Counted from the stretch's first letter, positions 1-64,000 are shown. The stretch is 64,000 nucleotides of DNA from Elusimicrobiota bacterium (GCA_052034625.1 JBPOII010000005.1:6417-70416), one strand, 5' to 3'. Notes: generated by a model not told the origin, from the sequence alone. Made by a program: numbers and translations.

Positions 1-3000
1 GAACATTTTTGAAAAAAACTTATTATAATCACTCCTTATTTCCATGTCATCTATTCCCGACATCATCTTTGCCAGATAAACATCAATTGACTCCCCGTTA
101 TTGAGCATAGTATAGGGGATCATAATATGATTCATAAAATCTATTTTAAATTTTTTGCCATCATAATTTTCTATAAAGTTTTTTAAGGCAATTATATATG
201 ATGAGAACTCTTCCATCTTTCTATCATCCATAGAGATCGATAAAAGTCCTGAAAAAGTTGAAACCTGATCACTGTGTTCACCTTTTTGTTGCAATATATT
301 CTCTAAAGTGTCTTTCAAAATAATATTGTGGACTTTTTCAAGATCTAAGGTTTTATATACTTTATTTAAAAGACTTTGTCCGGGTCTTTCTTCACCTATT
401 TTCCCGGCAATAAATACCGGCAGGTTCTGAGAACGGATTTGATCATAATCCGAATCGGCACTTAAAAGAGTAATATCACCTGTTTGCTTTAATGCTCCAA
501 AATAAAGATAAGAAGGGTCAGCAATTATTATATTGCCTTTTTTAGAAGAATTTTGAATCAGACTTACAGCATTTAATAATGAGAGTTCAAGCGGTGTTGT
601 AGGCTCATTATTAATTTTAAAATCTATACTGTCGGTAATATCTTTATAGTTTAGTCCGTCAATATTCAAAACGACTGCTTCTGTTTCAGAAAGTCCTTTT
701 TCGACAAGATCAGGATATTTAAGTGCATATTCTTCAGAATTCATATAATAAAACACATCCATAAGAGCATTTCCGTCTCCATGGTTTCTATTTATTATAA
801 ACTCTATCTTTGTGTTTTTTAAGTTTCCGTTTTGCATTATTCGTTCCATCAATTTTTTTATATCATTAATTCCTTCATTGTCTGAATTGACAGAAACAAA
901 AACTATATCAGGAACCGGGCCTGAAGCACTTTGCGTGATTTCTAATATTCTGTTTTCAATTATATCGCTTCTAAATGGTTTAAACAGTTCAAGTTTTTCG
1001 CCTTTTTTTAATTTTCTTTTGATTATATTTTTATGTATTTTGGTATGGAGAAGTCCATAAACGATAGGGATCCAGTGCATAGAAAACAAAATCCCTAATC
1101 CTGAAATAAAAGCTACTAAAAATTGAAACGGATCTGTATATGCTCCGCTTACTATAACTTTCCTGACAAAAAACAATAGTGGGAATGTTCTCGTAAGCAT
1201 TTTTCTTATTTTCCAGAATTCATTTATACCGATATAATGTTTTTTTGGATTCCTTTTGGAATCAAAATATTTTTTTGAAAACTCCATTATTTTATATTCA
1301 TCGTATAAACCAGGAATCAAAAAATTCCCTGACTTTATCAAATTTGACAAAGAACCAAAAAAACCTTTTTCCGAAGCATAAATACCGAAGTTTATTCCAA
1401 GAATAGTTCTTACAAGAGGCATTATTTTGAAGGTTTCAAGAAAATATAATGGAGCACCTTCAGATATCCTGTATCCATTAAGAATATCAGCATTTAAAGC
1501 ATAGCTTAACATTTTGTAATATGATTGAGCATATTCTCCGGCTTCTTCAAAACTTCTTATCTCTAATTCAGCTTTATTTGTTTCTATTTCTGGCATTGTG
1601 TTTATTTTATCTATTGTGGCATTGTATAGAAGCATAAAATCTTGTAATATAGTTATTACTCTTTCCTTGTTTTCTGAACTAAATGAACTTTCCGAAAAGA
1701 CAGTTGTTTTTATTATTTGTAAAGCATACTTCCTTATTATTTCAATTTTATTAATATCCATATCACCGGACTTTAAAACACTCTCCCACTTTTTTAAATA
1801 TTCTTGTGATGATTCAACAATGTTTTGTTTAGCAAGCGTGTGTTGTTGTGTAGTTTTGGTGTAAATTTTTGCTGGGAGAAAAGAATTTAGCGTATCAAGA
1901 CCGGTTTTTAATGAAGCTTCTGGCAGTTTATTTGAAATGTCGTTAATACCGCTGTTTATATTATAAAATATTTTTTTATCTCTTGTTTTCTTATATCTTT
2001 TAATTAGAGCTATTATTTTCTTTGTTTCATTTTTTAAGCCTTTATTTTCATCTGTAATTTTTCTTAATTCCGTCATAATTGCATCAAGTAAATTATCTTC
2101 ATCTGACATATAGTAAAGATTATTAAAATATTCTTTATTTTCGCGAGAAAGTCTCTTTAAATTCTGCTTGTAAAAAGAATTGCGTTTTCCAAGAAAGATC
2201 ATAGTTCTGTGTAAAAATATAGATAAACCAAGCCCTGTAAAAAAAGAAAATAGAACCGCACCTATCACATTTGACTGGGCTAGAAGAGTCCAGTTGCCTT
2301 GCACATTGAAATAAGCAACAGCAAATGAAGATATGACTGACTGTACTGCCATAAAAATAGAAAGTATCCTTTGTATCGCTTTTCTGTCAGTCCATCTTTT
2401 TTCAATACCTAAGTATGTTTTTTCGGAAGGATTTGCCTTTTCGTCTATAAACTCATTTACTCCGTTTAAAAGAGTATCATAATCATACATTGAAGAACTT
2501 ATATTATTTCCCAGAATATAAAGCTTGTAAGCCTGCTTTCTAAGTTTATTTTTTTCTTTGTGGAAGTTTGCATGCATACCAAAAATTCTTCTGTTGAAAG
2601 GCATTATTTTAAGTCTTTCGAATATAGAGGATTTTGGAAATATATAACCGCCTAAAATTGAAATATTTTCAAATGAATCTATTGTATTTAAATATTCAAG
2701 CGAATAATACTCAAGGGCTATATAAAGTTTTTTAATGTTATCAAGTTCTTGTTTTAGAGATTGCGGGATATTCTCATTCTCGTTTAAATATTTATTTATA
2801 CGGGATATATTCTCTGAGCTTTTTTGAACTATACTTTTATATATTTTGGACATATTAACTCTTTCTTTATCATAACGAACTCTTTCAAGCCTTGTATCCA
2901 ATACTTGTTGAAAAAGTTCGTTATATTCATCTTTTAACGAACTGCTGAGTTCATTATCAATTGCAGTAATCGGGATAGAAGGTAAATTCCGCTCCTTTTC

Positions 3001-5889
3001 AGAAACTTGTGAATGCTCAGCAAAATAATCAGCCATCTCATAACTTTTCAGATTTGCCATATAGAGAGAATGAGGCTGTTTGTGGGTTTTTATAGAAATT
3101 ATTTTTATTATTTCATTTAAATCTTTATTCAAATAAGAATCAAAAAAAGAAGAGTACTCCTCATAAAAATCACCGAGCTCTTTATCTATTCCTATCTTTG
3201 CAAAATAGGATAAGGAATCTTCTTGATTTTTCATTCTTACCAAAGGTATCAGAATATGCTTTATGAAATTAATTTCCGGAGGCCGTTCTTCGATAGTTTT
3301 ATTTTTATATATATGTTTATAAAGTTCTGATATCTGATTCCAAAAACCTGAATAAGCATCTTCTTCTTCAAAATTAAAAAGTATATTGCCTGTTGTTGTC
3401 TCAAACTGTTTTAACTTCTTATTCTCTATATTATATGTCTTATCAAGTATTCCTTTTTTTTCAAGTTTACTGCTTATCTTTTCAATATTAAAATCATAAT
3501 ATATTTTTTGGGGAGTCCTATGCCATAAATTTTCCTTGCTTATTATCCATGGACTGCCGTCTTCAACAATATCATCATAACTTTTCATAGATGATATTAT
3601 TGTTATATCCCCTTCAGGTTTCATTGTACCTATATATGGATTTTCAGGATCCATTAGAGCCAGACCGCCTTTATCTCCGAAACTCTGGCATGCTCTAACA
3701 CCATTTAATATGCTTAGTTCAAAAGAAGTAATTTTATTTCCATTAAAATAAAAAGGAAGTTCTTTCATCACTTTGGACTTTTCAATACCGTCTATATTGA
3801 CTGCACATATTTTTAGTTCTGACCATTTTTTATTTTTAATGTTTTTAAATCTTATCCGTTTCTTTAAAGAATCTATATATTCCGCTATTGCTATGAAAGA
3901 TGCTCCTGTTCCGCTGTCTGATGTATGGATAAATTTAAAATTGACTTTTTCAAGAGGAGGCATATTACGCTTCATCTTTCTGACAATATTCTTATAATAT
4001 TTTACTTCCTCTTCATCGTTTACACATACCACTACAATATCCGGCATTTGACCGTTTAATGAATCTATAGTCTTTAGATATTCATCTAATACTACGGACT
4101 CTCTTGTTCTATCCTGGTAAATTTCATCAGGCATATTTCGGTTCAATATTTTTGAAGGTATAGACTTAACAAAACCAAAAAATTTCTTAAAGATATTTTG
4201 ATTTTGCGTTTCAGAAATGTCTTTGATTATAAGATTATTTTTTCTTTCTCTTTTTATTTTTAAAGGCAGGCCTTTTTGTGAAAACCAATTATTAACCGAT
4301 TTGATAGTCCGTCTTGAATATATATTTTCAAATCCAGACCAATATTCTACTAAATTGTTTATTTCATTATTACTGATAGTGCTTAAAAGAGGAGGTGCCA
4401 AAGAAGATGAAAGAGAAGATGCAGCCAGGCTTATGGCATTTTTATAAAAACCATTCTCGTGATCATCTATAGTCGGCATTAAAGTTATATGCGACATATC
4501 TTTTTCGATCAGTTTAGCAACATCTCCGTGGAAACCTCCAATTACAGCAACATTTATACTCTTGTATTCTTTGCCATTAAAAGAAACTGTTTCATCTGAG
4601 CGATGATGATTTATAATGTTTAATATATTTTTATAAAAGATCTCATTGCGTTTAAGATTATTTTCATAATATTTAATTATACTATCGTCTAAAAGTATTT
4701 TTGAAAGTTTTAAATACTCTTGTTTATTTAAAAGTCTGTAAGATGTTTCCAAAATCGCATCTTTATTTTTTTGTATATAAATAAACTCTTTTTCTGAAAT
4801 ATCCAGTTTTACATATTTGCTCAAAAGATCTGCATAAAAATACATCTGAATATTTTCTTTATCATATGGCGATTCTGCCGTATTTATTAAATTATTTCTA
4901 AAAAGTTCAATCTGAGAAAGGAGTTTGTTCAGATCCAGAGAATGTTTCAATTCCTGAGCATAAAGAAATTCAGACAAAGCGGTATTTACAAAAAACACAT
5001 TTATAAATCGTTTTTTCAAAAATTCATAGAAATGTCTAAAGAGTTCATCAGTATTTCCTTCAGAATAATTTCCGATTATATTTATATATTCACTATAGGG
5101 AATATTATTTTTAATAAATCTTTCAAGTTGATTAAACTCTTTCTCAATATTCTTATCTTTAAGTTTTTTTTCTAAATATATTATTTTTAAATATTTATTT
5201 ATTTCATCATATTTTCTAAGTTCAGCAGAAAAATCCTTATTATCTCTATATATTTTTAATATATTCTCTTTCAAACCGCTGTCTAAATCCGAAACTTGCA
5301 AAATTTTATCAATAATATTTTTTATCTCAGGTTTTGAGTTGAAATATATTGATTCTTTGATAGATGTTAAAAAGTTATCCTCATCATTTTTTGCATAATT
5401 TTTCGCAGCGATTTGAATGTTTTCCACATACTTATCCCACTGCTCTATCCCATACATTTTATTGAAATTATTATTTATGCCGAATACTTCAGCACCGCTT
5501 ATAAGTCCGGATGACAACATGATATCTATAATCTTTCTTTTATTTTTTCCTTCAATATCATAGGTAGTATTTAGAAGTTTAATTTCCCCATAAGGAGCAC
5601 CTTCAACAAACACTTTTGACAATGAGTTGAAAGCATTAAGTTTATTGAGAAAAGTATAAATAGATTTTTGAACACCGGGATTTGAGTGGAGATCATTGAT
5701 TATAATCAAGAGATGGCTGTCTGATTTATAAGATGAATCAACTGTTTTAAAACCATTAAAAATACTACCCTCGACATTAATGTCTTTATCGTTAAAAATC
5801 CCTATCGAAGAATAAGACAATTCTGTCAAAGTGGTAATAAAAAGACATAAAGAAACCAAAACTGCCGTAAATTTCTTTAAATTGAACAT
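1..5889 (-). CDS. giant multidomain membrane-associated protein, N-terminal 1,963 codons (C-terminus lies beyond the left window edge); paralog of the 9919..17010 ORF
   Basis: Absent from the ORF track because no stop codon falls inside the window. Manual minus-strand translation from ATG 5889 (GAGGTG 9 nt upstream) stays open in one frame to nt 1 (...DYNKFFSKMF). N-terminal hydrophobic signal/anchor MFNLKKFTAVLVSLCLFITTL. INDLHSNPGVQK (5641-5700) and VAVIGGFHGD (4501-4560) align with the other giant ORF. Two internal TM hairpins (~2365-2200, ~1190-1050). An internal module is duplicated (PDIVVVCVND ~4040; PDIVFVSVNS ~900). Confidence 0.8.
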   Translation of the reverse strand, partial: MFNLKKFTAVLVSLCLFITTLTELSYSSIGIFNDKDINVEGSIFNGFKTVDSSYKSDSHLLIIINDLHSNPGVQKSIYTFLNKLNAFNSLSKVFVEGAPYGEIKLLNTTYDIEGKNKRKIIDIMLSSGLISGAEVFGINNNFNKMYGIEQWDKYVENIQIAAKNYAKNDEDNFLTSIKESIYFNSKPEIKNIIDKILQVSDLDSGLKENILKIYRDNKDFSAELRKYDEINKYLKIIYLEKKLKDKNIEKEFNQLERFIKNNIPYSEYINIIGNYSEGNTDELFRHFYEFLKKRFINVFFVNTALSEFLYAQELKHSLDLNKLLSQIELFRNNLINTAESPYDKENIQMYFYADLLSKYVKLDISEKEFIYIQKNKDAILETSYRLLNKQEYLKLSKILLDDSIIKYYENNLKRNEIFYKNILNIINHHRSDETVSFNGKEYKSINVAVIGGFHGDVAKLIEKDMSHITLMPTIDDHENGFYKNAISLAASSLSSSLAPPLLSTISNNEINNLVEYWSGFENIYSRRTIKSVNNWFSQKGLPLKIKRERKNNLIIKDISETQNQNIFKKFFGFVKSIPSKILNRNMPDEIYQDRTRESVVLDEYLKTIDSLNGQMPDIVVVCVNDEEEVKYYKNIVRKMKRNMPPLEKVNFKFIHTSDSGTGASFIAIAEYIDSLKKRIRFKNIKNKKWSELKICAVNIDGIEKSKVMKELPFYFNGNKITSFELSILNGVRACQSFGDKGGLALMDPENPYIGTMKPEGDITIISSMKSYDDIVEDGSPWIISKENLWHRTPQKIYYDFNIEKISSKLEKKGILDKTYNIENKKLKQFETTTGNILFNFEEEDAYSGFWNQISELYKHIYKNKTIEERPPEINFIKHILIPLVRMKNQEDSLSYFAKIGIDKELGDFYEEYSSFFDSYLNKDLNEIIKIISIKTHKQPHSLYMANLKSYEMADYFAEHSQVSEKERNLPSIPITAIDNELSSSLKDEYNELFQQVLDTRLERVRYDKERVNMSKIYKSIVQKSSENISRINKYLNENENIPQSLKQELDNIKKLYIALEYYSLEYLNTIDSFENISILGGYIFPKSSIFERLKIMPFNRRIFGMHANFHKEKNKLRKQAYKLYILGNNISSSMYDYDTLLNGVNEFIDEKANPSEKTYLGIEKRWTDRKAIQRILSIFMAVQSVISSFAVAYFNVQGNWTLLAQSNVIGAVLFSFFTGLGLSIFLHRTMIFLGKRNSFYKQNLKRLSRENKEYFNNLYYMSDEDNLLDAIMTELRKITDENKGLKNETKKIIALIKRYKKTRDKKIFYNINSGINDISNKLPEASLKTGLDTLNSFLPAKIYTKTTQQHTLAKQNIVESSQEYLKKWESVLKSGDMDINKIEIIRKYALQIIKTTVFSESSFSSENKERVITILQDFMLLYNATIDKINTMPEIETNKAELEIRSFEEAGEYAQSYYKMLSYALNADILNGYRISEGAPLYFLETFKIMPLVRTILGINFGIYASEKGFFGSLSNLIKSGNFLIPGLYDEYKIMEFSKKYFDSKRNPKKHYIGINEFWKIRKMLTRTFPLLFFVRKVIVSGAYTDPFQFLVAFISGLGILFSMHWIPIVYGLLHTKIHKNIIKRKLKKGEKLELFKPFRSDIIENRILEITQSASGPVPDIVFVSVNSDNEGINDIKKLMERIMQNGNLKNTKIEFIINRNHGDGNALMDVFYYMNSEEYALKYPDLVEKGLSETEAVVLNIDGLNYKDITDSIDFKINNEPTTPLELSLLNAVSLIQNSSKKGNIIIADPSYLYFGALKQTGDITLLSADSDYDQIRSQNLPVFIAGKIGEERPGQSLLNKVYKTLDLEKVHNIILKDTLENILQQKGEHSDQVSTFSGLLSISMDDRKMEEFSSYIIALKNFIENYDGKKFKIDFMNHIMIPYTMLNNGESIDVYLAKMMSGIDDMEIRSDYNKFFSKMF

Positions 5890-5976
5890 CTTAGTAAACA
5901 CCTCTTTTTTTATAATATTGTAAAAAAGATTTATTAAGAGGTTATAAATAATTTGTTAGAAATAAGTTAAGATTTT

Positions 5977-6831
5977 TTACCGCAGAGATTGTCTGGCAGA
6001 TTCAAGGTTTTCAAGAACTGAATAAGGCACCTTTACAGTACCCATTATAGGCGGTTCTTCTTTGTATGGACCGTGGCAGTCCGAGCCGCCGGTAGCTATA
6101 AGCTCAAATTCTTGAGCGAGATTCAAGAATTTCTTTACCATATTTTCAGGATGTTTTATATGCCAAGCTTCAATGCCCATAAGTCCGTCATTAATAAGAT
6201 TTCTTATCATATTTTTATCGCTATAATGAACATAATAAGGATGTGCCATAACCGGAATTCCGCCCATTTTTCTTACAAGTTTAACAGCTTCTGAAGCGGA
6301 TATAGCATACTTAGGAACATAAGCCGGTCTATTTGGAGAAAGATAGCGCTGAAAAGCTTCAGATATGTTTCCGACATGACCTTCTTCGATAAGAGCTTTT
6401 GCAAAATGAAGCCTGCCTATAGCTTTATTCCCTATATTCTCCATAAAACTATTATCTTTTAGAACTATCCCGCTTTTTTTAAGTTTATCAAAAATCTTAT
6501 GAGCACGTTCCAAACGCTTCTTTTTAAAAATATTTAAAGTGTTTTGCAATTCTTCTGATTTATAGTCAATATGGTATCCCAAAATATGCATTTCAGCTTT
6601 TGCACTATCACCTATCTCTGAAGATAGTTCTATTCCCGGTATTATTTCAAGCCCGGTAGATGAAGCAGCTCTTATCGCTTCATCAATACCGTCTACACTG
6701 TCATGATCGGTAATGCTTATTGCGGCAAGTTTCATTTTGACAGCATATTCTACTGCTTCAGACGGAGTGAATGCCCCGTCTGAGCAGTTTGTATGTATAT
6801 GAAGGTCAATATAAAAGTCATTTTCCGACAT
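5977..6831 (-). CDS. PHP-family metal-dependent phosphoesterase (TrpH/YciV-like)
   Basis: 284 aa. Has DLHIHTNCSDG, ITDHDSVDG and C-terminal GGSDCHG metal-ligand motifs typical of PHP domains. The start overlaps the upstream stop (TAATG). Confidence 0.85.
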   Translation of the reverse strand: MSENDFYIDLHIHTNCSDGAFTPSEAVEYAVKMKLAAISITDHDSVDGIDEAIRAASSTGLEIIPGIELSSEIGDSAKAEMHILGYHIDYKSEELQNTLNIFKKKRLERAHKIFDKLKKSGIVLKDNSFMENIGNKAIGRLHFAKALIEEGHVGNISEAFQRYLSPNRPAYVPKYAISASEAVKLVRKMGGIPVMAHPYYVHYSDKNMIRNLINDGLMGIEAWHIKHPENMVKKFLNLAQEFELIATGGSDCHGPYKEEPPIMGTVKVPYSVLENLESARQSLR

Positions 6832-8132
6832 TAAAGCAGCTCCGATGAAAGAGCTGCAAGACTGCTTCTTTCGCTCTTGGAGAATGTTACATGACCAAAC
6901 AATTCCTGACCTTTAAATCTTTCAACAAGATAAGTTAGTCCGTTTGATGAAGCGTCAAGATACGGATTGTCTATTTGGTACGGATCTCCTGTCAGTACTA
7001 TCTTTGTACCGTTGCCGGCTCTAGAAATGATCGTTTTAACTTCATGAGGGGTAAGATTTTGTGCATCGTCAATAATAATATATTGTTGCGGCAGAGAACG
7101 TCCTCTTATATAAGTCAATGAATCAACCTCTATCTGTCCGGAACTAAACAAATAATCAATCTTTTCTTCTGTTTTCGCATCAGGATGTCCTTTGTCCATA
7201 AGAAACTCAAGATTATCATTTATCGCACCCATCCAAGCACCTAGCTTTTCTTCTTTTGTTCCCGGAAGAAAACCTATATCTCTGCCCATAGGAATAATAG
7301 GTCTTGCTATATAAAGTTTTCTGAAAGCACGTTCTTCAACGGTTTTCTGCAGTCCGCATGCAAGAGCCAGAAGGGTTTTTCCTGCACCCGGAAGACCTAT
7401 AAGCGTTACGAGATCTATGTCATTACAAAGCAATAGTTCAATTGCGAATTTTTGTTCAGTATTTAAAGGTTTTAAACCCCATGGATTAGAGTTTTGGTGA
7501 AAAATAGGCATCAATGCCTTTTCTTTTTTTGAATATTTTGCCAATGCACTTTTTGAAGAGCCAGCCTCGTCTTTCAAAGTTACAAATTCATTAGCGTATA
7601 ACTCTTCTTTTATAGCAAGTTTTCCGTTTTTATAGAATTGATCTATTTTAGATGAGGATATTCTCATCTCTCTCCAGCCTGAATAAAGCTCATCTATCTT
7701 TACTTTTGATTTTTCATAGTCTTGGGTTGGAATGTCCAAAACTTCGGCTTTTATCCTGAGATTCACATCTTTTGTTATAAAAATTACCCTTTCGCCTTTT
7801 TGCTTAATACTTAATGCTGTAAACAAGATCTGATTGTCGGCTTTCTGTTCTGAAAAACCTTTCGGCAAGTCAATATCGCCCTTATTCATTTCGATTTTTA
7901 TAATACCGCCGGATTTTAGTTTCACTCCATCTGAAAGCTTTCCGACCATTCTTAACTCGTCCAGACTTCTTGCTATAAGCCTGGCGCTTCTGCCCCTTTC
8001 ATCATTCAATTTTTTAAAAGTATCAAGTTCTTCAATAACAGTCATTGGAATAACAACTTTATTGTCAGTAAAAGAAAAAATTGCTTCTGGATCGTGAAGA
8101 AGCACATTAGTGTCAAGAACGAAAGTTTTCAT
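6831..8132 (-). CDS. PhoH2-type protein: N-terminal PIN-like domain fused to PhoH ATPase
   Basis: 433 aa. N-terminal VLDTNVLLHD...ITKDVNLRIKA is PIN-like. C-terminal Walker A GLPGAGKT and Walker B-like IIIDDAQNL are PhoH-like. AAGGAGA RBS. Confidence 0.9.
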   Translation of the reverse strand: MKTFVLDTNVLLHDPEAIFSFTDNKVVIPMTVIEELDTFKKLNDERGRSARLIARSLDELRMVGKLSDGVKLKSGGIIKIEMNKGDIDLPKGFSEQKADNQILFTALSIKQKGERVIFITKDVNLRIKAEVLDIPTQDYEKSKVKIDELYSGWREMRISSSKIDQFYKNGKLAIKEELYANEFVTLKDEAGSSKSALAKYSKKEKALMPIFHQNSNPWGLKPLNTEQKFAIELLLCNDIDLVTLIGLPGAGKTLLALACGLQKTVEERAFRKLYIARPIIPMGRDIGFLPGTKEEKLGAWMGAINDNLEFLMDKGHPDAKTEEKIDYLFSSGQIEVDSLTYIRGRSLPQQYIIIDDAQNLTPHEVKTIISRAGNGTKIVLTGDPYQIDNPYLDASSNGLTYLVERFKGQELFGHVTFSKSERSSLAALSSELL

Positions 8133-8165
8133 AGTGTCTCCTTTTATTTTGTTTTTCTTTTAGAT

Positions 8166-8194
8166 ATTATAAAATAATTCTTATTAAAAAACAA
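8166..8194 (-). promoter_or_regulatory. candidate sigma70-type promoter for the PhoH2-PHP pair
   Basis: Minus strand reads TTGTTT-17 nt-TATAAT, about 27 nt upstream of the AAGGAGA RBS and ATG 8132. The -35 is weak. Confidence 0.35.
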
Positions 8195-8289
8195 TTGATT
8201 TTACAGTGCTTTTATGTTTTATCTCTGTCTGCGGAATGCAAAACATCATTTATTGCCGAAGACCTAATAGATTTTTTAGACATAATTAT

Positions 8290-8315
8290 AAAGACCCGCC
8301 AAAAAGCGGGTCTTT
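8290..8315 (-). terminator. rho-independent terminator candidate downstream of glnA
   Basis: Hairpin AAAGACCCGC-loop6-GCGGGTCTTT with a T-containing tail on the minus strand, 45 nt after the glnA stop. Confidence 0.6.
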
Positions 8316-8359
8316 AAAATATCAACTTATATATAATATTTTGAACAAAACCTAATTTA

Positions 8360-9685
8360 TTAATATGTTGAAAGGTACTCGTCAACTTCCCATTTGTGAA
8401 CTTGTGTGATATAAGAGAACCATTCTTCGCTTTTAGCTTCAAGAAAACGGTCGGATATATGATCTCCTAAAACCTTGCGCATAAATTCGCTGTTTTTAAA
8501 CTCAAAAATCGCCTGTTCAAGGTCTCCTGGAAGATCTTCAACACCAGCCTTTGTTCTGTCAACCTTGCTCATTTTGAATACATTCTGGTCAATTGGTACC
8601 GGAGGTTTAGTTTTTTTCTTTATTCCATCAAGTCCCGCGGCAAGACAGGAAGCCAAAACCAAATATGGATTTGAAGCCGGATCCGGACTGCGTAATTCTA
8701 CTCTGGTGCTGTTTCCTCTGGAAGCCGGTATCCTTATAAGAGGACTTCTGTTCTTACATGACCAAGCTATATAAATCGGTGCTTCATAACCTGGAACCAG
8801 CCTTTTATATGAATTTACAAGCGGATTTGTTATTACCGTCATAGCTTTCATATGCTCCATCAGTCCGCCAATAAAATTGTAAGCTATGCCTGAAAGCTGT
8901 AATACATCCTTTTCATCGTAAAAAGCGTTTACGCCATCTTTAAATAATGACATATTCGTATGCATTCCCGAACCGGCTATGCCTGCTATCGGTTTAGGCA
9001 TAAATGTCGCATGTAAACCGTGTTTTTGTGCTATTGCTTTGACAACCATCTTGAAAGTATTAATATTGTCTGCCGCTTTTAAAGCTTCAGAATATTTAAA
9101 ATCTATTTCATGCTGTCCTCTAGCGACTTCGTGATGAGAAGCTTCAATTTCAAACCCCATAGCTTCAAGGGTAAGACATATATCCCTTCTGGCATTTTCG
9201 CCGTGGTCAAGAGGTCCAAGGTCAAAATATCCTGCATTATCGTGAGCTACAGTGGTCGGATTGCCTTTTTCATCATTCATGAAAAGAAAAAATTCACATT
9301 CGGGGCCTACATTAAATGTATATCCCATATCAGATGCTTCTTTTATTACTTTTTTAAGTGCATATCTTGGGCATCCTTCAAAAGGTTTCCCTTCATAGGT
9401 ATATACATCGCATATCAGCCTTGCGACTTTTCCATCCTGAGGTCTCCACGGAAATATTACAAATGTGTCAAGATCTGGATGTAAATACATATCACTTTCT
9501 TCAATTCTTACAAAACCTTCAATTGAGGAACCATCGAACATACATTTATTATCTAACGCTTTCTCAAGCTGGCTTGCGGTAATGGCAACATTTTTAAGAG
9601 TGCCCAAAATATCCGTAAACTGAAGCCTTATGAACTTTACTCCATTGTCTTTTACTAATTGAACAATCTCTTCTTTTGTGTACAT
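8360..9685 (-). CDS. glnA: glutamine synthetase, type I
   Basis: 441 aa, full-length match to the GSI pattern ([80 protein letters not shown]). No adenylylation-type Tyr motif is visible. Confidence 0.97.
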
Positions 9686-9855
9686 TTATTATTGCCTCCG
9701 CCTTCAATACCTTTTATAAAAAGCGTCCTTAAAAGTTATAACTTTTTTTGGACGCCGCTGCTACTTGCTTTTATCATAGGTGCCAAGTTTATTAATGCTT
9801 TTCTTAAATTTTATTTAGTTTATATCTTTTTTTTAAAAAAATCAATTAAATATAT

Positions 9856-9888
9856 AACAAAAAAGCCCGCTAAAACAACGGGCTTTTT
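9856..9888 (-). terminator. rho-independent terminator after the giant ORF
   Basis: Minus strand reads AAAAAGCCCG-loop-CGGGCTTTTTTGTTAT. A GC stem is followed by a T6 run, 30 nt after the stop at 9919. Confidence 0.8.
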
Positions 9889-9918
9889 CGTATCTTTAAA
9901 ATATTAATATGCACTAAA

Positions 9919-19165: not shown

Positions 19166-20710
19166 CTACTGATTTTTTTCGAAAGATTCGACGAAACTAT
19201 CCATCTTTTTCTGCACATCTCTAAACGAATCTTCTGTTACAATTTCATAATTTTCAGCTTGTTTGTTCTTTTTATATATATTTATATTAAAGTGAAGTTT
19301 TCCTGAGCGTTTCTCTACACTTCCTGAAATAATCATATCAGCATTTGAATCTTTCCATATTTCTTTAGCTGACTTTTCATCAAGAGCTCCGACAACAGGT
19401 GAAATGCGGTTGATTTCAAACTTATCCAAAACCTTGGAACTTCCGTTTTCGGTAATTGATTTCCTTAGAATCTGAGTGAAAGCATTTACTTCACTTTCTG
19501 GCAATTTGTCAGAGTGGAGATCCATAACTGCAACAATTCCGGTCTTTTCTTTTACCTGAATAATTTCATCCTCTTCCTCATAAACACCGGATCTAAACCC
19601 ATAGCGTTCAAAATCATCGTTTTCTTCTTCGCCGACCGCTGGAGTTTCATTTTGGACGCTCTTTACCTGCAGCACAATACTTTCTGCTACGGGTAAAGGC
19701 TTAGAAATTTCCTCTCTCTCTTTTGATTTTTCTTTAATTTCTTTTTCGGGTTTTTCTTCATTTACGGCATAGCCGAACTTAATGCCGAGAGAAGCTCTGT
19801 GAGATTCGCCAAGATCACCGCTTGGAGAAAATGTATAATCAAAAGTCCAATCTTTGAATCTTGCACCAAAGCCGGCATTTATGCCGCCAAAACCGGGAAC
19901 ATTTTTCTGTTTGCCGTCATAACCTAACCTTAAACTTATATTTGTTTCTTCATTAGCTTTTAGCTCGTATTCTGCACCCATAGTAGGAAAAACATCATTA
20001 TCGGAAGGAAAATTTATATCCGCTGAAAGCAAAAAAGCATCAAAAAACCGTTTTGAAGCTCCAAACTTAAACATTACAGGAAGCGATTCACTTTCTCTAT
20101 TGTATTTTATATCAGTACCGACATTTTGGAGAACAGCTCCGAAAGAAGTAGTTTCATCATTTAAAGTGTAAATTGCTCCGATATCAAATGCCGCAGCTGA
20201 AGCTGAAGCTGATATTATAGAATAAATATATTTAAAGCTCGCACCATAGTCAATTATTCCGTATTCTTCTACAAACACACTTCCGGCATATGATAAATAG
20301 ACAGCAAACTCATACGGCGAAAAAGTATTCCCCGTAAAATTCCCCAAACTGTCAGTCTCATCAATATCCCCGTATGAAAGATGTTGTATAGCAATACCGA
20401 AAACACCGTATTCAGGAGTAGGCAAAGCAAATGATGCCCACTTATAAGCAATATCTTCAAAAGATGATGAATACATAAAAGAAATTTCTTTTTTTAATAT
20501 GGTGGCAAGCCCTGCCGGGTTCCAGTACATCATATCGGAAGCACCATCAGTAACAGAAGTATAAGCATTACCCATACCTATTGCCCTTGCGCCTACAGGC
20601 ATTTTAAGAAAAGCCGCTGCCCTCGTACCAACATCCGATCTTGAAAAAGCCGATTCGGCAATTATAGGAACCGTTAAGCAAATGATAAGAGACAGCAGTA
20701 ATTTTTTCAT
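19166..20710 (-). CDS. outer-membrane beta-barrel protein (PorV/UPF0164-like) with acidic linker and C-terminal soluble domain
   Basis: The likely start is MKKLLLSLIICLTVPIIAESAFS (ATG 20710, ATGA overlap with the upstream stop). GARAIGMGNAYTSV motif and alternating beta-strand pattern ending ...SLGIKFGY. A Glu/Lys-rich linker follows, then a ~150 aa domain (GIVAVMDLHSDKL...). Confidence 0.7.
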   Translation of the reverse strand: MKKLLLSLIICLTVPIIAESAFSRSDVGTRAAAFLKMPVGARAIGMGNAYTSVTDGASDMMYWNPAGLATILKKEISFMYSSSFEDIAYKWASFALPTPEYGVFGIAIQHLSYGDIDETDSLGNFTGNTFSPYEFAVYLSYAGSVFVEEYGIIDYGASFKYIYSIISASASAAAFDIGAIYTLNDETTSFGAVLQNVGTDIKYNRESESLPVMFKFGASKRFFDAFLLSADINFPSDNDVFPTMGAEYELKANEETNISLRLGYDGKQKNVPGFGGINAGFGARFKDWTFDYTFSPSGDLGESHRASLGIKFGYAVNEEKPEKEIKEKSKEREEISKPLPVAESIVLQVKSVQNETPAVGEEENDDFERYGFRSGVYEEEDEIIQVKEKTGIVAVMDLHSDKLPESEVNAFTQILRKSITENGSSKVLDKFEINRISPVVGALDEKSAKEIWKDSNADMIISGSVEKRSGKLHFNINIYKKNKQAENYEIVTEDSFRDVQKKMDSFVESFEKNQ

Positions 20711-21165
20711 CTTTTTATAAGCTCCGAATTTATTTTTATTATGCATTTCTTTACCGGAGAATTTCCGCATAAAGGAGCATGGGCATCTTCCGGAAAAAAT
20801 AAAGAAAAATGCCTTTCATTAAGCCTTATATTAAAATCAGGTTTGTCATTATAGAATGCAATATCTTTTTTTTGATTATAATCAATATAGATATCCTTAC
20901 AATCAATTAGGCTTTTCCATCCGATTATGTCATAACCATCAATAATATACTGTAAATCTATATATTTTCTATGGACTTCAAGCTTTTGGTCATTTCTGGG
21001 TTTAGGCAACGAAGTTTCAACAATTGCATACATATCATCGCTGATTTGATATTTTTTTTCTGAAGATAATTTATTTATATTATCCTTAATAAAATTATGA
21101 GCTTTCTCAAGAGAAGAAAGGTTATTAAAATACAAACCTATATTTTTTATATTGTCTGTAATCAT
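20707..21165 (-). CDS. YhcH/YjgK/YiaL (DUF386) family protein
   Basis: 152 aa. EVHRKYIDLQYIIDGYDIIGW and FSLFFPEDAHAP match the family hallmark. Confidence 0.85.
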   Translation of the reverse strand: MITDNIKNIGLYFNNLSSLEKAHNFIKDNINKLSSEKKYQISDDMYAIVETSLPKPRNDQKLEVHRKYIDLQYIIDGYDIIGWKSLIDCKDIYIDYNQKKDIAFYNDKPDFNIRLNERHFSLFFPEDAHAPLCGNSPVKKCIIKINSELIKR

Positions 21166-21254
21166 AATTTCCTATTGTGCAACTGTTTGAAGAATTATAC
21201 AATATTAATGGTATTTCAGCAAAAATTTTTCAAGCCTTTTAAGGAGAAAATAAA

Positions 21255-21875
21255 ATGAAAATCAGCTTACACACATTATTTACATTATCATTATGTCTGA
21301 CAGTTGCTCTTTTTTCAAGTTTTGTTCTGCCTGATATCGCAGCAGCAGACAAGGATATTAAAATCTTTTCTTTGCCGGCACCTGAAAAAACAGGCGGCAA
21401 ACCTCTAATGGAAGCTTTAAATGAACGAAAAACAAATAGGAATATAAGTTCAAATAAAATAAGCGATCAAGAGCTCAGCAATCTTTTATGGGCTGTCTGG
21501 GGAATCAATAGAAGCGACGGCAAAAGAACTGCACCTACAGCAATGAACAGACAAAGTATTGAAGTTTATGTCGTGCTTGAAAGCGGAGTATGGCTTTATG
21601 ATGCAAAAAAGAATGAACTTGTTTTAGCTATAGCAGGCGATGAAAGATCTAAAATTTCAAATACTGCCGTAACACTTTTATATACGGCTCCGGCAAATGA
21701 CAAGTTTTCAGCTATGCATATCGGATCTCTTTATCAGAATGCCGGTTTATATTGTGCTTCCGCAGGACTTGCCAATGTCGTGAAAGCAAGCGGAATAGAT
21801 GCACTGAAAGATATTTTAAAATTACCGAAAGGTTATGAAGTTTTCATAATACAATCAATAGGATATCCAAAATAA
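21255..21875 (+). CDS. nitroreductase-family (SagB-like) protein with N-terminal signal peptide
   Basis: 206 aa. Hydrophobic leader ending DIAAADK, then LNERKTNRN...LSNLLWAVWGINR and a C-terminal IQSIGYPK nitroreductase pattern. AAGGAGAA RBS. Confidence 0.75.
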   Translation: MKISLHTLFTLSLCLTVALFSSFVLPDIAAADKDIKIFSLPAPEKTGGKPLMEALNERKTNRNISSNKISDQELSNLLWAVWGINRSDGKRTAPTAMNRQSIEVYVVLESGVWLYDAKKNELVLAIAGDERSKISNTAVTLLYTAPANDKFSAMHIGSLYQNAGLYCASAGLANVVKASGIDALKDILKLPKGYEVFIIQSIGYPK

Positions 21876-21877
21876 AA

Positions 21878-21901
21878 AAACGACCTGATTTAAGGTCGTC
21901 T
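21878..21901. terminator. bidirectional terminator hairpin between the nitroreductase gene and tRNA-fMet
   Basis: ACGACCT-loop6-AGGTCGT. On the minus strand it is followed by a T7 run (strong, ends the tRNA transcript). On the plus strand the tail is weak. Confidence 0.7.
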
Positions 21902-21916
21902 GTTATAAGTTCTATA

Positions 21917-21990
21917 TTGCGGGGGCAGGATTTGAACCTGCGGCCTTCAGGTTATGAGCCTGACGAGCTACCGAGCTGCTCCACCCCGCG
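21917..21990 (-). tRNA. initiator tRNA-fMet (CAU)
   Basis: 74-nt cloverleaf CGCGGGG..CTCATAA..CCCCGCAA. C1xA72 mismatch, A11:U24 pair, anticodon CAU. Only two of the three canonical G:C pairs are present in the anticodon stem. CCA is not encoded. Confidence 0.93.
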
Positions 21991-22009
21991 ATTTATTTTA
22001 ATAAAAAGG

Positions 22010-22038
22010 ATTATATCAATATTTCTATTTTTTGTCAA
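22010..22038 (-). promoter_or_regulatory. consensus sigma70 promoter for tRNA-fMet
   Basis: Minus strand reads TTGACA-17 nt-TATAAT exactly. The -10 ends about 20 nt upstream of the tRNA 5' end. Confidence 0.85.
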
Positions 22039-22161
22039 ACTTATTAGTTCAAGGGTATTGCTTACTTAGGCCAGCCTTACTTTTAGAAAGTAAGCAAATC
22101 GCCGCCTCGTTTGCATTCGTTTGAAAATATTTCTCGGTTTGCGAACTGCCCCGGCAGGGTC

Positions 22162-22282
22162 ATCCCCGAAATCCGTAATCGGGGATCCATTTTGTCTTTT
22201 TCATTGCTGTTTATTCGTAATTCGTCATTAGTAATTCGTATTTGTAGTTATAAGTTCGTCATTCATAATTGTTTTAATTTGA
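22162..22282 (+). repeat. dispersed intergenic element, copy A (hairpin + T-rich run + 24-nt box + GTTTTAATTTGA)
   Basis: Hairpin ATCCCCGA-loop9-TCGGGGAT (22162-22186) and box ATTCGTAATTCGTCATTAGTAATT (22213-22236). Alignable with 58179-58291 on the opposite strand. Confidence 0.7.
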
Positions 22283-22316
22283 CCCATTCCTAAAAATTTG
22301 CTAAATTTACTGAATT

Positions 22317-23450
22317 ATGAATGAAAAATTTAAAGTTTACACTGATTGTAAACATTTTCCCCTTGACCGCCCATGCATTTACCAAAAAAACAACAATATG
22401 TGCTGTCCTGAATGTAAAGATTATGTAAAAATATCAAAAGGCACAGACATAAAACGCATTCTTATAATAAAGTTGGGGGCGATGGGTGATGTTTTAAGGA
22501 CAACTTTCCTGCTTCAAGGGCTTAAAGAGATCTACCCGGAAAGTTTTATTTCATGGATAGTAAGCGGAAAAAATGCCGAAGTCCTTGAAGGAAATAAATT
22601 ATTAAATGAGATCATCATAAACAATGAGAAAACTTCTGAATACCTTATCAATAATTACTTTAATATAGTAATAAACCTTGATCTCGCACCGGAAAGCCTT
22701 GCACTTGCAAAACTTTCAAATAAACAAAAAACATTTGGATACTCCGTCGACGAAACAAGAAATATAATTTCATCAAATTCTTTTGCGCAAGATTGGCTTA
22801 AAATGAGTGCTTATGATGAACTAAAAAAAGCAAACACCCAAACTTATCAGTATTGGATGTCAAAAATAACCGAGATACCCAAAGACAATTATGAGATTAT
22901 CGTTCCGTTAAAAGAATCTTCGCTTGCAAAAGCTGAAACTTTTTTAAAAGAAAAGAATATATCTACCGATAAAAAAATAATCGGCATAAATCCGGGTGCC
23001 GGAAAAAGATGGAAACTTAAAAAATGGCGCACAGATGGTTTTATTGAGGTTGCAAAATACTTTTCTTCCAAAGAGCATATTATTTTACTCTTAGGCGGAA
23101 AAGAAGATGAAGAAGATATAAATGCAATATTAAAAGAAAATCTTCAAAATGTTTTTTCTACCGGAACATCGCATCCCGTTGCTGATTTTTTCGCAATGAT
23201 AAATCTTTGTGATATTATACTCTGCGGCGATACAATGGCTTTACATGCCGCCGCCGGACTTAAAAAAAGCATTGTAGCACTTTTTGGGCCAACATCTCTT
23301 CCTGAGATTGAAGTTTACGGCAGAGGAACTAAGATACAATCATCAAAAGACTGCATAAGCTGCTATAGACAGGAATGTGATATAGAAAATAACTGTATGG
23401 ATGCAATATCCGCAAAAGAAGTTATAGACGCTATAGAAAAATACATATAA
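22317..23450 (+). CDS. glycosyltransferase family 9 (LPS heptosyltransferase-like) with Cys-rich N-terminal extension
   Basis: 377 aa. ILIIKLGAMGDVLRTT start-of-domain motif, GINPGAGKRWKLKKW, GDTMALHAAAG, and a C-terminal CISCYRQEC..C cluster. Has an extra ~45-aa N-terminus with CX8C...CCXXC. Confidence 0.85.
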   Translation: MNEKFKVYTDCKHFPLDRPCIYQKNNNMCCPECKDYVKISKGTDIKRILIIKLGAMGDVLRTTFLLQGLKEIYPESFISWIVSGKNAEVLEGNKLLNEIIINNEKTSEYLINNYFNIVINLDLAPESLALAKLSNKQKTFGYSVDETRNIISSNSFAQDWLKMSAYDELKKANTQTYQYWMSKITEIPKDNYEIIVPLKESSLAKAETFLKEKNISTDKKIIGINPGAGKRWKLKKWRTDGFIEVAKYFSSKEHIILLLGGKEDEEDINAILKENLQNVFSTGTSHPVADFFAMINLCDIILCGDTMALHAAAGLKKSIVALFGPTSLPEIEVYGRGTKIQSSKDCISCYRQECDIENNCMDAISAKEVIDAIEKYI

Positions 23451-23459
23451 GAGGCAAAA

Positions 23460-24158
23460 ATGGAAACAGTTGTAATGATACCGACTTATAATGAAGCTTC
23501 AAATATAAAGCAGGTCATCAATGACATTTTAAACTGCGGCATAGATACAGATGTACTTGTCGTAGACGATATGTCCCCCGACTGTACATATAAAATAGTT
23601 GAAGAAATGTCCAAGACCAATCCCAAAGTACATCTTCTCCTCAGGAAAGAAAATAGAGGCAGAGGATATGCAGGTAAAGACGGCTTTAAAAAAGCTATTG
23701 AAATGGGCGCAAAATATATAGTCGAAATGGATGGTGACGGCTCTCATTCTCCAAAATATATTCCGGGTTTCAGAGAAACTATAAACAACTGCGATGTTGT
23801 GATAGGTTCAAGATATGTTAAAGGCGGCAAAGATGAAAATAGAACATTGCTTCGCCAGGTAGTCAGTAATCTTTCCAGATGGTATCTTGCATTTATTCTA
23901 TGCGTAAAAGTTAAAGATGCGACTTCTGGATTCAGGATGTTTAAAAGAGAAGTTCTCAAAACTTTTGTTGATAAGCTGAAAGCCAGTGACCCTTTTATCG
24001 TTTCGGAAGTACTTTATCATGTCAGAAAAAATAAATTCACAATTAAAGAATACCCTATAGAGTTTCTATCCAGAATATCAGGCGAATCAAAACTGCATCC
24101 TTGGACTCTTATAAAATATCTTTTCAAAGTTTTAAAATTAAGAATTACGGGTAAATAA
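23460..24158 (+). CDS. GT2 polyprenyl-phosphate glycosyltransferase (Dpm1/ArnC-like)
   Basis: 232 aa. IPTYNEASNI, VVDDMSPD, EMDGDGSH (DXD-type) and GSRY motifs. Confidence 0.88.
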   Translation: METVVMIPTYNEASNIKQVINDILNCGIDTDVLVVDDMSPDCTYKIVEEMSKTNPKVHLLLRKENRGRGYAGKDGFKKAIEMGAKYIVEMDGDGSHSPKYIPGFRETINNCDVVIGSRYVKGGKDENRTLLRQVVSNLSRWYLAFILCVKVKDATSGFRMFKREVLKTFVDKLKASDPFIVSEVLYHVRKNKFTIKEYPIEFLSRISGESKLHPWTLIKYLFKVLKLRITGK

Positions 24159-24161
24159 TCA

Positions 24162-26288
24162 ATGAATTATAAACTCTGGTTTTGGGCAGTTAATATTTTC
24201 ACCGCATTTTTAAGACTTTTATTTATAGGCAGAGTTGGACTTACCGTTGACGAAGCTCATTATTGGGTATATACAAAATTTCTCTCTCTTTCATATTTTG
24301 ATCATCCTCCTCTTATCGCATATATAATAAAATTATCTACATTGATATTTGGCAATACAGAATTTGCCGTGCGTTTTCCTGCAGTACTTATCTTCTTCTT
24401 TACCTGTTGGATATTTTATATATGTGTTGAAAAACTTTATAATGCAAGAACTGCTTTTACAGGCGTAGTATTATTGAATGTTCTGCCTGTATTTTCTTTT
24501 TTAGGTTCTGTTATATCTATTCCTGATTCCCCATTGGCACTTTGCTGGATGCTTGCTTTTCTCATTTTTATAAAGATCTTAGAAACAAACAATAAAAATT
24601 ATTGGTATTTACTTGGTATGATCACCGGTTTTGCAATGATTGCAAAATACAATGCCGTTATGATCCCTGCATCAATTGCATTATTCTTAATATTTTCCCC
24701 TAAACACAGATTCTGGTTTACTAAAAAAGAGCCGTATTTAGCACTAATTATAACTTTTATAATCTTTACTCCGATAATTTTATGGAACATAGAAAATAAT
24801 TGGGCATCGTTTGGTTTTCAACTAAGACATGGATTTGGAAGTTCGGCACCTAAATTCTCATTTACATTATTTGGACAATCAATTGGTGCACAGGCAGGCT
24901 ATGTATCACCGCCGATATTTATAATTTTTATTGCGGCGGCTTATTTGTGTGTAAAAGAAGCATATACGAAAAAAGACCGTACGGCATTGCTTATATCATG
25001 CTTTTCTCTTCCTATTCTCATATTTTTTAATCTTATTGCCACATTCAATGAAATACTTCCGCATTGGCCTGCTATGGGCTACCTCATACTTTCCATATAT
25101 GTGGCACATATAACTTTAAAATATTGGGAAGTAAAATGGTTTAGAATATATACAATAATTGCCTGGGCATTAACTATCTTTTTGGTATTATTTGCAACTT
25201 TCCACATAATGTATAAAATAGTGCCTATTGAAAAATTCCTTCCTAAAGAACAGGTTGAAAAGGTCAGATACGGAATTCCTGAACCTGAAAGGATAGATAT
25301 TACAAATGATGTTTTTGGTTGGAAAGAGATAGGCGATGAAATAAGACGCATAATGGACACATATCCGCCCAAATCAAAACCTTTTATATTCACACATAAA
25401 GGATATCTTGCAAGCCAGTTGGCTTTTGCTGTACCCGAATACAGAGTATTTTGTTTCAGCGACAGAATAGATGCTTATGATCTGTGGCAAAGAGATCTAA
25501 GACCTCTCAGAAATAAAAATGCCATTTTTATATGCAATGATTATTTTTTCTATGATCCGCAGAAGAAATACGGCGAAGCATTTTCTTCCTATAATGAAAT
25601 AAAGATTTTTCCTGTATACAGAAACGGAATTAAAATAAGGAATTTCTTTTTTACTGAATGCACAAGATTTAAACCGATAAATCTTCCTGAAAGGTATACA
25701 TCAAACTTACTTGGACCAAAAAAAGATGTAGGCAAAGAACTTATAAAATTTGATCATGCCGTATTCAAATTTATTAACAGCACTATGCATAATACTGTTC
25801 TTGATTTTTATATGTCGGTAGTATCTTTTTGCGATTCTAAAAGTTTTAATCTGGGCTTAATAACAATGCTGATAGTCGCCATAGCAATTATGTGGAATAA
25901 TACAAGAGACAGATTCTGGACAAATATAGCACTTCTGATCAGTATACTTGCCATATCCGGTCTTGTATCTTACTTTCTTAAAAACTACTTTGAGCGCTAC
26001 CGTCCTTTACGGGTTTTCGGAGATGAAAATGTAAATTTCTTTTATGAACAGCTCCACAAAAAATCATTCCCTTCAGGACATACTCTATCAGCATTTTCAA
26101 TATGCGTATTTATGCTGATGACAGTAAGAAAATATTGGTATTGGTATATTATCCTTGCTTTTGGAATGGGTTTCGAAAGAATATATGTCGGAAGCCATTT
26201 TCCGTCAGATGTGCTTGCCGGAGCATTTATAGGCTCTCTTATTGCTTATATTATGGTAAAGCTGTTTAAAAAATATTCTAAAATTTAA
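24162..26288 (+). CDS. fusion protein: GT-C (ArnT/PMT-like, GT39/83-type) glycosyltransferase + C-terminal PAP2 lipid phosphatase
   Basis: 708 aa. The N-terminal polytopic part has a first-loop VDEAHYW motif and DHPPL. The C-terminal ~190 aa carry the three PAP2 motifs KNYFERYRP (~25980), PSGH (~26069) and SHFPSDVLAG (~26193). Confidence 0.85.
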   Translation: MNYKLWFWAVNIFTAFLRLLFIGRVGLTVDEAHYWVYTKFLSLSYFDHPPLIAYIIKLSTLIFGNTEFAVRFPAVLIFFFTCWIFYICVEKLYNARTAFTGVVLLNVLPVFSFLGSVISIPDSPLALCWMLAFLIFIKILETNNKNYWYLLGMITGFAMIAKYNAVMIPASIALFLIFSPKHRFWFTKKEPYLALIITFIIFTPIILWNIENNWASFGFQLRHGFGSSAPKFSFTLFGQSIGAQAGYVSPPIFIIFIAAAYLCVKEAYTKKDRTALLISCFSLPILIFFNLIATFNEILPHWPAMGYLILSIYVAHITLKYWEVKWFRIYTIIAWALTIFLVLFATFHIMYKIVPIEKFLPKEQVEKVRYGIPEPERIDITNDVFGWKEIGDEIRRIMDTYPPKSKPFIFTHKGYLASQLAFAVPEYRVFCFSDRIDAYDLWQRDLRPLRNKNAIFICNDYFFYDPQKKYGEAFSSYNEIKIFPVYRNGIKIRNFFFTECTRFKPINLPERYTSNLLGPKKDVGKELIKFDHAVFKFINSTMHNTVLDFYMSVVSFCDSKSFNLGLITMLIVAIAIMWNNTRDRFWTNIALLISILAISGLVSYFLKNYFERYRPLRVFGDENVNFFYEQLHKKSFPSGHTLSAFSICVFMLMTVRKYWYWYIILAFGMGFERIYVGSHFPSDVLAGAFIGSLIAYIMVKLFKKYSKI

Positions 26289-26817
26289 ATCTTTTTCCCA
26301 AAGAAGCGCCGTACATATTGCCTACACTGTGTATAGTTCTGAATTTATCGGTTATCCAGCTTCCGTCAAAAAAATCTTCTTTTACTTTCGCATACAAGAC
26401 ATCAGCGACTATCATATCAACTCCCGAATATTCATGATCGTCTTTTAACCTGCACTCAAGATATCCTGCACAATTCTTAGCCATAATGGAATTTATTTTT
26501 TGACACTTTTCATAATATATACCGAAAGAATCAAACTTATCCCCTTTTCTTCCTGATATGCTTCCGCACTTTAAAACAATATCCAGCATATCCATATCAG
26601 GGATATTTATGCAAAAATCTTTATTCTTAAGTATTAAATCAGTAATAAAATGATTGCTGTCCAGCGCTATAGCAATAATAGGCGGTTCATCATTTACAGG
26701 CATATTCCATGCAACAGGCGTTATACCTTTAACCTTTTCATTGCCGGCAGAAATAAGCACACAACTGCCTGTATTTATAAGCCTTACGGCTTCCGTTAAC
26801 ATAATTTCTTTATACAT
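26278..26817 (-). CDS. flavin reductase-like (FMN-binding split-barrel) protein
   Basis: 179 aa. The pattern TGSCVLISAG....GITPVAWNMPV....PPIIAIALD is typical of the flavin reductase domain. Convergent 11-nt overlap with the GT-C::PAP2 gene. Confidence 0.75.
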   Translation of the reverse strand: MYKEIMLTEAVRLINTGSCVLISAGNEKVKGITPVAWNMPVNDEPPIIAIALDSNHFITDLILKNKDFCINIPDMDMLDIVLKCGSISGRKGDKFDSFGIYYEKCQKINSIMAKNCAGYLECRLKDDHEYSGVDMIVADVLYAKVKEDFFDGSWITDKFRTIHSVGNMYGASLGKRFKF

Positions 26818-26827
26818 ACACTTCTCC

Positions 26828-28888
26828 TTATAAAGATTTTTTTCTTTTTGATCTGACTGATTTTGGATTTTTTATATTAATGCTTTTACCTGATCTCATC
26901 GCTTTAAGTTCCAGCATTTTATCTCTCATAATAGCTGCCGTTTCAAAATCAAGATTATCTGCGGCATCTTTCATTTTTCCTTCAATTTCTTTGATTATCC
27001 CGTCAATATTTTTTGGCGTTATCTTATAATCAAGCTGCTGTTCAGCCATAAGCCGTGTTGTAGATTCTTGTCTTGAAATGTTCTGGAATTCATCAAGTTC
27101 GTGTACGGCTTTGATAATGGATTTTGGAGTTATATTATTTTTTTTATTATATTCAAGCTGTTTATTACGTCTGCGGCTCATCTCTTTTAAGGCTCTTTGC
27201 ATAGAGCCCGTCATAGTATCGGCGTAAAATATGACTCTTCCGTCAACATTTCTCGCTGCCCTTCCGCATATCTGTATCAGAGTGGTCTCAGAGCGTAAAA
27301 AACCTTCTTTATCAGCATCTAAAATAGCCACAAGCGACACTTCGGGAAGATCCAGACCTTCTCTTAACAGATTTATTCCGACAAGAACATCAAATTTACC
27401 AAGCCTGAGATTTTTTAATATCTCAATTCTTTCAAGAGTTTCTATTTCTGAATGAAGATAGGCTACTTTAAAACCTTTTTCTTTAAGATAAGCTGCAAGG
27501 TCTTCCGACATCTTTTTTGTAAGAGTAGTAACAAGTGTACGCTGTTTTTTTGCAGCATTTTTTTCAATTTCGTTCATTAAGTCCTGTATCTGCCCTTCAA
27601 TAGGCCTTATAATAACTTCCGGATCCACAAGACCGGTAGGGCGTATGATAAGGTCTACAATATTTTCTTTACTGCGGGCAAGTTCATAAGGTCCAGGTGT
27701 AGCAGATACCATCATAAACTTTCTTATAAGTTTCTCATATTCCTGGAATTTCAAAGGTCTATTATCCAATGCAGAAGGAAGCCTGAAACCGAAATCTACA
27801 AGAGTCTGTTTTCTGCTTCTGTCGCCTTCATACATACCTCTCACCTGAGGCAGAGAAATATGCGATTCATCAGCTATCATCAGATAATCGTCATTATCCT
27901 CAAGAAAATAATCTATAAGTGTTGTAGGTCTTGTTCCTGGAGGATTTCCTGATAAATGTCTTGAATAGTTCTCTACTCCGGCACAAGTCCCGGTTTCTCT
28001 CAGCATTTCCATATCATATTTCGTTCTTTGTAACAGCCTTTGTGCTTCCAAAAGTTTGTTTTGAGATTTTAAAACATCAAGGCGTTCATCTAGTTCAGCT
28101 TGTATAGTAATGAGAGCATTTTCGATTTTTTCACGGCTTGTAACAAAAAGTTTGGCAGGATATATATATGATTTTTGTTTTTTTAATATAACTTCACCTG
28201 TAAGAGGTTTGAACTCCTTTATACTTTCAACTGTATTGCCGTAAAACTCTACTCTTAATGCCGTTTCAAGATATGCCGGGAATATTTCTACCGTGTCGCC
28301 TTTAACCCTGAACATACCCCTTATGAACTCTATATCGCTTCTTTGATAATGGCTTTCTACAAGCTCTGTTAAAAGTTGCTGTCTGGATTTTTCGCTGCCG
28401 GCAATGATTTCTATAGACCTGTTTTGATAATCTTTCGGCGAACCGAGATTGTAAATGCATGAAACGGAAGCAACCACTACAACATCTTTTCTTTCAAGTA
28501 AAGATGTTGTAGCTTTAAGTCTTAGCCTGTCTATATGATCATTTATTGAAGCGTCTTTTTCAATATATGTATCGCTTGAAGGTATATATGCTTCAGGCTG
28601 GTAATAATCATAATAAGAGATAAAATACTCAACAGCATTGTGTGGAAAAAATGATTTAAATTCGGCATAAGTCTGTGCAGCTAATATTTTATTTGGAGAC
28701 AAAATTATAGTCGGTTTTTGCAGTCTTTCGATGACATTTGCCATAACAAATGTTTTGCCTGATCCGGTAACTCCAAGCAGAATCTGTGAATTCTTCCCGT
28801 TCTTATAATTTTTGCAAAGCTGCTCTATTGCCTCCGGCTGATCGCCTGACGGTTTAAATTTTGATACTAATTTAAACTTGTTTTCCAT
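26828..28888 (-). CDS. uvrB: excinuclease ABC subunit B
   Basis: 686 aa. GDQPEAI, GVTGSGKTF, DESH, the helicase motifs and the C-terminal UVR domain (LDFETAAIMRDKM) are all present. Confidence 0.97.
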   Translation of the reverse strand: MENKFKLVSKFKPSGDQPEAIEQLCKNYKNGKNSQILLGVTGSGKTFVMANVIERLQKPTIILSPNKILAAQTYAEFKSFFPHNAVEYFISYYDYYQPEAYIPSSDTYIEKDASINDHIDRLRLKATTSLLERKDVVVVASVSCIYNLGSPKDYQNRSIEIIAGSEKSRQQLLTELVESHYQRSDIEFIRGMFRVKGDTVEIFPAYLETALRVEFYGNTVESIKEFKPLTGEVILKKQKSYIYPAKLFVTSREKIENALITIQAELDERLDVLKSQNKLLEAQRLLQRTKYDMEMLRETGTCAGVENYSRHLSGNPPGTRPTTLIDYFLEDNDDYLMIADESHISLPQVRGMYEGDRSRKQTLVDFGFRLPSALDNRPLKFQEYEKLIRKFMMVSATPGPYELARSKENIVDLIIRPTGLVDPEVIIRPIEGQIQDLMNEIEKNAAKKQRTLVTTLTKKMSEDLAAYLKEKGFKVAYLHSEIETLERIEILKNLRLGKFDVLVGINLLREGLDLPEVSLVAILDADKEGFLRSETTLIQICGRAARNVDGRVIFYADTMTGSMQRALKEMSRRRNKQLEYNKKNNITPKSIIKAVHELDEFQNISRQESTTRLMAEQQLDYKITPKNIDGIIKEIEGKMKDAADNLDFETAAIMRDKMLELKAMRSGKSINIKNPKSVRSKRKKSL

Positions 28889-28889
28889 T

Positions 28890-29624
28890 TTATAGTTTTA
28901 ACTTTTTTACCTGTTCAAAATTTGTCTGATCAAGTTGAATAGGTGTTATTGATATATAGCCGCGTTCAACCATATATATATCGGAACCTATATTTTTTCC
29001 GCCTGAAACATATCTTCCAGAAAGTTTATAGTAGAAGTTCCCTTTTTTATCGATGACAGTTTCAATATTTTCATCATATTGTCTTAATCCGAGAGGTACA
29101 ATTTTAACACCTTTATACTGTCTGGGAATATTAATATTAAGGCATACGCTTTTATAATATTTTTTTCTTTTAAGGATTTTTTCCGCTATTTTTCTTGTGG
29201 CAATAGCGGCTCCTTCATAATCCTGTGCATACATTTCTGCGGCAGAAACTGCCAATGAAGGTATGCCTTTTAAAGCCCCCTCTCTTGCCGCAGCAACAGT
29301 TCCTGAATATATAACGTCCTGTCCTAAATTAGGACAGGTGTTTATACCAGAAACAACAAGATCTATTTTGCCCTTCAAAAAAGAATAAAGCCCGTACTTT
29401 ACGCAATCTGCCGGAGTTCCGCCTTTAATCGCATAAAAATCCTTTTCGATCTTTTCCGCTTTTTTAAATTTAGCAAGAGTTATGCCGTGTCCAGTGCCTG
29501 ACATTTGGCCTTTTGGAACTATTACATATATCTTTCCTAACTTTGAAAGTTCTTTTATTAAAGGGCGCAGTCCCGGTCCTTTAACTCCGTCATCATTTGA
29601 TATTAAAATCTTATGCATTGTCAC
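28890..29624 (-). CDS. surE: 5'/3'-nucleotidase SurE
   Basis: 244 aa. ILISNDDGVKGPGL and SGINTCPNLGQDVIYSGTVAAAREG motifs. Confidence 0.93.
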   Translation of the reverse strand: MTMHKILISNDDGVKGPGLRPLIKELSKLGKIYVIVPKGQMSGTGHGITLAKFKKAEKIEKDFYAIKGGTPADCVKYGLYSFLKGKIDLVVSGINTCPNLGQDVIYSGTVAAAREGALKGIPSLAVSAAEMYAQDYEGAAIATRKIAEKILKRKKYYKSVCLNINIPRQYKGVKIVPLGLRQYDENIETVIDKKGNFYYKLSGRYVSGGKNIGSDIYMVERGYISITPIQLDQTNFEQVKKLKL

Positions 29625-30681
29625 AGTCCTTTAATATTTTTTCAGATATTATTTCCTGGGGAAATATATACTTTTCTTTTTTTTCTTTTATTTTTTCAGA
29701 ATTTTTCAGTTCTATTAAAACATCCTTAAGAATATCAGAACTAAGATCCTTCTCTTCTATTACGCATGCTTTTTTAGGATGTTCTATTTCCTTTGCATTA
29801 AATAATTGATGATTATCCGCAGCATAAGGATAAGGCACGAGCACAGCAGGTTTATTCAAAACTATAAGCTCAAATACAGTTCCGGCTCCTGAACGGCATA
29901 TAACAATATCCGCAGCGGCATATGCATAAGCAATATCATGCATATAATTAAAGACATGATAGTATCTTTTCCCCTCGGCTTTTGCTTTTATTTCTTCATA
30001 ATTTTTATTGCCGGTAATATGGAGTATCTGGATTTTTTCTTTAACTGTTATCAATTCCACGGCATCAAAAGCTATTTCATTGAGTTTTGCAGCTCCAAGA
30101 CTACCGCCGAATATCAATACTGTAAATATGTCTTTCTCAAGACCAAACCTTTCGACTCCTTGCTCTTTTGTCACAGAAAGTATATCTTTTCTTATAGGAT
30201 ATCCGGTAAAGAAAAGATTTTTCTTCTTAAAATATTTTTCAGAACTTCGAAAGCTTATAAATGTTTCAGAACAAAATCTGTTGAGAAATCTATTTGCGAC
30301 TCCCGGAATACTGTTTTGCTCGTGTATATATGTTCTTTTGCCGAGAAGTTTTCCTGCAATAATTACAGGCACGGAAAGATATCCGCCCATGCCTAAAACA
30401 GCATCGGGTTTATTTTTTAATATGTATTTTATAGATACAAAAATTGAAAACATTGTATTAAAACAAAATTTTATGAAAGAAAATGAAAGTTTTCTCGGCA
30501 TACCTGACATATTGAGAGTAATATAATTAAATCCGCTGTTTTTTATTATTTGAGCGGAAGCGGTATTATTACTTAGAAAGAATACCGGTTTACATCCAAG
30601 TTCTTTAAGTTCTTCCGCAACGGCAATACCAGGATAAATATGTCCGCCGGTTCCGCTTGCCGCAATTATTATTTTTTTCAT
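29611..30681 (-). CDS. murG: UDP-N-acetylglucosamine--N-acetylmuramyl-(pentapeptide) pyrophosphoryl-undecaprenol GlcNAc transferase
   Basis: 356 aa. AASGTGGHIYPGIAVA, GGSLGA and RSGAGTVFE motifs, in dcw context. Confidence 0.95.
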   Translation of the reverse strand: MKKIIIAASGTGGHIYPGIAVAEELKELGCKPVFFLSNNTASAQIIKNSGFNYITLNMSGMPRKLSFSFIKFCFNTMFSIFVSIKYILKNKPDAVLGMGGYLSVPVIIAGKLLGKRTYIHEQNSIPGVANRFLNRFCSETFISFRSSEKYFKKKNLFFTGYPIRKDILSVTKEQGVERFGLEKDIFTVLIFGGSLGAAKLNEIAFDAVELITVKEKIQILHITGNKNYEEIKAKAEGKRYYHVFNYMHDIAYAYAAADIVICRSGAGTVFELIVLNKPAVLVPYPYAADNHQLFNAKEIEHPKKACVIEEKDLSSDILKDVLIELKNSEKIKEKKEKYIFPQEIISEKILKDCDNA

Positions 30682-30682
30682 T

Positions 30683-31801
30683 TTAACCCTTTCCTCTATA
30701 CTGAGATAGATTTATCAGTATTCCTACAGATGCCATCATTATAACAAGGGATGTGCCTCCGAAAGATATGAACGGTAAAGATAATCCTTTTGGTGGCAAT
30801 ATTCCTGTCGCACCTGCAAGATTTATAAAAGCCTGAAAAACTATAAGCAAAGTGATACCTAAGGCAAGATATTCAGAAAAATCATCAGGAGCATTTTTAC
30901 TTATCTTCATACCTTTAAAAAAAATAAATAAAAAGAATAAAATTACACCGGACGCCCCCCAAAAACCGAGTTCTTCTCCAACTATCGGGAAAATAAAATC
31001 AGTATGTGCTTCAGGTAAGTACATCAATTTCATATCACTTTTACCGAGTCCTTTTCCAAAAAAACCTCCCGAACCTAAAGCATACAATGATTGTTTTATC
31101 TGATATGATGCCGCATCTATATTTATAAAAGAATTTAGATAATCCTTAAATCTTGTAAGTCTATAAGGCTGTCTTATTATCTCAATAGCGACCATCAGCG
31201 ATCCTGAAACAAAAAGTGCTGCCACTGCCTGCATTTTTATACCTGCACAAAACAGCATTGTAAAACATACAAGTGCGATTAAGACGGGGGCACCCAGATC
31301 AGGCTCTAAAGCTATAGGAATAAGCATTAGTGCTAAAAAGACCAGCGGAGCTATAAGTCCATTCCACTCTGATATAAGATTTTTTTTACGGGATATAAAA
31401 TCCGCTATCATTATGACCATCACAATCTTTGCCAATTCCGAAGGTTGAAAGCTGAAAAAACCGAAATCAAACCATCTTTTTGCACCGCCTCTTATAACAC
31501 CGAAGAACAAAACGGCAATAACAGCTATCAATGTTATCAAATAAAATACTTTTGCATATTTCTTGTAAAATCTGTAATTTATTAGAAAAGCGGTAATGAA
31601 CATCGCGGAAAAACCTATCGCTATCCAGATAATCTGTTTTAAAAAGAACATATAAGGACTTGACCATCTTACATCGGCCATTACAACACTTGAAGAAAAA
31701 ACCATCGCTGTACCGAAAATAACGGCAAGTACAATGACAGAAAGCATTGTGAGATCATATTTTTTTATATCTAAACCGAACATATTTTTTATTTTCTCCA
31801 A
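30683..31801 (-). CDS. ftsW: SEDS-family peptidoglycan glycosyltransferase FtsW
   Basis: 372 aa polytopic. QPSELAKI, LEPDLG, PEAHTDFIF and LPFISFGGTS motifs, located between murD and murG. Confidence 0.93.
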   Translation of the reverse strand: MEKIKNMFGLDIKKYDLTMLSVIVLAVIFGTAMVFSSSVVMADVRWSSPYMFFLKQIIWIAIGFSAMFITAFLINYRFYKKYAKVFYLITLIAVIAVLFFGVIRGGAKRWFDFGFFSFQPSELAKIVMVIMIADFISRKKNLISEWNGLIAPLVFLALMLIPIALEPDLGAPVLIALVCFTMLFCAGIKMQAVAALFVSGSLMVAIEIIRQPYRLTRFKDYLNSFINIDAASYQIKQSLYALGSGGFFGKGLGKSDMKLMYLPEAHTDFIFPIVGEELGFWGASGVILFFLFIFFKGMKISKNAPDDFSEYLALGITLLIVFQAFINLAGATGILPPKGLSLPFISFGGTSLVIMMASVGILINLSQYRGKG

Positions 31802-31859
31802 AGATTTTACTTAAATCCAGCAGAACATCATATTTTTAATGCGGTTTTGTAATAAAACC

Positions 31860-33182
31860 TCATTTCAAACTTAAAACAATATCTTTAAATATTTTCCCTC
31901 TTTCCTCAAAATTTGCAAATTGATCGAAAGAAGCACAGGCAGGAGAAAGAAGAATTATATCACCTGAACGAGCTAAATTAAAAGCATCATTAACAGCTTT
32001 ATGAATATTTCCAGATTCAATAAATTTGTCATATTCCGGAAAAGAGCTTCTGATTATCTTAGATGCTTCACCTATCAATAAAATATTTTTTACTCTTTCT
32101 TTTATAAGTTTTTCCAAAGGTTTATAAGGAGCACCTTTATCCAATCCTCCCATTATAAGAAGAATATTGCCGTCAAATGCTTCAAGAGCAACCCTCGTAG
32201 AATCGACATTAGTTGATTTTGAATCATTATAGAACTTAATACCATTCATCTCTTTTACGAATTCTATGCGGTGTTCAACACCTTTATAAGAAGATATTAC
32301 TTTTTCTATAGTTTTAGATTCTATTCCGGCACAAAAAGCAGCAGCAGCAGCAGCAAGAATGTTCTCAATATTATGCATACCGACTATATTTATCTTAGGT
32401 TTGAGTAAGATCTTTTTAGAATTTATTTTTATTATTATGTTACCATTATCATAAAATACGCCATTATTTAAAGGATATTTACTGAAAAATACTTTTTTTG
32501 CTCCGCTTTTTTCAGATATTTTTCTGCATATTTTATCATCATAATTAAAAATGGCATAATCTTTCGGCTTCTGATTGATGAAAACATTTTCTTTAGCTTT
32601 TCTATAAGCAGCCATCGTTTTATGATGCTCAAGATGATCGGGAGTAATATTTAAGAGAACTGAAATATTCGGATGAAAATCTGGAGTGTCTTCAAGCTGG
32701 TAGCTTGAAAGCTCCATAGTTATAAAAGTATCGGATGTTGTTTTTAAAGATTTATCTGAAAGAGGATATCCTATATTTCCTGTAACTATTGAATCTTTGA
32801 TTGCCGCTTTAATTATTTTAGATGTCAAATCGGTAGTAGTAGTTTTACCGTTTGTCCCTGTTATGGCTATAATCTTTTTATATTTTGTATTTGCAAGTGC
32901 AAAAGAAAGGTCGCTTATAACTTTTATTTTATTTTTTTTTGCTTTTTTAAGTATAGGAATGTCGGAATGAATACCGGGACTTTTTATTATTATATCGCAT
33001 TTCAATATTTCATCTGTATGTTTAGAAAATTCGGTTTTTACTTTTTTATTTAAATTATTAACAATGTGCTCTTTGCCGCTATCACTTGCAAAAACTTCAT
33101 AACCCAGTTTAACCGCAAGATTTGCCGCGGCGACTCCGCTTTTGCCAAGTCCTAATACGCCGATCTTTTTCACTTTATTCAT
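31860..33182 (-). CDS. murD: UDP-N-acetylmuramoylalanine--D-glutamate ligase
   Basis: 440 aa. GLGKSG N-terminus, ITGTNGKTTT P-loop, DHLEHH and a Mur ligase C-terminal domain. Confidence 0.95.
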   Translation of the reverse strand: MNKVKKIGVLGLGKSGVAAANLAVKLGYEVFASDSGKEHIVNNLNKKVKTEFSKHTDEILKCDIIIKSPGIHSDIPILKKAKKNKIKVISDLSFALANTKYKKIIAITGTNGKTTTTDLTSKIIKAAIKDSIVTGNIGYPLSDKSLKTTSDTFITMELSSYQLEDTPDFHPNISVLLNITPDHLEHHKTMAAYRKAKENVFINQKPKDYAIFNYDDKICRKISEKSGAKKVFFSKYPLNNGVFYDNGNIIIKINSKKILLKPKINIVGMHNIENILAAAAAAFCAGIESKTIEKVISSYKGVEHRIEFVKEMNGIKFYNDSKSTNVDSTRVALEAFDGNILLIMGGLDKGAPYKPLEKLIKERVKNILLIGEASKIIRSSFPEYDKFIESGNIHKAVNDAFNLARSGDIILLSPACASFDQFANFEERGKIFKDIVLSLK

Positions 33183-33186
33183 TTTC

Positions 33187-34272
33187 TCACCTCAGCTTAA
33201 GGGAAGCAAATGAAATGATCGCAAGTATTATACCTATTATCCAAAAACGGATAGTTACTTTCGTTTCGGAAAGCCCCTTAATTTCAAAGTGATGGTGCAG
33301 AGGTGCCATTTTAAAAAGCCTTTTTTTGGTTTTTTTATATATAGAGACTTGTAGCAGAACAGAAAGAGCTTCTGCTACAAAAACACCGCCAATTATAACA
33401 AGAATAAGTTCCTGTTTTATAAAAACAGCACTCATTCCAAGTACGCCACCGAGGAATAAACTTCCGGTATCGCCCATAAAAACCTCAGCCGGATGAGAAT
33501 TATACCATAAGAATCCAAGCCCTGCCCCGACAATAGCTGCAAGAAAAACAGAAATCTCTCCTGCACCTTGCACAGGCACGATTTTCAGATAATTCGCTAT
33601 CTTATAATGTCCTGCGAAATATGCAAATAAAGCTAGTGAAAAAGCAGCAATTAGAATATTTCCTATCGCAAGACCGTCCAAACCGTCTGTAAGATTAACT
33701 GCATTTGAACTCCCGACTATAATAATAATCACAAAAACTATATAGAAAAATGAGAAATCAATGAAAAAGCTTTTCAGATAAGGAATATTTACAAGAGTGG
33801 CATACTCCGGGTTTGAAGGGAAAAAACTTAAATACGCAGCAGCAGCGGCGGCAAAGATAGTTTGTCCAAACAGCTTAGATTTTGCCGACAGTCCTTCAGA
33901 GTTCTTCTTTTTTAATTTAAGATAATCATCCATGAAACCTAAAAGCCCAAGCCATATTGTACCTGCAAAAAGCCATATTATAAATCTATTATCAAGTCTT
34001 GCCCATAAAAGCACGGAGATAACTATGGATAAAAGTATAAGTATACCTCCCATGGTAGGAGTGCCTGTCTTGGATTGATGCGTTGACGGACCGTCGCTTC
34101 TTACAGTCTGTCCAATCTTCCAATTTCTAAGTTTTCTAATAACAAAAGGACCTGCAAAAAGACATATCAGCAAACTGGTAAGAACAGCACCCCCTGCTCT
34201 AAAAGTAATATATTGAAAAATATTGAATGGTGAAAACAAATCGCTAAACTGGTAAAAGATATGATAAAACAC
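33187..34272 (-). CDS. mraY: phospho-N-acetylmuramoyl-pentapeptide transferase
   Basis: 361 aa. KxGTPTMGG, DDYLK, NAVNLTDGLDGLA, GDTGSL and APLHHHFE motifs. Confidence 0.97.
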   Translation of the reverse strand: MFYHIFYQFSDLFSPFNIFQYITFRAGGAVLTSLLICLFAGPFVIRKLRNWKIGQTVRSDGPSTHQSKTGTPTMGGILILLSIVISVLLWARLDNRFIIWLFAGTIWLGLLGFMDDYLKLKKKNSEGLSAKSKLFGQTIFAAAAAAYLSFFPSNPEYATLVNIPYLKSFFIDFSFFYIVFVIIIIVGSSNAVNLTDGLDGLAIGNILIAAFSLALFAYFAGHYKIANYLKIVPVQGAGEISVFLAAIVGAGLGFLWYNSHPAEVFMGDTGSLFLGGVLGMSAVFIKQELILVIIGGVFVAEALSVLLQVSIYKKTKKRLFKMAPLHHHFEIKGLSETKVTIRFWIIGIILAIISFASLKLR

Positions 34273-35672
34273 TATTTTTTCCTTTGATCTAGAATATCAA
34301 GATATTTATTATAAACATCTTCAATCTTCATACTTCTTGAACCTTTGAACAAAAAAACTGAGTTCTGATTTACTGCCGCTGAATCAAGCATTTTGATAAG
34401 TTCTTCTTGGTTATCGGCATGAAAAACAAGTTTTTTATCTATAGCTTCTTTTATATGAATAGACTCCTGTCCGAGCAAATATACAGATTTAATTCTTTGT
34501 GTATTGATGAACTCACCGACCTCTTTATGATATCTGTTTGAGTTTTCTCCAAGTTCAAGCATATCGCCAAGAACCAGATTGATCTCTTTTTCCATATAAG
34601 TTTCACATACACCTTTAATTGCTTCTTTAACAGAAGAAGGATTTGCATTATACGCATCATTTATCAGAATAACGCCATTGCGTGCGATAGATGTCTCCAT
34701 TCTCATAGTAGGAGGTAAAAATGTTTCAAGCCCCTCTTTGATCTCCTCAAGTGAAAATCCAAAACCAATTGCTACAGCTGCCGCCGCAAGAGAATTCATA
34801 ATATTAAAACGCCCTTTAACCGGTAATGTTATGTTTATACTGTTATTTCTGGCATGCAGCTCAAATCTGGGTTTATCTGCCCAAATTGTGATATTTTTTG
34901 CGAAAACATCAGCTCCGCCATAAAGAGCAAATGTTATGACATGCGGATAAGTTTTTGAAGGTACTCTCTTTAAAATTTCATCATCATTGTTTAAAACAAT
35001 AAATCCGTCCGGCGAAATACTGTCAAAAAGTGCGCGTTTTTCTTTAAAAACGCCTTCGGGAGATCCGAATGTTTCAAGGTGAGAAAAACCTATATTCGTT
35101 ATTATCCCGACATCAGGTTTAAGTATTTCAGAAAGTATCTTTATTTCCCCTTGTAAAGAAGTTCCCATCTCAAAAACGGCATACGCCACATCAGAAGTTA
35201 GATTGAGCACTGACAACGGTAAACCGATTCTATTATTAAAATTACCTTTATTACATATGGTTTTAGCTTTTTGATTCAATATTGAGTAGAGCATTTCTTT
35301 TGTTGTGGTTTTACCATTCGAACCAGTTATTCCAACGATCTTTGTTTGTTCAAAACGTGCTCTGTAGGCTTTAGCAAGATCTCCTAAAGCTTTTAATGTA
35401 TCTTCAACTTTGATTATAGAAGGAAAACATGGAAAGGGTTTTGCAAAATCAGTATCATCGCGGGAGTAAATAATTCCTCCGACTTCTCTTTCAACAGCCT
35501 CTTTTATAAAATCGTGGCCGTCAAAATTTTTGCCTTTAATAGCAAAATAGAACTGGCCTTTTCTTACAGTTCTTGAGTCTATTGAAATGCTTCTTACAAG
35601 CATTTTAGGATCGCCGAGAAGAAATCTTCCATTTATGGCTTTTACAAGGTCTTTAACATAAAATGATTCCAT
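34272..35672 (-). CDS. murF: UDP-N-acetylmuramoyl-tripeptide--D-alanyl-D-alanine ligase
   Basis: 466 aa. ITGSNGKTTTKEM, NDAYNANPSS and GDMLELG motifs, in dcw position. Confidence 0.94.
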   Translation of the reverse strand: MESFYVKDLVKAINGRFLLGDPKMLVRSISIDSRTVRKGQFYFAIKGKNFDGHDFIKEAVEREVGGIIYSRDDTDFAKPFPCFPSIIKVEDTLKALGDLAKAYRARFEQTKIVGITGSNGKTTTKEMLYSILNQKAKTICNKGNFNNRIGLPLSVLNLTSDVAYAVFEMGTSLQGEIKILSEILKPDVGIITNIGFSHLETFGSPEGVFKEKRALFDSISPDGFIVLNNDDEILKRVPSKTYPHVITFALYGGADVFAKNITIWADKPRFELHARNNSINITLPVKGRFNIMNSLAAAAVAIGFGFSLEEIKEGLETFLPPTMRMETSIARNGVILINDAYNANPSSVKEAIKGVCETYMEKEINLVLGDMLELGENSNRYHKEVGEFINTQRIKSVYLLGQESIHIKEAIDKKLVFHADNQEELIKMLDSAAVNQNSVFLFKGSRSMKIEDVYNKYLDILDQRKK

Positions 35673-37207
35673 TAAAAATCGAACTCCTTTTGTTCTATCT
35701 GCTTAGCAGCGGCATCCTTTTGAATTTTACTTTTTAAAGAAATATATTTTTCGGCAATTTCAATGTCGTTAAAATGAATTTTCTCTGTACCGAGCACTTG
35801 ATACTTTTCATGACCTTTCCCGGCAAGTAATACTATATCGCCTTTATCGGCCATCATTACAGCTTCTTTTATTGCCTGTTCGCGGTCAACTATAACCTTA
35901 TAATTCTTTTTACCTGCTCTCTTTATTCCAACTTCTATATCCAATATGATCTGATTTGGATCTTCTGTCCTTGGATTATCCGAAGTAACAAAAACAAAAT
36001 CGCTGTTTTCAACAGCAACCTTTCCCATAAGCGGTCTTTTTACTCTATCTCTGTCTCCGCCGCAACCGAAAACGGTTATAATACGTTTAGGGTTAATTCC
36101 TTTAAGAGCAGAAAGAACATTTTTTAAAGCATCATCAGTATGTGCGTAATCAACAACTACTTCAAAATCAAAATTTTCAGTATTTATTCTCTCAAGCCTT
36201 CCAGGGGCTTGTGCTGCATTATTCAAACCTTCGGCAATTTTTTCAAATGAAAGTCCGCAACATAAACAAATCGCAGCAGAAGCGAGAGCATTATAAACAT
36301 TATGCAATCCTATATGGTTTATTGAGACCTTTTCCCTCTTGTCGTTTAAAGTCATTTCAAATCTGCTGCAGGACTTTTCAACAATAATATTTTCAGCTTT
36401 TAAATCGGCTTCCGCATTATCTTCAGCCGAATATAATTTTATTTCAGAATTAATATTGATTTTTGAAAGCTTTTTGCCATATTTATCATCAGCGTTTATT
36501 ATAGCATACTTTTCATTGCTTTTTATATCTTTCCTAAGAGATGTAAACAATAAAGATTTTGCTTTAAAATAAGCATCCATATCTTTATGGAAATCAAGGT
36601 GGTCTTGAGTAAGATTAGTAAAAGCGGCAATATCAAAATCTATGCATTCAACTCTGTTAAGCATCAATGCATGTGATGATACCTCCATTACAATATACTT
36701 TATTCCATCATCAGCCATATCTCTCATCATTCTAAAGATATCTGCAGACTGCGGAGTTGTATTGGGCGCATCAAAAGTTTTACCTGCATATCTGTAGTTT
36801 ACCGTTCCTATTACTCCGCACTTTATTCCGACGGAGGCAAGTATACTTTCAACAATATAAGTTATTGTAGTTTTACCATTGGTCCCTGTTATCCCTATTA
36901 CAGTCATCTCTCTGTCAGGATGTCTGTAAAATTCAGCACTGAAAGCTGCCATAAACTTTAAAACATCTTCTACTTCTATCTGCGCTACAGGTAAATTATC
37001 AATTGTTTTATCGCAAATTATTACGGAAGCTCCTTTTGAAACAGCTTCATGAATATATTTACTTCCGTCAGTTTTACTGCCGTGCAAAGCAAAAAAAGCA
37101 AAATTTTTATCTATATTTCTTGAATCATAAGATATACCTTCGACTTCAATATCTGTTTCTACAATATTTTTAAAACCAAGAGATCTTAGTATTTCATTTA
37201 GTTTCAT
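35672..37207 (-). CDS. murE: UDP-N-acetylmuramoyl-L-alanyl-D-glutamate--2,6-diaminopimelate ligase
   Basis: 511 aa. ITGTNGKTT, EVSSHAL, and DYAHTDDAL with DNPR-type TSDNPRTEDP (a DAP-type determinant). Confidence 0.94.
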   Translation of the reverse strand: MKLNEILRSLGFKNIVETDIEVEGISYDSRNIDKNFAFFALHGSKTDGSKYIHEAVSKGASVIICDKTIDNLPVAQIEVEDVLKFMAAFSAEFYRHPDREMTVIGITGTNGKTTITYIVESILASVGIKCGVIGTVNYRYAGKTFDAPNTTPQSADIFRMMRDMADDGIKYIVMEVSSHALMLNRVECIDFDIAAFTNLTQDHLDFHKDMDAYFKAKSLLFTSLRKDIKSNEKYAIINADDKYGKKLSKININSEIKLYSAEDNAEADLKAENIIVEKSCSRFEMTLNDKREKVSINHIGLHNVYNALASAAICLCCGLSFEKIAEGLNNAAQAPGRLERINTENFDFEVVVDYAHTDDALKNVLSALKGINPKRIITVFGCGGDRDRVKRPLMGKVAVENSDFVFVTSDNPRTEDPNQIILDIEVGIKRAGKKNYKVIVDREQAIKEAVMMADKGDIVLLAGKGHEKYQVLGTEKIHFNDIEIAEKYISLKSKIQKDAAAKQIEQKEFDF

Positions 37208-37210
37208 ATC

Positions 37211-38935
37211 TCACCTTTTTTTATCGGTATTTTTAGTTTTTTCAGGAACAATATCATCTTTAGGAATATCAAGATACTGAGCGCAGCGCAGAGCGATATT
37301 TTTAAATACCGGTGCTGTTACGGAAGATGCATAATAATCGCCTTGAGGTTCATCTATGACAACAAGAATCACAAGCTGCGGGTCCTCGGTAGGGATCATT
37401 CCTGCAAATGAAGCGATATAATGTTTTGTTGAATATTTTTTTGTCTCAGTATCTATTTTCTGAGCCGTACCTGTTTTTCCGCCTGTCGTATATCCCGGAA
37501 CTTTTGCTGACTTTCCCGTTCCTTTATCTACAACATTTTTAAGAAGTTTTTTCATCTCCCTAGCTGTTTCAACAGAAATAACCCTGCGTATTTCTTTAGG
37601 TTCAAAAAATTCCATATCCTCAGGCTGAGTATTTTCTATATGTTTTATCAAAATAGGCTTCAAAAGAACACCATCATTTGCTATAGCAGAAAAAGCACTA
37701 AGCATCTGCAATGCAGTAACACCTATACCTTGACCGAAAGATATTGTCGGAAGAGATAAAGCACTCCAATTCTTTTCATCTGCAAGAAGACCTTTGGCTT
37801 CACCCGGAAGATCTATGCCGCTTAATGAATAAAAACCGAATTTTCTGATATATTCATAAAATAAAGTGCTTCCTAATTTTTCTGCGATTTTTACCATTCC
37901 GATATTAGAAGACTGTTCCATAGTTGTACTTAAAGACGCATAGCCTTTTATTTTATGGTCATCACGGATAGTGTGCTTGCCTATTTTCATCCGGCCGTTT
38001 TCAAGATAAAAATTCTCATTTAATCTTATCTTATTTTCTTCAAGTGCCGCCGCAACTGTTACTATCTTAAAAGTCGATCCCGGCTCGAAAATATCACTTA
38101 TAGCCGCATTTCTTAAAAGATTTATATTTTTTATTTTATCATTAAAATCAAAATCCGGCAGGGATACCATCGCCAATATTGCACCATTCTTTGGATTTTG
38201 TACGATACACATTGCTTTTTTTGCTTTATAATCCGAAAATGCGCGCCTCAACTCCTGCTCTGCAATAAATTGTATGTTCTTATCTATGGTCAGTTCAACA
38301 TCACAACCGCGTATTTTTGTCTTATCTATCATCTTATCGTCTATCAAGCGGCCTCTGCCGTCTTTATATTGTTTGGTTTTTACGCTCTCACCTGATAGAT
38401 ATTGATTACATGTCTTTTCAATGCCTTCAAGACCTTCTCCTTCCGAATTTGTTATCCCAAGTATATGAGCAAGAAGTCTGCCTTCGGGGTATTGTCTCTT
38501 ATATTTGCTTTCAAAGCCCACGCCAAGTAATTTTTCGGCTTTTATAGCCCTAACTGTATCAACATCTAAATCAGACGGTATTGGGAAATAAGAAGTATCG
38601 CCGAATTCTTTCAGATTTTTTTGTTTAATATCTATTCCATAACCCTTAAGTTTTTCTTTCACGTGAGAAAAATTATTTATTATTTTAGGATCAAGAAAAA
38701 GAGAATATTTTCTGACACTGGAAGCAAGTATCCTTCCTTTAGCATCAAGAATATCACCTCTTTTCGGAACTTCTATATTTTCCCTTCTTACCATGCGATC
38801 TACAGCTTTATTTATCTTGGCATAAAGGAAAAATTGAAGATAAATAATTTTAATAAAGAGAACAAAAAAAATGAAAAGTACTGATATAACAAGCACTTTT
38901 CGCCTATTCATTTGTTTATTTGTTTTATTTATCAT
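37211..38935 (-). CDS. ftsI: class B penicillin-binding protein (FtsI/PBP3-type transpeptidase)
   Basis: 574 aa. N-terminal TM anchor, STFK (EPGSTFKIVT), SSN (EQSSNIG) and KTGT (GGKTGTAQ) motifs. Confidence 0.93.
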   Translation of the reverse strand: MINKTNKQMNRRKVLVISVLFIFFVLFIKIIYLQFFLYAKINKAVDRMVRRENIEVPKRGDILDAKGRILASSVRKYSLFLDPKIINNFSHVKEKLKGYGIDIKQKNLKEFGDTSYFPIPSDLDVDTVRAIKAEKLLGVGFESKYKRQYPEGRLLAHILGITNSEGEGLEGIEKTCNQYLSGESVKTKQYKDGRGRLIDDKMIDKTKIRGCDVELTIDKNIQFIAEQELRRAFSDYKAKKAMCIVQNPKNGAILAMVSLPDFDFNDKIKNINLLRNAAISDIFEPGSTFKIVTVAAALEENKIRLNENFYLENGRMKIGKHTIRDDHKIKGYASLSTTMEQSSNIGMVKIAEKLGSTLFYEYIRKFGFYSLSGIDLPGEAKGLLADEKNWSALSLPTISFGQGIGVTALQMLSAFSAIANDGVLLKPILIKHIENTQPEDMEFFEPKEIRRVISVETAREMKKLLKNVVDKGTGKSAKVPGYTTGGKTGTAQKIDTETKKYSTKHYIASFAGMIPTEDPQLVILVVIDEPQGDYYASSVTAPVFKNIALRCAQYLDIPKDDIVPEKTKNTDKKR

Positions 38936-38939
38936 TTTA

Positions 38940-39191
38940 TTATTCTATATGAACTACAAAATTTTCCTCTGGTTTAAATAAATTCTTCTCTTTTGCAATT
39001 TTGTCCATTTTATCAAGAGAAAGGACAGAGTTGATTTTTATCATCAAAGAGTCGTTTTCATTATTGATCCTTTCATACTCGCTCTGTAATTCGCTGACTC
39101 TATATCCCATACGGGTAGCCGTAGTCTGCTGCCAGAGATATATAAAAACGCTTAATATTATTAATGTTAAAGCTATTATCGGTTTATGCAT
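38940..39191 (-). CDS. ftsL: FtsL-like cell division protein
   Basis: 83 aa. Single TM followed by a short coiled coil, positioned between rsmH and ftsI. Confidence 0.75.
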   Translation of the reverse strand: MHKPIIALTLIILSVFIYLWQQTTATRMGYRVSELQSEYERINNENDSLMIKINSVLSLDKMDKIAKEKNLFKPEENFVVHIE

Positions 39192-40060
39192 TATATTTTC
39201 TCCGCCGCCCTTATTTTTGCGCTTCTGCTGCGATGATTTTGTCTTATTTCCTCTTCGGTAGCAGTAATAACTTTTTTTGTAAGAATTTTATAAATACCTT
39301 CTGAAGAATTATTCTTAAAATTCTGTTTAACTATTCTGTCTTCAAGAGAATGAAAAATTATTATTACCACTCTTCCGCCGGAATTTAAAAGCTCCGGAGC
39401 TGACTTCAGCAGCATTTCAAGATTTTCAAGTTCCCCGTTAACAAAAATCCTTAATGCCTGGAAAACTTTTGTCGCAGGGTTTATTTTACCTTCAGGTCTT
39501 TTTACCGATACTACAATTTCCTGAAGTTCCTGTGCCGTATTTATCTTTCCTTTTTTACGTCTCTGACATATAGCTTTTGCTATCTGTCTTGAACGATACT
39601 CTTCACCGTATTTATAAAAAATGTCTGCGAGTTCTTCTTCCGGATAAGAGTTGATTATTTCTTTTGCCGTAAGCGGATTTCTCTGGTCCATTCTCATATC
39701 AAGAACTTTTGAATTAAAAGAAAACCCTCTGTCCATATCGTCAAACTGTTTTGACGAAACGCCTATATCAGCAAGAATACCGTCGATCTTATTTATGTTT
39801 ATACTTTTAAGAGCGTTTTTTATATTTTTAAAATTATCTCTTATAAAAGTTACTCTTCCGTCAAAATCTTTTTCTCTTTCTTTAAATCTGTCCTGGGCAT
39901 CTGCATCCCAGTCAAAAGCCACTATCCTTATATCTTTAAACTTCTCAAGCAGATACTTTGTATGACCGCCGCCGCCAAAAGTACAATCCACATATAATCC
40001 TGAAAGATTATTTATCAAATATTGAGATGATTCCGAAGGCATTACCGAGATATGGTACAT
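39191..40060 (-). CDS. rsmH: 16S rRNA (cytosine1402-N4)-methyltransferase
   Basis: The likely start is MYHISVMP (ATG 40060; the listed 5' extension overlaps the upstream gene). DCTFGGGGHT, DLGVSS-like DIGVSSKQFD and FHSLEDRIVK motifs. Confidence 0.94.
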   Translation of the reverse strand: MYHISVMPSESSQYLINNLSGLYVDCTFGGGGHTKYLLEKFKDIRIVAFDWDADAQDRFKEREKDFDGRVTFIRDNFKNIKNALKSININKIDGILADIGVSSKQFDDMDRGFSFNSKVLDMRMDQRNPLTAKEIINSYPEEELADIFYKYGEEYRSRQIAKAICQRRKKGKINTAQELQEIVVSVKRPEGKINPATKVFQALRIFVNGELENLEMLLKSAPELLNSGGRVVIIIFHSLEDRIVKQNFKNNSSEGIYKILTKKVITATEEEIRQNHRSRSAKIRAAEKI

Positions 40061-40061
40061 T

Positions 40062-40415
40062 TTATTTAAAAAATAACATCTTTGCGGCAACTATTATCAA
40101 TAATACGCCAAAAAATTTCTTCAAGACATTTTCAGGCAGAGCCGTCGCAAAATGCGCGCCGATAAGCCCGCCTATGATAAAACCTATACCTATTAAAGCC
40201 GCAATACCTAAATCTACATGACCTTTTTTATAATAAGTAAACATAGCAAAAAAACTCAGCATTATTATCGCAAGAGATGTTCCCTGAGCCTGATGCTGGG
40301 TCATTTTAAGAAAAAACACCATAAGCGGAACTAAAACAATGCCCCCGCCTACTCCCATTAAACCGCTCAAAATTCCACCGGCAAGACCGATGCCGACACA
40401 AGTTATAATTTCCAT
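40062..40415 (-). CDS. half-size TSUP (TauE/SafE) family membrane protein
   Basis: 117 aa with 4 predicted TMs. GGILSGLMGVGGGIVLVPLM and GIGFIIGGLIGA are typical TSUP repeats. The protein is about half the usual ~250 aa length. Confidence 0.7.
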   Translation of the reverse strand: MEIITCVGIGLAGGILSGLMGVGGGIVLVPLMVFFLKMTQHQAQGTSLAIIMLSFFAMFTYYKKGHVDLGIAALIGIGFIIGGLIGAHFATALPENVLKKFFGVLLIIVAAKMLFFK

Positions 40416-40424
40416 TTCTTATTA

Positions 40425-40765
40425 TTTAAGACGGGCTATACACCGGATTCTGTCTTTTAAGAAGCGTGCTTCATAAAAGTGCGATCATTTCTCTGCCGTC
40501 AAGATCACTCTTAACGGTCAAGCGGTCAAACTTCAACCTTGCTTTCCAGTAAGGGTTTAGCCGTTTCACCTTTTGCATTACTGCAAAAGCTTATCCTTTT
40601 TCAAGGATACTTTTACCGTTTCCGGTAAAAGCGTCTCTGCTCGCACCTCTGACCTTGCGGCCGACAGGGATTACCTGCTACCGTTCTCCGCAGACAGCAA
40701 GCTGTCTGTGGTAAAGTCCGGACTTTCCTCTCCGCATTGCGGAGCGATCGCGAGCCCGTCTATGG
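40425..40765 (-). ncRNA. rnpB: RNase P RNA, bacterial type A
   Basis: Minus strand begins AGACGGGCU...GAGAGGAAAGUCCGGACU (CR-I), contains AAGGUGAAACGG (CR-II/III-like) and ends ...ACAGAAUCCGGUGUAUAGCCCGUCU (CR-V, with P1 pairing to the 5' end). It forms a GC-rich island in an AT-rich genome. Ends are +/- 5 nt. Confidence 0.9.
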
Positions 40766-41473
40766 CTTTTTCATTAAAATTCTCGAACAATTATCACAGT
40801 ATACAAGTTCAGTGTATTTATATGCTTGATTGATAAGTTGTGGACGCAAAACCATTCCGCATCCGCCGCAGCTTTCTCCGTCAATAAAGCAAATACCCTG
40901 TCCATTCCTTCCTTCACGGATACGTTCATACTGTTCTAATATATTCTTATCGACTTTTTGTTTATGCTCTTCTCTTTCTTTTTCTAATTTTGCTATTTCA
41001 TCTTCACTTTTTTTAGAAGAATTCTTTATCTCTTCAATTTCAGCATTTGTTTTCTGTTCAAAAACTTTAAAGTCTGCTTCCGCCTGTTTGATAACTGCCG
41101 ATTCAATATCAATTTTTTCCATAAGTTCAAGTATCTCATCTTCTATAACGCTTTTATCGGCTTTTGCCTTTTCGATTTCAAGAAGCATAGCTTTATATGT
41201 ATCATTGGATTTAATACTATTAAGTTCAAGTGAATGTTTATCTATCAGCTTTTCTTTAGAATCTAAAAGAGCTTCTTTTTCTTTTTTAATTGAATTAAGT
41301 TCTACAAAGTGTTTTTTTTCAGCTTCGGCAGTGGCTTTTTTTTCTTGAAGCTCCTTCTCTTTTTCTTCTATTAAAACCGGTGAATTTTCAACGTTTTCTT
41401 TGATTTTTTCAATTTTAATATCATAATCCTGAAGTTCGTATAACAATTCCAGATTTTGTTTTAAGTTTTCCAT
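40760..41473 (-). CDS. coiled-coil protein with C-terminal C4 zinc ribbon (COG1579-like)
   Basis: 237 aa. A long Glu/Lys-rich heptad region is followed by CGGCGMVL...CDNCSRIL. Confidence 0.8.
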   Translation of the reverse strand: MENLKQNLELLYELQDYDIKIEKIKENVENSPVLIEEKEKELQEKKATAEAEKKHFVELNSIKKEKEALLDSKEKLIDKHSLELNSIKSNDTYKAMLLEIEKAKADKSVIEDEILELMEKIDIESAVIKQAEADFKVFEQKTNAEIEEIKNSSKKSEDEIAKLEKEREEHKQKVDKNILEQYERIREGRNGQGICFIDGESCGGCGMVLRPQLINQAYKYTELVYCDNCSRILMKKP

Positions 41474-41555
41474 TTATACCTCTTATTTATTTCGGCAGAT
41501 AAGGGATTTATGATCGCCGTCATTATATTAAGTAAATATTAAACATTTATTTAAA

Positions 41556-41627
41556 TGGGTAGTGCAGGGTTTGAACCTGCGGCCACTCGCGTGTGAGGCG
41601 AGTACTCTTCCGCTGAGCTAACTACCC
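41556..41627 (-). tRNA. tRNA-Val (CAC)
   Basis: 72-nt cloverleaf GGGTAGT TA GCTC..GAGT A CTCGC CTCACAC GCGAG .. GCAGG TTCAAAC CCTGC ACTACCC A. CCA is not encoded. Confidence 0.92.
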
Positions 41628-41641
41628 AACGAATACTAATT

Positions 41642-41671
41642 ATTATAGCAAGTTTTAAAAAGACGGGTCAA
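41642..41671 (-). promoter_or_regulatory. sigma70-type promoter for tRNA-Val
   Basis: Minus strand reads TTGACC-18 nt-TATAAT, with the -10 about 14 nt upstream of the tRNA 5' end. Confidence 0.75.
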
Positions 41672-41673
41672 AT

Positions 41674-41699
41674 AAAAAAACCCTTGATTTCTCAAGAGT
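41674..41699 (-). terminator. rho-independent terminator after tRNA(CAU)
   Basis: Minus strand reads CTCTTGA-GAAA-TCAAGGG followed by a T7 run. Confidence 0.75.
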
Positions 41700-41714
41700 T
41701 ATTTAATTTTAAAT

Positions 41715-41788
41715 TGGGCCTGGTAGGACTTGAACCTACGACCATTCGATTATGAGTCGAGTGCTCTAACCAACTGAGCTACAGGCCC
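41715..41788 (-). tRNA. tRNA with CAU anticodon, elongator type; leans tRNA-Ile2 (lysidine) over tRNA-Met
   Basis: 74-nt cloverleaf GGGCCTG TA GCTC AGTTGGTTA GAGC A CTCGA CTCATAA TCGAA TGGTC GTAGG TTCAAGT CCTAC CAGGCCC A. The anticodon arm CGACTCATAATCG and the C4:G69/C5:G68 pairs resemble ileX-type tRNAs. Confidence 0.9.
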
Positions 41789-41805
41789 GCTTAAAATGTC
41801 TGGAA

Positions 41806-41834
41806 ATTATACTTAAATCTGTTCCTAAAGTCAA
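41806..41834 (-). promoter_or_regulatory. near-consensus sigma70 promoter for tRNA(CAU)
   Basis: Minus strand reads TTGACT-17 nt-TATAAT, starting 5 nt after the rfbA stop codon. Confidence 0.8.
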
Positions 41835-41838
41835 CAGG

Positions 41839-42708
41839 CTATTTTTCCACAGCTATTCTTTTAATATAGTCAGCATACGGAGCACCTTCTGCGAGATCTA
41901 ACAACTCTTTTTTTGTAATATAGCCATTTCTATAGGCTATCTCTTCAAGACAACTTATCATAAAACCTTGTCTTTCTTCAATAGTTTTTATAAATAAAGA
42001 GGCGTCAAGAAGCGATTCATATGTTCCGGCATCAAGCCAGCTAAAACCTCTGCCTAAAAGTGCAACATTCAGTTTATTTTTTTTAAGATACTCAGCGTTC
42101 ACATCGGTAATTTCCAATTCCCCTCTTTGAGAAGGTTTTACATTCTTTGCTATTTCAATCGCATCGTTATCATAAAAATAAAGCCCTGTAACAGCCCAAT
42201 TGGATTTCGGTTTTTTCGGTTTTTCTTCTATTGAAACAGCTTTATTGTTCTTATCAAGTTCAACTATACCATACCTTTGAGGATCTTTTACATAATATCC
42301 AAATATTGTCGCACCATCCTGTCTGAGAGCGGCATCAGTCATTATCTTTGAAAGTCCGTGTCCGTAAAATATATTATCGCCGAGTATTAAAGCTATATTA
42401 TCCTCGCCTATGAAAGATTCTCCTATAATAAGTGCCTCGGCAAGTCCGCCGGGTTTTTCCTGAAGTGCATATTCAATATTCAATCCCAGATTTTTGCCAT
42501 CACCAAAAAGTTTTTTTAACTGAGGGAGGGTTTCTTCATTGGAAATTATCAGTATATCCCTTATTCCTGCAAGCATAAGCGTTGAAAGAGGATAGTATAC
42601 CATCGGTTTATTGAAAACGGGAAGCAATTGTTTGCTTACAACTTTTGTTATCGGATAAAGCCTTGTGGCTTTTCCGCCTGCAAGAATAATTCCTTTTGTC
42701 TTTTTCAT
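41839..42708 (-). CDS. rfbA: glucose-1-phosphate thymidylyltransferase
   Basis: The likely start is [21 protein letters not shown] (ATG 42708). Full-length RmlA pattern includes [33 protein letters not shown] and ELEITD. Confidence 0.95.
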
Positions 42709-42743
42709 TATGATATCCCCATTCATTGATATTGTTTTGATTA

Positions 42744-43946
42744 TTATATCATACTTTGACCGGAAGTATATTCTCTTTCGGTTTCATCTTGATCCTTACC
42801 ATATGGAACAAGATGGGCTGCCCATCCGCCTTTTCTTGAATCCAGGTATGCATCTATAGGATTATTTTTATCATTGACAGCCAGAAACATATTCAAGGCA
42901 ATATTTCCGGCAATAAATCCGACTATCACCGTAGCAACAATTTTTGGAACTTTTGAATACAATTTAATTGAGAATACTGCAAACTGTTTTGCAATAAGTG
43001 TCTTGAAAGGAATTGCAACTGAAAGATTCGGATAACCTGTATTCTTTCCTTTCTTATCAGGGAACATCGTACCTTTAGTATTATATATTGATGCTGCTGA
43101 GCGCACAATAATAACAGGCTTTCTTATCCCGAGAAGATTTCCAAACAAAGGAGTATATCTATTTTCATTATTTAAAAGATTTTCATCTGATAAATTGACC
43201 TTTATCTTTTGTTTGTATATATCTTCCGTTGAAATATACCAAGATGTATCTGATTTGGCATATACCTTTCTGTTTAAGAAAAGAATACTTTTAAGTTTTT
43301 CCAACAGCTTATTCGATGAATCCGGATCGGTATCATCAAAATCAAATATATCTGAACTTTGATTGAAAACAAAATGCAGACCATTAAAATCACCGTTATA
43401 AGTATATAAGTATTTTATCCCATTATCATTTCTCTCAAGTCCAAAAATCCTTTGGGCATTAGCAATTGTAGGCAATGCTGCAGGACTTACAATGAGGCTA
43501 TATCCTTTTAGATTATATTCAGCTATTAATGTATCAACATAAGTTAAATGCGAGATCAAAGCGATATCTTGAGCTTTTTTGAGAGCCTCAACAATTTCTT
43601 TCATCCTTTTTACCGATGAATATTCTCTGCTCCAGGATCTTGAAATATCACCAGTCGGATAAGCCGCTATAATATCGGTATTAAATGAAGGCATCTGAAT
43701 AAAAAAAGGATCCGTTCCAAGTGCAAGCGTTATGCCCATAATATAATTTAAACCGGCTACTAAATTCATTGTACGGGCTTTATGTGTAGCGATTGATAAA
43801 GCTATATTATCGACAGCATTTTGCATGTTCATTCTATCTCTTATAATCTTTGCAATGTTTAACATCATCGCCCAGCTTAAAACAAGAATAAGCGTAAATA
43901 TCATAAAATAATACAGCGTTTGTCCTCGATTATTATTTACTGTCAT
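42744..43946 (-). CDS. TadG-like pseudopilin / pilus-associated protein
   Basis: 400 aa. N-terminal NNRG|[15 protein letters not shown] hydrophobic segment, then [26 protein letters not shown] resembling the Tad_N (TadE/G-like) motif. ATGA overlap with the upstream gene. Confidence 0.6.
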
Positions 43947-44599
43947 TCTTCATCCTCAAAATTTCTGGCTCCAGGATAGGCCTTATTATAATAAGCAGAA
44001 TCCGGAGACGGGACCATTCTGCTTCTTGCCGACTGATATCTGCGGCTCCCCGATTTTCCAAGGATTTTATCTGTCATTTCTCTGCGGGATGTTTTTTTTA
44101 CTACAAGAGAACCAAACATCACTCTTGTAAAATAATAAATTTTTACAGTATGGTCTGTAAGCACATTATTTGAATAATCATAGGTTTTCCTGCTTGCAGT
44201 TACAGGTTTATGCATCGTTACAAAACTATCGCTGTCATCAGAAGAAACAGATTCTTCTTCATTATTATCTTCACTCTCATTTTTTCTGTTAAAAAAAGTT
44301 CCCACGGTTGAAGAGTTTGAAAACCCAAAACTCCCTAACATTCGTGAAGTTGTTTCACTTACCGTAAAAGGATAGAAATTAACAAGATATTTTTTTACTC
44401 TGTTTTTTGCTTCATTAAACTTTGCTTCGCCGCCGCCGGTAACAGCAGCCGAACGCATAGCTGTAAAAGCGGCTTCATTTGCAGTCATGTCATCTACGGC
44501 GATTATGCATATCTGTAAAAAAGCGAACATTATTATTGTAGTAAAGGCCACAACAAATAAAGCTTCTATAAGAGATTGTCCTCTTGGCTTTTTTATCAT
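43943..44599 (-). CDS. TadE-like pseudopilin
   Basis: 218 aa. Leader MIKKPRG|QSLIEALFVVAFTTIIMFAF has Glu at +5 of the putative prepilin cleavage site. ATGA overlap with the upstream gene. Confidence 0.6.
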   Translation of the reverse strand: MIKKPRGQSLIEALFVVAFTTIIMFAFLQICIIAVDDMTANEAAFTAMRSAAVTGGGEAKFNEAKNRVKKYLVNFYPFTVSETTSRMLGSFGFSNSSTVGTFFNRKNESEDNNEEESVSSDDSDSFVTMHKPVTASRKTYDYSNNVLTDHTVKIYYFTRVMFGSLVVKKTSRREMTDKILGKSGSRRYQSARSRMVPSPDSAYYNKAYPGARNFEDEE

Positions 44600-44793
44600 T
44601 TCACATAACTCCTGTCGACAACTCCGGAAACATTTACAATAGTATTTCCGGCACCGGAAATTGCCGCGGTCTTTTCATAGCGTTTTTTCCATGAGGCTTT
44701 ATACATTGTCCAGATCCCGCTTGTTGCCGCAAGTAATACGACAAGCACAAGCAAAAACTCGACAAAAGTCTGTCCATTATTTCTTTTGTCCAT
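44596..44793 (-). CDS. short Flp/type IV-like pilin (class III signal peptide)
   Basis: 65 aa. MDKRNNG|QTFVEFLLVLVVLLAATSGIW has G at -1, E at +5 and a hydrophobic helix. The predicted mature product is about 58 aa. Confidence 0.6.
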   Translation of the reverse strand: MDKRNNGQTFVEFLLVLVVLLAATSGIWTMYKASWKKRYEKTAAISGAGNTIVNVSGVVDRSYVK

Positions 44794-44804
44794 AATTTTG
44801 TTTT

Positions 44805-45500
44805 TTATTCTATTAATTTTGTAGTAACAAAAATCAGAACATTAGTTTTTGTATCATAGTGTTTTGTCAGGCTGAATAATGCGCCAAGGATCGGGATATC
44901 ACATAAAACAGGTATTCCTTCAACTGTTTTCCCTTTAGTCGTTTCAATAAGTCCGGCTAAAACCATAGTTTCGCCGTTCTTTATCTGAAGATGTGAAGAT
45001 GCCTGTCTTTTAGCTATAGAAGGATATCCTGCTACGGGAGCATTATAGTCAAGCCTTGAAAGTTCAGTTTCAAGAACTATGTCTATTTCTTCGTCTTTCT
45101 GTACAGTCGGGGTAATTTTCATTATTATCCCGAATTCTTTCCATTCTATTTTAGAAGTTCCTACAGCAGTCGCTACTACAGGAAATTCTCCGCCAACCAT
45201 AAATTTGGCTGTTGTGCCTGATTTTGTAACTAATTTGGGTTTTGATAAGACTTTTGCGGCGCCATTTGTTTCGAGGGTTTTCAATGTTGTGGTAAATGCA
45301 GTGATCCTTTCCCATGCGCCGGATTCGATTATCGATGGAATCGTTGATTCTACGGCAGATATTTCCGTAGGCCATTCTATGCCGAGTTCCAAAGATTTAT
45401 TTTCGTTTACTTCCGTTATTTCAACGGAAATCTCGATCATTTTTTCTGAGTATACCAAAGATGCAAAAAATAAAAACGGGATAAAAAGTAGTTTTCTCAT
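44805..45500 (-). CDS. minimal secretin (secretin C-domain only, CpaC/RcpA/GspD-related)
   Basis: 231 aa. Signal peptide MRKLLFIPFLFFASLVYS. Secretin-domain signatures LETNGAAKVLSKPKLVTKSGTTAKFMVGGEFP, IKNGETMVLAGLI, VEGIPVLCDIPILGALF and NVLIFVTTKLI. No room for N0/N1 or BON domains. ATGA overlap with the gcvT stop. Confidence 0.7.
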   Translation of the reverse strand: MRKLLFIPFLFFASLVYSEKMIEISVEITEVNENKSLELGIEWPTEISAVESTIPSIIESGAWERITAFTTTLKTLETNGAAKVLSKPKLVTKSGTTAKFMVGGEFPVVATAVGTSKIEWKEFGIIMKITPTVQKDEEIDIVLETELSRLDYNAPVAGYPSIAKRQASSHLQIKNGETMVLAGLIETTKGKTVEGIPVLCDIPILGALFSLTKHYDTKTNVLIFVTTKLIE

Positions 45501-46561
45501 TTTGCTCTCTTATAAAATGGTTTTGGTACTTCTTTAATTTTCCTCCTATTATTATGAATTTCCGCTTCAAGTTCCACAGCTTCTATTTCCGCATCGACCA
45601 AAGCCATTCCTATAGCTTTTTTTAATGTGGGAGAAAAAGAACCGCTGGTAACATAGCCGACCTTTTTATCATTTAAATAAAGCACATTGCCATTCCTTGC
45701 TATACCTTGAAGACATTCAAAAGCTATGATCTTCTTTGAAGGATTGTCCTTAAACGGCAAAAGCTTTTCTTTACCTATAAAATCATTTTCCCATTTAATA
45801 GTTTTTTTGAAACCTGCGTCTATCGGATTTATATTTTCGTCAATTTCATGTCCATGCAAAGGCATACAAGCTTCAAGACGTAAAGTGTCACGGCAGCCAA
45901 GCCCGCAGGGTTTAACTCCGGCTTCCATAAGTTTTTTCCAAATCTTATTTGTCTGCTCTCTCGATATAAAAATTTCAAAACCGTCTTCACCGGTATATCC
46001 TGTTCTTGCTATTCTGCAAAATTGCGCATTGATGTCTTTCAGCTTAAGTTCTTCACAGGTAAAATATTTCATACTTTTAATATCGGTTTCGGAAAGATTT
46101 TGTATAACCTCAACGGCTTTAGGTCCCTGAACAGCTAAAAGAGAAATATCGGCACTTCTGTTCTCTAAAATTATATTTTCCGGCTTATGTGCATTCAGCC
46201 AAGCCCAATCTTTATCAAGATTCCCGGCATTGACAACCATCATATATTCGCCGCAGAAATTATAAACTATTATATCGTCTTTAATGCCGCCTTCATCATT
46301 AAGGATCATTGAGTATCTTGCTTTTTTATCCGGTAAGCCAGAATAATTGCCGAGAGTTACAAAGTTTAAAAAGCTCACAACACTCTCCCCTTTAATTATA
46401 AATGTTCCCATATGGGATGTGTCGAAAACGCCGGCTGCATTTCTTACGGCATTATGCTCTTCAATAATTGAAGTATACTGGACAGGCATATCCCAGCCGC
46501 CAAATTCCGTAAACTTAGCACCAAGCTTTAAATGCTCGTCGTAGAGATAAGTCCTTTTCAT
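45497..46561 (-). CDS. gcvT: glycine cleavage system aminomethyltransferase (T protein)
   Basis: 354 aa. FGGWDMPVQY, GVFDTSHMG, ARTGYTGEDGFEI and GLGCRDTLRLE motifs. Confidence 0.95.
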   Translation of the reverse strand: MKRTYLYDEHLKLGAKFTEFGGWDMPVQYTSIIEEHNAVRNAAGVFDTSHMGTFIIKGESVVSFLNFVTLGNYSGLPDKKARYSMILNDEGGIKDDIIVYNFCGEYMMVVNAGNLDKDWAWLNAHKPENIILENRSADISLLAVQGPKAVEVIQNLSETDIKSMKYFTCEELKLKDINAQFCRIARTGYTGEDGFEIFISREQTNKIWKKLMEAGVKPCGLGCRDTLRLEACMPLHGHEIDENINPIDAGFKKTIKWENDFIGKEKLLPFKDNPSKKIIAFECLQGIARNGNVLYLNDKKVGYVTSGSFSPTLKKAIGMALVDAEIEAVELEAEIHNNRRKIKEVPKPFYKRAK

Positions 46562-46598
46562 TTTTATTTCCTTTATTTGGTGTATACTAACTTTACTT

Positions 46599-47924
46599 TT
46601 ATTTCTTTTTCATTATTTCAGTACATTTTCCGAAAGCATCCTCATAAGCATTTAAAAGTCCTTCGCTTATAGACGGATGGAATAAAGATTCTCTGGCTAT
46701 ATGATTAATTCCATTTGTTAATATCATTGAAGCGGTATTTATAATTTCATCGGCATTTGTGCCTACCATCCAGAAAGCCAAAGGTTTTTTTGTATTTTTG
46801 TCAGCCGCACACTTTATAAAGCCTGTTCTCTCCCCTTCAATAAAAGCCCTTCCGCTTGCAGTAAGAGGAAATATTCCATAGACAATATTTTCATCATCTT
46901 TAAATCCGGAAACTTTAACTGAAGCACTTTGAGGCATAGAAAAAACCGCCTGCGGTACAATTTTATTATCAATAATAACTGTATTTCCTTTAAAAGCATT
47001 TTCAGCGGCTGCCGCACCTTCATTTTGTGCCGTATATGCAAGAAGGCTTCCTTTTGTTGTATCTCCTACTGCATAAATATTTTCAACATTTGTTTGGCAA
47101 TATTTATTCACTTTTATAAAGCCGTTTGAAAAAGCATCAATGCCTGCATTTTCAAGATTAAGGTCTTTTGCGGGTATCCTTCCCGTAACAATCAGAGCTT
47201 TCTGAAATTTAGGTATATCATTTAAAGCACTTTTATAATCCACAAGTATTTCTATACCCTGCCTGCTCATATTTTTCATAATCTCGTTTGATATTTCCGC
47301 ATCTTCGGAAGGAAGAAGCCTGTCAAAACTTTCTGCAATAGTAACTTTACTGCCAAAACCGGCAAAAATAGTAGCCATTTCAACACCGATAGCGCCGCCA
47401 CCAATTATTAAAAGCGTCTCCGGCACATATTCAAGATTTAAAGCATCTGTAGAATTTATTATTTTCTCACCGTCATATTCATAACCGGGTATTTTATGAG
47501 GCTCGGAACCTGAAGCTATTATAATTTTATCAGCTTTTATATGTGTATCTGTTCCGATAAGAAGTGTATTTTTATCTTTAAAAGAAGCCGCTCCAGAAAT
47601 TACGGGTATTTCATAAGAAGAAAGTATCATTTCCATGCCTTTTCTTATATTGGCTATCCTTTTATTTTTTTGGATAACAATATTAGCATATTGAATAGCC
47701 CCAAGACTTGCTTCTAAACCGTATTCATAAGCTTTTTTTATTTTTAATTTTGTTTTCAGCACTTGCCACATAAATTTTGTAGGTATACAGCCGCAATTGA
47801 GGCAAGTTCCGCCAACAAAACCTTTCTCAATAATAACAGTCTTTGCCCCAAGCTGTGCCGCTCTTACAGCCGCCGCAAAACCGCCGGGACCTGAACCGAT
47901 AACTGCTATATCATATTTTTCCAT
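46599..47924 (-). CDS. lpdA: dihydrolipoyl dehydrogenase
   Basis: The likely start is MEKYDIAVIGSGPGG (ATG 47924). Redox-active GGTCLNCGCIPTK, a second dinucleotide fold IIGGGAIGVE and C-terminal HPSISE. Confidence 0.92.
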   Translation of the reverse strand: MEKYDIAVIGSGPGGFAAAVRAAQLGAKTVIIEKGFVGGTCLNCGCIPTKFMWQVLKTKLKIKKAYEYGLEASLGAIQYANIVIQKNKRIANIRKGMEMILSSYEIPVISGAASFKDKNTLLIGTDTHIKADKIIIASGSEPHKIPGYEYDGEKIINSTDALNLEYVPETLLIIGGGAIGVEMATIFAGFGSKVTIAESFDRLLPSEDAEISNEIMKNMSRQGIEILVDYKSALNDIPKFQKALIVTGRIPAKDLNLENAGIDAFSNGFIKVNKYCQTNVENIYAVGDTTKGSLLAYTAQNEGAAAAENAFKGNTVIIDNKIVPQAVFSMPQSASVKVSGFKDDENIVYGIFPLTASGRAFIEGERTGFIKCAADKNTKKPLAFWMVGTNADEIINTASMILTNGINHIARESLFHPSISEGLLNAYEDAFGKCTEIMKKK

Positions 47925-47995
47925 TAAGTCCTTCCGCATTCATAAAAAACTGCAATTTTATTTTTTACATTAAAATCTTATTGGATCTACTGAAA

Positions 47996-49705
47996 TTATC
48001 TGCCGTAAATTTTCAATATTTCGCTGACAGCCTCTTCAGGCTTTAATAGTTTTATGCCTTCTTTTCCGTCTTTTCTGGCTTTAAATTCAACATTGCCATT
48101 AGCAAGATTTTTCTCGCCTATAGTAATTCTATATGGTATGCCTATAAGGTCGGCATCTTTAAATTTTATTCCTGCTCTTTCATCTCTGTCATCTATAAGA
48201 ACATCAAGTCCTTTTGCTTTAAGTGCAGAATATATTTTTTCAGTTGCTTCTTTTGTTTTTTCATCAGCAAAATTTATAGGCACGATTATTACTTCATAGG
48301 GTGCAATATTGTCCGGCCATATTATACCGTTCTCATCATGAGATTGCTCTATGGTCGCGGCAAGTATCCTTGTAACGCCGATACCGTAACAGCCCATAAC
48401 TATAAGATTCTCTTTACCGTTAGTATCAAGATATGTTGCATTCATAGATTTTGAATATTTTGTTCCGAGTTTAAATATATGTCCTATCTCTATACCTCTT
48501 GAAAATTTCAATTTTTCTTTTTTGCACCTGGGGCAAATGTCGCCGTGCATTACTTTTCTTATATCGGCAACTATATCAGCTTTATAATCTCTTCCATAGT
48601 TGACATTTTTTATATGAAAATCTTTTTTATTGGCACCTGTTACGGCATTTACTATGCCGGGAACAGAGAGATCTGCAACTATTTTTATATTTTTAAGTCC
48701 CATTGGACCGGCAAAACCTACGGGAGCACCGGTTATCTTTTTTATTGTCTCTTCATCAGCTAAAACTGCTTCATTGGCGCCAAGAAGGCTTTGTAATTTG
48801 ATCTCATTAATTTCATTATCGCCTTTTACAAGAACAATAACAGTTTTTCCGTCTACAAGATATATCATTGTTTTAATAAAATTTTCCGGCGAAGATTTCA
48901 TAAACGAGGCAACTTCTTCAACGGAACATTGGCCGGGAGTGGAAACTTCTTCCATAGGAAGAGCGGCTTCATCTTTTTTTTCATCGTTCGCAAAGCACTC
49001 AGCTTTTTCGCTGTTTGCACCATATCCACAATTACACCACGCTATTTCTTCTTCGCCAGTTTCTGCTAGAACCATAAATTCATGCGAGAACGAGCCGCCT
49101 ATAGCACCCGAGGCGGCTTCAACAGCACGGAATTCAAACCCGCATCTTTTACATACATTTGAATATGCCTGATACATTTTTCCATAGTATTTTTCAAGAT
49201 CTGTTTCATCAACATGGAAAGAGTAACCGTCTTTCATCAAAAACTCTCTTGAACGCATAATGCCAAATCTCGGACGTATCTCATCTCTGAATTTAGTTCC
49301 GAATTGATAAAGCATTATAGGAAGCTGTTTATAAGATTTAACATCCTTTCTGACAAGATCTGTAATTCCTTCTTCAGCAGTAGGCGCAAGACAGAACTCA
49401 GCATCTTTTCTGTCTTTAAGTCTGAAAAGTTCTTTCCCATAAACATTCCATCTTCCGGTCTCTATCCACAGATCTTTAGGAAATAACAGAGGAAGAGAAA
49501 CTTCCTGACCATCAGCTGCGTCCATTTCTTCACGGATTATATTCTCGACTTTTTTCAAAACTTTCAAACCCAAGGGTAAGAATTCATAAAGTCCTGAGGC
49601 TACTTTACGTATCATTCCCGCTCTTATCATAAGCTTTGCAGAAACAATATCCGCATCAGCCGGAGCTTCTCTAAGTGTTGGTGCATACATTTTTGAAAAA
49701 TACAT
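47996..49705 (-). CDS. proS: prolyl-tRNA synthetase, bacterial type with INS editing domain
   Basis: 569 aa. Class II motifs (FRDEIRPRFGIMRSREF, GCYGIGVTR), a central insertion and a C-terminal anticodon-binding domain. Confidence 0.96.
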   Translation of the reverse strand: MYFSKMYAPTLREAPADADIVSAKLMIRAGMIRKVASGLYEFLPLGLKVLKKVENIIREEMDAADGQEVSLPLLFPKDLWIETGRWNVYGKELFRLKDRKDAEFCLAPTAEEGITDLVRKDVKSYKQLPIMLYQFGTKFRDEIRPRFGIMRSREFLMKDGYSFHVDETDLEKYYGKMYQAYSNVCKRCGFEFRAVEAASGAIGGSFSHEFMVLAETGEEEIAWCNCGYGANSEKAECFANDEKKDEAALPMEEVSTPGQCSVEEVASFMKSSPENFIKTMIYLVDGKTVIVLVKGDNEINEIKLQSLLGANEAVLADEETIKKITGAPVGFAGPMGLKNIKIVADLSVPGIVNAVTGANKKDFHIKNVNYGRDYKADIVADIRKVMHGDICPRCKKEKLKFSRGIEIGHIFKLGTKYSKSMNATYLDTNGKENLIVMGCYGIGVTRILAATIEQSHDENGIIWPDNIAPYEVIIVPINFADEKTKEATEKIYSALKAKGLDVLIDDRDERAGIKFKDADLIGIPYRITIGEKNLANGNVEFKARKDGKEGIKLLKPEEAVSEILKIYGR

Positions 49706-49713
49706 TTTTCCCT

Positions 49714-50178
49714 CTAGCGTACAATTTTTAAAATTTTAAATTTTGTTTTTCCTGCCGGAAGTTCAACTTCAACTGTATCTCCGACCTTATGACCGAGAAG
49801 ACCTTGAACAAGAGGAGACTGAACAGAGATTTTGCTTTCCGCAGGATTTGCTTCTTCCAGATCAACTATTGTATATTCATAATCATCGCCGTCTTCATCT
49901 TGTATCGTTACAGTAACGCCGATAAAAACTTTGTCCGGATCTATATCCAGATCATCAATGATCTTAGCACCGGTAATTTTAGTATCAAGTTCGGCTATCC
50001 TGCGCATAAGATTTGTTAATGTTTCCTTAGCTGCATGATATTCGGCATTCTCTCTCAGATCACCATGTTCTCTTGCTCTTGCTATCTCGTCTTGTATCTG
50101 AGGTTTTCTTTTTTGTAGTTCTTCAAGTTCTTGAATAAGTTTTTCTCTTCCTTCTCTTGTTAAATAAATTCCTGACAT
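49714..50178 (-). CDS. greA: transcription elongation factor GreA
   Basis: 154 aa. LTREGREKL...ARAREHGDLRENAEYHAAKE plus a C-terminal FKBP-like domain. Confidence 0.95.
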   Translation of the reverse strand: MSGIYLTREGREKLIQELEELQKRKPQIQDEIARAREHGDLRENAEYHAAKETLTNLMRRIAELDTKITGAKIIDDLDIDPDKVFIGVTVTIQDEDGDDYEYTIVDLEEANPAESKISVQSPLVQGLLGHKVGDTVEVELPAGKTKFKILKIVR

Positions 50179-50182
50179 TTTT

Positions 50183-51265
50183 CTACCTCTGTAAATCTTT
50201 TATCATAGACATAAGTTTTTTCACCCATTGTTCAGGTTTTACTTTCCCTATGATCTGACCGTTTTTAAAAAGCACTCCGATATTTTTTCCGCCTGCTATG
50301 CCTATGTCTGCATCTTTAGCTTCACCGGGACCGTTTACAATACACCCCATAATAGCTACCTTTAACGGTTTTGGCGATTTTTTCAGTTTTTTGAGTTTAG
50401 CTGTTTCTTTTTCCATATCTGAAACGATCTTAATAAGATCAACTTCACACCTTGAACATGTAGGGCAAGAAATAATTTCAATACCTGAATTCCTAAGTTC
50501 AAGTGACTGCAAAAGCAAGTAGGCTGTCTTGATCTCTTCAACAGGATCTGCCGTTAGAGAAACCCTTATAGTATCTCCAAGCCCTTCATAGAGCATAATC
50601 CCAAGACCTGCCGACGATTTGATTGTACCGCTTAAAAGCGAACCCGCTTCGGTAATACCGAGATGTAAGGGATAATCTCTTTTTGCAGAAAAAATTTTAT
50701 ATGCTTCAACCGTTGTCGCAATATTTGAAGCCTTCAAAGAAACAACTATATCGTAGAATTTATGTTTTTCTAAAATTTTGACATGTTCCATCGCTGCTTT
50801 GGCAAGTTCTTTTGCTCTGGATAAATTGTCTTCTATCTGATGAACAGATTTTAAAGAGCCCGCATTAACCCCGATCCTTATAGGTATATGCGCTTTTTTT
50901 GCTTCTTTGACCAGAGCTTCAACTCTTTCTTTAGCACCGATATTTCCAGGATTTATCCTAAGCTTGTCGATACCCTGCTTTATCGCTTCCAAAGCTATTC
51001 TATAATCAAAATGTATATCGGCAACCAATGGGATTTTTATATTTTTCTTTATTTTACTTACATTTTCGGCTGATTCCATATCAGGCAGAGAAACCCTGAC
51101 TATCTCACAGCCTGCTTCCTCAAGTTGCTTTATCTGTCTGACAGTAGATTTCCAATCACGAGTGTCAGTATTAGTCATAGATTGAACCGCTATAGGAGAA
51201 CCTCCTCCTATAACAACTCCGCCTATATTTATTTTTCTGGTTTGTTCTCTTTTATAAAATTTCAT
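50183..51265 (-). CDS. ispG: 4-hydroxy-3-methylbut-2-en-1-yl diphosphate synthase
   Basis: 360 aa. VQSMTNTDT, LRINPGNIG, Cys ligands SCPTCSRC...GCIVNGPGE. Confidence 0.96.
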   Translation of the reverse strand: MKFYKREQTRKINIGGVVIGGGSPIAVQSMTNTDTRDWKSTVRQIKQLEEAGCEIVRVSLPDMESAENVSKIKKNIKIPLVADIHFDYRIALEAIKQGIDKLRINPGNIGAKERVEALVKEAKKAHIPIRIGVNAGSLKSVHQIEDNLSRAKELAKAAMEHVKILEKHKFYDIVVSLKASNIATTVEAYKIFSAKRDYPLHLGITEAGSLLSGTIKSSAGLGIMLYEGLGDTIRVSLTADPVEEIKTAYLLLQSLELRNSGIEIISCPTCSRCEVDLIKIVSDMEKETAKLKKLKKSPKPLKVAIMGCIVNGPGEAKDADIGIAGGKNIGVLFKNGQIIGKVKPEQWVKKLMSMIKDLQR

Positions 51266-51341
51266 TTTATGCTCTAAACTATTATCAACGCTAATTTATA
51301 AAAACATATTAAATACGGAATTTTAAATAAAAAAGAAAGAG

Positions 51342-52397
51342 TTAGCTTTTAAAGAATTTACCTATACCTAATCTGAGAAGGTCACTATAAGTCGCAAAAA
51401 TAAAGATAGCTAAAATTAAGAAAAGTCCGATAGTATTATACACCTGTATTACTTTCGTGCTGATTGGTTTTCTTGTTATGCCTTCAACAAAAAATAAAAC
51501 TATCATTCCGCCGTCAACCATCGGTATAGGGAATAGATTGAACATTCCAAGTGCAACGGATATAATTGCAATTAGTTTAAGATAATCTTCCATTCCGTTC
51601 TTTGTAGCATTTGCCATAACCTGCATAACTCCAATAGGTCCGGCAACATCAGGTTTTTCCCATGAGATTATTTTATCGGCAAGATAAATTACTGTAATTA
51701 CAGTCTGTGATATCGCTGTTTCCGTGCCTAAAAGCAGAGATTCGAAAAAACCGGCTTCACTTTGAATTATCCCTGGAGAAACACCAATAGCTCCTAGACC
51801 GGTTACAGGGTTTTTAGCAACAGTCATTTTAACATCAAAAGTATATGTTCCTCTTTCTACAACAAAATCAACTTCTTCTCCGGCTTTATCTTTAAGATTA
51901 TCGGCAATTTCATTCCATGTACTTATTTGTACTCCTGCTATAGATACTATCTTATCTCCGCCTAAAAGCCCGGCTTCAACAGCAGGATAATTTTCAACGG
52001 TTCCTCCTATATGTGAAGTAGGCGATATCTGCGATACTCCCCAAATATTAAAAATAAAAGCAAACATAATAACAGCAAGTATATAATTTGAAAAAGGACC
52101 TGCAAAAGATATGAATATTTTTTTGTACCAGCTTAAAGAAAGGTATTCCCCTTCTCCTCCGGTAGCTTCGTCAGGATTCTCTCCCTCCATAGCAACAAAT
52201 CCTCCGAAGGGTATGGCTTTTATACAGTATTTTGTACCATTATGTACATATTTAACAAGATCTGGACCGAAACCGAAAGCAAATGTCAAAACTTTCACTT
52301 TACATAATTTTGCCGCTGTAAAATGTCCAAGCTCATGAATAAAGATCAAAAAGCCCAAACCTATAATAATACCTAATATCTGGAGAATTATCGTCAT
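51342..52397 (-). CDS. rseP: RIP (site-2) zinc metalloprotease RseP
   Basis: 351 aa. HELGH in TM1, one PDZ-like segment, and NLFPIPMVDGG near the C-terminus. Confidence 0.93.
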   Translation of the reverse strand: MTIILQILGIIIGLGFLIFIHELGHFTAAKLCKVKVLTFAFGFGPDLVKYVHNGTKYCIKAIPFGGFVAMEGENPDEATGGEGEYLSLSWYKKIFISFAGPFSNYILAVIMFAFIFNIWGVSQISPTSHIGGTVENYPAVEAGLLGGDKIVSIAGVQISTWNEIADNLKDKAGEEVDFVVERGTYTFDVKMTVAKNPVTGLGAIGVSPGIIQSEAGFFESLLLGTETAISQTVITVIYLADKIISWEKPDVAGPIGVMQVMANATKNGMEDYLKLIAIISVALGMFNLFPIPMVDGGMIVLFFVEGITRKPISTKVIQVYNTIGLFLILAIFIFATYSDLLRLGIGKFFKS

Positions 52398-52414
52398 TTT
52401 CTTTTCCTTATAAT

Positions 52415-53569
52415 TTAGTTATCGATCAGTTTTTTCGCATAAATCCTTGCCCAAGCATCAGCTTCAACACTTTCATCAATGCCGGACTTTTTATTTACTT
52501 TATGTGCTTTCATGGTTTTTGACACTATATCGGCAATATCTGTAAATTTTATCTTTTTATTTAAAAATGCATCGACAGCTGTTTCATTTGAGGCATTCAT
52601 AACAGCAGGCATAGTATAACCTGTTTCAGCCGCTGAATATGCAAGCTTTAAGCATGGAAACTTTTCAAAGTCAGGTTCAAAAAATTCAAGTTTGCCGGCC
52701 TTAGCAAGATTTAAAGGTTGTATACCGCAATTCAATCTTTCCGGATAAGCAAGAGCATACTGAATAGGCAGCCTCATATCCGGATTTGAAAGCTGAGCTA
52801 TAACAGAACCGTCAATATATTCAACCATTGAATGAACAATAGACTGAGGATGTATCACAATTTCTATTTTGCTTACAGGAATCCCAAACAATACGGAAGC
52901 TTCTATAGCCTCAAGACCTTTATTCATCAGTGTAGCACTGTCTACAGTAATTTTCTTTCCCATCTTCCATGTAGGATGGTCCAAAGCCTGCTCAACAGTA
53001 ATTTTTGAAAAATCTTCTTTATAATTATAAAAAGGTCCGCCGGAAGCTGTAAGCCATATTTTTTTTATCTGTGACTTTTTTTCTCCTGCGCAACATTGAA
53101 AAATAGCCGAATGTTCACTGTCTATCGGAAGTACGGGAACCTTCTTTTTTTCAGCAAGTTTCATTATTTCAGAGCCTGCCATAACCAATGCTTCTTTATT
53201 GGCTATCGCAATACTTTTACCGGCTTCTATGGCTTTAATTATCGGTTTAAGTCCGGCAGCACCAACAATTGCGGCAATTACCATATTTACGCCGGGCATT
53301 ACCACAAGTTTTTTAAGCCCGCTGTGTCCGTTAAGTACTTCAACTTTTAATTTATTTTTTATGCACCATTTTTTTAAATTTTCTGCATCAACAGGATCAT
53401 TAACACAGACAGCTTTAGGTTTGAACTTTTTAATTTGTTCTTTAAGTAATTTAATATTAGTATTGACGGATAAACCTTCAACTTTAACAGTATCTTTCAT
53501 TTTAGATACTATATCAAGAGTCTGTGTCCCTATAGAACCTGATGAACCGAGAATAATTATTTTTTTCAT
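52415..53569 (-). CDS. dxr: 1-deoxy-D-xylulose 5-phosphate reductoisomerase
   Basis: The likely start is MKKIIILGSSGSIGTQTL (ATG 53569, 1 nt after the cdsA stop). The listed 29-codon 5' extension lies inside cdsA. LPIDSEHSAIFQC and ANKE motifs. Confidence 0.95.
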   Translation of the reverse strand: MKKIIILGSSGSIGTQTLDIVSKMKDTVKVEGLSVNTNIKLLKEQIKKFKPKAVCVNDPVDAENLKKWCIKNKLKVEVLNGHSGLKKLVVMPGVNMVIAAIVGAAGLKPIIKAIEAGKSIAIANKEALVMAGSEIMKLAEKKKVPVLPIDSEHSAIFQCCAGEKKSQIKKIWLTASGGPFYNYKEDFSKITVEQALDHPTWKMGKKITVDSATLMNKGLEAIEASVLFGIPVSKIEIVIHPQSIVHSMVEYIDGSVIAQLSNPDMRLPIQYALAYPERLNCGIQPLNLAKAGKLEFFEPDFEKFPCLKLAYSAAETGYTMPAVMNASNETAVDAFLNKKIKFTDIADIVSKTMKAHKVNKKSGIDESVEADAWARIYAKKLIDN

Positions 53570-53570
53570 T

Positions 53571-54374
53571 TTAAACTTTTCCAAAAATCTGCAAAATATA
53601 AAAAACCGCAGGAGCGGCAAAAATATAAGAGTCAAATCTGTCAAAAGCTCCGCCATGACCCGGAATTATTTTTCCTGAATCTTTAATATTGCCATCTCTT
53701 TTTATAAGCGATTCTGCAAGATCGGAGAATTGACCTACAAAAGCTATTACTAGACCAAGTATCACTGCCTGCGGCAAAGAAATTATATCTTTCATAAAAA
53801 AATATCTGCATATAATAGCAGCTATCACACCGAAAATTACTCCGGCAGATGCACCTTCAATAGTTTTTTTAGGACTTACATTTTTTGCAAGCTTGTGTTT
53901 TCCGAACATCCTGCCAAAAGCATATGCCGCAGTATCAAGTGTCCAGACTATTATAAAAAGAAAGAACATCATCTGCATTCCACCCTTAAGTTCACGTATA
54001 TATACCATGTGTATCAATGCCAACGGCAGAAAAAAAGAACCAAAGAATGAAACAGATATTCTTCCTACCGACATTTCGGGATTTTCGCCGAAAACTTCAA
54101 TAGCAAAAAAAATTAATAACATTGTAACTGCCGCAAATGAAAGTTTATCAAGCGGAAAGTTTTCAAAAAAATACAAAAAAATGAAAAAAAGTGAAGACAA
54201 TATTAATGAAACGATGGTATGCGGTCTATACTTTTTAGATATGACAAGATATTCCTGCACACAAAAAAAAGTAATCAAGAACATCATTATATAAAACGGC
54301 AAACTGCCAAAATATACACATAAAAAAACTATAGGTATACCGACTATTGCCGTTAATATTCTAGTTAATAACAT
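53571..54374 (-). CDS. cdsA: phosphatidate cytidylyltransferase
   Basis: 267 aa polytopic. C-terminal SLIKRDGNIKDSGKIIPGHGGAFDRFDS signature. Confidence 0.94.
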   Translation of the reverse strand: MLLTRILTAIVGIPIVFLCVYFGSLPFYIMMFLITFFCVQEYLVISKKYRPHTIVSLILSSLFFIFLYFFENFPLDKLSFAAVTMLLIFFAIEVFGENPEMSVGRISVSFFGSFFLPLALIHMVYIRELKGGMQMMFFLFIIVWTLDTAAYAFGRMFGKHKLAKNVSPKKTIEGASAGVIFGVIAAIICRYFFMKDIISLPQAVILGLVIAFVGQFSDLAESLIKRDGNIKDSGKIIPGHGGAFDRFDSYIFAAPAVFYILQIFGKV

Positions 54375-54398
54375 TATTCTCTCTCCAAGTGAAAATCA

Positions 54399-55097
54399 TT
54401 ACACCCCGCCGTAGCGCCTTTCTCTTTTCCTATACTCTGCAATTGCTTTTTCAAGATCTTCTTTTTTGAAATCCGGCCACAATTTGTCTGTAATATATAT
54501 TTCAGAATAGGCTATCTGCCACAATAAAAAATTAGAAATCCTAAGTTCTCCTGAAGTGCGTATAAGCAGATCAGGATCAGGCTGCCCTGAAGTGTATAGG
54601 AATTTTTCTATATCTTCTTCCGAAGGGCTTGTTATGCCTTGTTCTATTATCTTTTTAAAAGCCCGCACAATTTCCTGTCTGCCTCCATAATTAAGAGCTA
54701 CATTCAGCTCCATCTTATTGTTGTCTGCAGTTAATTCACATGCTTTTTTAACTTCAATACGTATATTTTCAGGGAATTTTTCAAGTTCTCCTAATATTCT
54801 AAGTTTAATCCCGTTTGAATGAAACTCATCAAGTTCAGATTTTAAAAAACTTAAAAGAAGCGAAAACAAACCTTCTATCTCGCTTGCAGGTCTTTTCCAA
54901 TTTTCAGTTGAAAAAGCATACAGGGTCAAAACCTTTATGCCAAGGCTTGCTGAAGCCTTAACAATTTCTTTAATGGTTTTGACCCCCTGCTTATGACCAA
55001 AAATTCTGGGCATAGATCTTTTTTTTGCCCATCTGCCGTTACCATCCATTATTATCGCGATGTGTTTCGGCAGTTTTGATAAAACAATTTCGCTCAA
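54399..55097 (-). CDS. uppS: undecaprenyl diphosphate synthase
   Basis: 232 aa. HIAIIMDGNGRWA, FSTENWKRP, IRTSGELRISNFLLWQ and ERRYGG motifs. Confidence 0.96.
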   Translation of the reverse strand: MSEIVLSKLPKHIAIIMDGNGRWAKKRSMPRIFGHKQGVKTIKEIVKASASLGIKVLTLYAFSTENWKRPASEIEGLFSLLLSFLKSELDEFHSNGIKLRILGELEKFPENIRIEVKKACELTADNNKMELNVALNYGGRQEIVRAFKKIIEQGITSPSEEDIEKFLYTSGQPDPDLLIRTSGELRISNFLLWQIAYSEIYITDKLWPDFKKEDLEKAIAEYRKRERRYGGV

Positions 55098-55106
55098 TAT
55101 TAATCC

Positions 55107-55280
55107 TTATTCTTGAGAAATTGCGCTGACAGGGCATGCATCGTCACAAGCACCGCAATCAGTGCATTTTGACGAATCTATGACATACTTATCTTCTTCC
55201 TGAGAGATTGCTTCAAAATTGCAGCTGCTTTCACAAGCTCCGCATCCTACACATGTGTCTGCATCAATTTTACGTGCCAT
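55107..55280 (-). CDS. 2x[4Fe-4S] clostridial-type ferredoxin (57 aa)
   Basis: Below the ORF-track size cut-off and found by manual translation: MARKIDADTCVGCGACESSCNFEAISQEEDKYVIDSSKCTDCGACDDACPVSAISQE. Two complete CxxCxxCxxxC(P) motifs. GGAGGAAG RBS 6 nt upstream of ATG 55280. Confidence 0.85.
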   Translation of the reverse strand: MARKIDADTCVGCGACESSCNFEAISQEEDKYVIDSSKCTDCGACDDACPVSAISQE

Positions 55281-55306
55281 AAATAACTTCCTCCACGGGT
55301 ATTTTT

Positions 55307-55864
55307 TTAGATCTGCATTATCTCTTTTTCTTTAAGAGCTATGCTGTCATCTATTTTCTTAATATAACTGTCAGTTACTTTCTGTGCTTCCGTCTCGTAT
55401 TTTTTTCTTTCGTCTTCGCTTATAACTTTATCTTTTTCTGATTTTTTTATACCGTCAACTAGAACTCTTCTCTCATTTCTAATCGCTACTCTGAACTCTT
55501 CAGCCATTTTGCTTATCGACTTTGCGATCTCTTTTCTTCTTTCTTCAGTTAAAGAAGGCACAGATATTCTTATGATTTTTCCGTCATTAACGGGAGTCAT
55601 ACCTATATCAGCTTTCATTATCGCCTTTTCAATAGCACCAAGCTGTGAAGCATCCCAAGGTTTGATCTCAATTGTCTTAGCATCGGGAATGCTTATACCG
55701 GCAATTTGATTTATCGGCATAAGAGAACCGTAACTTTCAACTTTTATGTTTTCAATTATAGCACTGCTTGCTCTCCCTGTTCTGATAGAACCGAGCTCAT
55801 GCTGTACTTTATCTATGGTTTTTTTCATAGCTTCTTCAGATTTGGAAAAAAGAGTTTTAATCAT
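55307..55864 (-). CDS. frr: ribosome recycling factor
   Basis: 185 aa, full-length Frr pattern (LGSIRTGRAS, IPSLTEERRKE). Confidence 0.96.
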   Translation of the reverse strand: MIKTLFSKSEEAMKKTIDKVQHELGSIRTGRASSAIIENIKVESYGSLMPINQIAGISIPDAKTIEIKPWDASQLGAIEKAIMKADIGMTPVNDGKIIRISVPSLTEERRKEIAKSISKMAEEFRVAIRNERRVLVDGIKKSEKDKVISEDERKKYETEAQKVTDSYIKKIDDSIALKEKEIMQI

Positions 55865-55876
55865 TTAAAGCCTCCA

Positions 55877-56581
55877 TTATTTTGTTACAACGGTTCCGAT
55901 TTTTTCACCATTTAAAACCTTTCTCAAATTCCCGTCTTTATAAAAATCAAAAACAGAAACTGATATCGGCGTATCTAAATTCATACACAATGAAAACGCT
56001 TCTGCATCCATTATTTTAAGGTTTTTATCAACAGCTTCCTTGAAAGTTAAAGTATCGTATTTAACCGCTTTTTTATCTTTTTTCGGATCGGTATTGTATA
56101 TACCGTCAACCTGTGTAGCTTTTAATAAAATGTCGGCACCGATTTCCGCAGCCCTTAAAGCTGCCGTCGTATCGGTAGTAAAGAAAGGGTTACCGGTTCC
56201 ACCTGCAAAGATCACAATATAACCGTTTTCAAGCGATCTTATAACTTTCTCTCTGTTAAAATTTTCAATAAATCCACATACGCCGTATGATGAAAAAACC
56301 CTTGATTTTAAACCTTCTTGTCTTAGAGCATCGTTTAAAGCCATAGCATTTATGACAGTCGCCAACATTCCCATCTTGTCAGCAGTTACTCTGTCCATAT
56401 CTTTTCCGGCACCTCTCCATATATTGCCGGCACCTATGACGACAGCAAGGGTTATAATATTTGCATCAACTGCCGCTTTTATCTCCTTTGCCGTCCGTTT
56501 CAGACTCTCGGAACTTATCGAACTTTTGCCATCCGACAAAGATTCACCTGAAAGTTTTAAAAGTACTCTTTTTGCTGACAT
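55877..56581 (-). CDS. pyrH: UMP kinase
   Basis: The likely start is MSAKRVLLKLSGESL (ATG 56581). The listed 23-codon extension overlaps tsf. GAGNIWRG, TTDTTAALRA and VDGIYNTDP motifs. Confidence 0.95.
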   Translation of the reverse strand: MSAKRVLLKLSGESLSDGKSSISSESLKRTAKEIKAAVDANIITLAVVIGAGNIWRGAGKDMDRVTADKMGMLATVINAMALNDALRQEGLKSRVFSSYGVCGFIENFNREKVIRSLENGYIVIFAGGTGNPFFTTDTTAALRAAEIGADILLKATQVDGIYNTDPKKDKKAVKYDTLTFKEAVDKNLKIMDAEAFSLCMNLDTPISVSVFDFYKDGNLRKVLNGEKIGTVVTK

Positions 56582-56585
56582 TTTA

Positions 56586-57182
56586 TTACTCTTCTCCGAG
56601 TTTAAATCTTGCAAATCTTCTAATAACCATATTTTCACCGGTTTTAGCAATCGTATTTGTTATGAGATCTTTAATTGTTTCTTTACCGGTAGTATCTCTC
56701 ATATATATCTGGTCATAAAGACATACCTGACTGTAAAACTTTTCAAGTTTGCCTTCAATGATCTTATCCCAAACTTTTTCAGGTTTTCCTTCTTCTTTAA
56801 GCTGGGCTTTATATATTTCTTTTTCGGCTTCAATTACGCTTTCAGGAACCTGTTCACGATTTACATAAACAGGTGCTACAGCCGCGATCTGCATAGCGAC
56901 TTCTTTTACCAGATTTTGAAAATCTTCGGTCTTTGCTACAAAGTCGGTTTCACAATTAAGTTCAACCAATACTCCAAGTGTTCCGTTTCCATGTATATAT
57001 GATTGGACGAGTCCTTGCTTTGCACTTCTTCCGGCTCTTTTTACTGCCGTTGCAATTCCTTTCTCTCTAAGCCACTTGGAGGCATTATCTAAATCATTAT
57101 TGTTTTCTTTAAGTGCGTTTCTGCAATCCATTATTCCCGCACCGGTCATTTCTCTAAGTTTGGTAATAAGCTCAGTTGACAT
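56586..57182 (-). CDS. tsf: translation elongation factor Ts (short form)
   Basis: The likely start is [24 protein letters not shown] (ATG 57182, 11-nt overlap with the rpsB end). About 198 aa. Confidence 0.93.
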
Positions 57183-57993
57183 TGGCTTCTCCTTCTTCTT
57201 TATTTTCATCTTTCACTTCTTCTACTGCTTCTTCCGCTTCAGAAGCTGAGACTTCTTCTTCTAAAACTTCTTCTGTTACTTCTTCATCAATTCCTTCTTC
57301 TTTTTTATCTCCTACGCCTTTTCCTTCCAAAACCGCATCCGCAACTATTGAACAGAAAAGCTTTACAGCTCTGATAGCATCATCATTTCCCGGAATAGGA
57401 TAATCTACAAGATCAGGATCGCAGTTTGTATCACAGATAGCTACGATAGGAATACCGAGTTTTCTGGCTTCTGAAACTGCTGTTGACTCTTCATTAGGAT
57501 CAATTATAAACATAAGCTCAGGAAGTTTTGTCATCCCTTTCAATCCTTCAAGAGATTTTTCCAGTCTGAGCCTTTCTTTTTCTATCTTGGACTGTTCTTT
57601 TTTAGAAAGAAGAGCTAAAACACCTTCTTCCTTCATTTTTTCAATTTCTTTGTATCTTGCAATAGATTTTTTAAGAGTTTCAAAATTTGTAAGAGTTCCG
57701 CCGAGCCATCTTTCAGAAACAAAATAAGCTCCGCAACGCAAGGCTTCTTCTTTAACCGGAGCTTGCGCCTGTTTTTTAGTTCCTACAAAAATTATTTCTT
57801 TTCCTTCAGAGACAAAATCTCTTACGACTTTGTAGTTTTTCTTCAACTCTTTAAGGGTTTTCTGAAGATCAATGATGTGGATCTTGTTCCTTGTACCGAA
57901 AATATACTTCGCCATTTTCGGATTCCATCTTCTGGTTTGATGTCCAAAATGAACACCGGCTTCCAGTAAAGCCTTCATCGTAATGTTAGCCAT
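57172..57993 (-). CDS. rpsB: 30S ribosomal protein S2 with acidic C-terminal tail
   Basis: 273 aa. [27 protein letters not shown] and [14 protein letters not shown] motifs, plus a Glu-rich ~45 aa tail. AAAGGAGAG RBS. Confidence 0.97.
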
Positions 57994-58137
57994 ACTACTC
58001 TCCTTTGGTTTTACCCCCCGGATTTTACCGGTAGGGTTCCGCTTATGCGGCTTCCGCGGCTTTCGTTATCCAAAACCCTTGCGGGACCTTTGGCAAATCC
58101 AACCGCGTGCTTATTTAATGCGTCTCCGCTTAAATAC
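57994..58137 (-). promoter_or_regulatory. structured GC-rich 5' leader of rpsB-tsf (candidate S2 autoregulatory element)
   Basis: About 145 nt lie between the predicted promoter and the ATG. The leader contains hairpins CCAAA-GGUCCC-GCAA-GGGU-UUUGG and CCGC-AUAA-GCGG, long-range GGAUUU/AAAUCC pairing, and a duplicated CCAAAGG that also forms the SD region. Confidence 0.5.
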
Positions 58138-58143
58138 TTGGAA

Positions 58144-58172
58144 ATTTTATCAAAAAAAACTTTATATTTCAA
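58144..58172 (-). promoter_or_regulatory. sigma70-type promoter for rpsB
   Basis: Minus strand reads TTGAAA-17 nt-TAAAAT. Confidence 0.65.
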
Positions 58173-58178
58173 TATAAA

Positions 58179-58291
58179 TCAATTAAACCTACAATTTCGA
58201 ACATATAAAAGCAATTACTAATGACAAATTACGAATTAAAGACAAAGAAAACGAAAAGCTAAGTATACCTCCGATTAAGACACTCGGAGAT
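58179..58291 (-). repeat. dispersed intergenic element, copy B
   Basis: On the minus strand: hairpin (AU)CUCCGA-loop9-UCGGAG(GU) at 58267-58291, a T-rich run, box ATTCGTAATTTGTCATTAGTAATT (58213-58236) and GGTTTAATTGA (58179-58189). Alignable with 22162-22282 (+). Confidence 0.7.
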
Positions 58292-58309
58292 AATAAAAAA
58301 CAAAAGTTT

Positions 58310-59920
58310 TTATAATATTTTTTTCAGCCACTGCAGGACTTCGGGATTAATGTATGACATTGCCAGCAGTCCTTTTGAAATAGTTATTATAATACTAAAG
58401 ATAATGCTTAGGAAAATAAGAAGCATAATAAAATATCTCCAAAAATATCCAATAACACCTTCATGTCTCTCATTCCAGTAAAATATCATAACAAAAGCCG
58501 GAATTATAAAATACATCGCAAAATCTGCTATATACCTTAATATTCCACCCGCAATGGAAACAACAGAAATAACCATAATACCTGACAGGATTATCATCGC
58601 AGTATATTTTTTTATTTCCACGGATATTTTTTTTGAAGTAAAAAAACCATAACTGCCTATCGCAATAAACAAGAGATACGGAGCCGTATACAAAAGCCCT
58701 ACTAAAGGCTCAATCAGATTTTCTGCGATCACAATTTTACCTGCTAAATAATAAGGGAAAGTGTTAATTGATATCGGAGGAAAAAACAAAAACAGTCGGA
58801 CCGTATAAAAGGAGTCGGCCAAATTAAACTTTCTATTATAGACATCTATCAAGGTCAGTTGAAATTTATGTCCGAATTCAAAGAAAGAATCAAAGCGAAG
58901 ATAATTATATATCATCAAAACAATAGCAAATACTATTAAAGGGATAAAGTAATACAAATATTGAGTATAGTTTTTTTTAATAGTTTTAAAATCAAAAACT
59001 AAAGGTATTTGAAACAAAACTATCAATGCATAAAAAGGTCTACAACCTACGGAAAGGGCTATTGAAAGACCGGCTGCAAACAAGAAAAACCTTTTTTTTA
59101 CGGCACTTTCCGCTTCACTGTAAAAAAGAAGCATCAAAAATGAAAGCAAAACAAAAAAGAGCCCGACTATTATCGCAACTTCATAAACCCTTGGAAGCGT
59201 TATAAGATATCCAAAAGCAGATGAGAACCCTACAGCAAGTATGGTAAGAACGATAAGCAGAAAATCTTTGTTTTTTGAGATAGTATCCAGAATTTTTTTT
59301 AAGATCATAAGCGAAACAAGAAAAGAGAGAATTGAAAAAGCTAGGACGACAAGGGAATCAGTTATAAAATATTTTGTCAGAATATTAAACGGCAGATATA
59401 CTATAAGAATCGGGGTGATTCCAAAATACAAATAATATTTATCTTTATAAAAACTCAAGTCTAGTATATAATCAAATTTTTCTAAGGAAAGTTTATTGTT
59501 TAACTCAGCACTGTCATACGGATTATCCAATGCTTTGAGTTTTTCAGAAGGTTCTATTAAAAAACTAACCTTGCCTTTTTTCAGGGAAGCAGTCATAAAA
59601 TTATAATAATTCCATCCTGTATAATTTACTATAGCAGGATCCTTATCAGGTAGTATCATCCCAGGATAAAAACCAGAAAAAGATATGAAAATATAAAAAA
59701 AGATAACAGATAATATAGGTATGCCTATTAAAATTTTTCTTATATTTAATCTATCTTTAAATATAAAAAAAAGACAGTACAGCAGTGTAATGAATATTGT
59801 TATATAAATTATAAGCTTAAGCAAATTAGAATATACAATATAAGAAGTGAAAGCTGCCAGAAAAAAAAGCAGAAGCTGCGAATGTCGTGTGATAATATTC
59901 TTTATTTTATTATTTATCAT
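58310..59920 (-). CDS. polytopic membrane protein, possible GT-C-fold glycosyltransferase
   Basis: 536 aa with at least 12 hydrophobic helices. DLSFYKDKYYLYFGITP resembles the D..(Y/F).GK.Y..(K/F)(P/G)P loop motif of ArnT/PMT-like enzymes. The assignment is tentative. Confidence 0.4.
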   Translation of the reverse strand: MINNKIKNIITRHSQLLLFFLAAFTSYIVYSNLLKLIIYITIFITLLYCLFFIFKDRLNIRKILIGIPILSVIFFYIFISFSGFYPGMILPDKDPAIVNYTGWNYYNFMTASLKKGKVSFLIEPSEKLKALDNPYDSAELNNKLSLEKFDYILDLSFYKDKYYLYFGITPILIVYLPFNILTKYFITDSLVVLAFSILSFLVSLMILKKILDTISKNKDFLLIVLTILAVGFSSAFGYLITLPRVYEVAIIVGLFFVLLSFLMLLFYSEAESAVKKRFFLFAAGLSIALSVGCRPFYALIVLFQIPLVFDFKTIKKNYTQYLYYFIPLIVFAIVLMIYNYLRFDSFFEFGHKFQLTLIDVYNRKFNLADSFYTVRLFLFFPPISINTFPYYLAGKIVIAENLIEPLVGLLYTAPYLLFIAIGSYGFFTSKKISVEIKKYTAMIILSGIMVISVVSIAGGILRYIADFAMYFIIPAFVMIFYWNERHEGVIGYFWRYFIMLLIFLSIIFSIIITISKGLLAMSYINPEVLQWLKKIL

Positions 59921-60031
59921 AATTTTTTTGATAACGGCAGACGATTATTTTAAATTATACCATAAAAATATTCTTCTCTATTAGGATCGCATTTGAACTT
60001 ATCATCAAACAGGATTCGGTAGAGTTTCCCT

Positions 60032-61672
60032 TTATCTATCTAAACTATTATTTTTGACGGATAAAAAAACAGTTACCTGAGTTTTTGCAAAAAATGGTTT
60101 CAGGTCTGAATAGTTCGATTTTTTGAGAACAGCACGGATGCTGTCTATCGCGGCAGCGCTTGTGGCGTAGTTGACCAAGAATATTATCTCGTCCCGAACA
60201 ATATCTTTTTGTTGCAAAATCATATTAAGTTCTCTTTCGGGTTCTTTGTCTAAGATTATAAAATTTTCCATTTGTGATAAATCATAAACAAACCCTGAAA
60301 ATCTTAAAAGCGCATATGAGTCAGGGTTGTCATTTATGCCGATCACGAGTGCGTTCTTATACTCTGTGATAGAAGGATCATCAGTATAAAGCCATATAAT
60401 ATCCCTATTTTCAAAAAACGGGGCCGCAGTAAAAACTATTATCAAGGCAACAAGAATAAACTTCTTTTTTAGATTTTTTGAAAAAAAGAAATTGACGAAC
60501 TCACTAATTAAAAATATAAAACAAATTGCTGCTATGGGATAAGCCGGCCATAAATATCTTGTATCATACCAGTTCCGGTAAACAAGGAATTGCCAGCTTA
60601 TAAATATAAATAAAATACCTATAAAAGGGATTGTTGTAAAAAAATTTAATTTCACAATATACTTTTTATCTATAAGGTACTTTATGCACAAAAAGATAAT
60701 AAATGCCAAAACAGCCCAAAAAACAATCTTGCCCGCAGCCCCTCCGACAGTTTGTAACAGCCAAACTGATAAAGATACATATGCATTTTTCAAAATTTCA
60801 TCAAATACAAATATCTTGCGATACCCTATCATATTACTGGTAAACAATCCATAAATAATTTTGATTATAGTTGGATAGCACAAACAAGCTGTTAGAAACG
60901 ATGCAAGCACAGACAAGAGAGATTTCAATAAATCTTTATATCTTTTTTCTATCAAAAGAAATATAAAAAAACAAAATAAGACCATTACCGTAAAAATAAA
61001 AAAATAATAGTGGGTAAGAATACCGCAAAAGATGGTAAAATACAGAAGAAATAAATCAGTATTGCTCATACTTTTTTTGTATGCTGCCCTAAAAACACAA
61101 AATGTCAGCAAAACAAAAACACAGGCAAGAAATGCATAAGGTCTGAAAATTAAAACACTATTTATTGCTCCCGTCGAAAATCCCCATAAAACATTAACAA
61201 GCAAAGCTTGATACCGATCAAATATAAAACAAGAAGCATTATACAGCAGTATGCTTGTAAGAATAAAAAAAAGAAGATTTAACAAAACTCCGGGATATAT
61301 ACTAAAATTATCTGAAAAGAAAGAGTAAACAGCATAGCTGATATGAACTGAAAAGAAGTATGCAGGAACATGCATCTTATCTGAAAGTAAATTTCTTTTT
61401 ACAAAACCGAATTTAAAACGTTCACCATCATCTACAGTAATAGCTGATTTTAAATCTTTTCCTGAATAAAATCTGCCGACTTCCAAAAATTCCAAATAAT
61501 TTGTCTGAGTCATTTCAGAATTGTTCGCAGTCAAAAGAGTTCCGATTTCATCCATATAAAAATTCTTTTTTTTGTCTGCATAATAAAAAACAAGAAGACT
61601 TTGGGCTAAAATTATAAAAGTAAGCAATACTGCAGGAGTAAAAAAACGAATATTTTTAAAACTTTTAATCAT
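60032..61672 (-). CDS. polytopic membrane protein, probable GT-C-fold (ArnT/PMT-like) glycosyltransferase
   Basis: 546 aa. An acidic DE motif (FYMDEIGT) follows TM1 directly, about 12 TMs are predicted, and a soluble C-terminal ~110 aa domain is present. The start overlaps the murA stop by 8 nt. Confidence 0.45.
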   Translation of the reverse strand: MIKSFKNIRFFTPAVLLTFIILAQSLLVFYYADKKKNFYMDEIGTLLTANNSEMTQTNYLEFLEVGRFYSGKDLKSAITVDDGERFKFGFVKRNLLSDKMHVPAYFFSVHISYAVYSFFSDNFSIYPGVLLNLLFFILTSILLYNASCFIFDRYQALLVNVLWGFSTGAINSVLIFRPYAFLACVFVLLTFCVFRAAYKKSMSNTDLFLLYFTIFCGILTHYYFFIFTVMVLFCFFIFLLIEKRYKDLLKSLLSVLASFLTACLCYPTIIKIIYGLFTSNMIGYRKIFVFDEILKNAYVSLSVWLLQTVGGAAGKIVFWAVLAFIIFLCIKYLIDKKYIVKLNFFTTIPFIGILFIFISWQFLVYRNWYDTRYLWPAYPIAAICFIFLISEFVNFFFSKNLKKKFILVALIIVFTAAPFFENRDIIWLYTDDPSITEYKNALVIGINDNPDSYALLRFSGFVYDLSQMENFIILDKEPERELNMILQQKDIVRDEIIFLVNYATSAAAIDSIRAVLKKSNYSDLKPFFAKTQVTVFLSVKNNSLDR

Positions 61673-62924
61673 TTTTTACTCTTTTTATATCAGCACCGAG
61701 TTTTTTAAATTTTTTCTCAAGCATATCATATCCTCTGTCCAAATGATATATTCTTGAGATTACCGTTGTTCCCTCTGCCGCAAGACCTGCAAGCACCAGC
61801 GCCGCACCGGCACGCAAGTCAGAAACCATTACCGGAGCACCTGAAAGTTTTTCAACACCGATAATATTTACAATTTTGCCGTCAACGACAAGATTTGCTC
61901 CAAATCTCTGCAATTCGGCAACATGCAGAAATCTGTTTTCAAAAACATTTTCCTTCACACACGATTTTCCTTTTAAAAGACACATCAAAGCCATCCACTG
62001 TGCCTGAACATCTGTAGGAAATCCGGGATATACTTCAGTACTTATATCTTGCGGTTTAAGTTCTTTTATCCATTTTGCACGTATAGAATCTTTTGTTTCT
62101 TTAATATCCAAACCGCTTTTTTTAAGTTTATCCGTAATTGATTTAATATGCTCCGGAATAATATTTTTAACGACAATATCGCCTTTTGTTATGGCAGCAG
62201 CGATTATATAGGTTGCGGCCTCTATCCTGTCCGGTATAACACTGTGCGTAAAGCCATGAAGTTTTTCAACACCCTCTATAGTGATAGTTTTTGTGCCTGC
62301 ACCAGAAATTTTTGCCCCCATCTTTTTGAGTACTTCGGCAAGATCTTCAATTTCAGGTTCTCTTGCTGCATTTTTTATTCTGGTAATACCTTTTGCAAGC
62401 ACTGCCGCAAGCATAATATTTTCAGTAGCTCCGACACTTGGAAATCTAAATTCAATGTCGGCTCCCTTAAGACCGTCTTCACATACTGTCTTTACATAAC
62501 CGCCTTCCATATTGATAGAAGCACCTAAAAGTTTAAAGGCTTCAAGATGAATATCTATAGGTCTTGCTCCTATAGCACATCCACCCGGAAGAGATACATC
62601 AACCTTATTTAGTCTTGCCAAAAGAGGACCCATAATCAAAACGCTTGCCCGCATTTTTCTTACAAGGTCATACGGCGCTATGTGTTTATATTTACCTGAA
62701 GTGTAAGCTTTTACTGTATTGCCTTCTTTTACAGTCTTTTTCCCGATAAAATTAAGAAAAGCTATAGTAGTCTTTATATCTGCAAGAGAAGGAACATTTT
62801 TTATCATTACCGGCTCATCTGTAAGCAAAGAGGCAAAAAGAATAGGAAGTGCTGAGTTTTTTGATCCGGATATTTTTACATCGCCTTTTAATTTTTTTCC
62901 GCCGCGTATTACAATTTTATCCAT
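61665..62924 (-). CDS. murA: UDP-N-acetylglucosamine 1-carboxyvinyltransferase
   Basis: 419 aa. ISGSKNSALPIL, LPGGCAIGARPID (active-site Cys) and HLDRGY motifs. Confidence 0.97.
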   Translation of the reverse strand: MDKIVIRGGKKLKGDVKISGSKNSALPILFASLLTDEPVMIKNVPSLADIKTTIAFLNFIGKKTVKEGNTVKAYTSGKYKHIAPYDLVRKMRASVLIMGPLLARLNKVDVSLPGGCAIGARPIDIHLEAFKLLGASINMEGGYVKTVCEDGLKGADIEFRFPSVGATENIMLAAVLAKGITRIKNAAREPEIEDLAEVLKKMGAKISGAGTKTITIEGVEKLHGFTHSVIPDRIEAATYIIAAAITKGDIVVKNIIPEHIKSITDKLKKSGLDIKETKDSIRAKWIKELKPQDISTEVYPGFPTDVQAQWMALMCLLKGKSCVKENVFENRFLHVAELQRFGANLVVDGKIVNIIGVEKLSGAPVMVSDLRAGAALVLAGLAAEGTTVISRIYHLDRGYDMLEKKFKKLGADIKRVKND

Positions 62925-62934
62925 TTGATTTCCT

Positions 62935-63783
62935 TTAGATTTTAGCTTTTAGGATCCTGGGTAATCCTGAATAATCCTTTATTATCTCAACTGTCCGAAA
63001 TCCATATTCCCTAAAAATATCTTTTATTTTATCTGCTATATTAGAATTTAGTTCAACGAAAACATAACCTTCAAAGTTCAGAAAATTCCTCGAATCCCGA
63101 GCTATCATATCATAAAAAAATAAGCCATCCTCGCCGGCTATCAGTGCCGTCTTAGGTTCATATTTAAGTTCACGTGCAGCTTTAGAATACTCCTCTTGCG
63201 TTAGATACGGAGGATTAGAAACAATTATATCAAATTTTTCAATATCAAATTTTTCAAACATATCGCTCTCAATAAAAGTAATGCCGTCAGCTTCATTAAT
63301 AAGAGCATTTTCTTTTGCTGTTTCTAAAGCATTGATACTTATGTCCGATGCAGTTATACTCTCAAAAACTCCTGATCTTGCAAGACTTACGGCAATACAA
63401 CCTGAACCGGTGCAAAGATCAAGTGCGGTTTCAAATTTATGTTCTTTTGAGGTTTCCAAAACATTTTCTACCATAAGTTCAGTTTCAGGACGAGGGATCA
63501 AAACATTTTCATTAACTTTGAATTCATAATGCATAAAACCGCAAAAACCTGTTATATAGGCAACAGGTTCGCGTTTTATGCGTCTTTCAATATATTCATT
63601 AAAAAGAGATATCTCGGCATATGTAGCTTTAAGATATCTTATTAGAGCGAGTTTTGAGCGTTTGATCTGCAAAACAGAGCTTAACAAAACTTCCGCATCA
63701 GACCTTGCTTCTTCAATATTATTTGATTTTAAGATTTGTTCTGCTGTTTTAAGAAGGGTAAATATATTTGTGCCGTCAAGCAT
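62935..63783 (-). CDS. prmC: peptide chain release factor N(5)-glutamine methyltransferase
   Basis: 282 aa. SAM motif [11 protein letters not shown] and catalytic IVSNPPY. Confidence 0.93.
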
Positions 63784-64000
63784 TGTTATCCTTAAGTTTT
63801 GCTTCGGTATCTGCTTCTATAAGCTTATTTACAAGTTCAGAAAGATCTCCATCCATAACTTCATTAATATTATAGACGCTAAAACCTATTCTGTGATCTG
63901 TTATTCTATTTTGAGGGAAATTATAAGTTCTGATCTTTTCAGAGCGGTCTCCGCTGCCGACCTGTTGTTTTCTTTCACTTGAGAGCTGTTTTTCATGTTC
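63776..64000 (-). CDS. prfA: peptide chain release factor 1, C-terminal 74 codons (N-terminus beyond the right window edge)
   Basis: Manual translation gives ...[33 protein letters not shown]...KLKDNNA*. The stop overlaps the prmC ATG (ATGCTTGA). It is not in the ORF track because it is truncated. Confidence 0.9.

Follow-up and report, generated by a model that had tools for sequence, protein, structure and literature searches.

A core-only secretin and three pilin-like proteins encoded behind gcvT: a probable half of a Tad pilus system split over two loci in Endomicrobiia

We analysed a 64-kb window (the whole stretch of DNA under study, 64,000 nucleotides, to which all positions refer) from an Endomicrobium relative within the Elusimicrobiota. 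The window contains a cassette of four genes behind gcvT, which is encoded entirely on the minus strand. The genes and their context are as follows.

46599..47939, minus strand: lpdA-like pyridine-nucleotide disulfide oxidoreductase (Pfam Pyr_redox_2 and Pyr_redox_dim), context only
46561..45497, minus strand: gcvT, aminomethyltransferase, 354 aa (GCV_T 8.9e-90; NCBIfam GcvT 420 bits against a cut-off of 300)
45500..44805, minus strand: minimal Tad-type secretin, 231 aa (PF00263 match)
44793..44596, minus strand: p65, small Flp-type pilin paralogue, 65 aa (leader; hhalign against Flp)
44599..43943, minus strand: p218, TadE-like pseudopilin, 218 aa (leader; orthologs match PF07811)
43946..42744, minus strand: p400, TadG-like pilin-like protein, 400 aa (leader; orthologs match PF13400)
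41839..42726, minus strand: rfbA-like nucleotidyltransferase (Pfam NTP_transferase), context only

All four ORFs of the cassette are intact. The ATG of the secretin gene and the TGA of gcvT overlap as ATGA, the secretin and p65 genes are spaced by 11 nt, and the p65/p218 and p218/p400 junctions are again ATGA overlaps. The initial annotation had described this arrangement, including the coupling of the first gene to the gcvT stop codon, and every one of these features is present. A fusion or frameshift joining gcvT and the secretin gene was rejected because the gcvT match extends over the full length of the model and the secretin starts with a signal peptide of its own. The lpdA-like gene upstream of gcvT, whose synteny is kept in relatives, lies outside the pilus module, and the rfbA-like gene, located 17 nt downstream of p400, is also a frequent downstream neighbour in relatives. 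Neither gcvH nor gcvP was seen in the 64-kb window, and the cassette may occupy the place of these genes behind gcvT, as the initial annotation proposed; no TadD-type pilotin gene adjoins the cassette. A terminator scan of the minus strand from proS to rfbA found no terminator-like site, and a promoter scan found no excess of promoter-like sites over the shuffled expectation. The cassette may be co-transcribed with gcvT, and the constitutive co-expression with core metabolism put forward in the initial annotation is a prediction from the gene overlap. The linkage is conserved in relatives: the secretin gene adjoins gcvT in 48 related loci (a few of them redundant), with a gap of at most 3 nt in 33 of the 48, and the secretins of the gcvT-linked lineages are only about 50% identical.

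The 231-aa protein begins with a Sec signal peptide, MRKLLFIPFLFFASLVYS, which leads straight into a secretin core, and has neither an N-domain nor a C-terminal extension. The Pfam Secretin profile (PF00263) matches residues 76-230 (1.1e-42; 146 bits against a cut-off of 27.5), and no second Pfam domain was found in the protein at E<=1. The profile search thus bears out the earlier reading of this protein as a signal peptide plus a secretin C-domain. The NCBIfam SctC model aligns residues 18-230, which is the entire mature protein, to its secretin core, and partial matches to GspD, PilQ and SctC together cover the same residues. The longest ORF possible in this frame encodes 231 aa. In the PDB, the best sequence match of the single protein is the Tad secretin RcpA (8odn, 2.6e-25), and a profile of the family matches 8jvb (3.7e-35) and RcpA (6.9e-34). 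The AF2 monomer model, which is of moderate confidence (pLDDT 67.6), has its first barrel strand from residue 21; its best 40 Foldseek matches in the PDB are all secretins, with a probability of 1.0 and TM values of 0.38-0.47 to secretin protomers. Filamentous-phage f1 pIV (PDB 7ofh) resembles the window protein in its secretin core and comparatively small size, with a modelled part of 231 residues, but it exceeds 400 aa (the deposited chain has 414), carries N-domains and is a much weaker match (5.5e-8). A phage origin was rejected on the basis of this weak match, the housekeeping context and the synteny conserved in relatives, and the 64-kb window shows no phage context.

The secretin family comprises 227 matches, and the complete proteins among the matches listed are approximately 225-280 aa long. 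The gate motif F-x-V-G-G-E-x-P is invariant across the family alignment. Fifteen family members all have F100, V102, G103, G104, E105 and P107, together with G195, P197, L199, P203, G206, L208 and F209, and these gate and loop positions align to FLAGGEFPI and PWLGDIPILGAFF of RcpA. An alignment of secretins that are 53-80% identical has 47 invariant columns, and this conservation indicates that the family is under constraint. Core-only secretins of 231-290 aa recur across the sampled Elusimicrobiota Tad loci; the architecture, with an intact signal peptide, was found in about 60 sampled Elusimicrobiota loci, down to 31-35% identity (loci L064, L087 and L088 of our sample are unclassified). Five other short secretins of the Elusimicrobiota type have a Pfam match to Secretin alone, whereas Tad secretins of other phyla (423-566 aa) match the N-domain PF13629. 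In the PDB, the chains of solved secretins range from 387 to 901 residues. To our knowledge, every structurally studied secretin (T2SS, T3SS, T4P, Tad and phage) has at least one periplasmic N-domain, and we know of no natural secretin smaller than approximately 212 mature residues. Our search of the literature on minimal, short or truncated secretins yielded nothing beyond engineered truncations and the hormone, and we came across no discussion of a missing N-domain.

The three remaining proteins of the cassette carry short N-terminal leaders (↓, cleavage site) reading MDKRNNG↓QTFVEF in p65, MIKKPRG↓QSLIEA in p218 and NNRG↓QTLYYF in p400, with the common pattern [KR]G↓Q-x-x-x-E/Y. A motif of the G↓XXXXE[YF] type is present in p65 and p218, and p400 has Y at +5. 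Among orthologous ORFs with a detected leader, Gln follows Gly in 35/35 (p65), 52/54 (p218) and 49/51 (p400), and the G↓Q leader is common to the Flp (G↓QGMVEY) and TadE (G↓QALVEA) of a second Tad locus in relatives, described below. Because Gln is conserved after Gly in the orthologs and the motif is shared with Flp and TadE, the leaders are evidently not due to chance. That they are prepilin-type, as initially annotated, holds at the level of the ortholog families, which show prepilin-type matches, and is less evident in the window copies, which stay below the Pfam thresholds (p65, N_methyl 0.0068; p400, Tad 0.033; p218, no relevant match).

Orthologs of p65 have weak matches to TadE, N_methyl and Class_IIIsignal, and 0/17 match Flp_Fap (PF04964). 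Family-to-family comparison by hhalign matched p65 to Elusimicrobiota Flp over 47 columns (97.1% probability, 7e-11), and p65 is predicted to work like an Flp paralogue, despite the absence of a formal Flp_Fap match; it may be a minor pilin or else the second of two major pilins. For p218, PF07811 (TadE) matches 4/15 orthologs (best 2.8e-10) and not the window copy, and hhalign aligns it to the TadE of the second locus with 95% probability over the N-terminal 34 columns only. PF13400 (Tad) reaches 14.9 bits with the window p400, against a cut-off of 22.3, and matches 6/28 of its orthologs (best 7.3e-5); two homologs are named 'Tad domain-containing protein' at NCBI. The AF2 model of p400 (pLDDT 86.8, pTM 0.82) shows a helix of approximately 69 residues followed by a globular domain, for which no structural match with an E-value below 5 was found in the PDB, and past the N-terminus neither the window copy nor its orthologs match vWA or any other Pfam domain. 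The p400 family is small (37 matches), and all organism-named members belong to Endomicrobium, Endomicrobia or Elusimicrobiota. The label 'TadG-like' is to be read as referring to the N-terminal 40 residues and the gene position. With these qualifications, the assignment of the four genes to a core-only secretin and to Flp-like, TadE-like and TadG-like proteins is supported.

The ORFs of 100 aa or more in the 64-kb window include no T2SSE ATPase, T2SSF platform protein or A24 peptidase. The initial designation of the cassette as an orphan therefore stands within the window but not beyond it, where relatives carry a motor locus. In Endomicrobium proavitum and in a relative with a secretin 84% identical, a second locus without a secretin has the order (tadE)-flp-rcpC-cpaF-tadB-tadC, at a distance from the cassette of 184 kb and about 90 kb, respectively. 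In E. proavitum (CP009498.1), this main locus lies at ~545-551 kb (TadE-Flp-u253-RcpC-CpaF-TadB-TadC-OMP) and the cassette at ~364 kb; on the ENA contig k141_227954 (272 kb) of the relative, the two lie within 94.7-116.7 kb and 193-201.7 kb, respectively. No secretin or TadG-like gene was found in the partner locus of either, and no secretin in two further Endomicrobium main loci. The A24 prepilin peptidase is encoded apart from the partner locus. The CpaF of the Endomicrobium locus has an N-terminal extension of approximately 200-250 aa, which looks TadZ-like in locus L072, and there is no separate tadZ; no RcpB was seen in the Endomicrobium Tad loci. The Endomicrobium RcpC matches the solved RcpC 9gzr with an E-value of 0.019 over the core only, which is too weak to judge the beta-hairpin. 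For the organism of the window itself, two attempts (CpaF clusters P0153 and P0140) did not find the main Tad locus, the samples being non-overlapping, and the co-occurrence of the two loci is predicted from relatives.

The two halves lie side by side in other Elusimicrobiota, in the order SEC-p65-p218-p400-TadE-Flp-RcpC-CpaF, where SEC is the secretin. L065 has SEC-p65-p218-p400-x-TadE-Flp-RcpC-CpaF-TadB, and L042 has SEC-RR-p65-p218-p400-TadE-Flp-RcpC-x-CpaF, with tadV nearby on the opposite strand (a 170-aa A24 peptidase is encoded close to this unsplit locus). The order in L066 is SEC-p218-x-TadE-RcpC-CpaF-TadB-TadC; here x denotes an ORF of 358 aa whose leader is TadG-like and which has no BLAST match to p400. 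In the Elusimicrobia-class loci L069, L070, L072 and L074, a secretin of 244-249 aa stands between RcpC and CpaF, the last two loci going on with TadB-TadC; this is its position in classical tad/cpa loci. Together with L088, these are the loci in which secretin orthologs are encoded with Tad motor genes. The split breakpoint varies, because TadE stays with the gcvT cassette in L014, L020, L021 and L032.

From these architectures, we conclude that the cassette is most probably the secretin and pilin-like half of a Tad (type IVc) pilus system that is split over two loci in Endomicrobiia. Of the alternatives raised in the initial annotation, the satellite module serving a machine encoded elsewhere fits the secretin-less flp-rcpC-cpaF-tadB-tadC locus of the relatives and the contiguity of the halves in other genomes. 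The cassette would contribute the outer-membrane channel and three prepilin-like proteins (the Flp paralogue, the TadE-like and the TadG-like protein), and these three would most likely act as minor pilins in a priming or tip complex. The half seen in relatives would contribute the major pilin Flp, in some cases TadE, the periplasmic alignment protein RcpC/CpaB, the ATPase CpaF/TadA, TadB and TadC. An A24 peptidase would cleave all [KR]G↓Q leaders, CpaF, TadB and TadC would polymerise Flp on the primer made of the cassette's pilin-like proteins, and the fibre would exit through a ring built of several copies of the 231-aa secretin; for secretins in general, such a ring is a gated double beta-barrel of 12-15 subunits in the outer membrane.

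The classical loci (flp-tadV-rcpCAB-tadZABCDEFG; cpaA-L in Caulobacter) have a component set equal to the sum of the two Endomicrobium loci, namely Flp, TadE-like, TadG-like, RcpC, secretin, CpaF, TadB, TadC and A24 peptidase; Endomicrobiia differ in having two loci approximately 90-184 kb apart, with the cassette placed in a housekeeping string behind gcvT. RcpA of P. aeruginosa (PDB 8odn; PMC10499894), the counterpart of CpaC, matches the window secretin over its whole C-terminal core, and the two share the gate motif F-L/M-x-GGEFP and the amphipathic loop motif P-x-L-x-DIPILGxLF. However, RcpA has 426 aa, with an N-domain at residues 28-112, a linker and approximately 55 residues after the core, whereas the first barrel strand of the window secretin begins approximately 2 residues past the signal peptide and the protein ends at the last barrel strand. 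In Pseudomonas, the N-domain of RcpA is the docking site of RcpC (PMC12307814). Because an RcpA-type N-domain is absent, this docking contact cannot exist in the window secretin, and the secretin must be joined to the inner-membrane machine in another way or by another protein.

Tad systems in Elusimicrobia have already been published, and so has the secretin gene, under the label 'PilQ'. In Stephens et al. 2022 (PMC8809381), a 240-aa homolog 'PilQ' is given beside tadA, tadB and tadE in Ca. Endomicrobium agilae. The 'PilQ' of Ca. Endomicrobium agilae TA21/TA26 (LE169_01960, 240 aa, KEGG K02280) is an ortholog of the window secretin (60% identical in L034). In that paper, these PilQ and tad genes fall into the presence category '4_TAs only' and have values other than zero in columns that seem to report expression, and PilQ is treated as generic and as serving DNA uptake; the loss of the N-domain, the three adjoining pilin-like genes and the gcvT linkage are not mentioned in its accessible part. 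The work of Denise et al. is further literature that we count for the split-Tad reading.

That label raises the possibility that the cassette serves another type IV filament machine (T4aP, competence or T2SS-like, with PilB, PilC and PilD), such as a DNA-uptake pseudopilus. Stephens et al. placed the homolog in a competence model and report pilD and type II/IV pilin genes as retained in all Endomicrobium symbionts studied (PMC8809381); L010 encodes a PilT-like T2SSE ATPase and an A24 peptidase approximately 9 kb from its Tad locus, and p65 weakly matches N_methyl, ComGE and ComGD. However, the cassette is contiguous with tadE-flp-rcpC-cpaF-tadB-tadC in several Elusimicrobiota, its secretin is closest to RcpA-type secretins, its leaders are of the Tad type G↓Q...E[YFA], as in Flp and TadE, and not G↓F/M, and no secretin is encoded in the Tad main loci themselves. 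We consider service to another machine unlikely. Since DNA uptake is also conceivable for a Tad pilus, the output function is separate from the question of the motor.

Somewhat less probable still is that the cassette is a decaying remnant, that is, a 5'-truncated, non-functional secretin carried behind gcvT with leftover pseudopilins. The same study (PMC8809381) reports pseudogenised Tad regions for Ca. Endomicrobium trichonymphae Rs-D17, and the secretin gene of L082 (Endomicrobium sp. Po218_bin4) is fragmented into three short ORFs. Decay is at odds with the recurrence of the core-only secretin and its signal peptide in the approximately 60 sampled loci, in some of them at the canonical rcpC-SEC-cpaF position, with the invariant columns, which include the gate motif, and with the intact window ORFs and their overlapping start and stop codons.

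The initial annotation had also considered a self-sufficient, pared-down pilus or secretion pore. The four genes alone would then form a passive, ATPase-independent outer-membrane channel or fibre, and their tight packing, their conservation as a unit and the lack of a motor gene in the 64-kb window agree with this. Prepilin-type proteins, however, require an A24 peptidase and a platform protein with its ATPase for their extraction from the inner membrane. Because relatives carry a complementary motor locus that lacks a secretin, and unsplit loci exist, we abandoned this alternative as highly improbable. That the channel is functionally tied to glycine or one-carbon metabolism, in place of an accident of rearrangement, is suggested by the gcvT adjacency persisting among such divergent secretins but is just as improbable, since the secretin lies away from gcvT in the unsplit Elusimicrobiota Tad loci, we know of no biochemical link between an outer-membrane channel and this metabolism, and the pattern is explained by hitch-hiking in a conserved operon that arose from a single ancestral rearrangement.

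The split-Tad reading, which we prefer, explains an apparently orphan secretin in Elusimicrobiota, and the persistent gcvT coupling is a curiosity, a clear case of a housekeeping operon that carries a module for a surface organelle. For the annotation of Elusimicrobiota, it means that Tad machinery has to be scored over two loci, as it otherwise looks incomplete, which was the earlier conclusion on termite endosymbionts. A periplasmic N-domain links the secretin pore to the inner-membrane machine. In our judgement, it is an even call that the Tad pore of Elusimicrobiota is a secretin of the barrel core alone, of approximately 212 mature residues, that needs no N-domain for assembly, gating or membrane insertion and is coupled to RcpC differently than in Pseudomonas. 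If this is true, the RcpC ring would couple to the barrel rim, via a lineage-specific cassette protein such as p400, or not at all. A core-only secretin would thus point to an alternative alignment of pore and motor, and its conservation would make it a compact model for the minimal needs of multimerisation, membrane insertion and gating.

The cassette, four minus-strand genes that follow gcvT, lies in a tightly packed block with the following features:

49705..47996, minus strand, proS
47939..46599, minus strand, lpdA-like oxidoreductase
46561..45497, minus strand, gcvT
45500..44805, minus strand, 231-aa ORF, secretin (SEC)
44793..44596, minus strand, 65-aa ORF, Flp-like (p65)
44599..43943, minus strand, 218-aa ORF, TadE-like (p218)
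43946..42744, minus strand, 400-aa ORF, TadG-like (p400)
42726..41839, minus strand, rfbA-like gene
41555-41628 and 41715-41788, minus strand, tRNA-Val(CAC) and tRNA-Met(CAT), just downstream of rfbA
40423-40763, minus strand, RNase P RNA, class A (110 bits), just downstream of rfbA

At three junctions, neighbouring genes overlap by ATGA (gcvT/231-aa ORF, 65-aa/218-aa ORF and 218-aa/400-aa ORF), and two others are gaps of 11 and 17 nt; together with the domain searches, the junction sequences bore out the gene calls and block layout of the initial annotation. The GC content across the block is even (0.32-0.39). The terminator scan revealed no minus-strand terminator-like site from proS to rfbA, and the promoter scan of the block performed no better than on shuffled sequence; the region's best sigma-70-like matches (11/12 positions) precede the two tRNA genes. 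As initially annotated, motor genes are missing nearby, and neither a T2SSE ATPase nor a T2SSF platform protein nor an A24 peptidase is encoded by any ORF of at least 100 aa in the 64-kb window. The remaining genes are housekeeping genes (the dcw cluster, rpsB-tsf-pyrH-frr-uppS-cdsA-dxr-rseP-ispG-greA, glnA and a PhoH-like gene) and two that encode giant proteins.

The 231-aa protein matches Pfam Secretin at residues 76-230 (1.1e-42) and nothing else in Pfam. The NCBIfam GspD, PilQ and SctC models align to it through their C-terminal cores only, with the SctC model spanning residues 18-230, that is, the whole mature protein. Its typical Sec signal peptide, MRKLLFIPFLFFASLVYS, runs directly into MIEISVEITEVNENKSLELGIEW, which we take to be the canonical first strand of the secretin core, and the protein ends in VLIFVTTKLIE, the canonical last strand. 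The AF2 model (15 family members) is of moderate confidence (pLDDT 67.6, pTM 0.58) and places the first strand from residue 21; its best 40 Foldseek matches in the PDB are all secretins (PilQ, GspD, RcpA, InvG and pIV). Two motifs show no variation in the small-secretin family, FxVGGExP at the gate and GxPxLxxxPxxGxLF in the amphipathic loop, which argues for a working gated pore as the predicted product.

A search for homologs returned 227 proteins at E<=1e-5, and the complete ones among the 120 listed measure about 225-280 aa. Because all organism-named homologs among the matches listed belong to Endomicrobium, Endomicrobiellum or Elusimicrobiota, the window can be attributed to an uncultured Endomicrobium relative; the E. 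proavitum secretin is 79% identical to the window copy. The nearest solved relative by single-sequence search is the Tad secretin RcpA, and the family profile matched 8jvb (3.7e-35) and RcpA (6.9e-34). The profile alignment to 8jvb spans small-secretin positions 17-231 and shows that the canonical protein carries a 48-residue insertion after the first strand, at what is the small secretin's only variable, low-confidence region. The RcpA N-domain comprises residues 28-112 (PMC10499894), and in Pseudomonas a beta-hairpin of RcpC that is required for function docks on it (PMC12307814).

A family-alignment scan of one genome per GTDB species yielded 72 loci, which were mapped by BLASTP using proteins of the window and of E. 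proavitum as queries. In a direct Pfam comparison, Tad secretins of other phyla in the same scan were 423-566 aa long and carried PF13629 plus Secretin, whereas five additional short secretins of 247-290 aa, two of them from unclassified contigs and three from named Elusimicrobiota loci, had Secretin as their sole match. When 1.84 billion representatives were searched exhaustively with the profile, complete proteins of <=300 aa made up about 23 of the best 150 clusters, most of these short clusters being without taxonomy; the remainder were largely 400-650 aa long, and their core began at residue 150-250. One unclassified assembly (GCA_964405835.1, L087:2094-2837) has a 247-aa core-only secretin flanked by a 66-aa ORF on one side and tpiA-rpiB on the other, away from any Tad motor, which is another 'orphan' arrangement behind housekeeping genes other than gcvT. 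In Endomicrobium sp. Po218_bin4 (L082:7914-8431), the small secretin is fragmented into short ORFs of 72, 104 and 45 aa and looks like a pseudogene, in keeping with the Tad decay reported in some endosymbionts.

The other three cassette proteins carry prepilin-type leaders (slash, predicted cleavage site), namely MDKRNNG/QTFVEF in p65, MIKKPRG/QSLIEA in p218 and NNRG/QTLYYF in p400, each followed by a hydrophobic helix. Among orthologs in which the leader was found, the leader Gly is followed by Gln in 35/35 (p65), 52/54 (p218) and 49/51 (p400), and the same leader occurs in the Flp (KG/QGMVEY) and TadE (KG/QALVEA) of the partner locus, which in related genomes reads flp-rcpC-cpaF-tadB-tadC, with tadE present in some. 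In Pfam, the window p65 reached only sub-threshold values for N_methyl (0.0068) and TadE (0.039), and p400 for Tad (0.033); p218 matched nothing relevant. The p65 profile aligned with the Elusimicrobiota Flp profile over 47 columns (97.1% probability), and no p65 ortholog matched Pfam Flp_Fap. TadE was matched by 4/15 p218 orthologs (best 2.8e-10), whose profile aligned with partner-locus TadE over the N-terminal 34 columns only (95%). The Tad (TadE/G-like) domain was found in 6/28 p400 orthologs (best 7.3e-5). The AF2 model of p400 is confident (pLDDT 86.8, pTM 0.82): a helix of about 69 residues at the N-terminus precedes a globular domain that has no neighbour in the PDB, and a vWA domain is absent; named members of this family are all from Endomicrobium, Endomicrobia or Elusimicrobiota. 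Flp-like, TadE-like and TadG-like are therefore reasonable labels for the predicted functions, with formal family membership holding only in part. The p218 orthologs also share a strongly conserved C-terminal motif (RYQSAR-R-M--SPD--YY-KAYPGA) not found in partner-locus TadE.

With an Endomicrobium TadA from a published supplement (PMC8809381) as query, CpaF homologs turned up across Endomicrobia, E. proavitum among them. In E. proavitum, the locus TadE(PF07811)-Flp-u253-RcpC(PF16976)-CpaF-TadB-TadC-OMP lies at ~545-551 kb, contains neither a secretin nor a TadG-like gene, and shares the chromosome with the cassette at ~364 kb. In a relative with an 84%-identical secretin, the main locus (within 94.7-116.7 kb) and the cassette (within 193-201.7 kb) lie on one 272-kb contig; at ~9 kb from the main locus, this contig also encodes a PilT-like ATPase and an A24 peptidase. 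A secretin is likewise missing from two more Endomicrobium main loci (Flp-RcpC-CpaF-TadB-TadC). About 45 Endomicrobiia species, whose sources include termite gut and rumen, keep the order gcvT-SEC-p65-p218-p400, and elsewhere in the phylum the cassette and motor halves form one locus:

L065: SEC-p65-p218-p400-x-TadE-Flp-RcpC-CpaF-TadB
L042: SEC-response regulator-p65-p218-p400-TadE-Flp-RcpC-x-CpaF; the opposite strand encodes an A24 peptidase of 170 aa close upstream
L066: SEC-p218-x-TadE-RcpC-CpaF-TadB-TadC, x being an ORF of 358 aa whose leader is TadG-like
L069, L070, L072 and L074 (Elusimicrobia class): RcpC-SEC(244-249 aa)-CpaF, followed by TadB-TadC in L072 and L074

The order RcpC-SEC-CpaF in the last four is the classical tad/cpa order. 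The secretin-less partner loci and the unsplit loci together show the cassette to be the half of a predicted Tad system that supplies the secretin and the pilin-like proteins, its partner known from relatives, and not an independent device. The block had initially been described as an orphan; this stands insofar as the motor is absent from the window, but the relatives' loci resolve it as a split Tad system. Because TadE is still joined to the gcvT cassette in four loci (L014, L020, L021 and L032), the break between the halves falls at no fixed point. The Ca. Parendomicrobium reticulitermitis MAG Rs511_bin47 holds two cassettes, one (L023) reading SEC-p218-p400-rfbA without an upstream gcvT and the other (L065) joined to a full Tad locus; the pair may have arisen by duplication or may represent an intermediate stage of the split.

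The gcvT linkage proved to be conserved in relatives. Both gcvT and the secretin are present in 48 loci (a few redundant), and the gap is <=3 nt in 33 of them, comprising 17 ATGA/GTGA overlaps, two 1-nt overlaps, ten stop-then-ATG junctions and four gaps of 2-3 nt. From these tight junctions we infer that Endomicrobiia have maintained the coupling since an early date; loci with an unsplit Tad system do not show it. In our reading, the module came to lie in a housekeeping operon through an ancestral rearrangement, with co-transcription of gcvT and the cassette likely and a metabolic connection between them unsupported. Neither gcvH nor gcvP was seen in the 64-kb window, despite the adjacent lpdA-like gene and gcvT.

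The Elusimicrobiota CpaF/TadA proteins (L009:10001-12001, L010:10001-12004, L072:8662-10917) are 660-750 aa long with an N-terminal extension of ~200-250 aa; in L072, a ParA/TadZ-like P-loop, IIAFSGPKEGAGRTT, stands at the start of this extension and suggests that TadZ and CpaF are fused, and in Endomicrobium the extension looks degenerate. After tadC, Endomicrobium main loci encode an outer-membrane protein of 430-500 aa (L009:13784-15082, L010:13796-15286) that is conserved, beta-barrel-like and contains the motif GMGGAFTAVADD; it was annotated 'TraF' in a published study (PMC8809381). A 534-aa window protein (19166-20770, minus strand) with weak YaiO and UPF0164 matches may be similar in kind. 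The giant window ORFs, which may encode surface proteins, occupy 1-5955 (minus strand; at least 1985 aa, running past the window start, no Pfam match) and 9919-17064 (minus strand; 2381 aa, sole match a calcineurin-like phosphoesterase domain at residues 1466-1573); in E. proavitum, an OmpA-domain protein of 3281 aa is likewise encoded a few genes beyond the downstream end of the cassette. Two neighbouring proteins of ~540 aa (58310-59920 and 60032-61672, both minus strand), one with a weak PMT_2 (glycosyltransferase family 39-like) match and the other with none, may be paralogous membrane glycosyltransferases.

Stephens et al. 2022 described Endomicrobium genomes as having a 'type IV Tad-like' region and concluded that the systems look incomplete (PMC8809381). 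Their supplementary table lists a 240-aa ortholog of the secretin as 'PilQ' (K02280), in the presence category '4_TAs only' together with tadA, tadB and tadE, and with non-zero values in apparent expression columns (PMC8809381). The searchable literature mentions neither the missing N-domains nor the three pilin-like genes next to the secretin, and neither the coupling to gcvT nor the two-locus architecture. What is new here is a widely conserved core-only Tad secretin, which would imply a change in the connection between the pore and the alignment complex.
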